A stretch of DNA of 64,000 nucleotides. It comes from Myxococcales bacterium. GTDB taxonomy: Bacteria; Myxococcota_A; Polyangia; Polyangiales; DASUME01. A program made the translations under genes and the position numbers. Position 1 is the stretch's first letter. Each line of letters starts with the position of its first letter. The DNA is taken from assembly GCA_047601445.1 (NCBI GenBank), contig JASGJH010000001.1, positions 6,784,001-6,848,000 on the forward strand, read 5' to 3'. A model generated the notes under the pieces. It had not been told where the DNA came from. It was given only the letters and a program-made list of their open reading frames with translations, and did not search any database. Below, piece after piece: positions 1 through 64,000 of the stretch.

Positions 1-1
1 G

Positions 2-601
2 CGCTACGCCGTGCCGCTGGCATGCGGCATTGGCATCGGAGTTGCGACCTGGATGCTGAGGCTCCCCGCGGGAACTCCTGCCCGCACGTCCGCTGTGGCG
101 GTGGAGCGGGCCGAATGCGAACCCAACCCGGACTCACAGACGGACTCCCTTCCGACGGACTCAAGCGCCGTCGTCCCCGATGCTCCTGCATCACTCGAGC
201 CTTCCCCTGTGCCCGCGCCCTCGACCCGTCTTCCCCCTGCGTCGAGGGTGCGGGCGCCGCAAGCGAGAGTCGAAGCGGTCGAGCTCGCCGTCCCTCCAGA
301 AGCGCCCGCTGCTGTTGAGCAGAACGTGGCCGATGTGCCCAGCGAACTGCTCTTGCTCGCCAGGGCGCGGCGCATCATGCCGGCCAATCCAGCACGAGCT
401 CTGGAACTGGCCGAGGAACATCGCTCCCTGCATCCGTCGGGTGTCTTGACCGAGGAGCGCGAGCTGCTGGCCATCGAGGCGCTGCTGCGCTTGCAACGAA
501 AGGACGAAGCTGAGCAGCGCGGGCGAGCCTTCTCGGACGCTTTCCAGAGCTCCGTGCATGCACCCAGGGTCCGCGCGTTGCTGGAGGAGGGGGCGTTTTG
601 A
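2..601 (+). CDS. Myxobacterial putative anti-sigma-type membrane protein, 5' part outside window
   Basis: Frame is open from base 2. TM-like segment (VPLACGIGIGVATWML), Pro/Ala linker, then helical C-terminal domain ELLLLARAR...PARALELAEEH...PSGVLTEERELLAIEALL, which resembles proteins encoded after myxobacterial ECF sigma factors. Confidence 0.55.
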   Translation, partial: RYAVPLACGIGIGVATWMLRLPAGTPARTSAVAVERAECEPNPDSQTDSLPTDSSAVVPDAPASLEPSPVPAPSTRLPPASRVRAPQARVEAVELAVPPEAPAAVEQNVADVPSELLLLARARRIMPANPARALELAEEHRSLHPSGVLTEERELLAIEALLRLQRKDEAEQRGRAFSDAFQSSVHAPRVRALLEEGAF

Positions 602-2025
602 GTCGTACGCACCGAGCGCTCGCTGCGCGCATGGCGGGTGGATCCGTCAGGTATGCACTCGTCCTTGCCCTTGGCGGCGTAAGTCCGTGCTCGCTCCTGG
701 CCTGCCGAGACAGCATGGTGCTCGGTGAGAGCAAGTGTGTCGAGCAGGGCCCCGCTTGCGGGACCGAAGCGCCCCACCAGGGAGTCGTGGATGGCGACCC
801 GCACCGTTACGGGTTCGAGTTCCAGTCCGATACGGGCCAGCCGCCCATCCTGCGCCCCACCTGGACCATCGACTTGCGCTGCGAATCGAACCCCTGCGAC
901 GGGGTCCAGCTCGAGTCTGCGCCGGACGGGGACTTCTGGCTTGCTGGGGTGGACTACGGGGGGCTAGAGGTCGTTCGCGTCTCTACGCAGGGCACGGTCG
1001 TCAGCCGCCACGGGGTAAAAACCAAAACCACCGACGCGTCCGACGTTCGTCTCACCGTCGATGAACATCTCAACGCATTCTTCGGCCCCTACCTCAATGA
1101 AGACTTTGGACTCTCGTTTCTGGGCGTGAACGGACAAGGCGTCGACACCGACATCGAATTGTCGGGGCTTCCTACGTCAGGCCACGGGTTTTTCACGGCA
1201 ACCCCGGAAGGGCATGTACGAGCCCTGCGCAGCAATCAGAGCAGCAGCGCAGTGTACGACTTCGACGGCGCGGGCAAGCTCGCATGGAAGCAGAGCGACC
1301 TGCGCGAGAAGCCCGCGACCGCCTATTCTTCGCAGGAGCTGACCGCGCTCGGGCAAGGCGTTGCCATCAGCGGCGGGAACACGGCCGTCGTGGTGTCGAA
1401 GCGTGGCGCTCTCGGGGACCACTGGGGCGTGACGGCGCTCGATTCTCGAGGCGACGTAGTCTGGGACGCGGTGCTGCAGCATGCGGGTCCAGGCTCGGTG
1501 CTAACGTCGCGCGTAGGCGGCGGATTCGTCATTGCGAGCCCGGTCGAAGGCAAAAAGGGCGCCGTGCAATTCTGCGCATTGAACGCGGATGGCATCCCCG
1601 ACTGGGTCGCGGAGATGACAGCCACCTTCGACGGAGTCGTAGCGGAAGAGCTGCACGTGCTCGCACTGGAAACCGACCGTGAAGGGGAGGTTTACGTGGC
1701 GCTAGCGCGCGACTATGAGCAGTTTCGTGGTTCGTGGGTTCTCTGCCGTATGCGGGTGGACGGAGAACCTCTGGCGCTCTGCGCGGACGCCGTCCTCTTT
1801 CCACGCGACATTGGCGCCGGTGCCCCATTGAGCGCAAACGACATGGTCGTACTCGAGCCGGGCGTCGTGGTCGCGTCCTACATGTCCTCGTATCCAGATG
1901 TCCACCTCAGCCTCTCGCGCATCGAGGTGCCTGCCCTGAGCGATTTCGACGCGTGGGCCGGTCCGCCTTCTTCCGATGCCGGTCCCCCAGGTTCCGACGC
2001 CGCGATCGATCCAACGCTGGAGTGA
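598..2025 (+). CDS. Hypothetical secreted lipoprotein, beta-rich (possible beta-propeller)
   Basis: 475-aa ORF overlapping the upstream stop. Lipobox-like LLAC; repeated D-x-x-G-x-x-x-W motifs (DGAGKLAW, DSRGDVVW, NADGIPDW). Start uncertain (598 or ATG 631). Confidence 0.65.
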   Translation: MSRTHRALAARMAGGSVRYALVLALGGVSPCSLLACRDSMVLGESKCVEQGPACGTEAPHQGVVDGDPHRYGFEFQSDTGQPPILRPTWTIDLRCESNPCDGVQLESAPDGDFWLAGVDYGGLEVVRVSTQGTVVSRHGVKTKTTDASDVRLTVDEHLNAFFGPYLNEDFGLSFLGVNGQGVDTDIELSGLPTSGHGFFTATPEGHVRALRSNQSSSAVYDFDGAGKLAWKQSDLREKPATAYSSQELTALGQGVAISGGNTAVVVSKRGALGDHWGVTALDSRGDVVWDAVLQHAGPGSVLTSRVGGGFVIASPVEGKKGAVQFCALNADGIPDWVAEMTATFDGVVAEELHVLALETDREGEVYVALARDYEQFRGSWVLCRMRVDGEPLALCADAVLFPRDIGAGAPLSANDMVVLEPGVVVASYMSSYPDVHLSLSRIEVPALSDFDAWAGPPSSDAGPPGSDAAIDPTLE

Positions 2026-2116
2026 TCCTTCGTGGCCCTGTCTCTCTTTGTGAGAAAAGAACAGGAGCCCCCAAGAAATTTCTGGGAAAAGATCGGGCTC
2101 TCGACACTCACCGTTC

Positions 2117-3256
2117 ATGAGCATGCGAGAGCTGTCGCGGACGGTGCGGATCGGCCACCATCTTTCTGAAGTTCCCGTTTCCAAGCCTCCTCGTGCGTTT
2201 TCAACGCTAGGAAAGGCGCGCGAAGCTCGCGAGTCGACCGATCCAGCGATAGAGCGTGCTCCCGTGGTGGTCAGCCCCAACATGGTCCGGCTTTACGGGC
2301 TGGTAGCTCGGGTGGCGAGAGTGACGATGCCGGTGCTGGTCTTCGGCGAGACCGGCAGCGGCAAGGAGCTCGTGGCGCAGGCCATTCACCAGCGAAGCTT
2401 GCGGGCAAGGGGCCCCTTCAAAGCGCTCAATTGCGCGACGATCCCATCCGGCCTCACGGAGAGCGTGTTGTTTGGCCACGAGCGCGGCGCGTTCACCGGG
2501 GCAGACCGGCAGGTCCGCGGTATCTTCGAGCAAGCGGACGGCGGCACCATCTTTCTGGACGAGGTCGGAGAGCTGTCTGCGCAGGCGCAAGCTGCGCTGC
2601 TCCGTGTGCTCGAGACCAAGCGCATGACGCGAGTCGGCGGCGTCACGGAGATTGAGCTCGACGTGCGCGTGGTGGCTGCGACGCACCGAGATCTCCACAA
2701 GATGGTCGAAGGAGGCCGCTTTCGTGAGGACCTCCTGTTCCGGCTCGACGCTCTTTCGCTTCAAGTGCCCCCGCTGAGGGAAAGGCAGGAGGAGATCCGC
2801 CCGCTCGCGGAGCTATTTCTGGAAGAGGCCCGTGAGCGCTGGACCGCTCCCGCCAAGGTGTTCTCCGCTGAAGCGCTGGACGCTTTGGATGAGTTCGACT
2901 GGCCGGGTAATGTGCGACAACTCAGGAACGCGGTCGAGCGAGCCGCAGTGGCCTGTGAGGGGAGCCTCATCCAACTCGAGGACCTTCCCGAGTACCTGCA
3001 TCATCGAAGCCCCGCCGCGGCCATCGAGGCCATGGCCGCGGCGCCGGCCAATGACAGCCAAGACGATCTGAGACAACGCGTTCGCCAATTCGAGGCCGAG
3101 ATCGTGCGCGAGGCCCTGCAACGCAGTGGTGGCGATCAAGCCCAGGCGGCGCGCTTGCTGGGGATTCCTCGCAGGACGTTCTCCAATAGGCTCCGCGTCT
3201 TGGGCCTGGACTCTGCGAGTGCACTTCGTGCTCCCATGAGTAGGTCCAGTCCATGA
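2117..3256 (+). CDS. Sigma-54-dependent transcriptional activator (AAA+ plus Fis-type HTH)
   Basis: Walker A GETGSGKE, ESVLFGHERGAFTGA, Walker B IFLDEVGE, FREDLLFRL, WPGNVRQLRN, C-terminal AQAARLLGIPRRTF. Confidence 0.95.
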   Translation: MSMRELSRTVRIGHHLSEVPVSKPPRAFSTLGKAREARESTDPAIERAPVVVSPNMVRLYGLVARVARVTMPVLVFGETGSGKELVAQAIHQRSLRARGPFKALNCATIPSGLTESVLFGHERGAFTGADRQVRGIFEQADGGTIFLDEVGELSAQAQAALLRVLETKRMTRVGGVTEIELDVRVVAATHRDLHKMVEGGRFREDLLFRLDALSLQVPPLRERQEEIRPLAELFLEEARERWTAPAKVFSAEALDALDEFDWPGNVRQLRNAVERAAVACEGSLIQLEDLPEYLHHRSPAAAIEAMAAAPANDSQDDLRQRVRQFEAEIVREALQRSGGDQAQAARLLGIPRRTFSNRLRVLGLDSASALRAPMSRSSP

Positions 3257-3294
3257 AGCGCTAGCCTGGGCCCGGCCAAGGGCCGCCGTCGCGC

Positions 3295-4131
3295 TCAGTG
3301 CCCGGCCTGGGCCCGCGCGAAGACTCCCGGTGGTCGCCCGATGACGCGGCGAAAATCACGCGCGAAGTGGGCTTGGTCGGCGTAGCCGAGTTCAGCCGCC
3401 AGGCTTGCCAGCGTGACAGGTGCAGCCGCTCGCAGCCGCTCGGCGGCTTCTTGCAGTCGGTAGCGCTGGATCACCCACTTGGGGGGAACACCGACGTAGG
3501 TTTGAAAGCGGCGCTGTAGTGTTCGCACGTCGAGCTTCGCGGCAGCAGCGACCTGTTCGACACGACAAAGCGTGGCGTCCGCGCCGACCCGCTCGACGAC
3601 GTCTCGCAGCCCGGCAACGACCGGAGGCAATGCAGGCACCAGCGTGCGCAAGAAAGTCTCGGTGAGATCGATCTCGTCCTGCAGCGATTGCGCGTGCTGC
3701 ACCCCTAGCGCCCAATCATTCGCGCGAGCCCCGAAGAGGCGCGCTGCCGGCGCGCTGCGATCCGTCAGGCTCGACAACGCTGCTCTCAGAAGCGGCTGAA
3801 ACGTCGCGGGTCGAAACTGCACGACGAAGTACTGCCCGCTGTCGCTGCGCGTGTTGCCGTAGCGGCCGGTTCTCACGCCGACGGCCCGCGCGCTCCACGC
3901 ATTTCTCTGCACCTCGAGCTCGATGCGCGCGGCCGGATGCGGCAGCGTGTCGACCCTAAGCGGCGAGCGCAGATCCCAGTGCGCCGACCCGTAGTGATGG
4001 ATGTAGGGCGCGAGATCGGGCGAGGGCAAGACACGCCGAACTTCGAGCCGACCGTCCGGAACGCTCGCCGACAGCAGGCCACGCCCCGCAGGTGCGGCAT
4101 ACAGCGCGGAGACTGATTTCGTCGCGGACAT
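3295..4131 (-). CDS. AraC-family transcriptional regulator (DUF6597-like N-terminus)
   Basis: RTLQRRFQTYVGVPPKW and LAAELGYADQAHFARDFRRVIGRPP double HTH. Confidence 0.92.
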   Translation of the reverse strand: MSATKSVSALYAAPAGRGLLSASVPDGRLEVRRVLPSPDLAPYIHHYGSAHWDLRSPLRVDTLPHPAARIELEVQRNAWSARAVGVRTGRYGNTRSDSGQYFVVQFRPATFQPLLRAALSSLTDRSAPAARLFGARANDWALGVQHAQSLQDEIDLTETFLRTLVPALPPVVAGLRDVVERVGADATLCRVEQVAAAAKLDVRTLQRRFQTYVGVPPKWVIQRYRLQEAAERLRAAAPVTLASLAAELGYADQAHFARDFRRVIGRPPGVFARAQAGH

Positions 4132-4226
4132 CTCTCCCCACGATGCACGCGCTGTCGCGTTTTATCAAGACACCGCTGCCGGGCCGGCGCTAGGACTGGC
4201 GACGTGTTTCGCTCATGAGGTGCACC

Positions 4227-4754
4227 ATGCCCATCGCTGCCCACGACGTATCCGTCGTGCTGTTCGTTCGCGCACTAACGGGTCTCAAGACGATGCTGAT
4301 CAAAGCCGAGCAGTACACCGTTGGCCACCAGCTTGCAGCATCCGATCTACTCGGGGCCCAGTTGGCTCCGGATATGCAGAACCTCGCCTGGCAAGCTCAT
4401 TGGGCTGCGGGGAGTGCGAGACTGGCGGTCGCGCGTCTAGTCGGGGCACGGCCCGTGATGCCGCAGGACGACGCCAAGACGTTCGCCGAGCTGCAGCAGC
4501 GGATCGACGCGGCGATCGAGGACCTGCGTGGCGCGTCGCCGTCAGAGATCGAGGCGGGCTTCGCGCGCGTGATCGAGCTCGAGCATCCCGGGGGCCGCAT
4601 GATGTTCACCGGGGACAAGTTTCTGCTCGAGTTCGCGATTCCCACGTTTTTTTATCATCTCACCAACGCGTACGCGATTCTGGGGCACCGAGGCGTGGAC
4701 GTGACCAGACGCGACTTTCTGGGCAGCGTTAGCGAAGTCTCGCGCGCTCAGTAG
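4227..4754 (+). CDS. DUF1993-family (DinB-like) protein
   Basis: LAPDMQNLAWQ, FAELQQRI, FAIPTFFYHLTNAYAILGHRGV...DFLG motifs; GAGG RBS before ATG 4227. Confidence 0.88.
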   Translation: MPIAAHDVSVVLFVRALTGLKTMLIKAEQYTVGHQLAASDLLGAQLAPDMQNLAWQAHWAAGSARLAVARLVGARPVMPQDDAKTFAELQQRIDAAIEDLRGASPSEIEAGFARVIELEHPGGRMMFTGDKFLLEFAIPTFFYHLTNAYAILGHRGVDVTRRDFLGSVSEVSRAQ

Positions 4755-5831
4755 GTGACCCCGGGGAAATCCGCGCGCGCCTTGGTCAGCTGCTGCTCCC
4801 GCTCGGTCGACCAGGTGAACGCGTTCATGGCCTGTGTCTTCAGGTCGGTGCCCGCGGCTCCGCTCATGAAATGGACGAACTCACCGAGGTTCATGCCGCT
4901 GCCGTAGTTGGTTCCGCTCTTGCGGAAGTGCTTGGCCAGCAGCTGGAAGTAGCGAACCATCACGTTCCGTCCCGCCATGGTCGCGCCAGAGTGGGTAGAA
5001 CCAATCGCGAAACCAGTGCGTGCCGGGGCTGGGGAAGTCGTCCGTGGTGGCCGTGAAGCCCTTGTACACGCGCTGCGCCTCCTCGGTCATGCCCAGCCCC
5101 ATGTAGAGGTCGTATTGGTAGAACTCCGCCCACTTGCTGTCGCCCCAGATGTTGAAGGCGGGCGAGCCGTGCATCTGGCGCGAGGCGCCCTCGACCACGT
5201 GTGACACCTCGTGCGTGGAGATGGCGTAGCTGCCGTCGGGAAAGGGGCCGGGGCCGACGTCGGAGACGTTGCGGTAGTCGTGCGAACCATCGAAGTAGGT
5301 GGAGGGATGGCCGCCCGAGTACTTGCCCTGATGGTAGATCGCGTAGAGGCGCCCGTCGCGCTTGCCGTCCGTGAACTGGCCGTAGTGCTCGACGGTGTAC
5401 TGCCAGACGCGCGTCATGAAGGGCAGGATCCACTCGGTCTGCTTGCGGTCGACGTCGTCGTCGAAGTACAGCGCGACCCAGTCGTTGTAGGCGACGAGCT
5501 TGAGGGTCTGCACGTGCTCGAACCAGTGCTCCTTCCAGGTGTCCGGCGGGACGCCCACGGTGCCCGCAGTGACTTGTCCCGCGTCGCTGCCCGCATCCTT
5601 GTCGGCGGCGGCGTCCTGCGGCGAGGTGGCTGCGTCCCTGGGCGCGTCGGAGTCGGCATCGCGCGCTCCCGCGTCGGCTGGGCCGCCCTCGTCGGCGACA
5701 GCTCCCTCCTGCTCCGGGTGGCTGCCTCCTGCATCCTGCGGATCCGAGTTCGCGCCACAGGCCGCCGCGAACAGGAGCGCGGCGAACGAAGAGCTCAAGC
5801 GAAGGTGGCGTGGGACGGGGCGGCGAATCAT
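4748..5831 (-). pseudogene. Secreted lipoprotein with HExxH (putative metallopeptidase-like) domain, interrupted by a 1-bp insertion at ~4967 (true pseudogene or sequencing error)
   Basis: Signal ...FAAAC and HEVSH motif. GGC GGG ACG [G] AAC GTG ATG joins ORF 4881..5831 to ORF 4748..4978, giving ...RDHGGTNVMVRYFQLLAKHF...FPGVTY (360 aa). Confidence 0.75.
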
Positions 5832-6459
5832 GCGCCTACGAGCTCATCGGAGAGCGCACCCGTCAAGCCCTATGTGCCCGCTGGCTGGCTCAACGAGCCA
5901 ATGAATCTATCGCAAAATTGCTCTCACTGGAGCTTCGCAGTATTTGCGTCATTTGGCCGAAGTCGCGCGGCTCGAACGGCGGGGCGCCGGCCCTTCACGG
6001 CGCGAAGGGATCACGGACGCGACCCCCGCGGGCGCCCTCTCTGCAAGGCGCACGCTCCCCTGCGTAGGTTCTGGTTCGCGCTGAAAGGGAAGCTCGAGCT
6101 GAAAATGGAGGGCCAGCTGAAACACCCGACCAGATTGACCCATCGGGGCCCGACCGCCCAGTTTTTGAGGACTGAAAATGCTGCTAGCCCCCCAATTTGC
6201 CGCCACGTCGGTTCATGGGGAGATGACTGAAAATGGTACCACGCGACCCCAGGGCAAATGTCGGGGCTCCTACAAAGGTGAAATGGCGCACAGGGGACGG
6301 CTGGCACCCGTGGGTTACCCATGCGCACCAGAAGCCTGTTGGCACCGGGAAAGTGTTTCAGTCGGCGAACGGATGCGTTCAGACTTTTGGGTCCAAGCAT
6401 CGCCGGTGTCCTGTGAACGGAGTCCAAGTGCATGAACGTGACCTTCGCCCGCGTAAGCC

Positions 6460-7692
6460 ATGAGTGACCGGTCCCTCGAAATCGCTGCCACGCTGGCACC
6501 CGAGACTGCGGCCGGCGCTTCGGCAGACCCGTGGCTGGGGCGGGTTCTCGGCAACCGCTACCGCCTGCTCGAGAAGCTGGGGGAGGGGGGCATGGGTGCG
6601 GTGTTCATCGCCGAGCACCTCATGCTGCGGAACCGAGTCGCGCTCAAGATCATTCACGCGACCTTCGAGGGCCATGCGGAGATCGCGGCGCGCTTCGCGC
6701 GTGAAGCCATGGTCAGTGCGCGCATCGAGCATCCGCATGTCGTTTCTGCGTTGGACTACGGCGCGCTGGAGAACGGCGGCGCCTATCTCGTCATGCAGCT
6801 CGTGCGAGGAGAGGGCCTGCGCAAAAAGCAGCGGGAGGGCATCATGCCCTGGGAGCTCGCTTGTGAGCTCATCGCGCAGATGGCATCTGCCGTGGCTGCT
6901 GCCCATGAGGCAGGCATCGTCCATCGCGACCTGAAGCCGGAGAACGTGGTGCTCGAGGCCAGGGGAGACGCCGGGTTCCACGTGAAGGTTTTGGATTTCG
7001 GCATCGCCCACCTACGCGCGGATCCGGCGGGTGCGCACGCGGCGACGGCGGGGACGCAGCTCACCCGAGTGGGTACGGTGATCGGCACCCCGGGCTACAT
7101 GTCTCCGGAACAGGCCGTGGGCCAACCCGTGGACGAGCGTACGGACATCTACGCGCTCGGCGTGATGCTTTGGGAGTTGCTCGCGGGCAGACGCCCATTC
7201 GACGGGAACACGCTGACGGAGATCGTGACCAAGCAGTTCGCCGCGCAGGCACCGGCGCTCCCCGAGGGGGCGCAAGTCATCCCGAGCGAACTGGCTACGT
7301 TACTGGCTCAGATGCTCGCGCCCCGTGCCGAGGACCGCCCACGAAGTGCCGCCGAGATACGAGACCGCATGCGAGCCATGAAGGGATTGGGCACGCCAGC
7401 GCCCGTCCAGCGGACGACCCTCGCCAGCGTTCAGACGCGCCTGCTCGCTGCGTCGACGCGGCACAAAGTCTTGCTGGCTGCGGCGCTGCTGTTGGTCTTG
7501 CTGCTCACCGTCTTCTCAGGGGGTGAAAGCGAGAGCAGCGCAGTGCGCGACAGGGCTTCAGACACCGCGCAACGCGACGGCAACGACAGATCTGCTGCCG
7601 AGGAACCCGCGGCTCAAGGCCAAGGTTCCTCCCGAAGTAAGGGCCCGTTGAGGACGCGCGCTCGCCGCGCTTTCAATTCCATCTTTCACTAG
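6460..7692 (+). CDS. Membrane-associated Ser/Thr protein kinase (Pkn2-like)
   Basis: LGEGGMGAV, VALK, HRDLKPEN, DFG, GTPGYMSPEQ, DIYALG; C-terminal TM VLLAAALLLVLLLTVF. Confidence 0.95.
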   Translation: MSDRSLEIAATLAPETAAGASADPWLGRVLGNRYRLLEKLGEGGMGAVFIAEHLMLRNRVALKIIHATFEGHAEIAARFAREAMVSARIEHPHVVSALDYGALENGGAYLVMQLVRGEGLRKKQREGIMPWELACELIAQMASAVAAAHEAGIVHRDLKPENVVLEARGDAGFHVKVLDFGIAHLRADPAGAHAATAGTQLTRVGTVIGTPGYMSPEQAVGQPVDERTDIYALGVMLWELLAGRRPFDGNTLTEIVTKQFAAQAPALPEGAQVIPSELATLLAQMLAPRAEDRPRSAAEIRDRMRAMKGLGTPAPVQRTTLASVQTRLLAASTRHKVLLAAALLLVLLLTVFSGGESESSAVRDRASDTAQRDGNDRSAAEEPAAQGQGSSRSKGPLRTRARRAFNSIFH

Positions 7693-7757
7693 GGACGCCG
7701 AGCGCTGCGCGCCGCTTGTCCAGGGACGAGCCGCGAGATGTGCGCTACCTTCGCGGT

Positions 7758-9152
7758 ATGACCGACTCTCCCCAAGAAGGTCTTCCCGCGACCCCACAGC
7801 TCACCCGCTTGTCAGGCTGGGGCGCCAACCTGCGCGCGGATTGCGCCTACGCAGAGCCCGAGACGGCTTCCGAGATCGCGGCTCAGCTCGACCGGCACGG
7901 CACCATCGCCCGTGGCTTGGGGCGCAGCTACGGCGATCCGGCGCTGAACGCGAACATGCAAGTGATCGGTACGCGCAAGCTCGATCGCTACCTGGACTTC
8001 GACGAGGCGACGGGTGTCTTGAAGTGCGAGGCCGGGGTGAGCCTGGAGCGCATGATTCAAGACTTCCTGCCGCGGGGATGGTTGCCGGCGATCACGCCAG
8101 GTACGCGCTTCGTCACCGTGGGCGGATGCATCGCTAGCGACGTGCACGGGAAGGCGCACCACTCGCAAGGCAGCTTCAGCGCCTGCGTCGATGCCATGAC
8201 CGTCCTGCTCGCGAGTGGTGAGGTTGTGAACGCGAGCCGAGAACAGAACGCCGACCTGTTCTGGGCTACGTTCGGCGGGATGGGCCTGCTCGGAGTGGTC
8301 CTGACCGCCACGCTGCGTCTGCGCAAAGTGGAGACGGCTTACTTTCGCCAGCGCTCCATTCGGGTGCGTGACCTCGACGAGCTGCTCGCGGTGCTCGCCG
8401 AACAGGACCAGCACTTCCCGTACTCACTGGCCACCTTGGATGTGCTCGCCCACGGCGCGAAGCTAGGCCGTGCCGTCGTCACCGTGGGCGACCACGCACG
8501 GCAGGCGGAGCTCCCGCCCAAGCTCGCGCGCGAACCGTTGCGCGTGGCGCCTCCTCCACTGCTGCGGATGCCCTTCGAAGCTCCTGTCTTCAACGCGCTC
8601 ACGCTGCCTGTGCTGAACGGCTTCATCATGCACAAGCTCGCGCGCAAGCCGCCCTACGATCACTACGCCGACTTTTTCTACCCGCTCGACATCGCCCATC
8701 ACTGGAACCGCGCCTACGGACGCAAGGGCTTTACGCAGTATCAGTTCGTCATCCCATTCGAAGACGGCGCGCGCGCGATGCGCATGATTCTGGATGCGAT
8801 CTTCTCCTCCGGCGAGTTGCCCTTCCTCAACGTGCTCAAGCGGCTCGGGCGCGAGAGCGGCGGCATCCTGTCGTTTCCCCGCGAGGGCTATACGTTCGCC
8901 ATCGACTTTCCCATTCGCGCGACGACCGAGGCGCTCGTGCGTCGGCTCGACGCGATGGTGCTCGAGGCGGGCGGTCGCATCTACCTCGGCAAGGACTCCT
9001 ACGTCGATGCCGCCACGTTTCGAGCCATGTATCCGGCAGTGGAGAACTGGCTGGCGATCAAAGCCAAGTACGATCCCGACGGCGTCTTCACGTCCAACCT
9101 GGGGCGGCGCGTGGGCCTGTGCCCGGCGGCGGTGCCCCGGCACACCGATTGA
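7758..9152 (+). CDS. FAD-binding oxidoreductase, decaprenylphosphoryl-beta-D-ribose oxidase (DprE1)-like
   Basis: ARGLGRSYGD, PGTRFVTVGGCIASDVHGKAHH, GGMGLLGVV, FFYPLD, WNRAYGRKGFTQYQF, GGRIYLGKD. Confidence 0.85.
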   Translation: MTDSPQEGLPATPQLTRLSGWGANLRADCAYAEPETASEIAAQLDRHGTIARGLGRSYGDPALNANMQVIGTRKLDRYLDFDEATGVLKCEAGVSLERMIQDFLPRGWLPAITPGTRFVTVGGCIASDVHGKAHHSQGSFSACVDAMTVLLASGEVVNASREQNADLFWATFGGMGLLGVVLTATLRLRKVETAYFRQRSIRVRDLDELLAVLAEQDQHFPYSLATLDVLAHGAKLGRAVVTVGDHARQAELPPKLAREPLRVAPPPLLRMPFEAPVFNALTLPVLNGFIMHKLARKPPYDHYADFFYPLDIAHHWNRAYGRKGFTQYQFVIPFEDGARAMRMILDAIFSSGELPFLNVLKRLGRESGGILSFPREGYTFAIDFPIRATTEALVRRLDAMVLEAGGRIYLGKDSYVDAATFRAMYPAVENWLAIKAKYDPDGVFTSNLGRRVGLCPAAVPRHTD

Positions 9153-9285
9153 GCCTGGCTTCACCCCGACTTGGGCCGTCGGGTTCAGGTCCGTATCTGC
9201 TCAAACGGGGGCCGCCGATGTACGATCCCCGCCAGGGCACGGGGGCCGGTGCGCGAAGCGGGCCCCGCCGTGGATGCAGGAATCG

Positions 9286-10416
9286 ATGTACCGCATGGAC
9301 AAATGGAAGAGGTTTCGGGGCGCGGGGAGCTTGTTGGGCGCTGCGTTCTTTCTGTGTGGATGTCAGGACGAGCGCAGGAGCGAACCGCTCATCTTGGGGG
9401 ACGCGGGGCACCGGTCCGACGCGGGGATCCATGGCGGCACTCCGGGCACTACCCTGCTTGGCGACGGCGGCGCTGACGGGGGCTCGTCGGGGGGTGGCGG
9501 CGGAGCCCCAGGCGCCCCGACCGGGAAGTGCGCCTTCGACCCCAACAAGGTCCACGTGCTCATCAATGGAGGCGCGCGCGGAACCGGCGTGGCCAAGATC
9601 AATGACCCCAAGGATCTCGATGAGCTGGAAGACCTCGACAACGCCTGTTGGGGGTTCCAGCGCTTCGCTCCGGTGATCCTGCGTCCCACGGATGGTCGCG
9701 TGGTGTACGTGGACCGCGTCGATCGGCCTCCGACGACGCTGGTGCGCGAGTTTCACGAGGACAAGTTGAAGCAGGACGAGTTCGGCCAGCTCAGCTTGCC
9801 GGACAGCTACCTCGCGGACGACAGCGTGCTGTTCACGGGCACGGACACGCTCACGCCCTCGGACATCGTCGCCATCCCTGGATCGAGCGATTTCCTGATG
9901 GGCTTTTCCCAGAACGATCCACCGCCCTATTACGCAGATCGCCAAGGCACCAGCGTACTGAAAACCTATGGCCGTGTACTCGCCGTCGGAGCCAACGGCA
10001 TCATGCTGGCCGATTTCGCGAGCCAGAACGACCTCGACTACCAGATCGTGCAGCCCGATGGCACGCGGGTGAAGGTGCAGGGCGCCGACCTCGACTATCC
10101 GATTGCCGTCCGTTCCCACGGCGACGGCTTTTGGGTCGTGCTCGGCGAGGCGGCTGCACCCAGCCGCTGGTACGTTGCGCCGGACGGCACGGCGACGCTC
10201 GAGTTGTTCTATCCGCCCACGGAGTACGCGGTGACCAGTCTGGGGAGAGGCGCACTCGATGTAGAGGGAACGCTCTATCAGGCGGTCGATACGGGGAGCA
10301 GTGGAAGCCAGCAGCTGTGGCGCCGGAAACCGGAGCCTGCGGCCAAGGAGGTCCTGGTCGACCTCGCGAACTTCCCGTTCGTGCTCTCGGGCATCGTCAC
10401 GATCACAGGGCCGTAG
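9286..10416 (+). CDS. Hypothetical lipoprotein
   Basis: AGGA RBS before ATG 9286; signal ...AAFFLCGC; Gly/Asp linker followed by a beta-rich domain. Confidence 0.7.
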   Translation: MYRMDKWKRFRGAGSLLGAAFFLCGCQDERRSEPLILGDAGHRSDAGIHGGTPGTTLLGDGGADGGSSGGGGGAPGAPTGKCAFDPNKVHVLINGGARGTGVAKINDPKDLDELEDLDNACWGFQRFAPVILRPTDGRVVYVDRVDRPPTTLVREFHEDKLKQDEFGQLSLPDSYLADDSVLFTGTDTLTPSDIVAIPGSSDFLMGFSQNDPPPYYADRQGTSVLKTYGRVLAVGANGIMLADFASQNDLDYQIVQPDGTRVKVQGADLDYPIAVRSHGDGFWVVLGEAAAPSRWYVAPDGTATLELFYPPTEYAVTSLGRGALDVEGTLYQAVDTGSSGSQQLWRRKPEPAAKEVLVDLANFPFVLSGIVTITGP

Positions 10417-10559
10417 CGTCCGCGACGATGACGGCCCTGCTGTGCACCGGACTACCGCTGTGATCGCTTCGCGCTCGTAGCTCAGGTCCGTGTGGGGCTC
10501 GCTCGAACGCCCTCCAAAATACTCCCAAGGGTTTCCCGTCGTGCGGTCCTTCATCCGGC

Positions 10560-11207
10560 ATGAGCAATCCCTCCTCTCCTCGCCCTCTTCCTAGGGGGCT
10601 CGTGCAAGTGGCTGGTTTGGCGAGCGTTTTGTTCCTGTTGCCCGGCTGCGGGGACGCGCCGGTCACCGTGGTCCGTGAGGACCCCGCGACGGCCGATGAG
10701 GCGGACGCCGAGGCAGGGGATTCGAGCGAGGACGGGGGGACATCGGAGGACGACCAGTCGTCCCCTGAGGCCGAGGTTCAGGCCCCGGATACGTGCTTAC
10801 CGGGCGTGTACAAGGGCCGATTTACCTGCGACGTGAGCGGCTTGATCCCGTGGAACGGCGACCTGTCTTTCGAGCTCGAGCAAGAGGAGGAGGGGGCCGG
10901 CGGTGAATTCGCGGTGCTGCGTGTAGTCCCGGGGGCGACGATCATGGGGATGGACGAGTACGGCGGGGCCTTCAGCGGGGAGTTGAGCGGTGATCTCGAC
11001 TGCATGAGCGGCAAGTTTACGGGGATGCTCTTGCACGGGATGTACAAGGGCTCCGTGGACGCCAACATGGAGGGACCCCTGAGCGGCGACTACGAGACCA
11101 AGAGCGACGGCGCTTCGTTCATGGGAAAGATGGGCCCGCTCACCAACCACGACCTCATCGGGCTGTTTCTCGAGGCGAACTGCACGTGGAGCGCGACGTT
11201 GCAGTGA
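10560..11207 (+). CDS. Hypothetical lipoprotein
   Basis: Signal ...VLFLLPGC, acidic linker, beta-rich domain with 4 Cys. Confidence 0.7.
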   Translation: MSNPSSPRPLPRGLVQVAGLASVLFLLPGCGDAPVTVVREDPATADEADAEAGDSSEDGGTSEDDQSSPEAEVQAPDTCLPGVYKGRFTCDVSGLIPWNGDLSFELEQEEEGAGGEFAVLRVVPGATIMGMDEYGGAFSGELSGDLDCMSGKFTGMLLHGMYKGSVDANMEGPLSGDYETKSDGASFMGKMGPLTNHDLIGLFLEANCTWSATLQ

Positions 11208-11298
11208 GGGGCGCCCCTCACGCTGACAGCGCTAGTTGTGGTACACGGAGTGACACGGCATCGTGAGCGGCCCATTTCACTCGAGGACTCGTCTGTCG

Positions 11299-11808
11299 AT
11301 GTTGCGCTTCCGTACAGCACGTTCGTCCGTGATCCTGTTCGTTGAGATCTGCTTTGGGCTCGCGGGCTGTGGGCAGTTCGCGCTCGTGGGCGTGGCGCCT
11401 GCGGAGGCCGGCCCCGCGGGGGATGGGCCAACTGACGCGGCGTTCGATGGTCACGCGCAAGCTTCCGACGGAAGCACCACATCCGACGCTGACAGCGCGC
11501 GCTGTGATCGTCAGGTGGACGTATGCAATCCAGTGACGAACACCGGCTGCTCCGAGGCGCTCGTGCAGCGCTGCGCGCCCGACCTGTCATCGGCCAAGTT
11601 GGCTGGCTACTGCACGTTCATGGGGGAGATTCCCGACGGCGGTCTCGAGTGCTTCAACTCGGTTGTCACGGAGAGCTGCCCGCCCAAGAGCACCTGCCAC
11701 AACGGTGCCTGCCGGTCGTTGTGCTTTTGCGACGCGGATTGTGGGGACGGCCAGTGCTGCACGGAGCCACTCGGGGAGCAGGGATTCGCTGTCTGCGCGC
11801 CGTGCTGA
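11299..11808 (+). CDS. Cysteine-rich lipoprotein (paralog of 21036..21620)
   Basis: Lipobox LAGC; C-terminal domain with 16 Cys (CNPVTNTGC...CRSLCFCDADC). Start uncertain (11263 or 11299). Confidence 0.75.
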   Translation: MLRFRTARSSVILFVEICFGLAGCGQFALVGVAPAEAGPAGDGPTDAAFDGHAQASDGSTTSDADSARCDRQVDVCNPVTNTGCSEALVQRCAPDLSSAKLAGYCTFMGEIPDGGLECFNSVVTESCPPKSTCHNGACRSLCFCDADCGDGQCCTEPLGEQGFAVCAPC

Positions 11809-11826
11809 TAGTCGAGTGTCGAAGTC

Positions 11827-12941
11827 TCAGGGCACCCAGATCGGTGCCCCGGTCGCCCAGCCCGCGGGGGCCACATCCGAGATCACAGGTCGCTCCCAGC
11901 TCCAGACCGCCACCTTGTACCCCTCCGCACCTCGGTAACCGCCGAGCACATAGCGGCTGGTGCGGTCGAACGATCCCAACGAGAAGCCGTCCGGAAAGAC
12001 CACGGGCGCGCTCGAGCCGTCCATCGATACGATGCGTCCCCGGACCACGACGGAGGAGGGCTCGTGTGGGTCGCCCGTTGAGGTGTCGACGAACGCCCAG
12101 AGTCCGTCGGGGGAGATGCCAACGTTGCCCCAGTACCCCATGCAGGTTGCTCGGTTCCCGAAGGTGGAGTCGTCGTGCAGCGTGATGGTCTCTCCGCTGG
12201 GTGTGATGCTCACGACCTTGAAATAGAGGTCCTGGTAGATGCAGCCGAGGATGCGCGAGAGGTCGGTGTTGCCGTCGACCAAGGTGAAGGTGTTAGGCGA
12301 TGCGAACGCGACGCTGGCGGTGAGGATGCCCGTGTGCAGGTCGAGCCAGTACAAGGTAGGACCTGCGAGGAAGGCAGCGTGGCCCTCGCGTGAGATCATG
12401 AGCATATCGTCGCCAGCGGGCACGGGGATGCTGGCGTCGGCGGGTACCACGGCGCGGCTCTGGGCATCGACAAGGTCGATGACATGGAGTGCTTCGAGGG
12501 CTCCACGCAACTGATAGCGACGGTCGCTGCTTTGGTGCCAGAGGCGCGTGGACACGTCGACGCTATCGAGGCGCGCGGGCGCGGTTGGACTCGAGAAGTC
12601 GATCCACGCACTATACGCGACGTCGTAACCCCTTCCCTCGAGCATGCCACGCGGGGCGCCCGCGGGTCCGCGGGTGGCTGACGAAGCGCGCGCTCAATTC
12701 TTCCTGACCCGCGCCGTAAGCAGGCACCCTGGAAGGGCACGTCCTCGAAGGGATAGAACTGCGCACCGCTTGCCGGGGAGAGGATCTCCGCGCGGAAGGT
12801 GCCTGCGTCTTCATCACCGGCATCCCGCATGCTCGGCGAGGTGTCGTGACGACCGTCGTCGAAGAGGGCGCCCACGTCGCCCGAAGTGCCACAGGCCGAC
12901 AGGGGGCAGACCAACCAGGCGACAAGATGCGAGCGTTTCAC
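11827..12941 (-). pseudogene. Hypothetical lipoprotein interrupted by two apparent 1-bp insertions (~12719 and ~12670)
   Basis: AAGGAG RBS, GTG start, lipobox LSAC. Removing one base in TGC[T]TAC and one in CCG[C]GGA gives a continuous 370-aa frame ...FQGACYGAGQEELSARFVSHPGPAGAPRGMLEGRGYDV... Confidence 0.6.
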
Positions 12942-13126
12942 GGAGGCTCCTTGCGTGGGATGAGCGCCTGCGGAGAGTCACACCGCGGATCCCGGTGCCA
13001 GGCCGGCCCGGGGCAACACTCACCACGGGATGGGTGAGTCTAGCGCGCTAGCGCAGCGAAGGGCCGTGGTCACCCCGCATCTGACGGGGACCAATGCGAT
13101 CATCGGCGGGCGGGGTGAGCTTCGCT

Positions 13127-16100
13127 CTAACGTGTTCGCGCGCTCGGCAGAATGATCTCGAACGTCGTGCCCTGGCCGGGGTGACTCTCTGCCGTGATCG
13201 TTCCGCCGTGCTGCGTCACCATCCCGTACACCGCAGGTAGACCGAGGCCCGTGCCCTTGCCGGGGGCCTTGGTGGTGAAAAAGGGCTCGAAGATCTTGGC
13301 CAGCGTCTCCTCGTCCATACCGCTGCCCGTGTCGCGCACACGCAGTGCGACGCCGGCGGCCTCGCCTTGGACAGAGGGGGGCGCTGCGGCGGTTTCGAGG
13401 GTCAGGCGCCCACCTTGTGGCATGGCGTCCAGGGCGTTCATGCCCAAGTTCATCACCACGCGCTGCAGCTGGGCAGGGTCTGCGCGAATCTTTTCCAGCG
13501 CTGGATCGAGCTGCAGAAGGACCTCGACGTCGTCGCGCACGAGTCGGCTGAACATGCGCTCGAACTTCTGCAGCTCTTGGTTCAGATCGAGCTCACGCGC
13601 CTCCACCGGTTGCTGACGACCAAAGGTGAGCAGCTGGTTCGTGAGCAAGGCAGCTTGTTCGGCCGCCTCGTACACCTGCCCGATCTGTTGCTTGACCAGG
13701 GAGTTGGGAGGCAGCGCCTTCGCCACGATCTCCGAGTATCCAAGGATCGGCGTCAGGAGATTCTTGAAGTCGTGCGCCACACCCGCCGCGAGACGGCCGA
13801 TCGACTCGAGCCGCTGGGCTCGATGAAGTTGAGCTTCGAGACGACCGCGCTGTGCCTCCATGGCACGTTGGGTGCTGATGTCCTGAAACGCGACGATGGC
13901 GTAGCGCACGGCGCCGTCGTCGCCGCGGATTGGCGTGCCCCAGGCTGCCAGTGGAACGCGCCGATTGGGCGACCTGACCTCGAGGTCGTCGGCCATGGAG
14001 GTCTCGCCCTGCATGGCCAGCACGATGGGCGAGCGGGAAATAGGGTAGAGCTCGTCGCTGCCAGCTAGATAGATTCCATGGCGAGCCGCCCATTCCTCGG
14101 GGGGCACCCCGGCCTCCAGCGTCCTGCCCGCGATCTCGACCGCTCGACGGTTCACCACTACCGGGCGTCCCATGGCGTCCACGACGTACACTCCGACCGG
14201 CATACCCTCGAAGCAGTCGCGCAGGAGCTCCTCGCTGGTGCGTAGCGAGTCGTACAGACGGGCGTTCTCGAGCGAGATCGCAGCCTGCGATAGCAGGATA
14301 CGCAGCATCTCGAGCCGCTCGTGGGTGAACGCGTCGGTCGTGAGTTGGTTCTCCAAGAACAGAATGGCGGTGATGCGATCGCGGTGGCGCACTGCCACGG
14401 ATAGGATGGACTTGGAGGAATGGGCGAGCACGTAGGGGTCGCGCGTGAAGGCGCCACGCTCGGCAGCGTTGCCGAGTACGACATCTTCTCCCGTGTGAAG
14501 CGTGTGATTCACGATGGCTTCCGAGATCTGTCGGTCGACATCCGCAGGGGCCGGCCGCGACAGGTCGACTTGCTTTCCCTCGGCAGCGAAGCGGGCCGCG
14601 AGTTGGAGTCTTCCCTGCTGTTCGACGAGCAGGACGCCGCGTTGTGCGCCCGCGTTCTCCACACAGATACGCATGAGCTTGTCGAGGAGCCTGTCGAGCG
14701 TGACTTCACTCGAGAGCGTCTCGGCGGCCTTGAGCGCGGCCATCAGGTCGATGCCGACCGCGCCTCCGCTGCTGCTGGTGGGGGTCGCACCGCGGCGGAC
14801 GACGGTCAGCTCCACGCGCGCCAACTCGGCGCGCAGGCGGTCCACCTTGGCGTTGGCGCCCCAACGCGCGTAGCTTGCAAGCGCGCCTTCGAGGTACTGC
14901 GCGGCGATCCTTGGCTGGCCTCGCCCCAGAGCATACCGACCGCAAAGTTCCTGCGCCGTGGCTTCGTCTTGCTGAAAGCCTTGCCGTCCCGCGCCTTCGA
15001 TCGCTCGGTGGTAGAGATCCCACGCGTCCTGGCCGGCCAAGCGCGCCAGCTCTGCTCCCACCAAGTCACGTTTGTGGCGAAAGTTCTCCGGGCAGGTTTC
15101 GGCCCAGGTGTCGAGCTTGCTCACGAGCGGCGCGATCTGACTCGACAGTCCATCGCGTGCCTCCGCGCTGTGTTCTGCCGCTGCGATCAACGTGAGCGCT
15201 GCATGAAACGTGTACTCCGCGTGCTCTATCGTGGTCTGGATGAAACGCAGGCGCCCTTTTCCTGCTTCTACCAGGCGTAGGGCGCCCGCGAGGTCGCCGA
15301 GCATGCGGCAAGTTCGGAGGCGCACGCTGGTGTAGTAGCCGAGAGCAAAGCCGTTGGTCTGGATCTGCTTGACGAAGACCTCCTCATCGAAGTCCGCATC
15401 GTCCAAGCGATCGTCTGGACCTGTGAGGCCACGCAGGCAGCGGATGATCTGGCGGTAAAGGAGTATCTGCGTCATGCCGGCTCGGTTGCCCGTGCGACGG
15501 CTGAAGGCCAGGCCTTCGTCGGCGACTTTCTCGACTCGACTGAGGTCGGTCCCCGCAGAGAACAGCACCTGAACGAGCACTCCTTGACTCATCGACGCCC
15601 AGTCGAGCTCTCCGGTCTCGATTCCTTTCGCCGTGGCCAGGCTCAGCATCGGGGCACACGACTGCAATGGGGCACCCCAACCGTGGATCACGCCCGCGAC
15701 GAACAGTGTGGCGGCTTCCCTGGCGCCATGTCGCTGGGCGAAGTTCACGCCGAGAACGCCAAAAGCGTGCCCTCGCGCGTACTCGCCTTGGTTGCAGAGG
15801 ATGCTGCCGAAATTCGCGTAGATCGGTGCAGCTACGAGCGTGTGCCCTTGCGCCAAGACGGAGCGCATCATCCAGTATCCGAGCACCACGAACGATGGCG
15901 GATCGGTCGCAAAAAAGACCGGCGTCAAGCTGAGGATCAGGGCCTGCAGGGCGACGTGCTCCGGATCGCTGCTCAACGGTGCATCGAGCAGCTCGTCAGG
16001 AGCGCGTCCCGCGAGCAGCAGCTCGATCTCGCTGCGGAGCGCTGCCAGGGTCTCGGCGATGGCCTCACGGGGGAGTTGCAAGCCAAACAGGCTCAGTGCC

Positions 16101-18658
16101 TCGTGGCCTGCGCGAACGGCGCGCGGGATGTCGAGTTGGTTCTGGTAGCCGAACACACGCAGCTGGGCGAGGTCCGCTTGCTCCAGCAGCAGATGGGCGT
16201 GGGGCTGTGCGATCTCGAGGAGCTTCTCGGCCGCTTGGACGTCGCCCGTCACGAACGCCATCTCCGCGGCGTCGCGGTGCAGACGAAACCCGAGCTCGTG
16301 GCAAGATCTCCAGACGTCTACCGGCAAGAGCTCGATGGCATGTCGCAGATAAACGAGGGCGGCACCGTAGGCGGCGGTAGCCTTGGCTCGACCGGCGGCC
16401 CGTTCATTGAGGTCGAGCAAGCGCCTGCGCTCGGGCACCGTGGAGAGTTGCTCCGCGCCGCGATTGAGCTGATCGACGATCGCGAAGATGTGCTCGAAGA
16501 GCGCGCCTGCCGGTGTTCGCGCCAGAAGCGCTTGCCCGATCTCGAAGTGGAGCGCCTTTCTCCGCGTCTCGCCGATCATCGCGTAAGCCGCTTGCTGAAC
16601 ACGGTCGTGGGCGAACCGGTAGCTAGTCTCTCCAGTGGGCTCGATCAACACTTCGCGCACGGCGAGCCACAACCATGGGTCTAGCTCTGCCTGGCTCCTC
16701 TCCATCGCGGCCGCAAGCAGGGCCGCATCGAAGCGGCTGCCGACGCAGGCCGCCGTCGTCAGGACTTCCTGTACAGGAGTCGGCAGTCGCCGAATCGACG
16801 TGACTAGCAGGTCCACGACCGTCTCGGGCGCCTCGACCTCGGCCACACGGCCGAGGTCCCAGACCCAGGCAGCGGTCGCGGCGTCGAAGGTGAGGCGATC
16901 CGAGAGCTGGAGTAGGCGCAAGAAGCGATGGACGAACAATGGATTGCCGGCTGTCTTGCGTACGAGCAGCTCCGCCAACGGCCGGCAGCGCTGGCGGTCT
17001 TCGCGCGCAGAAAGCAAGGTGTCGGCCAGCAGCGCGGTGATGGCATCGGCGTCCAGTGGAGGCACCTCGATGTCGGTCAGCCGCGAACCTGCTGCGCGCA
17101 TCTCGGCGAACGTCTGCAGCGCCGGATGATCCGGACCGAGGTCTTCGCTGCGCGCGGCAAGCACCACCAAGAGATGTTTGAAGTCAGCCTGTGTGCCGAG
17201 ACACCGGATGAGCTTGAGCGACGCCGGGTCCACCCATTGCAGATCGTCCAAGAAGAGCACAAGGGGCCGCTCGGGACGCGCCAGCGCGCGCACGAACGCA
17301 GTCATGGTCAGCTCGGCACGGTTGGCGGTCTCCACCGGGCCGAGCACTGGGAGCGCCGGCTGCGCGCCCAGCAGTTTCTCGAGCTCGGGCACGATCTCGG
17401 TGACCAACCGACCGTTGGGGGAAATCGCGCTCTCGATCCGCGCGCGCCAATCGCTCGCGACCTCGTGACTTGCCTCCGAGAGCTCGCGTACGAGCGAGCC
17501 CAGCGCCTGGGATACGGCTGCGAAGGGAACGTTACCCGCCAGCTGGTCGCACTTTCCGCCGAGAAAGTGTCCCTGGCGGGCTACTTCGGTTCGCAGTGCC
17601 TCGACCAGTGCAGTCTTGCCCGATCCCGCGAGGCCACGGATGACGACCAGCTCGTTCTGTCCCGTCACCGCCCGCGTCAGCGCGGCCTCGAGTGTGGCGC
17701 GCTCATGCTCACGACCATAGAGCTTGGCGGGCAGCTGCAGGTCGCGGCGCTCGCGTTGAGCCAGGTCGAAGGTCGCGATGGTCCCGGACGCTTGAAAGCG
17801 GCGGCGCGCCTCCTCGAGGTCATGCTGCAGCGCCTCGGCGGTCTGGTAGCGCCACTCGGGCATCTTCGCGAGCAGCTTCATCACGAGATCCGACAGCAGC
17901 TGCGGAATCTGTGGCCTCACCGAAGCGGGCGTTTGCGGCGTCTGGGCCAGGTGCGCGTGCACCAACTCGAGCGGATCATTGGAGCTGAACGGAGGAGCGC
18001 CGACAAGCAGCGCGTAGAAGGTCGCCCCGAGCGCGTACAGATCCGTGCGCTGATCGACCGGCCGATTCATGCGGCCCGTTTGCTCCGGCGCCATGTACGC
18101 CAGGCTAGCCTCGAGCTGCCCGGGATGGTTGGAGGCTGCGGCGAGCGCGCCAAGTTCTTCACTGGCTTCCGCGGGTCCACGCTCCGATCGGGCTCCGAGC
18201 TCGAAATCCACCAAGGTGATGCGGCCGTCCACGTCGCGTACGAAGTTCGCTGGGGACAAGTCGCGGTGAATGATGCCGTGTCGGTGCACGGCCGCGACGA
18301 TGGCTGCCATCTGGACCGCCACATCGAGGAACGTCGGAAGGTCCAGTCGAGCTCCGCGCAGGCAGTCTTCGAGGTCGTTGGGGCCGACGTCGGGCAGTAC
18401 GAGCGCGGGTCTCCCTTCAAGCTCCCCTGACGCAATCACCGAGACCACGCCTGGCACTGCCATGCTCGCGAGCAGGGCTCCTTCCTGTCGCAACCGTTCT
18501 TCACTTCGCGGGTCGAGACGGTCCGGTCGCAACGTCTTGATGACCACGGGGTGCCCGTCACGCAGCGCACGGAACACTGCAAACCGAGCCCCGGTCTGAA
18601 TCTGGCGGACGCGCGTGAACATTCCCGCAGAGACCGGTCCCCCCATCAGGCGCTCCAC
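13127..18658 (-). CDS. Multidomain Ser/Thr kinase - AAA ATPase - GAF - PAS - histidine kinase (HstK-like)
   Basis: HRDLSPAN / YMAPEQTGR kinase, Walker A GLAGSGKT, LFLDDLQW, FAHDRVQQAAY, GAF (ENAGAQRG...LFLENQL), PAS, H-box GVAHDF, DTGSGM...FFTTK...GTGLGL. Confidence 0.93.
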   Translation of the reverse strand: MERLMGGPVSAGMFTRVRQIQTGARFAVFRALRDGHPVVIKTLRPDRLDPRSEERLRQEGALLASMAVPGVVSVIASGELEGRPALVLPDVGPNDLEDCLRGARLDLPTFLDVAVQMAAIVAAVHRHGIIHRDLSPANFVRDVDGRITLVDFELGARSERGPAEASEELGALAAASNHPGQLEASLAYMAPEQTGRMNRPVDQRTDLYALGATFYALLVGAPPFSSNDPLELVHAHLAQTPQTPASVRPQIPQLLSDLVMKLLAKMPEWRYQTAEALQHDLEEARRRFQASGTIATFDLAQRERRDLQLPAKLYGREHERATLEAALTRAVTGQNELVVIRGLAGSGKTALVEALRTEVARQGHFLGGKCDQLAGNVPFAAVSQALGSLVRELSEASHEVASDWRARIESAISPNGRLVTEIVPELEKLLGAQPALPVLGPVETANRAELTMTAFVRALARPERPLVLFLDDLQWVDPASLKLIRCLGTQADFKHLLVVLAARSEDLGPDHPALQTFAEMRAAGSRLTDIEVPPLDADAITALLADTLLSAREDRQRCRPLAELLVRKTAGNPLFVHRFLRLLQLSDRLTFDAATAAWVWDLGRVAEVEAPETVVDLLVTSIRRLPTPVQEVLTTAACVGSRFDAALLAAAMERSQAELDPWLWLAVREVLIEPTGETSYRFAHDRVQQAAYAMIGETRRKALHFEIGQALLARTPAGALFEHIFAIVDQLNRGAEQLSTVPERRRLLDLNERAAGRAKATAAYGAALVYLRHAIELLPVDVWRSCHELGFRLHRDAAEMAFVTGDVQAAEKLLEIAQPHAHLLLEQADLAQLRVFGYQNQLDIPRAVRAGHEALSLFGLQLPREAIAETLAALRSEIELLLAGRAPDELLDAPLSSDPEHVALQALILSLTPVFFATDPPSFVVLGYWMMRSVLAQGHTLVAAPIYANFGSILCNQGEYARGHAFGVLGVNFAQRHGAREAATLFVAGVIHGWGAPLQSCAPMLSLATAKGIETGELDWASMSQGVLVQVLFSAGTDLSRVEKVADEGLAFSRRTGNRAGMTQILLYRQIIRCLRGLTGPDDRLDDADFDEEVFVKQIQTNGFALGYYTSVRLRTCRMLGDLAGALRLVEAGKGRLRFIQTTIEHAEYTFHAALTLIAAAEHSAEARDGLSSQIAPLVSKLDTWAETCPENFRHKRDLVGAELARLAGQDAWDLYHRAIEGAGRQGFQQDEATAQELCGRYALGRGQPRIAAQYLEGALASYARWGANAKVDRLRAELARVELTVVRRGATPTSSSGGAVGIDLMAALKAAETLSSEVTLDRLLDKLMRICVENAGAQRGVLLVEQQGRLQLAARFAAEGKQVDLSRPAPADVDRQISEAIVNHTLHTGEDVVLGNAAERGAFTRDPYVLAHSSKSILSVAVRHRDRITAILFLENQLTTDAFTHERLEMLRILLSQAAISLENARLYDSLRTSEELLRDCFEGMPVGVYVVDAMGRPVVVNRRAVEIAGRTLEAGVPPEEWAARHGIYLAGSDELYPISRSPIVLAMQGETSMADDLEVRSPNRRVPLAAWGTPIRGDDGAVRYAIVAFQDISTQRAMEAQRGRLEAQLHRAQRLESIGRLAAGVAHDFKNLLTPILGYSEIVAKALPPNSLVKQQIGQVYEAAEQAALLTNQLLTFGRQQPVEARELDLNQELQKFERMFSRLVRDDVEVLLQLDPALEKIRADPAQLQRVVMNLGMNALDAMPQGGRLTLETAAAPPSVQGEAAGVALRVRDTGSGMDEETLAKIFEPFFTTKAPGKGTGLGLPAVYGMVTQHGGTITAESHPGQGTTFEIILPSARTR

Positions 18659-18977
18659 TTCCGAACGCCTCCCGATGGCCAGGTGATCGAGGTCACAGGC
18701 AGACGACGAACCTGTCTGAGGCTAGCACCTAGTTCGAAGGACGGCTCGCCGCGGTGGAACTCAGCCTAAGCCTGATTCGCCCACGGATCTCTACGAGAGC
18801 AGGAGTTCGCACAAAATCGTCCCCATTTCCGAGCCCCGCTGCGCTGCAGGTGGTTGGACACGTGCTGTGTTCCTACCCGAGACGGCCTCGATGCCCTGCT
18901 TCGGGGCAACTGGCGAGCCGGAACGAGGGCGCGACCCGTGGTGGCCGGCCGTTCGCCTCGGCGAACCATCGACACCA

Positions 18978-20156
18978 TCAGTCCTGACCAGCGTCCGATG
19001 CGATGAGGGCGCGACGTCCCGTGGCGCCGGTCTTCTTGAGAATGCTCGCGACCTGGTGTTCGACGGTTCGAATGCTCGCCGCGCGCGTGCGAGCGATCTC
19101 CGCGTTGGACAAGCCGTCCTTCACGTGACGCAAGACTTCCCATTCCGCTTCGGTGAGGCCCGCGTCGATCAGTTGGTGGTCGCCGGCAAAACGCATGCTC
19201 GAGGCCACGCGGACGAGCTCCTGGCGCGTTCGGAAGCCCAGCTTGGTGGCGGCTGTGGCGAGGTATTCGCTGATCCGGGCTTCCCGAAGTCCAGTGGCGT
19301 ACGCAACTTGTTTGCCCGAGAGACCGCGTATGGACTGATCGAGGACCGTCGCTTCGCTGGGGCTCAGCGCACGGTATGCGCGCGCCTGCGGCGCGTTCTC
19401 GTAGGCGAAGTACAGGCGCTTCCCATCCGAATCAATCCTCTCCACGACGCTCCAGCGTCCGTCGGCGAGGGCCGTCCATGCACTCAACGCTTCTTCCTTG
19501 AAGCGCTCTCGCGAGGTGCGAGCGCGTGAGATGGTCTTGGCCTGATGCACGAGTGGCTCATAGGTTGGCTCTTGCGCGGCGGCTTTTTCCAGATGTAGGA
19601 GCGCACCGTCCGGGGAAAGCACGGCGGCCGCCTCCTCGGCCGATTGCAGCCGCAGCCGCAGTCCGGACTCGACATGGATGCGGATGCGGTGCAGCGTGGC
19701 TCGCAGCGCTGGCGGTACCTCGGCGTCCACGCCGACGCCGATGGTCATCCCGAAAATCCAACCTGGGCTCGGATAGCCCAGCATGCCGACAAAATCCTTG
19801 AACCCCAGGGTCGCGCCCGCGGTCTTGAATGCGAGCTGGAGATACTGCGGAAGCTTGAGCAGGATGGGACTCGCCATGGCCACCGGCTGACGCGGATAAA
19901 ACCACTGCCGAAATGCCTCCCCCGTCATGCTCTCCAGCAGCGGGGTACCGATGTGGATCGAGCGCAGGCCGCCCGTGCCGTACACGATTTTCTGGCGCAC
20001 TCTCTGACCGCGCTCTTCGTACAGCTGAAAGGCGAGGCCGGCGCCGAGATCGAGGGTACGAGAGGCCGTCTCGACCAGGTTTGCAGCCCATGAATCGGTG
20101 TCGAGTTCCGGCTCGTAGCAGCGCTCGACGATGGCGAGAACATCAGAGGTCGGCAC
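18978..20156 (-). CDS. LuxR-family regulator with two tandem HTH domains
   Basis: LSPSEATVL...GLSGKQVAYATGL and LTEAEWEVL...GLSNAEIARTRAASIRTVEHQVASILKK. Start estimated at GTG 20156. Confidence 0.85.
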   Translation of the reverse strand: MPTSDVLAIVERCYEPELDTDSWAANLVETASRTLDLGAGLAFQLYEERGQRVRQKIVYGTGGLRSIHIGTPLLESMTGEAFRQWFYPRQPVAMASPILLKLPQYLQLAFKTAGATLGFKDFVGMLGYPSPGWIFGMTIGVGVDAEVPPALRATLHRIRIHVESGLRLRLQSAEEAAAVLSPDGALLHLEKAAAQEPTYEPLVHQAKTISRARTSRERFKEEALSAWTALADGRWSVVERIDSDGKRLYFAYENAPQARAYRALSPSEATVLDQSIRGLSGKQVAYATGLREARISEYLATAATKLGFRTRQELVRVASSMRFAGDHQLIDAGLTEAEWEVLRHVKDGLSNAEIARTRAASIRTVEHQVASILKKTGATGRRALIASDAGQD

Positions 20157-20181
20157 GCACGCGAGCCTAGCGTGCGGATTG

Positions 20182-21039
20182 TCACTTCGACAACAGGGCT
20201 GCCAGGTAGTCCAAGACAAAGATGCCGATGGCTGCGGCGACCACGGAGGCGTTCACCGCGCGCCCCACGCCAGGCGCACCGCCCCGGGTGCGCAGGCCGT
20301 AGTGGGACGAGGTCAGGGCGATGCCGACGCCGAAGACGAGAGACTTGAAGAAACCGTTCAAGAAGTCCCAGTGGTTGAGTAGCTCGAGAAAGCTGCTCAT
20401 GAAGCCTTGATAGCCGACATCGAGCAGGAGGGAGCTGCAGAGGATGGCGCCGATCAAGGCGACGAACGCGCCGATGATGTTGAGGGCCACCAGCGCGATG
20501 GTCATGGCGATCACACGTGGCAGGATCAGGTACGACAGGGGATCGATGGCAAGCGCGCGCAGGCCGTCGACTTGTTCGGTCACCACCATGGTGCCGAGCT
20601 CGGCCGTGTTGTTGGCGCCCACACGGCCGCTGAACATCAGCCCCACGAGCAACGGCGAGAGCTCGTTGAGCACGCCGAAGCCGGCGGCCCAGCCGATGAT
20701 CGCGCTGGCGCCGAAGCGGGTGACGACCGGTGCGGCTTGCAACACCAGGATCGCGCCGTTGAAGAGCGAGGTGAAGGCCACCACGCTCAACGAGCCGTTG
20801 GCCATCGAGAAGAGATGTCGCAAGATCTCGTGGCGGGGAAAGTCGAACACGAAGAAGCGCTTGCAGAGCTCGAACCACAGCATGAAGATGCCGCCGACGT
20901 GCTCGGCGACCTCGATCGTGAGGGCGCCCAACTGGGCAGCTCCTTCGAGCGCAGCGGAGCGCACGGGAACGGGCGTGGGTTGAGGATCCTGTGGGCGCTG
21001 CTCGGGAGATGCGCGCTCGCGGACGCTCGTGATGCTCAT
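20182..21039 (-). CDS. mlaE: MlaE/YrbE-family ABC lipid transporter permease
   Basis: ELSPLLVGLMFSGRVGA, AELGTMVVTEQVDGLRALAIDPLSYLILPR, GGAPGVGRAVNASVV. Confidence 0.92.
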   Translation of the reverse strand: MSITSVRERASPEQRPQDPQPTPVPVRSAALEGAAQLGALTIEVAEHVGGIFMLWFELCKRFFVFDFPRHEILRHLFSMANGSLSVVAFTSLFNGAILVLQAAPVVTRFGASAIIGWAAGFGVLNELSPLLVGLMFSGRVGANNTAELGTMVVTEQVDGLRALAIDPLSYLILPRVIAMTIALVALNIIGAFVALIGAILCSSLLLDVGYQGFMSSFLELLNHWDFLNGFFKSLVFGVGIALTSSHYGLRTRGGAPGVGRAVNASVVAAAIGIFVLDYLAALLSK

Positions 21040-21620
21040 GGCCGTGTGTTCGCGCAGAGCTTGAATATGTCGGAAGCTCCCTGGCCGCTCGGCTCGCTAC
21101 ACGTGTCGTCCTGATCGCAGTCGGTGTCGCAATAGCAATACTTGCGGCACTCGCCCTGTTTGCAGGTGAATCCGGTCGGGCACGTGGTGTAGAGGCCATT
21201 CTCGTCGCAGCCTGTGGCGAGCGCCGCGGAGGGGAACACGCAGCGGCCGGCGGCTGTCGGGGAGTCCGGATCCACCACACACTGGTTGATGCCTTGGGTG
21301 CAGTTGGTGCCCGTCACGGGGTCGCAGCCAGGCACGGGGGTTGCGGGCGAGCAGCTACCTTCATCGATGCCGCCATCATCGAGACCATCGTCCGCGGAAT
21401 CGCCACCGCCAACGACCCCGAGGGCGCCCTCGTCTCCGTCGCCGGATTCAGAGGGGTCGACCGACTCGTCGGTGGGGGAACCTTCGTCCGGAGTGCTGCC
21501 GCCATCGACCCGCGGATCGACCAGCTCGGTGGCGCTGCCACCCAGGCCGCCAAAGCGGCAGGCCGATACCAGCAGGAGGGCGCAGAGGAGGGATGCAGAG
21601 CGGAGCGAATGGGTCTTCAT
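21036..21620 (-). CDS. Cysteine-rich lipoprotein
   Basis: Lipobox VSAC, acidic linker, 14-Cys domain CDPVTGTNC...CRKYCYCDTDC; 4-bp overlaps with both neighbours. Confidence 0.8.
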   Translation of the reverse strand: MKTHSLRSASLLCALLLVSACRFGGLGGSATELVDPRVDGGSTPDEGSPTDESVDPSESGDGDEGALGVVGGGDSADDGLDDGGIDEGSCSPATPVPGCDPVTGTNCTQGINQCVVDPDSPTAAGRCVFPSAALATGCDENGLYTTCPTGFTCKQGECRKYCYCDTDCDQDDTCSEPSGQGASDIFKLCANTRP

Positions 21621-23131
21621 AGGTTCACCGACAGAGAGAGGCCGGCCGTCGCCACGAAGCCTCCGCTCGAGAAGCCCGGCCAGCCGGGGTTGTTGGTTTG
21701 AACGCCATGGGCGCCTGGGATGGGTTCGCCGCCGACTTGCCCGTCGTCCGGCACTTCGTCCTTCACGAGCGACGGCGTCCGGCTACGACCGTCGGGATAG
21801 GTTGGGGGCGTCAACTTGCGCACGGAGCGCTCGATCATCCACAGGAGCTGCGTCGCGAAGCCGACCTTCATCTGCGTCTCGAACACCTCGAAGCCGTACT
21901 CCAGGCTCAAGTTGGCGCCGACGCGATCGTTGTCGACGTAGTTGGTGCGGCCGAACTGGGGCGGCACCGGCGTCGGCTTGTACTGGAGGTCGAGGCCAGC
22001 ACCGAACGTACCGAACATGCCGCGTAGTCCCAGCGCGCCCGTGATGGTGTCTTGCCAACCGAGTCCAGGCAGCGGTCGCTCGGCATGCCGATCGATGTAC
22101 TGCGACCAACGCCCGTACACGGCGGAAGCCACCAAGGACACGGTGTTCTCGTCGCTCTGGACGAGATCGAAGGAGGTCCCCAGTGAGGCCTGCCACGGCA
22201 TCCAATCGAACACGAAGGTGAGGCCCGATCCCTGCTCCAACCCGCTCCCGAGCAGGAACTTGATATTGGCGGTCACGACTTGCTTCTGCGGCGCATGCAG
22301 GGTGCCCGTGATGCGCCAGCGCGGGAAGGGGCGGTACGAAAAGCCGCCGTGGGGTGCGAGTCCGATGTGGCCCTTGGCGTCGATGTTGATGGTGAGGTTC
22401 GTCAGGTCGTTCGCACTCGCCACGTACACGGGGGTGCTTGCCGGGGCCGTGATCACGAAGGTGGTGCCGAGCCCGAGCGAGAAGTCATCGGTGATGCGGA
22501 AGCCTGCTCCGGCCGCCATGGCGAGCGGCTCGAGGCGGTCGCTGTACATCTCGGGGTGCAAGCTGTTCGAGAGGTACTGCTCGCGCTCATCGACGTAGAA
22601 CGTGCTCAGGCGCAGGAAGTTCTTGTTGGGGATCAAGCCGTAGAAGCCCACCGATAGCCGCTGCTTGAAGAGCTGGGCGACGATGCCGATGGCCTCGTAG
22701 GTGAGCACATCGTGGCCACCGTTCTGGGCACCACGCGGGCGGGGCGCGGTGGCGGATTGCGAGGGAGTTTCGACGCGGCCGTGTTCGAGAATGTCGGTGC
22801 CCAAGGGATAGCCGTCCCAGGCATCGGCGTTGGCATGTCCTGCGCTGCTCAAGTCGTTGGGAACAGCGTTCGCAGCGTTCGTTCGCGCGCCGAGGTTCAC
22901 GTCGATGTGATCTCCGAGCACCAGAACTCCGGCGGTGATTCCCGAGGGCACATCGACGAGCAGCGCAGGATTGAAGTACGCCGCAGAGGCACCGTTCGAG
23001 GCTGCGCGCCCTTGCTGGCCACCGAGGTCGCCGAACGAGCCGGCTAGCTCGAGCAAGGGCGTGGCGCGCGCAGGCGTGCTGACGGCTGCCGACGCCAGCA
23101 GCAGGAGCGGGATGAGCTTTGGCGTGGACAT
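21617..23131 (-). CDS. Outer-membrane beta-barrel, FadL/OmpP1 (hydrophobic compound transporter)-like
   Basis: Signal peptide; N-terminal GRAAS...SAAYFNPALL hatch-like motif; amphipathic strands; C-terminal strand ATAGLSLSVNL. Confidence 0.7.
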   Translation of the reverse strand: MSTPKLIPLLLLASAAVSTPARATPLLELAGSFGDLGGQQGRAASNGASAAYFNPALLVDVPSGITAGVLVLGDHIDVNLGARTNAANAVPNDLSSAGHANADAWDGYPLGTDILEHGRVETPSQSATAPRPRGAQNGGHDVLTYEAIGIVAQLFKQRLSVGFYGLIPNKNFLRLSTFYVDEREQYLSNSLHPEMYSDRLEPLAMAAGAGFRITDDFSLGLGTTFVITAPASTPVYVASANDLTNLTINIDAKGHIGLAPHGGFSYRPFPRWRITGTLHAPQKQVVTANIKFLLGSGLEQGSGLTFVFDWMPWQASLGTSFDLVQSDENTVSLVASAVYGRWSQYIDRHAERPLPGLGWQDTITGALGLRGMFGTFGAGLDLQYKPTPVPPQFGRTNYVDNDRVGANLSLEYGFEVFETQMKVGFATQLLWMIERSVRKLTPPTYPDGRSRTPSLVKDEVPDDGQVGGEPIPGAHGVQTNNPGWPGFSSGGFVATAGLSLSVNL

Positions 23132-23132
23132 A

Positions 23133-24131
23133 CTACTTGTTGGCCTCTGGAGTGAGGGTCACCGCGAGCTTGCGCATCTCGGCGCAGATCTCCGAGTCGC
23201 TGCCCATGCCTTGGCTCTCGGAGAGCTTCGCGAGCTGAGCAAAGTGCAGGCTCTTGTCCGCGACCTTGGCGCCGGTGGCCTTGAGGATCTCGGAGCTCAC
23301 CTTGTAGACGACCTCCTCTTGGTTCCAGTCCATGGGCACGGTGAAGAGCGTGCCTTTCTTGGTGGCGGTGCCTGCGATCTCGAACCAGTTGCGAATCGAT
23401 TCGGCGCGCTTCCCACTGGCCACATCTCCCGAAACCGTGAGCGTCGAGCCGGGGTCGCCGTCCTTGTCCCAGTCTTCCCAGCCGGGTGAACCACTGCTGC
23501 CCATTTGCTCGAGCGGCGGTAGCGTGGTCTTCGGATCGCGAAAGTCTGGGGAGGCCCCCAGGACCGTGTAGACCCGCTTCATCTTGAGCGTGCAGGTGCT
23601 CGAGCCCGAGACCGTGCCGGTGGCGCCGGCCAGCGGGTTGTTGGCCAGGATCCCGGCGAAGCTGCTGTCCATGTTCACGGCGGCCGAGAGCGCGTCGATC
23701 TTCTTCACCGTCGTTCCGCAGACGAGTCCTTTGCTGATCTCGAGCTTGTCCCCGCTCTGCCCGAGCTCGAGGTAGAACCACCAGATGCCGGCCTGCTTCA
23801 CTTGCAGGCCTGCCGCGACCGAGCGCGTGGTCATGAGCCAGCGACCGGAGAAGTCGCAGTTGGAGTTGGGAGGTGTAGAGGAGCCTTTGCCGCCGTCGTG
23901 GTCCGCAGTGCCGGCATCGCTAAGATCGCTCGGCCCGGCGCCGTCGCCGTCTCCGTCGCCCGGCTCTGGCGTCTCGGTGGGATCGTCGTCGTCCGCTCCT
24001 GCGTCGTCCGCGACTACGTAGGAGGCATCGGTGAGGAAGATGTCGTCAGGGATGTCGGGGACCAGGCATCCAGCGGTACTCGCTCCCGCGACCGCCCACA
24101 GGCAAAGAAAGCAGCTCCTCGTGATCCGCAT
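23133..24131 (-). CDS. Hypothetical lipoprotein, first gene of the FadL-like operon
   Basis: Lipobox TAGC, Asp/Gly linker, beta-rich domain (CDFSGRW, WEDWDKDGDPGST). Confidence 0.78.
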   Translation of the reverse strand: MRITRSCFLCLWAVAGASTAGCLVPDIPDDIFLTDASYVVADDAGADDDDPTETPEPGDGDGDGAGPSDLSDAGTADHDGGKGSSTPPNSNCDFSGRWLMTTRSVAAGLQVKQAGIWWFYLELGQSGDKLEISKGLVCGTTVKKIDALSAAVNMDSSFAGILANNPLAGATGTVSGSSTCTLKMKRVYTVLGASPDFRDPKTTLPPLEQMGSSGSPGWEDWDKDGDPGSTLTVSGDVASGKRAESIRNWFEIAGTATKKGTLFTVPMDWNQEEVVYKVSSEILKATGAKVADKSLHFAQLAKLSESQGMGSDSEICAEMRKLAVTLTPEANK

Positions 24132-24302
24132 GCTCGGTGTAGGCCGAGCGCGCAGGAGACCCTTGGGAGTTTTTGCAGACCGAGATGCGATTTCCGTCCC
24201 TGATGCTGTGAGCTTGCCTACCGAGGTCGATTTCTTGGGGGCTCATGCCGAATTGCCCAATGGGCGCTGGCCCCAGCTGCCTTCACGCGTGGAGGACGAG
24301 AC

Positions 24303-25685
24303 ATGCTGCCGACCAAAGCGAGCGCAGAGAGCAAGCGGCTGGCCCCCGGGCCGAGGGAATGGCCTCTGTTGGGGAACTTGGGCGCGATGCGGGGCCTGTT
24401 GCCGTTCCTCGAGTCTCAGTGGGCCGCGCATGGTGATGCCTTTCGGATCCGGCTTGCGGGCTTCCGAGCCTTGATGGTCGCCCACCCGGACAGCATTCAG
24501 CGTGTACTGGTGGCCAACCGACACAACTACGTGAAAGGCGCGGCCTACGATGGCACGCGCCGCATCCTGGGGGAGAGCCTGGTCACGTTGGACGGTGAAG
24601 CCTGGAAGGAACGGCGTTCGCTGGCCCAACCTGCGTTTCATCGTCAGGCCCTGGAGAAACTCGCGGCCATCATGGTGGAGAGCGGCGCGCGCTTCTTCGA
24701 CGCCCTCGATGAAAGGCTCGGTCAGGAGGGAGCCGTGGTCGACGTGCACGAGGAGATGGTGCGGCTGACCCTCGACGTGGTGATCAGCGCACTGTTCGGG
24801 CGCGGCACCATCGAGAACAGTGAGATCTCCTACGAGGCGCTGGGGCAGACGCTGGAATTGCTGAGTGTCGGAGCGAACGGTGCGCAGCTCCCGCCCTGGG
24901 TGCCCACGCCTCGCAACTTGCGCTTTCACCGCACCGTACGGGCGCTCGACGCCAACGTGTACAAGATCATCGAGACCGGGCGTGCTCAGAACGCCGAAGG
25001 CACGTTGCTCTCGATGCTGCTCGCCAGCCGCGACGAAAACGGTCAGCCCCTCTCGGACAAAGCGCTGCGCGACGAGGTGATCACGCTGTTTTTGGCTGGG
25101 CACGAGACCACGGCACTCACCTTGAGCTGGATGTTCGTGCTGCTCGAGCAGGAGCGCGAGGTCATCGCCCGCATGCGCAGCGAGGTCGATAGTGTGCTCG
25201 GAGGACGCGAGCCCGGCTTCGCCGACGTCCCGAAGCTCGCTTACCTGCGCCAGGTCATCGACGAGACCCTGCGTCTGCGGCCCCCGGCGGCGATGGTGGC
25301 GCGCAATGCCATTGCCGAGGACGTCTTGGGCGGGTTCTACGTGGGCGGGGGCGAATGCGTGGTGCCCTTCATTTGGGCTGCCCATCGTCATCCGGACTAC
25401 TGGCAGGACCCGCTGCGCTTCGACCCGGAGCGCTTCACGGCCGCGGCCAGCAAGGGACGCCACACGAGCAGCTATCTCCCCTTCTCGGGCGGGCCGCGCA
25501 TCTGCATCGGCAATACCTTCTCCCTGGTCGAGACGGTGCTCTTGGTCGCTCAAATGTTCAGTCGCTTCGACATGGAGATCCTCTCCTGCGCGGACGTAAA
25601 GCCCGTGGCGATCGGCACCGTGCGCCCGTCGCATCCGGTGCGTGTGCGGCTCTCCCGACGTCGTCGCCCCTTGCGGGTGGCCTGA
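24303..25685 (+). CDS. Cytochrome P450
   Basis: I-helix AGHETT, ETLR, FDPERF, heme motif FSGGPRICIG. Confidence 0.97.
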   Translation: MLPTKASAESKRLAPGPREWPLLGNLGAMRGLLPFLESQWAAHGDAFRIRLAGFRALMVAHPDSIQRVLVANRHNYVKGAAYDGTRRILGESLVTLDGEAWKERRSLAQPAFHRQALEKLAAIMVESGARFFDALDERLGQEGAVVDVHEEMVRLTLDVVISALFGRGTIENSEISYEALGQTLELLSVGANGAQLPPWVPTPRNLRFHRTVRALDANVYKIIETGRAQNAEGTLLSMLLASRDENGQPLSDKALRDEVITLFLAGHETTALTLSWMFVLLEQEREVIARMRSEVDSVLGGREPGFADVPKLAYLRQVIDETLRLRPPAAMVARNAIAEDVLGGFYVGGGECVVPFIWAAHRHPDYWQDPLRFDPERFTAAASKGRHTSSYLPFSGGPRICIGNTFSLVETVLLVAQMFSRFDMEILSCADVKPVAIGTVRPSHPVRVRLSRRRRPLRVA

Positions 25686-25757
25686 GCGGCAAGTACTTGG
25701 CCGTCCCCGGCCGGTCGGGGACGCGTATAGTCAGCCCAAATTTCCACTCGAGTGTGC

Positions 25758-26684
25758 ATGTCCCCGAGGTCTTCCCTTCTGCAACCGAGGCTGTCCGCGC
25801 TGGCGGCGGCCACCGGGTTCGTCCTTTTGGCCTGCGAGTCCGCGGCCGGTCCGAAGCTTCCGCCGCTCGAAGGGCCGGGAGCCGCTCCCGCCCCCGTGAT
25901 CGCGGTGCCGGCGATCGCCCGCGACGACGAGCAAGCGGCCGATTCTGCCCACGCCAGCACGGGTACCCTCCGCGCCAAGGAGATGGCGGCCATCGGTCCC
26001 AAAGAGGCGGGGGTCATCACGAGCTTGCCGGTCGCCGAAGGGGATCGGGTTCGCAAGGGGCAGCTGCTCTTCCGCCTGGACTCCGCCCAAGTGGAGCTCG
26101 CCATCGAGCAGGCCAAGGCTGCGCTTGCCTCCGCCAAGGTCCAAGCCGACTCGGCGCAGACGCTGTTCGATCGCGTGAAGGCGCTGCGAGAGCGCGGGGC
26201 GGCCACGCCCGATGCCTACGACCAGGCCAAGGCGCAGGTCGATAGCGCGCGCAGTCTCGAGGTGCAGGCGCAAGCATCGCTCGATTTGGCCGCGCACCGC
26301 CTCAACAACATGTCGGTGAGTTCACCCATCGACGGCATCGTCACCGAGAAGCGCATGAACCTGGGGGAGAGCGCGACGCTGATGCCCCCCTCGGTGGTGC
26401 TGGTGATTCAGAACGTGGACATGCTCGAGCTGCGGGCGCGCCTGCCCGAGGCCGCCCTCGCGGTCGTCAAGGTCGGCAGCACGGTCAGCGCGCTCTTTCC
26501 TGCCATCGGCATCAAGCGTGACGTCCAGATCAAGCGTCTCGCTCCGACCGTGGACCCACGCAGTCGGACCATCGAGATCATCGGCGACGTGCCGAACCGC
26601 GACCATCGCTTGCTGGCGGGCATGCTGGTGGAAGTGGCCTATGGGCCAGAAGCAGGCGAGCAGCAGGCGAAAGCGACGCCATGA
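25758..26684 (+). CDS. RND efflux periplasmic adaptor (MFP) subunit
   Basis: Lipobox LLAC; VAEGDRVRKGQLLFRLD, coiled coil, SPIDGIV, PTVDPRSRT, LLAGM. Confidence 0.93.
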   Translation: MSPRSSLLQPRLSALAAATGFVLLACESAAGPKLPPLEGPGAAPAPVIAVPAIARDDEQAADSAHASTGTLRAKEMAAIGPKEAGVITSLPVAEGDRVRKGQLLFRLDSAQVELAIEQAKAALASAKVQADSAQTLFDRVKALRERGAATPDAYDQAKAQVDSARSLEVQAQASLDLAAHRLNNMSVSSPIDGIVTEKRMNLGESATLMPPSVVLVIQNVDMLELRARLPEAALAVVKVGSTVSALFPAIGIKRDVQIKRLAPTVDPRSRTIEIIGDVPNRDHRLLAGMLVEVAYGPEAGEQQAKATP

Positions 26685-29600
26685 GGCCGGCCGACGTCTT
26701 CATCCGGCGGCCTGTGTTCGCGGTCATGCTGGTCGCGGCGCTCGTGGTGTTGGGGCTGGTGAGCTATCCGCGCATCGGCGTGGACCTCTTCCCCGACGTG
26801 GAGTACCCGGTGGTCACCGTGGTGGTCACCTACCCGGGGGCCGATCCGGAGACCATGGAGAGCAAGGTGGCCGACCCGATCGAGGAGGCCATCAACTCTC
26901 TGGCGGGCATCAAGGCGCTGCGCTCGACCAACATGGAGGGCACCACCCAGGTGACCGTCGAGTTCGAGCTCGACGCGGAGCTCTCCATCGATCGCGCGGT
27001 CCAGGAGATTCGCGATCGGGTCTCCGCGATTCAGAACGACTTGCCCGACGGCATCGACCCGCCCGTCGTGCAGAAGTTCGACGTGGGAGCGGCGCCGATT
27101 ATGAGCATCGCGCTCGCGGGAAAGCTGGACGCGCGCGCACTCACGACGCTCGCGGAGAAGGTCGTCAAGGAGCGCATTCAGCGTGTGCCTGGGGTCGGCG
27201 GCGTGGAGCTGATCGGCGGCCGCGACCGCGAGATCCACGTGGCTGTGGATGCGGGCAAGTTGAGCGGACTCGGCTTGACGGTTCAGGACGTGGCCGACGC
27301 CATCCGCGCCCAGAACGTGTCTTTGCCAGCCGGAACCTTCGACCGCGACGTCCGCGAGATCACGGCCAAGACCCGCGGCGACGTGAAGACGGCCCGGGAG
27401 GTCTCGGAGATCCTGCTGCCAGGTACCCAGGGCGGCGGCGTGCGCGTGGGCGACGTGGCGAGCGTGCTCGACGCCATGGAACGGGCAGACTCGAGCAGTG
27501 CCCTCGATGGTCGCACGGCGATCGCGCTGTTCGTGCGCAAGCAGTCGGGGGCGAACACGGTGGCCGTTTCGGGGGCCGTGCGGCAAGCGTTAGCCGAGCT
27601 CGAGCCGAGGATCACCCGCGAGGGCGCGAGCCTGGCCGTCCCCACCGATGACTCGACCTACATCAAGCACTCGATCCGGGACGTGCAGTTCGATCTGGTG
27701 TTCGGCGGGTTGCTCGCAGCGGCCATCATCCTGCTGTTCTTGCGCGACTGGCGTGCGACGCTGATCAGCGCGGTGGCCATCCCCACCAGCGTGGTGGGTA
27801 CCTTCGCCTTCATGAACTGGCTGGGCTTCACCTTCAACAATATGACCATGTTGGCGCTCTCGCTCTCGATTGGGGTGCTCATCGATGACGCCATCGTGGT
27901 GATCGAGAACATCCATCGCCACCTCGAGCGAGGCAACTCGCCGGCCAAGGCCGCTTCCGACGGAGCTGCGCAGATCTTCCTGGCGGTGCTCGCGACCACC
28001 TCGTCGATCGTGGCGGTGTTCGTGCCGGTCGCGACCATGCGCGGCATCGTCGGACGCTTCTTCTATCAGTTCGGCATCACGGTGTCCGTGGCGGTGACCC
28101 TGTCGATGCTGGTGTCCTTCACGCTCACGCCCATGCTCAGTTCGCGCTTCCTGGGGACAGCCCATGGCGCGCCTCCGAGTCGCCTGGGCCGTGGCCTCGA
28201 GGTCGTGCTGCGCGCCATGGATCAACGCTACGGTCGGGTCGTCGGCTGGGCGCTCGATCACCGCGTCTTCACGCTGGCCGTGGCGGCGCTGGCTCTCACT
28301 GCATCCCTGGCGACGGCGCGGCGTTTGCGCACCGAGTACATGCCCTCGGAGGATCGCGCGCAGCTCAACTTGCAGATCGAGCTCGCCTCGGGCAGTTCCC
28401 TCGCAGCGACCACCGCGGTCACCGAAGCGGTGGCGACGGACCTGCGCAAGCACGTGCCCGGCGTGGCGCACACGTTCGCCACGGTGGGGGCAGGCAGCCA
28501 GGGACGCCGCAACGTCGGTGAAATCCAGCTGACCCTGGTGCCGAGCAAACAACGCGCGTTCCACCAGGATCAGCTCATGGTCTGGCTGCGCCAACGCCTC
28601 GGCAGGGTGGCCAACGCGCGGATCACCGTGCAGTCGATTCCGCCCATGGGTGGTCAGGCCTCCCGTGCGCAGCCGATTCAGTTCTTCGTGCGCGGGCCCG
28701 ATATCGACGAGCTGGTGAGGAGCACGGACGGGCTCGAGGCCGAGCTGTCTCGCATCAAGGGCTTCGTGGACCTCGACACCACCTACCGCGGCGGCAAGCC
28801 CGAGCTCGCGATCCACATCGACCGCGGTGCGGCCGCTAGCCTAGGCGTGTCGGTCGCCGACGTGGCCAACACCGTGCGCATCCTGATGGCAGGTAGTCCG
28901 GTCAGCGAGATCAAGGACGGCGTGGAGACCCACGACATCGTGGTGCAGCTCTCCGACGTCGACCGCCAGAAAGTGGAATCCCTGGCCAACATGCAGGTGC
29001 GCTCCGCGAGCGGTCTCTTGGTCGACTTGAGCAACATCGTGCACGTGCGCCACGGCCAGGGGCCGAGTCAGATCGAGCGCGAGGCCCGTCAACGCCAGAT
29101 CACACTGCTCGCAGGACTCGAGGGCCTGACCCTGGGCGAGGCCTCCAAGCTCGTGCAAGACACCGCACGGCGCGTGGTGCCGGGCGCCCTGGTCACCGGA
29201 TTTGCGGGACTCGCCGAGACCATGAACGAGAGCTTCGTGGCGATGGGTGTGTCGCTGCTCTTGGCCGTGGTCTTCGTGTACATGATCCTGGCGGCCCAGT
29301 TCGATAGCTTCGTGCAGCCGCTCGTGATCATGCTGTCGCTGCCGTTCTCGCTGGTGGGGGCCTTCGGAGCGCTGCATCTGGCGGGTCAGACGCTGAACGT
29401 GTTCTCCATGATCGGCGTGATCATGTTGATGGGCCTCGTGACCAAGAACGCCATCTTGCTGGTGGACTTTGCCAATCAGCAGCGCGCGGGGTCCGCTGAC
29501 TTGAAGCGCGTGCTGATCGACGCGGGCGTGGCGCGCCTACGCCCGATCGTCATGACCACCGCGGCGATGGTGTTCGGCATGATCCCCGTGGCCGCAGCGT

Positions 29601-29806
29601 GGAGCGAGGGCGGCGAGGTGCGTGCGCCGATGGCCATCTGCGTGATCGGCGGCCTCTTGACGTCGATGGTGCTGACGTTGGTGGTGGTGCCGGTCGCCTA
29701 CTCGTTGACGGAATCGATGCTGCACACGAGGCCGGCCCTGTGGCTCAAGGCGCGCGCGGTGGGCGCGCGGGGTGCCGAGGCAGAGATCGAAGGGAGTGCG
29801 CAGTGA
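26681..29806 (+). CDS. RND efflux permease (AcrB/HAE1 family), copy 1
   Basis: [46 protein letters not shown]. Confidence 0.96.
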   Translation: MRPADVFIRRPVFAVMLVAALVVLGLVSYPRIGVDLFPDVEYPVVTVVVTYPGADPETMESKVADPIEEAINSLAGIKALRSTNMEGTTQVTVEFELDAELSIDRAVQEIRDRVSAIQNDLPDGIDPPVVQKFDVGAAPIMSIALAGKLDARALTTLAEKVVKERIQRVPGVGGVELIGGRDREIHVAVDAGKLSGLGLTVQDVADAIRAQNVSLPAGTFDRDVREITAKTRGDVKTAREVSEILLPGTQGGGVRVGDVASVLDAMERADSSSALDGRTAIALFVRKQSGANTVAVSGAVRQALAELEPRITREGASLAVPTDDSTYIKHSIRDVQFDLVFGGLLAAAIILLFLRDWRATLISAVAIPTSVVGTFAFMNWLGFTFNNMTMLALSLSIGVLIDDAIVVIENIHRHLERGNSPAKAASDGAAQIFLAVLATTSSIVAVFVPVATMRGIVGRFFYQFGITVSVAVTLSMLVSFTLTPMLSSRFLGTAHGAPPSRLGRGLEVVLRAMDQRYGRVVGWALDHRVFTLAVAALALTASLATARRLRTEYMPSEDRAQLNLQIELASGSSLAATTAVTEAVATDLRKHVPGVAHTFATVGAGSQGRRNVGEIQLTLVPSKQRAFHQDQLMVWLRQRLGRVANARITVQSIPPMGGQASRAQPIQFFVRGPDIDELVRSTDGLEAELSRIKGFVDLDTTYRGGKPELAIHIDRGAAASLGVSVADVANTVRILMAGSPVSEIKDGVETHDIVVQLSDVDRQKVESLANMQVRSASGLLVDLSNIVHVRHGQGPSQIEREARQRQITLLAGLEGLTLGEASKLVQDTARRVVPGALVTGFAGLAETMNESFVAMGVSLLLAVVFVYMILAAQFDSFVQPLVIMLSLPFSLVGAFGALHLAGQTLNVFSMIGVIMLMGLVTKNAILLVDFANQQRAGSADLKRVLIDAGVARLRPIVMTTAAMVFGMIPVAAAWSEGGEVRAPMAICVIGGLLTSMVLTLVVVPVAYSLTESMLHTRPALWLKARAVGARGAEAEIEGSAQ

Positions 29807-31293
29807 GGGGCTCGTGTCGTGCGATGTTGACGCTGGCATTGGCCTGGCAAGCTTGGCAACTCGATGGGGCGCCCTGTCGCGCCGAGACGGCACCGCAGGT
29901 GCCCACGAGCGTCGTGGTGCAGCCAGGTGGCCTCACGTCTCAAGACGTGGCGGGGCGAGCCGTGCAAGCCAGCGCGTCGCTCTCCCAGAAGCGGGCCGAG
30001 CTGGAGGCTGCCAACGCGCGCATGCAGGCGACGCGCCGGCAGCTCGTGCCGCAGCTCACCGTGAAGGGGAGCTACACGCGGCTGTCGCCGCTCACCACCA
30101 ACTTTGGCAATGGCTTCATGGTTGGCGCTGGCCACGAAGGCATGATCACGACAGGGCCGTGTCCCGGTCCCGCAGCCGGTACCAACTGCGTGCTCGACTC
30201 GGCGGGCGACCCAGTCCAGGCCGGACGCACCTCCATCACCTTCCCGACCAACAACTATGCGCTGAACGCCAGCGTCATCATCCCGCTGTCGGACTCCCTG
30301 TTCCGCTTCTCGCATGCGCTCGCGGTGGCCTCCAAGGACCGCGACGCCGCCAACTACGCGCTCGAGGCGGAGCGGCTCAAGGTGCGCTCCGATGCTCGCG
30401 TTCTGTACTTCAACTGGGTGCGCACGCACGGTCAGGTCAGCATCGCGGCTCAAGCGTGTCAGCAGACGCAGGCGCGCCTGGTGGAAGCCAAGACGGCCTT
30501 CGAGCTCGGTGCACTGTCGCAGGCCGACGTGTTGAAGGTCGAGGCCTTGGTGGCCAACGCGCTGCGCGCCCTTCAAGACACCGAGACGGGCCGCGAGCTG
30601 GCCCGGCGGCAGCTCGCCATCGTCATGGATGACCATGCTGCGAGCGACTACCAGGTGGGCGAGGAGGTGCCCTCCGCGGATGCCAAGGACGCAGACTTGG
30701 GGTCGGACGACGAACTCGTGAACGGAGCCCTGGCACGCCGCCTCGAGCTGAAGTCGGTGGAAGCCTCGGCGCGCTCCCTGACCCACGCCGTGGCCTCGCT
30801 AAAAGTGACGCGTGCGCCGCGTGTGGATGCCGTGGGACAGGTGGACTACGGCAACCCGAACCAACGCTATTTTCCACCCACGCCGGTGTGGCGAGTGACC
30901 TGGTCGGTGGGGCTGGTCGCGAGCTGGAACCTCAGTGATGCGTACGTGGCGGGCGGCCGCGTGCGCGAAGTCGTGGCCAAGCGCGAGGCGCTGCTGGCCC
31001 AGGGCGAGCAAGTGGCGGAGGGCATCGCCCGCGAGATCGCCGGCGCGCAGGCCGCCGTGAAGAGCGCCCGCGCGGCGCTCGCGGCTGCGGACGTGAACCT
31101 GGGGGCGCAACAGGAGGGCTATCGCGTGGCCAGCGAAGCCTTCGCGCTCGGCAAGGTAACGGCCACGGACTTGGTGGACGCCGAGTCGGATTTGTTCAAC
31201 GCGCGCCTGGGCCTGCTGGACGGACGCATCGACATGGCGATCGCCTTGATCCGGCTGGAGCACGCCCTGGGCAACGACGGTCCTGGTCGCTAG
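29803..31293 (+). CDS. TolC-family outer membrane efflux protein
   Basis: GTG overlapping the upstream TGA; two OEP repeats (FELGALSQADVL, FALGKVTATDLVDAE). Confidence 0.88.
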   Translation: MRGSCRAMLTLALAWQAWQLDGAPCRAETAPQVPTSVVVQPGGLTSQDVAGRAVQASASLSQKRAELEAANARMQATRRQLVPQLTVKGSYTRLSPLTTNFGNGFMVGAGHEGMITTGPCPGPAAGTNCVLDSAGDPVQAGRTSITFPTNNYALNASVIIPLSDSLFRFSHALAVASKDRDAANYALEAERLKVRSDARVLYFNWVRTHGQVSIAAQACQQTQARLVEAKTAFELGALSQADVLKVEALVANALRALQDTETGRELARRQLAIVMDDHAASDYQVGEEVPSADAKDADLGSDDELVNGALARRLELKSVEASARSLTHAVASLKVTRAPRVDAVGQVDYGNPNQRYFPPTPVWRVTWSVGLVASWNLSDAYVAGGRVREVVAKREALLAQGEQVAEGIAREIAGAQAAVKSARAALAAADVNLGAQQEGYRVASEAFALGKVTATDLVDAESDLFNARLGLLDGRIDMAIALIRLEHALGNDGPGR

Positions 31294-31318
31294 TCGCCGC
31301 AGGCGCGTGAGGGCACCG

Positions 31319-34300
31319 ATGAGAATCGCAGACATCTTCATTCGCAGGCCCGTGTTCGCGGTGATGCTGGTGTTGGCGCCGGTCGTCTTTGGCTTGCTGA
31401 GCTATCGAGAGATCGGTGTCGATCTGTATCCGGACGTCGACATGCCCGTGGTGACCGTGTCCGTCGTGTACCCGGGCGGCGATCCCGAGACGATGGAGAC
31501 GCAGGTGGCCGCTCCGATCGAGGAGGCCGTCAACACGGTGAGCGGGATCAAGGCGCTGCGTTCGACCAGCATGGAGGGCGCCTGTCAGATCGTCGTGGAA
31601 TTCCGGCTCGACGTGGCCGGCGACGTGGCCATGCAGGATGTCCGCGATCGCGTGGCCACCGTGGTCGGCAAGCTGCCGCGCGGGGCGCGGGCACCCGTGG
31701 TGCGCAAGTTCGACGTGGGCGCCGAGCCCATCCTGAGCATCGCGGTGGGCGGCGAGTTGCAGCCCAGGGAGCTCACGCGTCTGGCCGACAAGGTCGTGCG
31801 CGAGCGCGTGCAGCGCGTGGACGGGATCGGCAGCGTGGACCTGATCGGCAGTGCGGAGCGCCGCATCAACGTCACCCTGGACGCCAACAAGCTCTCCGGA
31901 CTCGGCCTCACCGTCGATGATGTCTCGAGCGCCATCCGCTCCCAAAACATCTCGGTGCCCGCGGGGACACTCGAGCGCGGCAATTTGGAGCTCTCCATCA
32001 AGACCCTCGGCGAGGTCAAGGACGCCGCTGAAATTGCCGACATTCTGCTGCCCAACGCCAGCTACCCGAACGTGCACATTCGGGACGTGGCCGAGGTGAC
32101 GGACGGCGTCGAGCGCGCGCGCTCGGCCAGCTTCCTCGATGGTCGCCCCGCCATCGGCCTGGTGATCCGCAAGCAAGCCGGATCCAACGCCGTCGCCATC
32201 TCCAGCGAGGTGCGCAAGATCGTCGACGAGCTACGCCCTCGCCTCGAGGCCCAGGGCGCCACCCTGGCGATCCCCACCGACAACTCCGCGTACATCGCGC
32301 GCACCATGCACGAGGTGCAGTTCGACCTGGTGCTCGGCGCCGTGTTGGCCGTGGTCATCATCATGCTCTTCTTGCGCGACCTGCGGGCCACCTTGATCAG
32401 CGCGCTGGCGCTGCCCACCAGCGTGATCTCCACCTTCGCGGTGATGCACTGGCTCGATTTCAGCTTCAATCACGTGACCACGCTCGCGCTCTCCATCTCG
32501 GTGGGCATCCTGATCGATGACGCCATCGTGGTGATCGAGAACATTCACCGGCACCTGGCGCAGGGCGAACCCCCCAAGCAGGCGGCCTCCAACGGCACGG
32601 CGCAGATCTTCCTGGCCGTGCTCGCCACCACATCGTCCATCCTCGCGGTCTTCGTGCCAGTGGCCTTCATGGACGGCGTGGTCGGGCGCTTCCTGTATCA
32701 GTTCGGGATCACCGTCTCGGTGGCGGTGGCCGTCTCGATGCTGGTCTCGGTGGTGCTCACGCCCATGCTGAGCTCGCGCTTTTTGCGGGTGGAGCATGGG
32801 GAGCGGGGGGCCGTCGCTCGCGCCATCGAGGCGGGGCTCTCGCGCGTGGATCGCGCCTACGGTCGCATGATCGCCTGGGCGCTCGCGCACCGCGTGTGGA
32901 CCTGTGGCCTCGGTGCGCTGGCGCTCGGGCTGTCGATCCTCGCAGTTGCGAACGTGAAAGCGGACTTCGTGCCGCCCGAGGATCGCGCGCAGTTCATGGT
33001 GAACATCGAGCTGCCGATGGGTGCCTCGGTGACCACCACGGGCGTCTTCGCCGAGCGGGTCGCCGCGGATCTGCGCCAGCAGGCGCCGGGCATCGAGCAC
33101 ACCTTCACCACCGTGGGCGGCGGGGCGCAACCCCAGAGCAACCTCGCGCAAGTGCAGGTCTCGCTGACCCCGAGCCGTCAGCGCGCGTTCTCGCAGGAAG
33201 AGCTGATGATCTGGGCGCGTCGGCGCTTGGCCAAGCTCGAGGGGGCCAAGGTCACGGTGCAGAAGATCGAGGTCATGGGTGCGGGCACGTTTCGCACCCA
33301 GCCCATCCAGTTCTATTTGCGCGGGTCCGACATGGAGGAGCTCGCGCAGGTCGCAGGCAAGCTGGAGAGCGAATTGCGCGGGGTGAAAGGTCTGGTGGAT
33401 CTGGACACCACCTATCGCGGAGGCAAGCCCGAGCTCAGCTTCGAGGTGAATCGCCCGGCTGCAGATGCGCTGGGGGTCCCCGTGGCTGCCGTCGCGTCCA
33501 CGGTGCGCGGGCTCATTGCTGGAGACAAGGTCAGCCAGATCAAGGATGGCGTCGATGTGTACGACGTGGCGGTGCAGCTGCCCGAGACCGACAAGGCAGC
33601 CCTGACCTCCCTCGACAACCTGCAAGTGCGGAGCGTGCGGGGAGAGCCAGTGGACCTCGGCGCCCTCACGCGGGTCACGCAGACCCAGGGGCCCGGCCAG
33701 ATCGAGCGCCAGGCGCGCCAGCGTCAGATCACCGTGCTCGCGTCGCTCGAGGCGATGGCCCTCGGTGAGGCCGTGCAGCGCGTGGAGGAGGTCGCTCGCA
33801 AGGTGGTGCCCGAGAACATGGTGAGGGGCTTCGTGGGCATGGCGGACACCATGGCCGAGAGCGCCAAGTCCATGGGCATCGCGATGTTCCTGGCAGTGGC
33901 CCTCGTGTACATGATCCTGGCCTCGCAGTTCGACAGCTTCTCGCAGCCCATCATGATCATGTCGTCCCTGCCGCTGTCGGTAATCGGGGCCTTCGGCGCG
34001 CTCTACTTGACGGGGCAGACGCTGAGCGTGTTGGTGATGATCGGCATCATGATGCTCATGGGCCTGGTCACCAAGAACGCCATCCTGCTCGTCGACTTCG
34101 CGAACCAACTGCGCGCCCAGGGCATGGGCGTGCACGAGGCGCTGGTGGAGGCCGGCGTCACACGACTTCGTCCGATCCTCATGACCACCGCGGCCATGGT
34201 GTTCGGCATGCTGCCCGTGGCACTGGCGATGAGCGAGGGAGGCGAAGTGCGAGCCCCCATGGCGATCTCCGTGATCGGGGGGCTCCTCACGTCCACCATG

Positions 34301-34378
34301 CTGACCTTGATCCTGGTGCCGGTGGCTTACTCATTGATGGAAGGGCGACGGGGTAGGCGCGACTTGGTGGAGCGCTGA
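31319..34378 (+). CDS. RND efflux permease (AcrB/HAE1 family), copy 2
   Basis: [42 protein letters not shown]; colinear with copy 1. Confidence 0.96.
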
Positions 34379-34433
34379 GAGTCGAGCCGCGCTTGGCGCG
34401 GGTGGCTCCGACGTTGCGGCTTCTTGTTTGGGC

Positions 34434-34771
34434 TTAGCCCACCTGAGCGCCCGGCTTGCCCGCTTCGACCACGAAGGTGGCGATGGTGGACACTGGGGCC
34501 TCGGCCGTCGCGATCGAGCTCACGGCACGATACTCCGTGCTCCACAGCCCGGGGGTCACCTCACACACCAGATAGCCGTGGAAGAGAGCGTCGAAGAACA
34601 TGTCCACAGCGTCACGCCGCGACTGTCCGGGTCACCCGAGGCCACCCCGAGCGCGAACGGGTTCGTCCCGAGCGCCTTCGCGCTGGCGGCCGGCGCCCAG
34701 CGCGTGAAGGGAGCCAAGGCGGTCAGCGAGGCGACCGCCGAAACGCCGCCAACAAACAGTCGACGACTCAT
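34434..34771 (-). pseudogene. phoD: Alkaline phosphatase D remnant with large internal deletion
   Basis: Tat signal MSRRLFV and PFALGVASGDP...VTLWT are joined out of frame at ~34600 to a PhoD-like C-terminus FFDALFHGYLVCEVTPGLWSTEYRAVSSIATAEAPVSTIATFVVEAGKPGAQVG*. Confidence 0.85.
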
Positions 34772-34905
34772 CACGGGAGGATCCTTGCGTGGACTCACGG
34801 GCCTCCTGATCGCGTGCGGGGACGAAGCGCGCACGTGCACGATGTGCAGCGGGCAACACTAGGCGACGCCTGCGACGGGGCGCTGTGGGGCGCGCAACGA
34901 GTCGG

Positions 34906-36099
34906 TTACGAGCGCGTTGGGGAGGCAGGGGTGAGGCTCTTCGCGCGGGAGTTTCGCGACAAGAAAGGGGCTAGTTTACTCTGGAACGTCGCGTGGAATC
35001 GTCCCGCCAGCTCGGTGACCAGGAGCGAGCCTCCATGGCGACGATTGATGGGACCCCAGAGCCTCGCCAGCTCCTGGCGGTGCGAGATCGTTACCTCGTG
35101 ACGCTGGTTGATCAGCGCGAGCAGGAGGAAGTCGATCGAAAGCGAGAGCGCGATGGCGCGACGGAAGACGTACCGCTCCGGCGCAACGCTGATGACTGCG
35201 GGGGCCAGGAGCTTCGGATACAACAGGGGTAGGAATCGTGTGTTCGCGGTGATGAAGGCCAGGTTCCAGCTGGTGTAGAGCGCAACCCAGGCCGGCGAGA
35301 ACTCGTACTCAACCTCGGCCATCGTGGCGTCAATGGACACGCTGCGCGCGGAGACCGAAGCCAGAGCAAGCCCCGCCAAGGCATTGTCAGCCTGGCCGTG
35401 GAGCAAGTCCGTGACCACCGCCTCCATGATATTCAGCCACAGCACGAGTTTGCGCTGCTGAGCAGCGCGCGGACTGATGTGCCCCGAGAGGCGCGCTTCT
35501 CGCAGCTTGCGCAAACCGAAATCCATCGTGGCCTTCTTGACTGCCACGAAGGGACCAGCCAGGCGGGACACATCCGAGAACTCTCGTCCACGCCGAACGC
35601 CGCCGGACGCCTGCTGGTCTTCGAGGTGCTTGCGCACGGCGTCGAGAAAGTCCTGCTCTTCGCTCGCCCTGGCGACCAAGCGATCCAACACGAACAGGTG
35701 GGTGATGCAGCGCTCCAGGGCATGCTTCTCGCGGGCTACCCGCAGCATTCCGCGCGGCACGACGAGCGCCAGGAACTCGACGATTGGCGGCATGCCTGCG
35801 AGTGCGTGGCGTACGGAGGCGAGGATCGGAGCGAGCGACTGGGGCTCGCGCAGCGCCTCCTCCAGCAGGCGAGTGACCGCTGGACATGTCGCCAAGTGCA
35901 TGTCGTCACGCAGCACCGCCGCGACCATTTGCGGCTGAGTCCGAGCGTGGGGATCGATGCCGAGCTCGGCCAAGGCCGCGTCGACCACTTGCAAGGCAGA
36001 ACGTCGCGTGCCCCCCTGAGAGCGCGCATCCTCTGGGCTTCCGTGATGACGCGCAAGCTGATGAAGCTCGGATCGCAGGACTGATTCTGCAGTGGCCAT
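34906..36099 (-). CDS. Hypothetical protein; C-terminal membrane region resembles DUF5692
   Basis: AAGGAG RBS; motifs WLNIMEAVVTD, NALAG, WVALYTSWN, LLAP, RRAIAL recall DUF5692 (pattern recognition only). Confidence 0.55.
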   Translation of the reverse strand: MATAESVLRSELHQLARHHGSPEDARSQGGTRRSALQVVDAALAELGIDPHARTQPQMVAAVLRDDMHLATCPAVTRLLEEALREPQSLAPILASVRHALAGMPPIVEFLALVVPRGMLRVAREKHALERCITHLFVLDRLVARASEEQDFLDAVRKHLEDQQASGGVRRGREFSDVSRLAGPFVAVKKATMDFGLRKLREARLSGHISPRAAQQRKLVLWLNIMEAVVTDLLHGQADNALAGLALASVSARSVSIDATMAEVEYEFSPAWVALYTSWNLAFITANTRFLPLLYPKLLAPAVISVAPERYVFRRAIALSLSIDFLLLALINQRHEVTISHRQELARLWGPINRRHGGSLLVTELAGRFHATFQSKLAPFLSRNSRAKSLTPASPTRS

Positions 36100-36410
36100 T
36101 GTCATTCTCCTTGTTGACGGTTTGGGAGCTCTCACCGACGCGAAGCACCGCGTCGGACCAGTAGAGCTAGCTGAGCCACCATGCCCCAAGATTCAGGGCC
36201 AATCCGAACTCGCCGGCGTTCTAGGTCGTCTTGCCTAGCGCATGGGACCGAGCTGGCGTTGCGTCTACGCACCCGCGGACTCGCCCGTCGAGCGCGCTTA
36301 GGCTATCCGTACAATACCCAGCGCTTCACGCGCCTGTCATAAGTGCGCCATCTGGGTGCGGCTGATTCAGCGCGCCCCTTCGTCCTAACTCGGGTTCCGC
36401 TGGAGAAGCG

Positions 36411-38582
36411 ATGTCATACGGTGTCGTGCCGCGTTGTGCACGGGCGGGCTTCGCCCTCCTGCTCGTGATGGCTTGCCTGGCGATCGGCTGCAAGAAACGT
36501 GGCGAGGGTGCGCAGCAGGAAGCGGCGAGCAGCTCCGATCCACTCGTGATCGGCGCCTTCTTCTCCATGACCGGCGCGACGGCCACGTTCGGTACGACCA
36601 GCGTGCGTGGCGCTCAGATGGCCGTCGAGGAGGTGAACGCGGCCGGTGGCATCAAGGGGCGCAAGATCGAGCTCGTGGTGCTCGATGATCAGGGCAAGAC
36701 GGACGAGGCCACCAGCGCAGTCGCGCGTTTGATCGACGTGAACCACGCCATCGCGATCGTCGGTGAGGTGGCGTCGACGCTCTCGCTGGCGGGCGGTCGC
36801 ATCGCGCAACGACGCCAGATCCCCATGGTCTCTCCCTCGAGCACCAACCCGAAGGTCACCGAGATCGGCGACTACGTGTTTCGCGTGTGCTTCCTCGATC
36901 CGTTTCAGGGCTTCGCGATGGCCAAGTTTGCGCGGGAAAACTTGAAGCTGAGCAAGGTCGCGGTACTCAAGGACGTCCGCAACGACTACTCGCTCGGTCT
37001 AAGCGACGCCTTCATCAAGGCCTTCACCGCGGCGGGCGGTGAGATTGTGGGTATCGAGAGCTACAGCGCGGGCGACACCGAGTACAGCGCCCAGCTCACC
37101 AAGCTCAAAGACACGGGCCTCGAGGGCCTCTACGTGCCGGGCTACTACACCGAGGTGGGCGCCATCGCGCGCCAGGCGCGGCGCCTGGGCATCACGGCGC
37201 CGTTGATGGGAGGCGACGGCTGGGAGAGCCCCGAGCTGCGCGGCATCGGCGGTCAGGACATCCTGGGTTCCTACTTCACGAATCACTTCGCCCACGACCA
37301 GCCCTCCGAGACCGCCAAGAAATTCACGGCCGCCTACGAGCGCAAGTACCACGAGCCCACGCCCGCTCTGACTTCCCTCGGTTACGATGCGGTCATGGTG
37401 GTGGCGGCGGCCATGCGGCGCGCCGAGGCGCTCACGCCCAAGGGCATTCGGGATGCCCTCAGCCAGACCAAGGAGTTTGCGGCCGTCACCGGCACGCTCA
37501 CGCTCGACGCTCAGCGCAACCCGGTCAAGCCCGCGGTGGTGGTGCGTGTCACCGACTCCGGAGAGGTCTTCGCGGCGGAGGTCGCGCCAGGAGAAGCGAG
37601 CAAGGCGGCGCCGGCCGTCGTGGCGCCGGCGCCGGGCCAGAAGGCCAACCCGGTCTCACGCGGCAACGCCGTGGCCACCTTCTTTCAGCAGCTGGTCAAT
37701 GGGCTCTCGATTGGCTCCATCTACGCGCTGATCGCCCTCGGCTACACGATGGTCTTCGGCGTGCTCAAGATGATCAACTTCGCCCACAGCGAGGTGTTCA
37801 TGCTCGGCGCCTTTTCTGGGCTCTATGCAGCGCTCGGCCTTGGCTTCGATCCCGCGCATCCCCAGGCGTTCGGGATCGAGCGCGTGCTGTTGGTGCTGCT
37901 GGTGGCCATGGCCGCGTGCGCCGCGGGCGGTGTGATCGTCGAGCGCCTCGCCTATCGGCCCCTGCGCGGTGCCCAGCGCTTGGCGCCCTTGATCACCGCT
38001 ATCGGTGTGTCGATCTTGCTGCAAAACCTGAGCATCCTGGTGTTCGGCGCGAGCCCTCGCTCGTTCCCGATGATTGTGAGCGAGACCCGCTATCAGGTCG
38101 CAGGCGTGGTGCTCACCAACATCAAGCTGATGATCTTCGCGCTCAGCGCCGTGCTGATGTTGGCCTTGCAGTACCTGATTCAGCGCACCTGGACAGGGCG
38201 GGCCATGCGAGCGCTGTCGGTCAATCTGGCGGCGGCCAAGCTGATGGGCATCTCGGTCAATCGCGTGATCGCGTTCACTTTTGTGATCGGGTCTGCGCTT
38301 GCAGCAGCGGGCGGCATCCTGTTTGGCCTGGATCAGGCGAAGATCGAGCCGTTGATGGGCGTGATGGCGGGCCTCAAGGCATTCGTGGCCGCCGTGCTGG
38401 GCGGCATCGGCAGCATTCCAGGGGCTGCGGTGGGTGGCGTGATGATCGGTGTCGCCGAGCAGCTCACGGCCGGTTACCTGTCTGCAGACTATCGCGACGC
38501 CATCACCTTCACGATTTTGATCGGCGTGTTGTTGGTGCGCCCTCAGGGACTCTTCGGAACCGTCAAGATTGAGAAGGTTTGA
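36411..38582 (+). CDS. livH: Branched-chain amino acid ABC substrate-binding protein (LivJ/K-like) fused to LivH-type permease
   Basis: Lipobox AIGC; VNAAGGIKGRKIEL, FRVCFLD, GYDA...FAAVTG; Ala/Pro linker; QQLVNGLSIGSIYALIALGYTMVFG...INFAH, AVLGGIGS, RPQGLFG. Confidence 0.9.
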   Translation: MSYGVVPRCARAGFALLLVMACLAIGCKKRGEGAQQEAASSSDPLVIGAFFSMTGATATFGTTSVRGAQMAVEEVNAAGGIKGRKIELVVLDDQGKTDEATSAVARLIDVNHAIAIVGEVASTLSLAGGRIAQRRQIPMVSPSSTNPKVTEIGDYVFRVCFLDPFQGFAMAKFARENLKLSKVAVLKDVRNDYSLGLSDAFIKAFTAAGGEIVGIESYSAGDTEYSAQLTKLKDTGLEGLYVPGYYTEVGAIARQARRLGITAPLMGGDGWESPELRGIGGQDILGSYFTNHFAHDQPSETAKKFTAAYERKYHEPTPALTSLGYDAVMVVAAAMRRAEALTPKGIRDALSQTKEFAAVTGTLTLDAQRNPVKPAVVVRVTDSGEVFAAEVAPGEASKAAPAVVAPAPGQKANPVSRGNAVATFFQQLVNGLSIGSIYALIALGYTMVFGVLKMINFAHSEVFMLGAFSGLYAALGLGFDPAHPQAFGIERVLLVLLVAMAACAAGGVIVERLAYRPLRGAQRLAPLITAIGVSILLQNLSILVFGASPRSFPMIVSETRYQVAGVVLTNIKLMIFALSAVLMLALQYLIQRTWTGRAMRALSVNLAAAKLMGISVNRVIAFTFVIGSALAAAGGILFGLDQAKIEPLMGVMAGLKAFVAAVLGGIGSIPGAAVGGVMIGVAEQLTAGYLSADYRDAITFTILIGVLLVRPQGLFGTVKIEKV

Positions 38583-38585
38583 ACG

Positions 38586-39596
38586 ATGGACATGTGGCTC
38601 AAGAGGGTGCTGGTCGTCTCCGGGGTGCTGGCGGCCGCGTATGGTCTCGGCGGGGTGTTGGAAGCCAACGTCATCGAGTATGTGCTGCGCATCATCCTCT
38701 TCTGCGGCATCAACAGCATCCTGGCCGTGGGGCTGAACCTGATCAACGGCACGACCGGGCAGTTCTCGATCGGTCACGCCGGCTTCATGGCGGTCGGCGC
38801 CTACACCACGGCATTCATGGTCATCCAGCTGGAGAACGTGCTCTTTCCGGGGCACGCGGGCCAGCTCTCGTTCCTGGAGGTGGCGCTCGTCTTCACGCCC
38901 TCGCTGTTGGCGGGCGCGCTGCTGGCGGGGGCGAGCGGCCTGCTGGTGGGCATCCCGAGCTTGCGCCTGCGCGGCGACTATCTGGCCATCGTCACGCTCG
39001 GCTTCGGCGAGATCCTGCGCCTGCTCTTCAACAACGCCACGTTTCTCGGCGGCGCCACGGGTTACTCGGGGCAGCGCTCCCTGGGCCTGCCCATCTACAC
39101 GGACTTCTTCTGGACGTTTGCCTGGGCTCTGCTGGTGATCACCTTGCTCAACAACCTCACCCATTCGAGCTACGGGCGGGCCCTGCGCGCCATCCGGGAC
39201 GACGAAATCGCGGCCGAGGCCTGTGGCATCCCCACCACCCGCCTCAAGGTGCTGGCCTTCTCGCTCAGCGCGGCCGCCGCCGGCGTCGCGGGCGGCCTGT
39301 TCGCGCATCTGCAGAGCACGATTCGCCCCGACGACTTCAAGTTCGATCGCTCCATCGACATGATCGTGATGATCATCGTGGGTGGGCTCGGCAGCGTAAC
39401 GGGGGCGATCCTCGGCGCGCTGTTCGTGGGCGTCACCCTGGAGCTCTCGCGTGACCTGCAGGAATATCGGCTGGTGATCTACGCCTTGCTGCTGATCCTG
39501 TTGATGGTGTTTCGGCCCCAGGGGCTACTCGGACGCTACGAGCTCCAGCTGGGTGGTCTCTTCAAGCGCATGGCGCGCAGGGAGCAGGTGGTCTGA
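38586..39596 (+). CDS. livM: Branched-chain amino acid ABC permease
   Basis: GQFSIGHAGFMAVGAY, LRLRGDYLAIVTLGFGEI, RAIRDDEIAA, GGLGS. Confidence 0.95.
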   Translation: MDMWLKRVLVVSGVLAAAYGLGGVLEANVIEYVLRIILFCGINSILAVGLNLINGTTGQFSIGHAGFMAVGAYTTAFMVIQLENVLFPGHAGQLSFLEVALVFTPSLLAGALLAGASGLLVGIPSLRLRGDYLAIVTLGFGEILRLLFNNATFLGGATGYSGQRSLGLPIYTDFFWTFAWALLVITLLNNLTHSSYGRALRAIRDDEIAAEACGIPTTRLKVLAFSLSAAAAGVAGGLFAHLQSTIRPDDFKFDRSIDMIVMIIVGGLGSVTGAILGALFVGVTLELSRDLQEYRLVIYALLLILLMVFRPQGLLGRYELQLGGLFKRMARREQVV

Positions 39597-40420
39597 TGCT
39601 ATCGCTGCGAGACGTCACGAAGTGCTTCGGAGGGCTGAGGGCCATCGGGGGAGTGAGCCTCGACGTCGAAGCGGGTCAGATCTTCGGCTTGATCGGGCCC
39701 AACGGCGCCGGCAAGACCACGCTCTTCAACTGCATCAGCGGTCACTATCGACCGGACTCGGGCGAAGTGCGCTTCCAGGGCCGTTCGCTGGTGGGTTTGA
39801 AGCCGTCCGAGATCGCCCTGGCGGGGCTGGCACGCACGTTTCAAAACGTGCGCCTGTTCGGGGAGATGAGCGTCCGCGAGAATGTCCTGGTGGCCGCGCA
39901 CCATCGGACGCTGGCGGGCGTGTTCGGCTCCATGGTGCGCAGCAGGACCTGGAACGAAGACGAGTGGGAGGTCCACAAGCGGGCCGACGAGTTGCTCGAC
40001 ATCTTCGGCCTGCGCTGGCTCAGCGATGAGCAGGCCAATTCGCTACCCTACGGCTCCCAGCGTAGGCTCGAGATCGCCCGCGCCCTGATGCTCGACCCCG
40101 AGCTCTTGCTGCTCGACGAGCCCGCCGCGGGTCTCAACTCGACCGAGGCCGACAAGCTCAAGGACCAAATCAAGTGGTTGCGCGAGCGCTTCAACCTGAG
40201 CGTGGTGTTGGTGGAGCACAACATGCAAGTGGTGATGGGGGCCTGCGACTATGTGCACTGCCTCGACCACGGCGAGACCATCGCCGCGGGCAGCCCCAGC
40301 GAGGTGCAGAGTCATCCGGCGGTGCTGTCGGCCTACCTGGGAGAGGATCCGCTGGCCGCGCGCGCCGATCTCCCGGAATCGAATGCCAGCGCGCTTCCTG
40401 CAGGAGGAACCCATGGCTGA
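39596..40420 (+). CDS. livG: Branched-chain amino acid ABC ATP-binding protein
   Basis: GPNGAGKTT, ARTFQNVRLF, LPYGSQRRLEIARAL, LLLDEPAAG, AYLG. Confidence 0.95.
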   Translation: MLSLRDVTKCFGGLRAIGGVSLDVEAGQIFGLIGPNGAGKTTLFNCISGHYRPDSGEVRFQGRSLVGLKPSEIALAGLARTFQNVRLFGEMSVRENVLVAAHHRTLAGVFGSMVRSRTWNEDEWEVHKRADELLDIFGLRWLSDEQANSLPYGSQRRLEIARALMLDPELLLLDEPAAGLNSTEADKLKDQIKWLRERFNLSVVLVEHNMQVVMGACDYVHCLDHGETIAAGSPSEVQSHPAVLSAYLGEDPLAARADLPESNASALPAGGTHG

Positions 40421-41135
40421 GTTGGCGCTCGAAGCCAAGGACCTCGCGGTGGCCTACGGCGGCATCCGCGCCGTGAAAGGCATCTCGTTCGATGTCGAAC
40501 CCGGCGAGATCGTGGCGCTGCTCGGCTCGAACGGGGCTGGAAAGACCAGCACGCTGCGTGGGATCGTGCAGCTGGTGAAGAGCCAGGGGCTGGTTCGTGT
40601 CTTCGGCAAGCAGGTCAATGCGCTCGAGACCAACCAGGTAGCGGGGCTCGGCGTAGCCTTGGTGCCGGAAGGTCGCGGCGTGTTCACGGGCATGTCAGTG
40701 CGGGAGAACCTCGAGCTCGGGGCCTACGTGAAGCGCGACCCACGCGGCATGCAGGAGCGCATGGCACGCGTGATGAAGTTGTTTCCGAGGCTCGGTGAGC
40801 GCTTGAGTCAGGACGCGGGCACGCTGAGCGGAGGGGAACAGCAGATGCTCGCCATCGGCAGGGCGCTGATGGCGGACCCGCGCATCATCCTGCTCGACGA
40901 GCCATCGCTCGGGCTCTCGCCGAAGCTGGTTGGGGAGATCTTCGCGGCCATCCGAGAGATCGCGGCCTCGGGGCTCACCATCATGCTGGTCGAGCAGAAC
41001 ACCCGGCTGGCCCTCGAGACCGCCTCGCGCGCCTACGTGCTGGTGACTGGCGAGGTCGTGCTGAGCGGCAAAGCCAAGGAGCTGCGCGACGACCCGCGCG
41101 TCAAGGCGGCCTATCTCGGCGGCGCGATCGAGTAG
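40413..41135 (+). CDS. livF: Branched-chain amino acid ABC ATP-binding protein
   Basis: AGGAGG RBS; GSNGAGKT, VPEGR, LSGGEQQMLAIGRALM, LDEPSLGL. Confidence 0.95.
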   Translation: MAELALEAKDLAVAYGGIRAVKGISFDVEPGEIVALLGSNGAGKTSTLRGIVQLVKSQGLVRVFGKQVNALETNQVAGLGVALVPEGRGVFTGMSVRENLELGAYVKRDPRGMQERMARVMKLFPRLGERLSQDAGTLSGGEQQMLAIGRALMADPRIILLDEPSLGLSPKLVGEIFAAIREIAASGLTIMLVEQNTRLALETASRAYVLVTGEVVLSGKAKELRDDPRVKAAYLGGAIE

Positions 41136-41138
41136 CGC

Positions 41139-42398
41139 TCAGGGATGGCGAGCCATCGGCAAGTCCGGTGCGTAGGCGCCGGCGCCGTAGGCATCGCAGA
41201 ACTCCTGCATGCTCTTGTCCTTGTAGACCGGGTCCATCGCTACGAGCGCGGGGCGAACCGCGTTCCACAGCAAGATGGGTCCATTCTCGACGTTGTAGTC
41301 CTTGGCGACGATCACCAGGTCGAGCCCGGGGTGCATCACGATGTACTGGCCGCCTGCGCCCTGGGCGCTGAACACACCCACGTCGTAGAGCTGACTGCAG
41401 GTGCCGCCGGGGACTGCGTTGAGGCAGCTGGTTGCACTCGAGATGCCGTGCGGATAGGCGGGCCAAAACGCCGCGGGAGCGCAGGGGTCGCCATTGGGAT
41501 AGAGGTTTTCCGAGGGAGGGTTGAGGATGTTGCCGCCCACGCCATGAGCGTTGCCGCGGTGATTGAGCCAGGTCAAATGTCCGTAAGACGTGTTGGCGTC
41601 CTCGAAGGCAGGGTGCGACATCCGGTAAACCCACTCGCTCGCGATCAGGCGCTCGCCGTTGTACCAGCCGTCGTGGAGCAGCAGCATGCCTAGCCTGCCC
41701 ATCTCGGACATGTTGGCGTACCAGCCGGCCGCGATGCCGAGCGGAACCGGCAGCCAGTAGGACTTGGTCATGCCCAGCTTGTCGAAGATCTGGGCTTCCA
41801 CGAAGTCCGAGGCATCGCTGCCGAGCGAGGGGATTTGCTTGATGCACTTCTTGGTCACGTCGATCAGCGTGTTGATCTGGACGCTGCCGACGGTGTCGTA
41901 CTCGAACTCTTTTTGGCCATAGTCGAGGCTCGCGTTGTCCGCGCACATGGACATCACGTGGGTCAGGCGGGCGTTCGAGTTGTAATTCACGCTGCGCAGC
42001 CAGTCGGTGGCTTTGTCTTCGGGCAGGATGGGCCCGGTGCCTGGGCCCGTGCGCGGGATGTTGCGCGTGAGATAGGCAGCGCGTCCTAGCATCAAGCCGC
42101 CCAGGGTCTTGGTGGCCGAGAACATCGAGGCGACGTTGTCGGAGCCCTTCATGAAGCACTGCTTACCGTATCGAAAGATGGCGTAGTTCGGGATGTCCGC
42201 GGTGAGCTTGCTGGCGTCCAGGCCGCACACGCTTGGCGCCACCTTTTGCCAGGCACCGGTGCCGGGATCGCGGAAGTTGGCTTCGCTACCGAGCAGGGCC
42301 GAGTCGGACTCACCGACCGCTTCGGCTGCGTCCCCGTCGCTGTCCGCGGCGAGGCAGCCGGCGAGCAGGCAGGCCAGACCCAGGGCCAGGCTTCGCAT
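41139..42398 (-). CDS. Serine hydrolase (beta-lactamase/esterase-like) lipoprotein
   Basis: Lipobox LAGC; SxxK (FSATK), FEYDT, IFDKLGM, MGRLG, GAGGQYI. Start uncertain (42398, 42452 or 42479). Confidence 0.85.
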   Translation of the reverse strand: MRSLALGLACLLAGCLAADSDGDAAEAVGESDSALLGSEANFRDPGTGAWQKVAPSVCGLDASKLTADIPNYAIFRYGKQCFMKGSDNVASMFSATKTLGGLMLGRAAYLTRNIPRTGPGTGPILPEDKATDWLRSVNYNSNARLTHVMSMCADNASLDYGQKEFEYDTVGSVQINTLIDVTKKCIKQIPSLGSDASDFVEAQIFDKLGMTKSYWLPVPLGIAAGWYANMSEMGRLGMLLLHDGWYNGERLIASEWVYRMSHPAFEDANTSYGHLTWLNHRGNAHGVGGNILNPPSENLYPNGDPCAPAAFWPAYPHGISSATSCLNAVPGGTCSQLYDVGVFSAQGAGGQYIVMHPGLDLVIVAKDYNVENGPILLWNAVRPALVAMDPVYKDKSMQEFCDAYGAGAYAPDLPMARHP

Positions 42399-42711
42399 CT
42401 GGTGCGCTGAACTTTGCGGCGATGCTGAAGGAATTTCGACGGTACTCGGCATGGATGGGCGGGGCGTGGGATGCAGCATGGACCCTCGGATGTGCACAGA
42501 TCGTCCTAGCAGGGCGCCGCCGCGTCTGGGCGCCAAAAGGGAGCGATTAGGACATGAGGACTAGGCGCTCGGGCGACTAGTACGAAAGGCCTATGGCGAA
42601 CCGCTGTTCGGATGGCTGGCTCGGGGAGACCGCAGCCTAGTTCGGCACTAGACCATTCGTTCATCTGGTCGAGCTCCTCGAACGACTGCAACCTGGGTTG
42701 ACCTCAACCCT

Positions 42712-45234
42712 ATGAACAAGCTGTTCGAGATCTTCTGGCGTTTGCCTGGGTCGCCGCGCCCGACCGTGATCGCGTGCGCGCTGCTCAGTCTGTTCTTTGG
42801 CCATCAGGCGTTCACGCGGCTGCGCTTTGACACCACCTTCCAGGCGTTGGTGGACGGCGACGTGGAGACCTCCGAGCGCCTCGAGCGACTCGAGGCTGAG
42901 TTCGGGGAGAACTCGGTCTTCGAGATCGTGATCAAGGGAGACGTGTATTCGGCGCCGTATCTGAAGAAGCTACGGGTTCTGCACGAGCGGATCGCGACCC
43001 TGGAGGTGAAGGAGTTCGCGGCTGGTTCCAGCCAGAACAGTGAACCCACTCGCGTGACGGCGTCCCCGCTCCCTGGGCCGGATCTCTCGGGGTTCGCCGT
43101 GGAGGGCGAATGCGAGCAGGCTCCCTCGGAGCAGCAGGCTCCGTGGATCGACCAGCTGGAGTCGCTGGTGAACGCGCGCACGACGGTCGTCGAAGACGGC
43201 GCCCTTGCGGTCAAGAGGTTGCTCGACCCGTGGCCCGAGGGAGCCGCCATCCTGGCCCTCGAGGGCCGCATCGAGCGCGACGCCACCTTGCGCGGCCTGC
43301 TCGTGGGATCGCGAGGGCAGGCGTCCGTGATCCTGGTGCGTCCGGTGCGGATGACTCCGACTCAGGCCCTTGCACTGCACGCCGCGCTGGATGGGTTGGT
43401 ACAGGCCGCCAATCAACCGGATTTTCACGCCTTGCTCGCTGGCGTTCCCACGCTGGAGGCCAACCTCTCCCACGAGAGTGTGCGCGGCTCCATCTACCTG
43501 GTGCTCGCCACGCACGTATCGCTACCGGTGTTCCTGTGGTGGTTCTTTCGGAGCTGGATCGGCGTCGCCGGCCCCCTGCTCGTGCTGGGACAAGCTGTGG
43601 TGTGGACGGCGGGGCTGATGGCGATACTCGGCGTTCCGATGACGGTGATGACCTCCATGCTGCCGGGCTTTCTGAGCACGGTCTGCGTCGGAGATTGCAT
43701 CCACATGCAGTCCAGGTACGTGGCCTTTCGACGCCAGGGGCATTCCAACTTGGCGGCGCTGAGCCACACGCTACGTGAGGACTCGCTGCCGGTGGTGTTC
43801 ACCAGCTTGACCACGGCCGCGGGGCTGCTGAGCCTCGGCGTCACGAGGCTCGATTGCATCAAGCACCTCGGCTATTTCGCGGCCTTTGGCGTGATGGCCG
43901 CGTGCCTCCTGTCCTTGGTGTTTTTGCCCGCGTTCCTGCGCATCGATCGCGGTGCGCCGTGGTCCACCGGCGATCTACGCGGGGACTGGGTGGAGCGCTT
44001 GCTCACCTGCACGCGCCGGGCCGCATCCATCAGGACGACGGGATTCCTGCCGGGCGCGGCTCCGGCGGCGGGTGTGCGCCGGCGTAGCTGGGCGGTGGTG
44101 CTGGTGACGGCTGCGATCAGCGCGATCGGCCTGCTCGGTACGAGCCGCATGGTGATCGGCCAGGACCTGCTCGGCTGGTTACCCAGCAGCCATGCACCGC
44201 ACGAGGCCTTCGAGGTCATGGACAAACACATGGGGGGCGCAGGGCATCTGGTGGTGCTGTTGCATGCGGAACAAGGCAAGAGCTTCTTCGATCGAGACAT
44301 CCTGGAACGCGTGGAGGCCTTCGAGCGGGAGCTTGCCGGGCTGCCCGAGGCCGGTGAGATCTTCGGCTTACCCAGGATCGTGCGGCAGGTCTGGCGGTCC
44401 CTGAACGACGACAAGCCCGAGTTCGAGCGCTTGCCGGACACGCAGCGTGGCGTGCGAGATGCGCTCTCCATGTTCGAGAGTGCAGCCAAGGACGACCTGC
44501 GGCGTGTGGTTACGGCGGACGGCTCGAAAGCCGTGCTGATCGCGCGCCTACCTTGGCTGGAGGAGCTCGGCTTTCAGGTTGTCGAAGACGAGGTGCTCGC
44601 CGCCGCCGACCGACATCTCAAGGGATACGTGCGGGCCGAGTTAACCGGAGCGAACCATGCGCAGTTCAAGTCCATGTCGGGCTTGATCGCCGATTTGGTC
44701 GGCAGCGTCGGCTCGTCGTTTCTGGTGATCGCGGCGATGATCGCTTTGATGCTCTGGGACTGGAAACTGGGCCTCCTGGCGATGCTGCCCAACGTGCCGC
44801 CCATCCTCGTGATGCACGGCGCCATGGGGTTCGGCGATGTGCGCCTGGACTCCACGTCGGCGCTGGTGGCGTCGATCGCCCTGGGCGTGGTCGTCGACGA
44901 CACCATTCACTTCTTCCATCACTTCAAGCGGCACCTGGTGGAGCACGGAGACGTGGAGCGGGCGCTCGCGCAGACCTACGAGGCAGTCGGGCGGCCTGCC
45001 GTGCTGACCTGCGCGCTGCTGACCTGTGGTTTCTCGACATTTCTCTTCGTCAATCTAGCCAATATCCAGATGTTCGGCTTGTTGGCGGGCCTGGCTATCA
45101 CGAGCGCGCTGTTCGTGGACCTGGTGCTAACCCCGGTGGTGCTGCGGACCTTCTACGGAACGGCCAAGGCGCCCGCTGAGGCAGCGGAGCCGGCGTGTCT
45201 GGCCCTCGATGGCGTCGAGGATGCACAAGCATGA
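42712..45234 (+). CDS. MMPL/RND-family lipid transporter
   Basis: Two periplasmic-domain + TM repeats; FTSLTTAAGLLSL, SIALGVVVDDTIHF, DLVLTP. Confidence 0.88.
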   Translation: MNKLFEIFWRLPGSPRPTVIACALLSLFFGHQAFTRLRFDTTFQALVDGDVETSERLERLEAEFGENSVFEIVIKGDVYSAPYLKKLRVLHERIATLEVKEFAAGSSQNSEPTRVTASPLPGPDLSGFAVEGECEQAPSEQQAPWIDQLESLVNARTTVVEDGALAVKRLLDPWPEGAAILALEGRIERDATLRGLLVGSRGQASVILVRPVRMTPTQALALHAALDGLVQAANQPDFHALLAGVPTLEANLSHESVRGSIYLVLATHVSLPVFLWWFFRSWIGVAGPLLVLGQAVVWTAGLMAILGVPMTVMTSMLPGFLSTVCVGDCIHMQSRYVAFRRQGHSNLAALSHTLREDSLPVVFTSLTTAAGLLSLGVTRLDCIKHLGYFAAFGVMAACLLSLVFLPAFLRIDRGAPWSTGDLRGDWVERLLTCTRRAASIRTTGFLPGAAPAAGVRRRSWAVVLVTAAISAIGLLGTSRMVIGQDLLGWLPSSHAPHEAFEVMDKHMGGAGHLVVLLHAEQGKSFFDRDILERVEAFERELAGLPEAGEIFGLPRIVRQVWRSLNDDKPEFERLPDTQRGVRDALSMFESAAKDDLRRVVTADGSKAVLIARLPWLEELGFQVVEDEVLAAADRHLKGYVRAELTGANHAQFKSMSGLIADLVGSVGSSFLVIAAMIALMLWDWKLGLLAMLPNVPPILVMHGAMGFGDVRLDSTSALVASIALGVVVDDTIHFFHHFKRHLVEHGDVERALAQTYEAVGRPAVLTCALLTCGFSTFLFVNLANIQMFGLLAGLAITSALFVDLVLTPVVLRTFYGTAKAPAEAAEPACLALDGVEDAQA

Positions 45235-45244
45235 GAGGCGAGGG

Positions 45245-47023
45245 CTAACAGCCGAGCACGGCCTGCCAGAGCACCTCGCCGCTCACCGGCTTGCGCAGCA
45301 CCACCAGGTTCGGGGATAGCTTGCCGCCCGTGGACACGTCCGCATCGCCAGTGAGCAGCACGGAATGCAGGCGCCGCGTGCGATTGCTGCTAGCGACCCC
45401 GATCAGCTCCGCGCCCGAGAGGTCTCCTGGTAAGCGGTGATCGGTGACCAGCACGTCCGCAGGCGTGCCCTCCTCGTTCATGCGCGCGAGCACCACGAGG
45501 GCGTCGCTCCCATTGATGGCGGTGTGGACTACGCAGCCCTGGGCCTCGAGCCAGGTGCGCGTGGCGTGGGAGACGAGCGGGTCGTCCTCCACCAGCATCA
45601 CCTGCAGGCAGAGTGACGTCGGCAGCTTCGGTAGCACCACGCTGTCCGCTTCGGAAGCGGCGCGCGGCACGCTGACCGAGAACATGGATCCGTGCCCGAT
45701 GCGGGTACGCATATCCAGGCGCCAGTCGTTGAGTGCACAGATGCGTTGAACGATGGGCAGGCCCAAGCCGAGTCCCTTGCTGCGGTCACGCTCGCGGTTT
45801 CCGACCTGGACGAAGTCGTCGAAGATGCGCTCGCGGTCCTCCTCCGCGATGCCTGGCCCTTGATCCCAAAACTGGATCGTGCAGGCGGGCCCGTGCATGC
45901 GCAGCGCGATCAGCACGCGACCACGACCACCGTGGCGCACCGCGTTGGCGGCCAGGTTGTGCAGGACGCGCGCCAGCAGGGTCGGATCGGCCAACACGGT
46001 CGCGGGGCGCCCGCGCACGTAGAGCAATACATCGAGCGCGTCGCACTCGTCCCGCAGGCCTGCCACGACCTCGGTCAGGAGCGGCTCGAGGGGGACGGCG
46101 CGCGGCGTGGACCGGGTCAAGCCCGCGTCGAGGCGCGACACATCGAGCAGGCCCTCCAGCATCGCGCGCAGCGCGTTGGTGGAGCGACCGATGGCATCCA
46201 CCAGCCGTCGGCGTGGCTCAGCCTGGTCGTCGCGCAGACCGCCCAATACATCGTTGAACATGGCCAGCGCCTGCACAGGCTGGCGCAGGTCATGGCTGGC
46301 GGCGGCAAGGAAGCGCGTCTTGATCTCAGCGGTCCGCTCGGCGTGGCTGCGGGCTTCGACCGCGGCCTCGTGAGAGGCCAGAGTCTGTTGGAGCAGCTCC
46401 ACGTTCTCGAAGCGCAGGTTCAGGCTCTCCCGCAGGGCCTTGGCGTTGCGTACTACCACCAGTGTGGTTCCCACCGCGAACCAGATCAGGAGCGCCGAGC
46501 TCCACCAGAGGCCTTCGGTCCAACCACGCACCGCGCTGGGCAGCAGCGTGAGATAGACGAGCAGTGCGTAGCAGACCGGATCTCCAGACAAGGTAGAGGT
46601 GGCACCCGCCACGATGCCGGCGTAGCAGAAAATCAGCACCTGCCCGGTCCCGGCGCCCGGCGTCATCGACCAAAGCACGCCGCCCAGACCCCAGGCTGAC
46701 CCCACGAGGATGGTGCCGATGCGCCGTGCCAGCTGCGCCTTCCGGCCGTCGCCCGCCAGCCAGCCGTCCCTCGGCGCGCGCCAGCAGATCATCAGCTGAA
46801 ACATGCTCGCGACGAGGTGGGCGATGCACCAAAGCCACATCCGCCACCCGTGATCCGCCGCATAGCAAGCGATGACAAAGGTGGCTGCACCGCCCGCGTT
46901 GAACACCAGCGAAGTAGGCAGCTGCGCGTAGGTATGCTGGACCATGCCACGCGCGAGGTCTCGACCGCGGTTCGGCGATGGTCGGCCCGATACTGCCGAG
47001 TCCGACGCGCTCTTGGAGGTCAT
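45245..47023 (-). CDS. Membrane hybrid sensor histidine kinase with C-terminal receiver
   Basis: Multi-TM N-terminus; KTRFLAAASHDLRQP, NLAANAVRH, DQGPGI, GLGLGL; REC LVEDD...TDHRLP...LTG...KP. Start uncertain. Confidence 0.92.
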   Translation of the reverse strand: MTSKSASDSAVSGRPSPNRGRDLARGMVQHTYAQLPTSLVFNAGGAATFVIACYAADHGWRMWLWCIAHLVASMFQLMICWRAPRDGWLAGDGRKAQLARRIGTILVGSAWGLGGVLWSMTPGAGTGQVLIFCYAGIVAGATSTLSGDPVCYALLVYLTLLPSAVRGWTEGLWWSSALLIWFAVGTTLVVVRNAKALRESLNLRFENVELLQQTLASHEAAVEARSHAERTAEIKTRFLAAASHDLRQPVQALAMFNDVLGGLRDDQAEPRRRLVDAIGRSTNALRAMLEGLLDVSRLDAGLTRSTPRAVPLEPLLTEVVAGLRDECDALDVLLYVRGRPATVLADPTLLARVLHNLAANAVRHGGRGRVLIALRMHGPACTIQFWDQGPGIAEEDRERIFDDFVQVGNRERDRSKGLGLGLPIVQRICALNDWRLDMRTRIGHGSMFSVSVPRAASEADSVVLPKLPTSLCLQVMLVEDDPLVSHATRTWLEAQGCVVHTAINGSDALVVLARMNEEGTPADVLVTDHRLPGDLSGAELIGVASSNRTRRLHSVLLTGDADVSTGGKLSPNLVVLRKPVSGEVLWQAVLGC

Positions 47024-47329
47024 GGCTTGGCCGTGCATCGACTTCGGAGCCCGCGAACGAGAGGTACAGTGTTCGGGCGCTCTTCCTAGGCCTATTGTAC
47101 GCATCGCCCAAGCGAGCACCAGGCGCTAACTCGAACTCGCTGCGTCCGTGGTCGCGACCGTGTGAGAGTTTACAGACGGCTCGCGCGGCACGTGTAAGGG
47201 GCGTTCGACGCCCAGGGATGCGGTCGATACGCGGCCGTAACGCGAGATTGCTGGCTGGCTCACGCGAGGAAACGAACATTTTACGCAAGTGCCCCAGCAA
47301 GCGAACACAAGCGTGTCCTAATAGGCAGC

Positions 47330-47983
47330 ATGGACCTGCTTCTCATCGACGATCACGCTTTGGTGCGTGAAGGAATCCGGGCACTCGCGGACGCCACCGG
47401 GTTGTTTGGGCACATCCTCGAGTGCGGTTCTCTCGCGCATGCCTTGGACACGGCCCGCACCGAGCGCGCGCGCATCGGGTTCGTGATCCTCGACCTCGGA
47501 CTGCCGGACGCGGTGGGCTTCGACGCTCTCGTGCGCCTGCGCGAGGCACTGCCCGAGGCACCCATCCTGGTGGTCTCGGGGGGCGACACGCCGACCGTGA
47601 TCGACACGGCTTTCGAGCTGGGTGCCCGGGGCTATCTGCCCAAGTGCTCCTCGCCCACGGCGCTGCGCCTGGCGATTCAGTCGGTCTTGGGGGACGAACG
47701 CTACGTACCCCCGCAGCTGCTGGGGCACGGCGGGGCCGCGCGGCGACCCAGCACGCCGGCTGCGAGCCCGGCCAACCTCGAGCGCCTCACGCCGCGCCAG
47801 AACGAGGTGTTGAAGCTGCTGGCCAAGGGCTACGCGAACAAGGAGATCGCCAACGCCCTGGACCTCAGCCTCTCCACGGTGCGCATCCACGTGAGCGCCG
47901 TGCTCGAGCGGCTCGGTGTCGAAAACCGTACGCAGGCCGCCATGTGCTCCACCGCGCAGGTCCTGTTGCGCAGCCCCGCTTGA
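47330..47983 (+). CDS. NarL/LuxR-family response regulator, copy 1
   Basis: IDDH, LDLGLPD, YLPK, LTPRQNEVL...NKEIA...TVRIHVS. Confidence 0.95.
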   Translation: MDLLLIDDHALVREGIRALADATGLFGHILECGSLAHALDTARTERARIGFVILDLGLPDAVGFDALVRLREALPEAPILVVSGGDTPTVIDTAFELGARGYLPKCSSPTALRLAIQSVLGDERYVPPQLLGHGGAARRPSTPAASPANLERLTPRQNEVLKLLAKGYANKEIANALDLSLSTVRIHVSAVLERLGVENRTQAAMCSTAQVLLRSPA

Positions 47984-48201
47984 GCGCGCGTTCGGTTGCG
48001 CTGCGTACCGTCGTTCCGTCGCGCGCTTGCCCACTCCCACGACTTACGCGCGCACTAGGACGAATGTCCGATGGGCCGTACGGATGGCCGATTGCATCGG
48101 TGCAGTGACCACGGCCTGCTTGTCTAGCTGACGCTTTCGCTTATAGCGCCGTGTTAGCGTTGGTCCGACACGCGCGAGTTTGCGTGGGTCAGGCAAACGG
48201 T

Positions 48202-49464
48202 ATGCAGCAGCACTACGCGTTCTTTCAAGTCATTCAGAACTACCTCCAGCGGGCCGCGGAGGTCATCGAGATGCCTCCCGACACCTCGGCGCTCCTGGCG
48301 CAGCCCAAGACCGAATTGATCGTGCACTTCCCGGTGCGCATGGACAGCGGACAGCTGCGAATCTTCACCGGCTATCGCATTCAGCACAACAACATCCTCG
48401 GTCCTTACAAGGGCGGCATCCGCTACCACCCCGACGTGAACCTCGACGAGGTGCGCGCGCTGGCTGCCATGATGACCTGGAAGTGCGCGCTGATGGATGT
48501 TCCGTTCGGCGGTGCGAAGGGAGCGGTGCAGTGCGATCCCCGCGCGCTGTCCGAGGCCGAGCGCATGCGCTTGACCCGCCGATTCACGCACGATTTAGGG
48601 GATAATCTGGGTCCCGATCACGACATCCCCGCGCCCGACGTGGGTACGGGCGCGCAAGAGATGGCCTGGCTCATGGACACGTACATGAACAGCGTGGCCG
48701 CCAACCAGAAGAATGCCGTGCGCGCCGTGGTCACCGGCAAACCTCTCGCCTGCGGCGGCTCGCCTGGGCGGGTGAAAGCCACCGGGCAGGGCGTGGCGCA
48801 TTGCGTGGTCGAGTGGGCGGGCGAGCACGGGGTCAAGCTCGAAGGCGCGCGGATGACCATCCAGGGCTTCGGCAACGTGGGGTCCCACGCCGGGCTCGCG
48901 CTGCAGGCCATGGGCGTGAAGCTGGTGGCGGTCAACGATCACAGCGGTTCGCTGCGAAATGATCAGGGCATCGACGCGGTGGCGCTGGCAAAGCACGTGT
49001 CGATCCACGGCGGGATCGCCGGCTTTCGACCGGCCGAGCCCGTGTCGCGTGAGGACTTCTTCGCGACGCCGGCGGACTTCTTCATTCCGAGCGCGCTCGA
49101 GAACCAGGTGGGTGAGGCCGAGGCCAAGCTGCTCGAGGTCAAGCTGGTGGCCGAGGGTGCCAACGGTCCCGTGAACCCCGCAGGCGAAGCGGTGCTGTCC
49201 GAGCGCGGCATCGAGGTCATTCCGGACATCTTGGCCAATGCCGGTGGCGTCACGGTGAGCTACTACGAATGGCTGCAGAACAAGCGCAACGAGCGCTGGA
49301 CGATGCAGGATGTCGAGCACAAGCTGGCGGCCGCGATGATGCGCGGCTATCGCGCCGTACGCGAGATGGCGCACGAGAGGCGCGTGCCGATGCGCAGCGC
49401 GGCGTACTGCGTGGCGTTGAAGCGCCTCGCCGATTGCTATCACCACCGTGGAGTCTTTCCCTGA
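48202..49464 (+). CDS. gdhA: Glu/Leu/Phe/Val dehydrogenase (glutamate dehydrogenase)
   Basis: GPYKGGIRY, MTWKCA, PFGGAKG, DIPAPD, QGFGNVG, EGANGP, ANAGGVTVSYYEW. Confidence 0.93.
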   Translation: MQQHYAFFQVIQNYLQRAAEVIEMPPDTSALLAQPKTELIVHFPVRMDSGQLRIFTGYRIQHNNILGPYKGGIRYHPDVNLDEVRALAAMMTWKCALMDVPFGGAKGAVQCDPRALSEAERMRLTRRFTHDLGDNLGPDHDIPAPDVGTGAQEMAWLMDTYMNSVAANQKNAVRAVVTGKPLACGGSPGRVKATGQGVAHCVVEWAGEHGVKLEGARMTIQGFGNVGSHAGLALQAMGVKLVAVNDHSGSLRNDQGIDAVALAKHVSIHGGIAGFRPAEPVSREDFFATPADFFIPSALENQVGEAEAKLLEVKLVAEGANGPVNPAGEAVLSERGIEVIPDILANAGGVTVSYYEWLQNKRNERWTMQDVEHKLAAAMMRGYRAVREMAHERRVPMRSAAYCVALKRLADCYHHRGVFP

Positions 49465-49473
49465 GCTCTCCCT

Positions 49474-50130
49474 ATGGATTTGCTTCTCATCGATGATCAT
49501 CGGCTGGTGCGCGATGGCATTCGAGCCATCGTCGAGGCCACTGGGCTGTTCACTCGAACCATCGAGTGCGGCTCCCTGGCCAGCGCGCTGGCTCGGGTGG
49601 ACAGCGACGGCGACCAGATAGGCTTCGTCATCCTGGACCTGGGGCTGCCCGATGCGTCGGGCTTCGAGTGCCTTATCCGGGTCAGAGATGCGCTACCGGG
49701 GGTGCCCATCCTGGTCGTGTCGGGCGAAGATCAGCGCGAATCCATCGACTCCGCGTTCGACCTCGGAGCGCGCGGTTACCTGCCCAAATCCTCGTCCCCC
49801 ACCGCCTTGCGCCTGGCCATCGAATCGATCCTCGGCGACGAGCTGTACGTGCCTCCGCAGCGCCTCGGCCACCTGGGACGCGCGTCTCAGAACGACGAAG
49901 GAAGCCCGCCGCCTCCCGAGCGTGGACTCCTGACGCGACGTCAATGCGAGGTGCTGCGGTTGTTGGCCAAGGGCCGCACCAACAAAGAGATCGCCGAGAT
50001 CATGGGGCTCAGCCTGTCCACGATACGCATCCACGTGAGCGCAGTGCTCGATCGGCTGGGCGTCGAGAACCGCACGCAAGCCGCGACGTGCCCGGCGGCG
50101 CGCAGATTTCTTGGCGGTGGTCCGACCTAG
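49474..50130 (+). CDS. NarL/LuxR-family response regulator, copy 2
   Basis: Same motifs as copy 1 and clearly paralogous (MDLLLIDDH, IGFVILDLGLPDA, SSPTALRLAI, LGVENRTQAA). Confidence 0.95.
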   Translation: MDLLLIDDHRLVRDGIRAIVEATGLFTRTIECGSLASALARVDSDGDQIGFVILDLGLPDASGFECLIRVRDALPGVPILVVSGEDQRESIDSAFDLGARGYLPKSSSPTALRLAIESILGDELYVPPQRLGHLGRASQNDEGSPPPPERGLLTRRQCEVLRLLAKGRTNKEIAEIMGLSLSTIRIHVSAVLDRLGVENRTQAATCPAARRFLGGGPT

Positions 50131-50185
50131 AGGTCGTACTAGGAGTTCTGTCCGTCTACACCGTACGACTTGCTCGCCGTAAGAG

Positions 50186-51514
50186 ATGAGTATGCGAGCA
50201 TCGTTGGAACCCAGGAGTCATGGGACGAACAAGACGACCTTCGATCCGCAGCAGGAGCGCGCGATCGAGTACCTGCGGCGGGAGGCGCGACGGCGGTGCA
50301 CGGCCGATGGACGGCCGCTCGGCTTTCAGGCGTTCATGGTAGGCATGGGACACGGCGTGCAGGAGCTCGTTCCGCGCACGCCCGAGGTGTTCTCCAACCT
50401 ACTGGCGCTGGCCGCGCTGGGAGGGCTGGATCACCCGAGCGTGAGCTCACTCTGCCATTACCTACTCGGCTCGTTTCGAGACCTTCATGCCGACGGACTC
50501 TACCGCTTCTTCCGCTCGGCGCGGCTGAGCGGTGACACGGACTGCACCGGGCTCGCGGTGCGTGCGCAGATCGAACTCGGAGAGCTCGACCCCACTGACG
50601 CGGCGGGCGCGCGCGAGCTCAAGCAATTCACTGACCGGCTGCTGGGCTGCGCTTCCATCGCCAGCACGGCGTCGGCCGACAATCGCGTACTGGGCGTCGA
50701 GAACGGCGAGCTGCACCGCCGTGTGATCAAGCTGACCCCGCACGACCACGCCGGTGCAGACCTGGTAGGTGATCGCGGGCTCATGCACGATCCGGTCGCG
50801 TGCTGCCACGCGCTCTACCCGTTGCTGGCGGAGCTCCGCGCCGGTGCGCGACGCTCGGACGTGCTGGTGCGACTTCGCGAGCAATGGATGGATGAGCCTG
50901 GCCCACGGCTCGGCCTGACCCACGCCGACTCGGTGGTGGCCGCCAGCATCCTCCACGTGCTGCGACACCTCTCTTCAGGAGCTTGGCGCCAGGGCACGAG
51001 CCTCTATGCACCACCCGAGCTGTTCCTGTACGCGCTGAGCGAGCTGCTGCGGGAATTCCCTGAGTTGGATCACGCCTTGGTGGGAGCGCGCAGCGTGCTG
51101 CAGCACGCGCTGCTCGAGCGACGGCACGAAGCGCGTCGAGCCGGGGCCTTTCAAGTAGCCTTGCGGGCGAACGTGGCGCTCAACCTGGGGCTCGATCCCG
51201 AGCCCGAGCGCCGTGGGTTGCGCCGAGCCCAGCGCGCGGACGGGGGATACTCGGGCTACAAGGCACTCTATACGTTCAACACTGCCCAGGCGAGCGTGGT
51301 CTACTTTGGCTCCTCGCCCGTGACCACCGCGTTCGCGATCAGGGCGCTCTCGGAGCCGCGTGCACCTCTGCAGCGAGGAAGGACGGGCTGGTTCGACCCC
51401 GTCGCTCGACGTCTAGGCGAGTTCCTGCGGGATTGTCACGGTTCGTGGCCCGCGCCCTCGCACGGCCTCGCGCCACTCGCGAAGCGCAAGCCCGCGCGCG
51501 ACGCACTGCGCTGA
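50186..51514 (+). CDS. Putative stand-alone class II terpene cyclase beta-domain (prenyltransferase/squalene-cyclase fold) protein
   Basis: DxDxT-like DTDCT, DPVACCHAL, GTSLYAPPELFLY, QW-like AQRADGGY, YFGSSPVTTAFAIRAL; same motif order as the beta-domain of HAD-type drimane cyclases (pattern recognition). Confidence 0.6.
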   Translation: MSMRASLEPRSHGTNKTTFDPQQERAIEYLRREARRRCTADGRPLGFQAFMVGMGHGVQELVPRTPEVFSNLLALAALGGLDHPSVSSLCHYLLGSFRDLHADGLYRFFRSARLSGDTDCTGLAVRAQIELGELDPTDAAGARELKQFTDRLLGCASIASTASADNRVLGVENGELHRRVIKLTPHDHAGADLVGDRGLMHDPVACCHALYPLLAELRAGARRSDVLVRLREQWMDEPGPRLGLTHADSVVAASILHVLRHLSSGAWRQGTSLYAPPELFLYALSELLREFPELDHALVGARSVLQHALLERRHEARRAGAFQVALRANVALNLGLDPEPERRGLRRAQRADGGYSGYKALYTFNTAQASVVYFGSSPVTTAFAIRALSEPRAPLQRGRTGWFDPVARRLGEFLRDCHGSWPAPSHGLAPLAKRKPARDALR

Positions 51515-51607
51515 CCCGCTCTTCCCGACTAGGGGCTGTTCCTAATTCCGGGGCTCTTTTGAGGCGGCCGGGGGGCGATGGCGTCAGGCGTGCTCCTGTT
51601 CGTCATC

Positions 51608-51648
51608 GTGTTCGTCCTCGTCCTCGTAAGACGTAGTCGTGCGCGTGC
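51608..51648. repeat. Left arm of 41-bp inverted repeat (CGTNNN-hexamer based) flanking the four-helix-bundle gene
   Basis: GTGTTCGTCCTCGTCCTCGTAAGACGTAGTCGTGCGCGTGC matches the reverse complement of 52037-52077 at 39/41 positions. Confidence 0.95.
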
Positions 51649-51653
51649 CCGGT

Positions 51654-51992
51654 TCACCGGCACATTTTGCTGAGCATGGAAACCACGCGCACGCAGAGAG
51701 TCTTTGCGGTGGTCGCGGTTTCCGGCTCGACGAGTGCCTGCATGCGGAGCAGGTCAACGATTGCGGCGCACTCCATGGCAGAACCTCGCGCAATGGCATG
51801 GTAGCGAGCGCGCTCCCGGTCGGAGGTCTTGCCGGCTCCCTCTGCGATGTTGAGGGGAATCGAAATGGTTGCGCGTTTGAGCTGGTCCGAGAGCTCGGCG
51901 TGGCCGCGGGGCATCTTCTCGAGGATTTGAAAGGAGAGCGCGGCAAATTGCAGAGCGCATTGGTAAACGTCGAGCCGTTCGAAATCTAGCAT
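51654..51992 (-). CDS. Four-helix-bundle protein (23S rRNA intervening-sequence protein / Avd-like family)
   Basis: 112 aa; FERLDVYQ, LSDQLKRATISIPLNIAEG, AIARGSAMECAA, VSMLSKM. Confidence 0.92.
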   Translation of the reverse strand: MLDFERLDVYQCALQFAALSFQILEKMPRGHAELSDQLKRATISIPLNIAEGAGKTSDRERARYHAIARGSAMECAAIVDLLRMQALVEPETATTAKTLCVRVVSMLSKMCR

Positions 51993-52036
51993 GCCATCTG
52001 TATCGGCCGAACCTCGCATTGGTTGCGCCATTTCGC

Positions 52037-52077
52037 GCACGCGCACGACTACGTCGCACGAGGACGAGGACGAACAC
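52037..52077. repeat. Right arm of 41-bp inverted repeat flanking the four-helix-bundle gene
   Basis: GCACGCGCACGACTACGTCGCACGAGGACGAGGACGAACAC. Confidence 0.95.
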
Positions 52078-52114
52078 ATGACGCTCACGAGAACGGCGCC
52101 TTGGAGCTGCGGGG

Positions 52115-52866
52115 TCACGCTACCCAGAGACAGACGCACGCAAGTTGCAGCAGAGCCAGGTAGCTCTGCGCAGTCTTCTCGTACCGGGTTGGGATGGCCC
52201 GGAACCTCTTCAGATTGTGGAAGAAGACCTCCACCAAGTAGCGCTCGCGGTACAGGGTTCGGTCGAGCCGGCGTCCGTTGTACTTGCGAGTGGGGTTGTT
52301 GCAGATGACGGGTTTCATCCCCTGCGCGCGGACTGCCTCGATAATGCGGTCTGCGTCATAAGCTGTGTCGGCAATGAACGCCCGCCCCCGAGCGTGCGGT
52401 AGAAGCTCTTCCGCCATCGTCGAGTCGTGCTGTTGTCCAGGAGTCAACGCGACGTGCAGTGGGCGTGCCTTAGCATCGACAACGGTGTGGATCTTCGTTG
52501 AAAAACCTCCTCGAGAGCGGCCCAAAGCATTGGATTGGACCCCCCTTTTCCGCCCGAAGCGTCTTGGTGCGCCCGAACGACAGAGGCATCAATGATTGAG
52601 CCCGTTTCATCCACGTCCAGCTGCAGCGCCTTGAAAATCTTCTCCCAGGCCCCCCGCTCGGCCCAGTTGTAGAATCGGTTGTACACTGAGTTCCAGGGGC
52701 CGAACCGTTCGGGCAAATCACGCCACGGACAGCCCGTCTTTGCCCGGTAGAGCACGGCGTCGATGAACAACCGGTCTCCGAGCTTCGAGGCTGGTCCGGG
52801 GCGGCGCTTCGGAAACTGTCCCTGGAGGCGCTCCCATTGCTGGTCGGTCAGAGCGTGGCGGTGCAC
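52115..52866 (-). CDS. IS5-family DDE transposase, two ORFs joined by a probable programmed -1 frameshift
   Basis: OrfA: LTDQQW, GCPWRDLPERFGPWNSVY, IIDASVVRAH. OrfB: GRSRGGFSTKIH, IADTAYD, YRERYLVEVFFHNLKRFRAIPTRYEK. AAAAGGGGGG slippery run at ~52540-52549. Confidence 0.93.
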
Positions 52867-52928
52867 AGCAAGCTTTGATCACGATCCGGATCTCAGCACA
52901 AATTAGCGGCAAGAATTAGGAACAGCCC

Positions 52929-55900
52929 CTAGACCAGCCGAACGGCTAGCCCTTGCGCCTCGTAGATGCGCTTGCCGTCGACCCAGAGCGAGCCCGCTCC
53001 GACCACGGTGGTGTGACGGTCGCCTGTCTCGATTCGCGTGATCTCCACGTCCACCTCGACCAGGCGATTCTCCGGCACGACCTGTCCGCGATACTTCCAG
53101 GTCATCGGCACCCCGCTGGCCTGGGTCTCGAAGCGTCCGGCCGACCGCGCGTCGAGGTCCAGCGAGATCGCGAGCGCCTCGAGGGCTTGGAGCAGCGCCT
53201 GTAGACCGATCGAACCAGGCTGCACGGGATCTTGGTAGAAGTGTGCTTTGAAGAACCACTGGTCTGCGTGGATGGCGGTCTCCGCACGCAGGCGTCCCAG
53301 CGCGAGCTTGCCACCTTGCGGCCAGAGACCGGTGATGCGGTCGATCACCCGCAGCCGCTCGCTCGGAAGACGTAACGTGTTCCCGTAGTAAGGCGAGGGC
53401 TCTCGAGCCAAGTCGATCTGCGTGATGCTCGGCTCCCGAAGGCAAGCCCGCTGCTCGGCGGACGTGGGCAAGCCGACCTGGTCGGCCAGGGTTTCGCGCG
53501 GAAAAAAGCCGAACACGGTCTCCAGGGAGTAGAGCAGGCGCTCACCTGCGCGCATCTGGACGTCGAACCCGAAGATGCTGATGCGATCGGCGCGCGAGAC
53601 GGACTTGAGCGTGGTCTCGATCGTGACGGTGCCCACGTCCGGAGGGAGCTCGGCGTGCAGCATGCCCTTGCCGTCGAGGTTGCGGAAGTAGAGGTTGTCC
53701 TCCGACTGCAGTGCGCCGCCGACGTAGGAGGCGAGCCAACCGCAGGGCTGGAGAGCCGTTTCGAGCAACACCGCGAAGGGCATACTGGGGGCGTTGTTCT
53801 CGGCGAAATACCAGGCGTCCGCAGGGACGTCGTACTCGATTTCGGCGCGGCTCCCGACCTGCATGCCGCCGATGGGACCGCGCACGTCGCGCACGCGCGA
53901 GAGGAAGTGGTAGGGAGGTGCGGGCAAGCGGGCCACGCGCCGAGGCCCATCGAAGCGTGCGTACATGGGACCGAACGCGCTGGATGGCTTGCCCCAGGCG
54001 CAGGCCATGAGCGAGGCATAGTCGAAGCGAAACCCATCGACGACCGCGACCGGGCGCTCGTCGACCGCCGCTTCGAGCGCCAAGCGACCGGGGTCGAGCG
54101 GCCACGCGGGCACCAGGCGGAGCGCCATGCGCGTGCAATGAAAGGCCTTGTGACCGTCCACTGAGCCGAGGATATCCGCGTAGAGAGTGGGTGCGGGGCC
54201 ACCGAGGATCTCCTCGACGAAGATCTCGTAGACCACCTCACTTGAGGCCGGCGTGGCCTGACCGCGGCAGCGCAGCACGTAATTGTGATCCTGGGCGGGC
54301 TCGAAGCGTGAGCCGTCGTGATCCAACGTGTGGCCCAGCGCGATCATCATGATCTGCATGGCTTGCAAGCCGCCTTCGAACATCAAGGTGCCCGGCATGC
54401 ATGGGTCGTTCTTGAAGTGGCCCCTGAAGAACCAGTGATCCGGCTTGAGCGCGAGGCGTGCCCGCAAGTAGCCGCGGCCCCAGGGGCCGCCGCGGGGGTC
54501 GAAGTGGGAGACGTCGTCGAACATGCGCATGCGGCCCGCGGGAAGCGTGGGCGTGCGCGAGTGGGTCTGCGCGCGTGCGAAGGCAGGGCCCAGACAGTCC
54601 ACCAGGCGGCCCTCGGTCAAAGCGCGGATGTCGTCGTGGTCGAAGCGCGTTCGTTCGCACAGGGCCCGAGCCGGTTCGAGCTGCGCCTCGTCGCGCGCCA
54701 CGGGCACCGCCGTCTCGGCGGACCAGAGTACACCTGCGGAGCGCGCGAGTTCCTGATCGGTGAAGAAGCCGGCCTGGCCATTGCGTACGCTGAAGCGCAG
54801 CTCGTCGTTTATCCAGCAGTCGTAGTGGAAGAAGAACAGGCGGACCCCGTCTTGCTCGGCGTGTCCATCGACCGTGATCTGGTAGTGCAGGGTCTCGCCC
54901 ACCTTGGGCAACTCACCGAAGCTCTTGAGCTCGCAGCCGAGCAGGCGGTAAACGCGCTCGCCGCGATTCACGAAGTCGGCGCCGAGCCACGAGATGAGCA
55001 TCAGATCCGCCTGCCCGGACTCGACCATCAAACCGGCGGGCATGCGACCTTCGTACAGATACCAGGCATCGGCGCGCACATCGGTTTCGGTCCAGATGGT
55101 ACCGAGACCAAGTGTGCCGGGCTCGCCGTCGATCCCGAGCACGCGGTCGGCCAGCAACAGCGGCGGTTCGGGCATGCGCACTTGACGTGCGTGCTGATCC
55201 TGTTGGGCGAAGCTCGGGCCGAAGATCTCGGAGATGCGGCCGGAGGCGTGGATCTCGAGCTCGGCGCGACCGAACGAAGGTCCGCTGGGGGGCCTGCGGA
55301 TCGGCTGGGAGCGCGGGCTCGGTGGCTTGCGGGCGACAAGCGTGGCGTTCGTGAGCGGCACGCGGTTCGCGCTTTCCGTGGTCGCGTGCTTGGCCATGGG
55401 CAGCGTGACTGGAGCGCGGACCGGAGCGGCTGGCGTAACGACCGCGAGCGCAGGTAAGGCGGCCGCCTCGCACCCGGTTGTGCCGCCGCGAGACGTGGGT
55501 CCGCCGAAGGTGCCTGGGGCTGCTGTTTGCTGGGCAAAAACGAGGTTCACGAAGCGCGTTTGGGTCTGCGCCTGATGGGTGATGAACGCTCGGTGCAGGG
55601 TCGAGAGCTGTTCGTGATGGGCGGCCAGTTGTGCGAGCGCTCGTGTGCTCGGCGCGCGACCCGGGGCGGCACCGAACGCCGTTTGGTCGGACTGGTTGCG
55701 GTGTGCGGCGGGATCCGGACGCACTACGGACTGCCACCATAGCGGAGGCAACGGTTCCTCGGCGCGTAAGGGAGGGGGTTCAGCCTCACGTGGCGCCGCA
55801 GGGAGCGCGCTCGGATGTCCGGGCACCCGCAATGTGCGCTGATGGGCAAGGGATGGTCCGGCTGAGGGGCGCAGTGGCTGCGCATGGAGGCGCCCGTGCA

Positions 55901-58900
55901 GAAGCGTGAGGTCAATCTCCACGCCGGCTACGAAGAGCTGCGCGGCGGCCTCGACTGCGTGCAGCAGCGAAGAGCGGCCGTAGCTGTCGAGCGAGATCGC
56001 CAGGTGCTCGCGTTCGCCAAGGATTTGGCCGATCCATTTGGTACAGCCCGCGTGGGGCCCGTGCTCCACGAAGACCCGCACTCCGTCTGCCCACGCACGC
56101 TCGATCAACGCAGGGAAGTCCACCGTGTTCATGGCCTGACCGGTCAACGCGTCGGCGACGGATCCGGTGTCGGCGACATAGCTCGCGCAGGTAGCATGGG
56201 TATAGAAGCGCACTCCGGGCACGGCCGCCGTGGGGCGCGTGTGCAGGGCTCGCCAGCGGCTCTCGAATTCACGGGCCTCTGGGCAGTGCATGATGAAGTC
56301 GTAGCCTGGTGCGCGCGTGGCGCGGCGTCCCAGGCGCGCGGCCACACGGGCGCAGGCGGCGGGCTCGCCAGCGAAGAACATGTCCTCGCGTGTGTTGATG
56401 ATGGTGAGTCGAACGCGCGGTTCGGTCTCGAGCGCCGCGCGGACCTCGGCGATTGGGGCCCGGACGCGCCAGATCGCCCACTCGGCGCGCTGGGAGGAAT
56501 CGAGCTGCCAGGCCCGCCGCAGGCAGCGCAGTTCGCCGCAGAGCTCCGAGTCGTAGACGTGCGATGCCTCGACCGAGCGCCGGAAGCCGTCGAGATCACA
56601 CCAGGCGTCGAGCGCGAACATGGAGTTCGTCTCGCCCGAGCAGTAGCCGATGGCGGCCGTCGGCCGCAGGCCCAGCGTGCGGCGCGTGAGCTCGGTGTGG
56701 AGCTGGCACAGGAAGGACGAACCCCACAGCTTCTCCAGTGGCGTGGAGTCCTGGCTACGTGAAGGATCGGCGGCGTAGACCCAACCCGCGGCATCGAACA
56801 GGCTGTGTGCGCGCGCGGCGAAGTGATCGACGAGATCGGGAAAGGCCAGCGCCAGATCGCGGCCCATTTGTGGGTAGGCGCCGGCGGCGCCGGTGTACAC
56901 GAACGCGAGCTCTCCGTGGAGCGGCCGCGTGCTCATGAAGACGCCGTCCTCGAGGGCGCCTTCGCATTCGTCCTTGCCCCAGGTGCGCAGGCGCCGAATC
57001 GCGCGCTCGATGCGGGCCTCGTAGTGGGCGGCGCTGTCGGCGACGATGCCGAGGCGCAGCGAGCCTCGAGGGGCCACCTTGGGCGCGAGCTCGCGGCGCT
57101 CGAGGGCGCTCAGGAGGCCGTCGACGTCGTCGGCGGCGGCCACGCCGAAGTGCGGTCGCTCTGCGAGAAACACGGGAGCTGCGCGGGAGCCGGGCACACT
57201 GCAGACCACGGTGCTGCTACGCCCGCCGCCAAGCGAGGACACCTGCACCTCGGCGCTGCGCTGCTCGGCGCGTGGAAGCCAGGGCATGGGCCCGTGCGGG
57301 GAAGGTAGGGTGCGCTGCGCGCAGGCGGCCACGGCCATTGCGATCTGCAGCAAGCCCGAGGCTGCGTGGGCATGGCCGATGTGCCGGGGGGCGCCGTGGG
57401 AACTCTCGGCAGCGAGCACGAAGGAACCCACTGCTTCTCCAGGATCGACCAGAGCCAGCACCGGATCCCCTGCATGCATGGCATCGGCATGGCGCTTGAG
57501 GACGAGCATGACGGCGGCGTCTCCGGGCTCGTGCTGTGCCACCGGGAGCAGCTCCCGCGAGGCCGTCTGTTGCACGATCTCGCATGTCATGTCGACCGCG
57601 CCCACCACGGCCGCGTCGATCTCGCCGGCGCGCAGCGCGCGCACGGCCAGCTCCAGAGCGATCACGCCGGAGCACTCCTCGGCCGATACCGTGAAGCTCG
57701 GTCCCTCGAAGCCGAGCTGCTGGTTGATGCGATTGGCCACGATGTTGGGCATGGCGCCCACGGCCGCGGACGCGGACAGCGGCTCCGAGGAGAGGCTCGG
57801 GGGAAGCTTCTCGATCCACGCGCGCGATCCGCGATAGCGCACGGCGTGCCGCGCGACCTCGGCGTCGCACTGCATCCCCACCAGTACACCGGTGCGCTCA
57901 CGCGGCAGGTGTCCGACGACGTCCGAAAGATCCTGCAGCGCCGCCAGCAGCAAGAGTTGCTGGGGCAGGGCGACCTGCAGGTCGGCAGGGGGCGTGCGTA
58001 GGTTCGTGGCATCGAGCTCGAAGCTGTCGATGGCGACCCCGGCGCTGGGCCGAACGCCCGAGTCGAACCAGTGGGCGACGAGATCGGTGGCTGCGCCCGC
58101 CGCGCCTGAACGTACGACCTGCGCCACCACGGCGACCTGCCGCTCGTGCGAGACCGGTGTCGACGTGCGCGGTAGCGCGCGCGGACGGGGGCGGAATTCT
58201 TCGAGCACGAGGTGGGCGTTGTTGCCGCCGAAACCAAAGTTGCTGATGGCGGCCCGCCGAATTCCTGCGCAGGTCCAGGGCTCCTCCTCGTGCAGCAGAC
58301 GGAAGGCGCGATCGCCGAGCTCCGCACAGGGAACCTCCGCGTGCAGGGTGGCAGGGCGGACCTCGTGCTTGAAGGCGGCTAGCACCTTGAGCACGGCGGC
58401 GCCCCCCGAGGCGGTGATCAGGTGGCCAAGGTTCGATTTCAACGAGCCAATCGGCAAATCGGTGGATCCTTCGAACACGCTTCGCATGCTGCGCAGCTCG
58501 GTGTTGTCCCCGAGCATGGTGCCGGTCGCATGGCACTCCACCAGCGACACGTCGCGTGGCGCGAGACCGGCGTGGCGGTAGGCCGCGCGCAGGGCCCGGA
58601 CCTGTCCGGCTTCGTCCGGCACCATCAGGCCTCGGCTGCGCCCGTCGTTGGAGAGCCCGATGCCGCGGATCAGGCCGAGTACTGGCTTCCCCTGGGCCAG
58701 CGCGTCCGATACCCGCATCAGCACCACGAGCGCCGCGCCTTCGGACGGCACCAGTCCGTCGGCGTCGCGGTGGAACGGCCGACTCTGTCCAGTAGGGCTC
58801 AGCGCCTTGAACGCGGTGAACCCCGCGTGCAGAAACAGGCTGTCCGCGTGGTTGACGCCGCCAGCTAGCATGAGATCGGCTCGACCGTCCTGTAGTCGAT

Positions 58901-59468
58901 CACAGGCCAGCTTGATCGCATAGAGCGAGGAGGCGCATGCGGCGTCAAGAGCGTAGGCAGCGCCGCCGAAGCCAAGCGCTCGGGCCGCCAGCAGTGCGGG
59001 TAGCCCCGACATGAAGCGGTTGCGCGCGTCCACGCCGCGAGGGGCACCCGACCATAGCTCGATCGCGAGCTCGACCAGTTTGGGCGTTGGATAGCTGAGG
59101 TTCCCGAGCACGAGTCCCGCGCGCGGATGGACATCGCTGTCGTCGAAGCCCGCGCTGCGCATGGCCTCGCGTGCCGCGTGCAGGGTCCACAGGAACACGG
59201 GGTCGAGGCCCGCAAGGCTCGCAGCGTCGAGGGCGAAGCCATGCGGATCGAACTGCGCGTCGAAGTCATCGCGGACGTAGCCACCCACCTTGGTCGCCAC
59301 GGCGGCCGCGAGCTGAGCCTCGTCGACGTGAGACGCGATCCCCCAGGCCCCCGGTGAGGGGCGCCGTAGCGCGGAGCGCTTGCCGCGCACCAGGGACCAC
59401 AGTGCCTCGGGAGTCAGCGCACCCGGTAGCACACAACCTTGACCTACGATCGCGATGGGCTCAGACAT
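52929..59468 (-). CDS. pfa3: PUFA-synthase-like iterative PKS subunit: KS-CLF-AT-(DH'-DH)x2, no C-terminal acyltransferase
   Basis: DAACASS / ECHATGT / SNLGH KS; CLF (SAEECSG); AT GYCSGE; FabA-like HFKNDPCMPG and HFYQDPVQPG. Confidence 0.9.
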   Translation of the reverse strand: MSEPIAIVGQGCVLPGALTPEALWSLVRGKRSALRRPSPGAWGIASHVDEAQLAAAVATKVGGYVRDDFDAQFDPHGFALDAASLAGLDPVFLWTLHAAREAMRSAGFDDSDVHPRAGLVLGNLSYPTPKLVELAIELWSGAPRGVDARNRFMSGLPALLAARALGFGGAAYALDAACASSLYAIKLACDRLQDGRADLMLAGGVNHADSLFLHAGFTAFKALSPTGQSRPFHRDADGLVPSEGAALVVLMRVSDALAQGKPVLGLIRGIGLSNDGRSRGLMVPDEAGQVRALRAAYRHAGLAPRDVSLVECHATGTMLGDNTELRSMRSVFEGSTDLPIGSLKSNLGHLITASGGAAVLKVLAAFKHEVRPATLHAEVPCAELGDRAFRLLHEEEPWTCAGIRRAAISNFGFGGNNAHLVLEEFRPRPRALPRTSTPVSHERQVAVVAQVVRSGAAGAATDLVAHWFDSGVRPSAGVAIDSFELDATNLRTPPADLQVALPQQLLLLAALQDLSDVVGHLPRERTGVLVGMQCDAEVARHAVRYRGSRAWIEKLPPSLSSEPLSASAAVGAMPNIVANRINQQLGFEGPSFTVSAEECSGVIALELAVRALRAGEIDAAVVGAVDMTCEIVQQTASRELLPVAQHEPGDAAVMLVLKRHADAMHAGDPVLALVDPGEAVGSFVLAAESSHGAPRHIGHAHAASGLLQIAMAVAACAQRTLPSPHGPMPWLPRAEQRSAEVQVSSLGGGRSSTVVCSVPGSRAAPVFLAERPHFGVAAADDVDGLLSALERRELAPKVAPRGSLRLGIVADSAAHYEARIERAIRRLRTWGKDECEGALEDGVFMSTRPLHGELAFVYTGAAGAYPQMGRDLALAFPDLVDHFAARAHSLFDAAGWVYAADPSRSQDSTPLEKLWGSSFLCQLHTELTRRTLGLRPTAAIGYCSGETNSMFALDAWCDLDGFRRSVEASHVYDSELCGELRCLRRAWQLDSSQRAEWAIWRVRAPIAEVRAALETEPRVRLTIINTREDMFFAGEPAACARVAARLGRRATRAPGYDFIMHCPEAREFESRWRALHTRPTAAVPGVRFYTHATCASYVADTGSVADALTGQAMNTVDFPALIERAWADGVRVFVEHGPHAGCTKWIGQILGEREHLAISLDSYGRSSLLHAVEAAAQLFVAGVEIDLTLLHGRLHAQPLRPSAGPSLAHQRTLRVPGHPSALPAAPREAEPPPLRAEEPLPPLWWQSVVRPDPAAHRNQSDQTAFGAAPGRAPSTRALAQLAAHHEQLSTLHRAFITHQAQTQTRFVNLVFAQQTAAPGTFGGPTSRGGTTGCEAAALPALAVVTPAAPVRAPVTLPMAKHATTESANRVPLTNATLVARKPPSPRSQPIRRPPSGPSFGRAELEIHASGRISEIFGPSFAQQDQHARQVRMPEPPLLLADRVLGIDGEPGTLGLGTIWTETDVRADAWYLYEGRMPAGLMVESGQADLMLISWLGADFVNRGERVYRLLGCELKSFGELPKVGETLHYQITVDGHAEQDGVRLFFFHYDCWINDELRFSVRNGQAGFFTDQELARSAGVLWSAETAVPVARDEAQLEPARALCERTRFDHDDIRALTEGRLVDCLGPAFARAQTHSRTPTLPAGRMRMFDDVSHFDPRGGPWGRGYLRARLALKPDHWFFRGHFKNDPCMPGTLMFEGGLQAMQIMMIALGHTLDHDGSRFEPAQDHNYVLRCRGQATPASSEVVYEIFVEEILGGPAPTLYADILGSVDGHKAFHCTRMALRLVPAWPLDPGRLALEAAVDERPVAVVDGFRFDYASLMACAWGKPSSAFGPMYARFDGPRRVARLPAPPYHFLSRVRDVRGPIGGMQVGSRAEIEYDVPADAWYFAENNAPSMPFAVLLETALQPCGWLASYVGGALQSEDNLYFRNLDGKGMLHAELPPDVGTVTIETTLKSVSRADRISIFGFDVQMRAGERLLYSLETVFGFFPRETLADQVGLPTSAEQRACLREPSITQIDLAREPSPYYGNTLRLPSERLRVIDRITGLWPQGGKLALGRLRAETAIHADQWFFKAHFYQDPVQPGSIGLQALLQALEALAISLDLDARSAGRFETQASGVPMTWKYRGQVVPENRLVEVDVEITRIETGDRHTTVVGAGSLWVDGKRIYEAQGLAVRLV

Positions 59469-62400
59469 GGGCGCTCGCCTGCCGGGGGGCCTCTTCGGGA
59501 GTGCCTCCCGGAATCAAGTACATCTCGCACCCCGCCAGCTCGACCAGCACGGAGCCGTGCGAATCGGTCAGACGCGCGTCGCAGACCAAGTGCTCGCTGC
59601 TCTGGCTGCGCACGCGAAGCTCGCAGCCGACGGTGCCCTGGGTGGGAAGCGGCGCGAATAGGTGGATGGCTTCGATGCGCATAGGCAGGGTGGCACCCAC
59701 GGTCTGCTGGCCGCACAGGATCGCGAGCTGCAGCGCGCCGTCGAGCGCGGCAGGGTCGGTCGACCAGTTCTCCTCCGGCCAATCCAGCTCACGCACACCC
59801 GCGAGATGCGCTCGCGCGCCCTGCGCCGACAGCCCTTCGATGGAGCGCAGCACGTGAAAGTATTCGCCATGGAACAGCATGTGCGAACGATAGGCGTCGA
59901 CCGCGTTCAGGCCTCCGACCAGCGTGTCCTTGGTGAGCCGCGCCTCCGACCGGCTCTCCTCACACACCTCGCTGTTCGCTCGGTAGCAGAGCTCGCCGAC
60001 CTCGTTGCGCAGCTCGAGCTCCGCGCTGTGCTCGTCGAGCCTGCGCGCGGAAAGCGAGAAGCGCTCGGGTTCTTCGCGGTAGCGCGCCAAAGTGATGCCG
60101 CGCAGCACCCGCAAATCCCGCACCGTGATCGCCGATGCGGGGAACAGTGAGCGGCTAAGGCGGGCAAACCACTCGAGCACCAGCACCATCGGTAGCACCA
60201 CCTGGCCGCGAACACGGTGGCTCTCGAGCTGCGGATGAGACTCCGCGTCGACCATGACTTCCGCCGACAGCTGTTGTCGCCTGCCCTTTGCCATCAATCC
60301 ACCGCCGATCACCACCTGCACGTCCGTGCGCTCGGAGAGGGCCAGCTCGTCGACAAAGCAGCGCGCGCCCTCCGCCACCGGCAACAGTGCGATCCCGCGC
60401 GACCGAAAGTGCTCCCTGAGCGTGGGCGTGACCATGCCGCCTTCCCAGGGACCCCAGCCCAGCGCCGCCACGCGGCAGCCATCTCCTCGCACGCGCGCCT
60501 CGGCCGCGGCGACCTGGTTCAGGACCTCGTTGGCCATGGCGTAGTCGGCCTGCCCCGCGTTGCCCTCGCGCGCCGCCACCGACGAGAACATGCACAGCCA
60601 TCGCAGCGGGTCGGAGCGGGTCGCCCGCAGCAACGTCCGCAGCCCTAGCACCTTGGTGTCGAACACATGGGCGAACTGCGCCTCGGTCTTCTTGTCGAGG
60701 AAGGCGTCGGCCAGCACACCTGCGCCGTGGATGAGGCCGCGGATCGGGCCCCAGGCGCGTCGCACCTCGTCGAGCACGAGGTTCAGCGCAGTCTCATCTC
60801 GAATGTCCACGCATGCATAGGCCACCTCGGCACCCGCCGCGGTCAATGCCTGCAGCGTTGCGCGGATCTCTCGGGCGGCCACGATGGTGGCAACCTTCGC
60901 GCCCACCTGTCTCGGCGTGGAGGGCTCGCCTTTGCGCCGGGCCTCTTCGAGCACGAGCCGCTTGAGCTCGCCTTCATCGGTTGCCGCCGCGAGCATGGGG
61001 GGCTCGGTCTCGAGCCCAGTGCGTCCGAGCAACAGTAGGCGCGGTGCAGCCACGCGCGTGAGCTCGATCAGCGAGGCGGCGGTCACACCCCGGGCGCCGC
61101 CTGACACCACGAACACGGCGTCGCGCAGATCGTCTCGTCCGGCGGCGGGAGTGCGAGGCAGGGGAGCGGGCTGACTCACCAGCGTGAAGCGCGATCCCTG
61201 CGCGTCGAGTCCTACCTCGAGCTCCGGTCCGCCCTGCATGAGTTCGTGCGCGATGGCTTGGGCCAGCTCTTCTGGAGAACGTGCGCCACATGCCAAGTCG
61301 ATGGCCTTGAGCGAAGCTTTGGGCCACTCATGGGATGCCGAGCGTGTCAGCGCCGCCAGACCTCCAAGCCAGGCGCGCTCCGCAGCACGTCCGCTCAGTC
61401 CGAAGTCGCCGCCCGTGTCCTGCACAGTCACGAAGAGCCCACCATGCTCGCGAAAACGCGCGGCCACCGCGCGCGCCACGCCGAACGCCTCGCGGTTGAC
61501 CTCGATCGCACCGGCGGCGTCGACGTTGCGCAGACCCGCCAAGACGATCACGCCGGCGGCGCCGGAAAGCGCGGGCCCCTCGGCCTCCGTGATCGCAGCG
61601 ATGCCCTGTGCGCGAAGCGCTTTGATCAGGGCCGTGGAAATGCCGCGGCCGTCCGTCGTGACCACGATGGTTCCAGCTCCGTGTAGGCCAGGCATCGCGA
61701 AGCCGCTCTCGGGCGCAGGGTGTGTACGCACCGCGAGCCGTAAGGGGGCCGGTGCTCCCGGCGAAACCGCTGTCGCTTCGGCGTCGGTGTTTGAGCGAGC
61801 CGGCAGGGCGTTTTCTCCGGCACTCGCGTGTTTCGAGGCCGCGAAGGCCGCGATGATTTGTCCCAGCGTGCGGAGGCTGGTCAAGCTCGCGCTGCTGACC
61901 TCGGGCAGGTCCGGAACGCGGTTGCGCAATGCGGAAAGAATCTCGACGCGCTTGATCGAGTCGATCCCGAGATCGGCCTCGAGATCTAGATCCAAGTCGA
62001 TCATCTCACGCGGATAGCCCGTGCTGTGAGCCACCACCTCGAGAAGGACGTCCTTCAGATCGTTGGCTCGGTTTGCGGTGCCTGCGGCGGCAGACTCGGT
62101 CTGTACGGACGGATGGTCTGCTCGCTCGGACACTGGCGATGGCGCGCCGGGCAGCTGTCGAGCAGACGCATCGCCGTACAACGCAATGATCTGTGCCAGC
62201 GTGCGAAGGTTGGCCAAGCTGGCGCTGCTGACCTCGGGCAGGTTCGGAACGCGGTTGCGCATGGTCGAGAGAATCTCCACCCGCTTGATGGAGTCGATTC
62301 CCAGATCTGCCTCCAAATCCAGGTCCAGCTCGATCATCTCGAGTGGATAGCCCGTGCTCTGGGCCACGACCTCGAGCAGAATCTGCCCCAAATCTCGGCC

Positions 62401-64000
62401 CGCCGTGGCCGCGGCTTCGCCTTGCGCTTGGTGGGGCGCACCGGAGAGTGGCGTCGGCGTGAGTGGCACTGCCGCGCTCGAGTGGCTTCGAACGCCGACG
62501 CTTTCCGCTTGCCCCAACACCTCGGCGATCTGCGCCAGCGTACGCAGGTTGGCGAGCGTGGTGCTGTTCAGGTCGGGCAGGTGAGGGACCCGGCTGCGCA
62601 TGGTGGACAAGATCTCCACGCGCTTGATGGAGTCGATGCCGAGGTCGGCCTCGAGATCCATGTCGAGCTCGATCATCTCGCGCGGATAGCCCGTGCTCTC
62701 CGCCACGATGGTGAGGAAGAGTTCGCCCAGGTCTGCTCGAGCGTGGCGAGTCACCACGATCGAAGGCTCAACAGCAAGTTCGAGCGGAAGCCGGGGTGGG
62801 GGAGCTGCCACCATCGGTGCGGGAGCCGCGCTCCGCGAGGGAGGCGCGACGGTGTCTGCCGCGGGCGCAGCGGTCGATTCTCAAGCCCAGGCTCGCGAAA
62901 GAGCTCTCGACGGCGCGCAAGAAGGCCTGGTGGCTCTCGGCCATGGCCCGCTGGAAGTCCATTTGGGCCGCGATGGTGGGCGCCTGCAGGCGCTGAATGG
63001 CGTCGACCCAGTCGAGTGGCACGGGCGCTGCTGAGAATGTTGACTCGCTGGGCGATCGAGTGGACGGCGCTATCGGAGCTTCGCTCGCTGTGGGCGGCAC
63101 ACTCGACACAGCCATCGCCGGTTCCCCCGACTTGGCTCGGATCGCGGGCACCCTCGTCACCGACGCGCTCGGTAGCGTATTGGTCTCCCGTACGAACACC
63201 CTCGCTCCGACGGCAGGCGGATAGGGTTTGGCGTGGTTGGCGCCGGTCAGCATGATGGTTCCCTTGCCTTTCACGCTCGGCATCTCGGCCAGCTGACGGC
63301 CCTCCCACAGGCCCGCAAAGGTGAGCGGATACCCGTGGGCCGCCAGCTGTCCGAGCGCGCTGTGCCACGCGGTGACGCCATCCTTGCCACGCTGATCGAG
63401 CGCCACGGCCAGGTGGGGTCTACCCATCAAGCAGCGCTGCGTGAGGCGCGTCAGCACGGCGTCGGGCCCGACCTCGATGAACACGCGCGCACCCGCGGCG
63501 TACATGGCCTCGACCTGCTCGACAAAGCGCACGGGTGCGCTCACGGCCGCGGCCAGTTGCGCCCGCAGCTGATCTGGCTCGGCTGGATACTCGGCCGCGC
63601 TGGCGTTGGCGTAACAAGGCACGCTCGGCGTCTGGACCGGAATGCGATCCAAAAATGCCCGGAAAGGCTCGACCGCAGCAGCCACCAGGGGCGAGTGAAA
63701 CGCGGTGGACACCGACAGACGACGCACGCGCAGCCCCGCCGCTTCGAGCGAGCGCTCGGCGCCTTCGATGGCAGCCACGGAGCCCGACAACACGACCTGT
63801 TGCGGGTCGTTGTGATTGGCGAGCACGACCTCCATTCCAAGGACGAGTCGTTCCACCTCCTCGCGCGCGGCGCTGACCGCCGTCATGGCACCCGGTACAT
63901 CGCTCGCATGGGCCATCAGCTCGCCTCGTTGGCGTGCCACGCGCAATCCATCGCCGCGCTCGAGGGCTCCCGAGGCGGTGAGCGCAGTCACTTCACCCAG
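59461..64000 (-). CDS. pfa2: PUFA-synthase-like subunit (MAT-ACPx3-KR-DH), 5' part outside window, 1-bp insertion at ~62881
   Basis: LGEVTAL...AFHS MAT; three LEADLGIDSIKRVEIL ACPs; KR SGGARGVT...DYAMAN; DH HRVRGQVVLP...DGALQ. TTG[A]GAA TCG joins ORFs 62768..63991 and 59461..62814. Confidence 0.88.
61836..62733 (-). repeat. Three tandem intragenic ACP-coding repeats
   Basis: Near-identical STGYP...DLEADLGIDSIKRVEILS...VP.LP...LRTL.QI units at ~62512-62733, ~62170-62394 and ~61836-62061. Confidence 0.9.

Follow-up and report, generated by a model that had tools for sequence, protein, structure and literature searches.

An inverted-repeat-armed four-helix-bundle gene cassette as cargo of an IS5-family element in a Myxococcales genome

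Members of the PF05635/S23p family are scattered across rRNA insertion sites in CPR, according to the available part of a recent report (10.1101/2024.02.27.582315). In 23S rRNA genes, such intervening sequences (IVSs) are described as forming a stem that is excised by RNase III, and the available text treats both the way in which they move as unexplained and the S23p protein as a pentamer without assigned function (PMC4990558). A gene of this family that is looped out by long inverted repeats outside rRNA, as a sequence-only reading had proposed for a Myxococcales genome, raises the question of what kind of element it belongs to and how such an element may spread. Here, we have analyzed this gene within a 64,000-nucleotide stretch of that genome (hereafter the window), together with its homologues in other genomes and metagenomes.

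Anatomy of the cassette and its carrier

The cassette (~500 bp) consists of a 5′ hexamer arm, a promoter-like motif, a four-helix-bundle gene and a 3′ hexamer arm (Table 1). Its arm pair is the top-ranked inverted repeat of the whole window (44 nt at 93%, the next-ranked ones reaching ~70-75%), and the recomputed match of the two arm cores, 39 of 41 positions, agrees with the sequence-only reading, as do the gaps of 5 bp between arm and stop codon (51654-51656) and 44 bp between arm and ATG (51990-51992), which follow from the codon positions. Other details had to be revised: 7-8 CGTNNN units with one 7-nt phase step were counted per arm instead of the ~10 clean units claimed, and the proposed outer closure by AGGCG/CGCCT, although its 5 bp can pair, is missing from the second genomic copy and was dropped as a part of the cassette, the pairing probably being due to chance. 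The cassette strand is predicted to fold with -257 kcal/mol (z = -7.6; 0 of 100 shuffles as good), and DNA folding parameters give an identical stem.

The boxed gene exceeds the cut-offs of both PF05635 (83.8 bits, cut-off 33.8) and TIGR02436 (76.2 bits, cut-off 24) in profile searches, and the structure predicted for its product (pLDDT 95.8) has four helices, which confirms the family assigned to it earlier. PF05635 was the only family matched in the Pfam profile search, with no HUH tyrosine transposase. The model is closest to XCC0516 and BT_0352 (pentameric; TM 0.85-0.89, with 2GSC at 0.89), and it also resembles Avd (TM ~0.8) at an identity of 11-13%. By analogy with 2GSC and Avd, the cassette protein may form a homopentameric ring. 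PF05635 has been linked to Avd in the accessible portion of one paper (PMC10053308), and Avd is characterized in part of another as a positively charged pentamer partnered by an RNA stem-loop, which it binds (10.1101/2023.10.23.563531). With a dN/dS of 0.06 between its two genomic copies, the gene is evidently under strong purifying selection at the protein level.

Table 1. Coordinates of the element, the cassette and their parts (window positions)
Feature	Position	Strand	Basis and remarks
IS5-family element, 1398 bp, with the cassette as cargo	51532..52929	-	Repeats, profiles, second copy; CTAG target, TA duplicated at 51530-51531 and 52930-52931
Right terminal inverted repeat, 17 bp, perfect match to left	51532..51548		Repeat search, copy comparison
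Left terminal inverted repeat	52913..52929		Target CTAG overlaps the stop codon of the adjacent polyketide/PUFA-synthase-like gene
IS5 transposase orfB, C-terminal DDE part	52115..52525	-	PF01609; NF033580 140.7 bits (cut-off 110)
IS5 transposase orfA, N-terminal part	52444..52866	-	PF13340; NF033580 120 bits (cut-off 110); orfB in -1 frame relative to orfA
A4G6 run	52540..52549	-	Likely site of a putative -1 frameshift fusing orfA and orfB; also in copy 2
3′ arm of cassette	51601..51651		Degenerate CGTNNN array, core 51608-51648; repeat search and fold
5′ arm of cassette	52034..52083		Core 52037-52077, upstream of the promoter-like motif; repeat search and fold
Four-helix-bundle gene, 112 aa, PF05635/TIGR02436	51654..51992	-	Profile searches, structure model, dN/dS
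-10-like box (GGCCGATAC) of promoter-like motif	52000..52008	-	7 nt upstream of ATG; no Shine-Dalgarno visible
-35-like box (GCGCAACC) of promoter-like motif	52021..52028	-	Common to dprA, radA, comF, comEA-like gene, recN, Tad genes

The cassette is situated between the stop of a split transposase and the right end of an insertion sequence (IS), and terminal repeats that match at 17 of 17 positions enclose both. The frames of orfA and orfB and the A4G6 run fit a -1 frameshift in both genomic copies of the IS with its cassette, the second of which (approximately G000:C1:9377946-9379340, G000 being the source genome) is 91% identical to the first. The two copies lie at unrelated sites, each with 17-bp ends and a TA duplication in CTAG. 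Judging by the labels of the nearest transposase relatives that have names, the host belongs to Polyangia-type myxobacteria. The right end follows the transposase at +589 and +586 nt here, compared to 17-65 nt in most of those related IS5 elements for which a pair of ends was recovered. We consider it almost certain that the cassette is cargo of a complete IS5-family element; at this locus it lies inside the IS and is thus not free-standing, contrary to its former description as a self-contained module. The divergence between the two copies is mosaic, with a dS of 1.03 for the gene and 0.04-0.07 for the transposase, a contrast that would fit recombinational exchange of the cassette, while the arm cores are ~95% identical between the copies even though the synonymous sites of the gene are saturated.

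In the surroundings of the element, large polyketide/PUFA-synthase-like genes occupy positions 52929-62814 (-) of the window, and the IS is inserted in the TAG that ends the last of them, which stays unbroken; copy 2 is likewise inserted in TAG at the end of an ORF. A 442-aa ORF without Pfam or NCBIfam match (50186-51514, +) is convergent on the IS. In addition, two paralogous response-regulator genes flanking a glutamate-dehydrogenase-like gene and a stretch of 4.6 kb in which membrane-transporter-like genes are duplicated in tandem (71-79% identical) were observed at 47330-50130 and 26500-34400.

Arms and carriers across the protein family

To date, 150 profile matches have been collected (homologue set L001-L140), of which 126 have full flanks and, with one duplicate removed, 114 lie below 90% identity. 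An inverted-repeat score of at least 18 was found at 64 of these 114 homologues compared to 1 of 1500 control ORFs of the source genome, the controls being long genes rather than size-matched small ones and the relatives not being independent of each other; direct repeats reached the same score at 11 of the 114. The earlier proposal that gene and inverted arms form a module tied to the protein family is therefore well founded. The partner arm of the same locus beats all foreign arms in 47 of the 64 cases and ranks in the top tenth in all 64, whereas the commonest arm hexamer takes 33 different forms among 55 loci; as judged by these comparisons, the arms evidently remain complementary while the repeat unit changes between loci. 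The repeat period follows the protein clade: the clade of the query (84 rows, 55 of them with arms) has a period of 6 and the canonical clade one of 7-8, although these clades come from a quick tree of few columns with 52 of 111 forks open. Compensatory changes, which the sequence-only reading had suggested looking for, are absent from the window copy, whose two arm mismatches are uncompensated; among relatives, a change common to both arms was found in L327 and L031, and the same change in a single arm in L105. Host-wide homogenisation of repeats could mimic co-variation of the arms.

The arms also show a strand preference, a crude count over 55 loci giving 35 CGT-rich, 8 ACG-rich and 12 tied cases, and L039 and L341 display a clean reversal of polarity. 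The 5′ arm of many homologues stops ~10 nt short of the start, beside the ribosome-binding site, and is therefore transcribed there. A third PF05635 clade (L015-L023, L025, L135, L140; G016, G021, G031, G039, G179 and others) has no flanking inverted arms; its genes have upstream hexamer runs, often occur as convergent or divergent pairs and reach up to 16 copies per genome.

Arm sequences are not confined to cassettes. The 22-nt arm core has 29 matches in the source genome, compared to 0 and 2 in two shuffles; 25 solo matches were counted, 20 of them outside predicted ORFs, and they often lie just after stop codons in both orientations, no strand rule being found for the solo arms of this genome. 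Arm hairpins in both orders are present as well, and so are truncated genes that keep arms and motif. The alternative that the repeats are generic, genome-wide elements unlinked to the family is thus half right: the arm sequence is dispersed, yet the arms are linked to the family. Several related loci of the source genome may be mentioned separately. A truncated PF05635 gene with motif (G000:C1:6696428-6696800, -) has inverted arrays of 15-nt units nested in GGCGAC hexamer arms, and two internally deleted cassettes of one family (G000:C1:8341500-8342050 and 7302050-7302700, -) have kept the 5′ arm and the motif and lost all codons but the first 8 or the last ~30, an intact relative being L010. 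At G000:C1:2169700-2169790 and 5605200-5605350, a second, unrelated dispersed repeat occupies intergenic sites where congeneric genomes hold cassettes.

Carriage by an IS is not restricted to this locus. Both IS ends were seen around transposase and gene for IS630 elements in L031 and L072 and for IS5 types in L069, L062, L076 and L077, so the cassette is carried by other IS5 and IS630 elements that captured it independently. In L069, L062 and L076, transposase and gene lie together between hexamer arms that reach directly up to the two IS ends; in L036, L035 and L129, the arms likewise enclose both, at most one IS end is visible, and those of L036 and L035 are contiguous with one terminal repeat. 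A transposase domain was detected in a neighbouring ORF at 16 of 79 loci, all in the clade of the query, with one ORF tested per side and the figure possibly inflated by short metagenome contigs. None of 30 loci in a second neighbour set, 27 of them from other clades, had one at a slightly stricter E-value. Among 96 related IS5 transposase loci, L152 is the only one besides the two copies described here with a PF05635 gene, a distant homologue that occupies, together with a hexamer array, the same place in an IS with both ends seen. In another genome, related IS5 copies are ~245 nt longer ahead of their right end (L161:2403-2646), and no PF05635 match was found in this extension.

Deletion derivatives have been detected in the congeneric genome G007, which has several internally deleted copies, one keeping both IS ends and both arms, and in L105, where IS ends, arms, motif and a frameshifted gene are present and the transposase is absent. 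The junction between arm and transposase is crossed by contigs of X1, X2 and X5 (three of the four sequencing runs examined, from three metagenome studies), the X5 contig spanning it over 886 nt at ~93%; these runs consisted of contigs only, and all shares were below 0.2. From the only RNA library (X20) came a 199-nt contig that lies within the ORF, has 1 difference and leaves the transposase uncovered, showing neither transcription nor ends. A precisely empty copy of this IS was not found in the 96 related loci, 9 congeneric genomes and 4 runs, two candidate joints in run contigs being internal and weak. The presence/absence variation anticipated earlier does occur at orthologous sites: two cassettes of G002 sit between genes that directly neighbour each other in the source genome, where no cassette separates them, these empty sites being too diverged for the junctions to be read. 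Among viral contigs, 8 pattern matches included no relative, and a plasmid search returned 8 distant cyanobacterial matches. Other genomic settings comprise a heptamer-armed PF05635 cassette between cas6 and cas4 (L024:1430-1900), cassettes between gap and pgk (L089 and L109) and one directly downstream of a comEA-like gene (L060).

A promoter-like motif common to the cassette and DNA-uptake genes

In close homologues, the space between 5′ arm and gene is occupied by a motif of the form GCAAC, 16 nt, CGATA, 7-9 nt, ATG, and its strict pattern precedes 21 of the 114 homologues compared to 2 of 2869 control ORFs. By using a matrix trained on 29 homologue upstream regions, none from the source genome, 24 sites of at least 20 bits were found in that genome at the trained spacer of 12, compared to 1-6 at each of 21 other spacers. 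Such sites precede all four members of the query's clade in this genome as well as radA, recN, comF, a comEA-like gene, an operon whose last gene is RecD2-like, another with Flp, peptidase and TadE genes, cpaB-cpaF and a secretin N-terminal gene, and the site of dprA scored 18.3 bits; approximately half of the 20 site regions examined had other or no annotation. In this genome, comEC, comM, ssb, both recA genes and the transposase have no such motif upstream (scores -7 to 8.6, with comEC, comM, ssb and recA at 1.2-8.6), and radC scored 11.9. The second recA gene has comM immediately upstream (G000:C1:4632083-4634561, -).

The association extends to relatives. A motif scoring at least 14 was found upstream of dprA in 20 of 29 relatives in addition to the source genome (30 loci returned out of 38 genomes with a match) and upstream of radA in 14 of 21 loci (source genome and three 5′-truncated loci excluded), 13 of these 14 having it 35-41 nt from the match start, and controls with wrong spacer or antisense gave 0 matches for both sets. 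A matrix rebuilt from 27 dprA sites, which is not fully independent because the sites had been chosen with the first matrix, scored at least 12 in 29 of the 114 homologue upstream regions (controls 2 and 0). Outside the order, 3 of 28 genomes have the motif before dprA, and it is missing there from both Myxococcus dinghuensis and Citreicoccus, the two named Myxococcia; being present in only 29 of 114 upstream regions and rare before dprA outside the order, it cannot explain the whole protein family. Overall, there are ~24-33 strong GCAAC-16-CGATA sites in the source genome, and the motif was seen before dprA and radA across the order (L237-L256, L263-L314).

We take the -10 box to be similar to the sigma-28 consensus and the spacing to be similar to that of ECF promoters. 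No FliA/WhiG sigma profile match over the cut-off was found in the source genome, the best candidate being a FliA-like gene at 1855435 (117 bits, cut-off 189.6) with a weak upstream site (15.4 and 8.8 bits), and none of 103 sigma genes had a strong motif site upstream (best 12.1). The motif is probably a real promoter of a regulon of the DNA-uptake/recombination type, and we infer that it may be read by an alternative sigma factor which switches on DNA uptake and recombination. Several motif-preceded genes encode unknown secreted proteins (with PEGA, MopE, FG-GAP or RCC1 repeats). Tad pili serve prey killing in Myxococcus and can act in DNA uptake, as stated in the available parts of two studies (PMC12075869; PMC8513845). 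Considering the secreted-protein genes at many top sites and the role of Tad pili in prey killing, the regulon may be linked to predation or stress and be broader than competence.

Possible routes of spread and relation to known systems

The position of the motif bears on how the arms may act. Since it lies at 52000-52028, in the gap between 5′ arm and ATG, the gene's own RNA would start downstream of the 5′ arm and lack it, and the earlier claim that the cassette transcript forms a duplex is not sustained in this form: a ~45-bp duplex would then arise only in read-through RNA from the transposase. Together with the location of arms at IS ends in other elements, this suggests that the arms matter mainly as DNA. 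The six loci in which the arms enclose transposase and gene (L069, L062, L076, L036, L129, L035; the first four right at the IS end) and the clean reversal of polarity in L039 and L341 count in favor of a role at the DNA level, whereas the polarity bias of the arms, as strand-specific binding predicts, and the transcription of the 5′ arm in many homologues count against it.

On this basis, a tentative scheme may be outlined. Incoming transforming DNA is single-stranded and handled by DprA and RecA, according to part of a recent article (PMC12378983). Transcription driven by the motif would yield a leaderless RNA from about the ATG, with the 5′ arm missing, and the gene would be switched on during DNA uptake. 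In the entering single strand, the arms might fold back on each other and leave the cassette or the whole IS in a loop, which would bring the flanks together and allow DprA/RecA/RadA to install the insertion at a homologous site that is empty. The protein, made at uptake and forming a ring, would bind the repeat hairpin and protect it or hand it on, and the IS copies would serve as a vehicle and as multi-copy homologous landing pads. As a side effect, read-through RNA duplexes may be cut by RNase III, like rRNA intervening sequences. The best explanation that we can offer, one that we hold tentatively and at somewhat less than even probability, is a selfish cassette which travels on insertion sequences and takes advantage of natural transformation; the loop-out route as such is conjectural and, at most, equally probable.

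Among the alternatives, the one that survives best, and which we judge unlikely, is the RNA model of the sequence-only reading. It assumes that the arms pair in read-through RNA, here the transposase message, that a cut by RNase III excises or silences the ORF, that the pentamer binds the repeat RNA and that the internal promoter is a lineage-specific add-on. Its precedents are the Coxiella IVS, presented in the available text as lying between complementary sequences and being cut out by RNase III (PMC4990558), and the RNA stem-loop that Avd binds in the accessible part of the structural work (10.1101/2023.10.23.563531), and the strong fold of the cassette strand (z -7.6), the 5′ arm directly before the ribosome-binding site in many homologues, the biased polarity and the frequent solo arms just past stop codons point in the same direction. 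These indications are offset by the motif inside the arms at 29 of 114 loci, by arms at the very ends of several ISs, outside the likely transposase promoter, and by solo arms after stops in both orientations; moreover, the only RNA run offers just the 199-nt contig inside the ORF.

Somewhat less probable still is that the protein modulates transformation, either as an element-borne inhibitor that prevents incoming empty alleles from purging the element or as an accessory factor of the host, with the arms as its operator or as members of a REP-like family. While this would leave unexplained both the matched inverted arms around the gene across clades and the retention of both arms in deletion derivatives, it would accommodate the promoter-like motif common to dprA and radA, the 25 solo arm copies, mostly intergenic, and the known carriage of transformation inhibitors by mobile elements, as noted in the part of the article available (PMC12378983). 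We regard as improbable an accessory transposition factor, for which the hexamer arrays would be subterminal binding sites and the ring protein would bridge IS ends or chaperone the transposon: the arms are contiguous with both terminal repeats in L069, L062 and L076 and with one in L036 and L035, and ISs captured the cassette repeatedly, but 63 of the 79 loci tested have no transposase neighbour, the carrier transposases are unrelated (IS5, IS630), only 1 of 94 other related IS5 loci has the gene and, in the window element, the transposase lies outside the arms. That the arms are functionless by-products of slippage or template switching in a repeat-rich genome, with the gene captured by an IS by chance, is very improbable in view of the arm scores (64 of 114 homologues, 1 of 1500 controls), the ~95% identical cores despite saturated synonymous sites and the period that tracks the protein clade, even if the genome-wide dispersal of the arm family and the armless third clade (L015-L023, L025, L135, L140) would suit it.

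A search of positions 49000-55000 against Rfam gave no match, and both 23S genes, which match the 23S model over 2967 bases, lie ~1 Mb from the cassette; the nearest RVT_1 match is >2 Mb away in the genome. The independence from rRNA and from DGR reverse transcriptases that had been claimed is thus borne out. An identity as rRNA intervening sequence was rejected, as the cassette is not inside an rRNA gene, and so was one as the DGR accessory Avd, no reverse transcriptase being adjacent. The element is real and is neither an IVS nor a DGR by membership, yet it has an IVS-like build and is carried as an IS5 passenger. With IS5-family ISs that have passenger genes and with mobile insertion cassettes, it has in common a DDE transposase with a putative frameshift, 17-bp ends, a TA duplication in CTAG, cargo before the right end and transposase-less derivatives; presumably, the labels IS427 subgroup, tIS and MIC apply to an IS5 element with a passenger gene. 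It differs in its cargo, an IVS-type gene boxed by a hairpin, which also occurs on unrelated IS families and in most cases without an IS, and whose arms sometimes extend the IS ends. In REP/REPIN-RAYT systems, an HUH tyrosine transposase gene lies between inverted copies of a repeat, further copies of which are scattered over intergenic regions. The cassette gene is likewise boxed by an inverted repeat that is dispersed intergenically, singly and as hairpins, but it encodes no HUH transposase, no catalytic role of its product is known, and its repeats are tandem hexamer arrays.

The ORF-bearing 23S rRNA IVSs of Coxiella and Leptospira also have an S23p gene looped by complementary arms and, like the cassette, are sporadic and apparently horizontally spread, with the Coxiella ORF reported as decaying (PMC4990558); the cassette, in contrast, lies outside rRNA and inside an IS5 element, has hexamer-array arms with its own promoter-like motif within them, and its protein is under strong purifying selection. 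Avd of DGRs (4DWL, 8UB7), a pentameric ring that binds a nucleic-acid stem-loop in the accessible parts of two sources (10.1101/2023.10.23.563531; PMC10053308), has the same fold as the cassette protein, which differs by its low identity and by having no reverse transcriptase within 2 Mb. Where competence regulons depend on an alternative sigma factor (SigX, SigH), a single motif likewise precedes dprA, comF, a comEA-like gene, radA and pilus genes, as far as the text available covers them (PMC12378983), whereas here comEC, comM, ssb and recA are without the motif and a mobile cassette also carries it. In the open full-text literature, no paper was found that ties the PF05635 family to repeat arms, IS cargo or the GCAAC-16-CGATA motif; ISfinder, subscription journals and supplements, which were outside this scope, may list such IS passengers. 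What the present analysis adds, from sequence comparison, is the carriage by complete IS5/IS630 elements and the likely link, through the promoter motif, to DNA-uptake and recombination genes.

For the S23p/PF05635 family, whose structures have been solved while a function is lacking, this locus may offer a time of action, given by the motif, and a vehicle, given by IS5 and IS630 elements, and the two make the function of PF05635 directly testable. The motif also outlines an apparently undescribed regulon of DNA-uptake, recombination and Tad genes in Polyangia-type myxobacteria. In a broader reading, which is possible but on balance unlikely, PF05635 cassettes would be a distinct class of nuclease-free and recombinase-free selfish elements that home by natural transformation, the arms folding the insert out and the ring protein, timed by a competence promoter, escorting it into empty homologous sites such as operon gaps, IS copies and rRNA genes. 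If true, this would explain the spread of rRNA intervening sequences and the origin of dispersed 6-7-nt repeat arrays.
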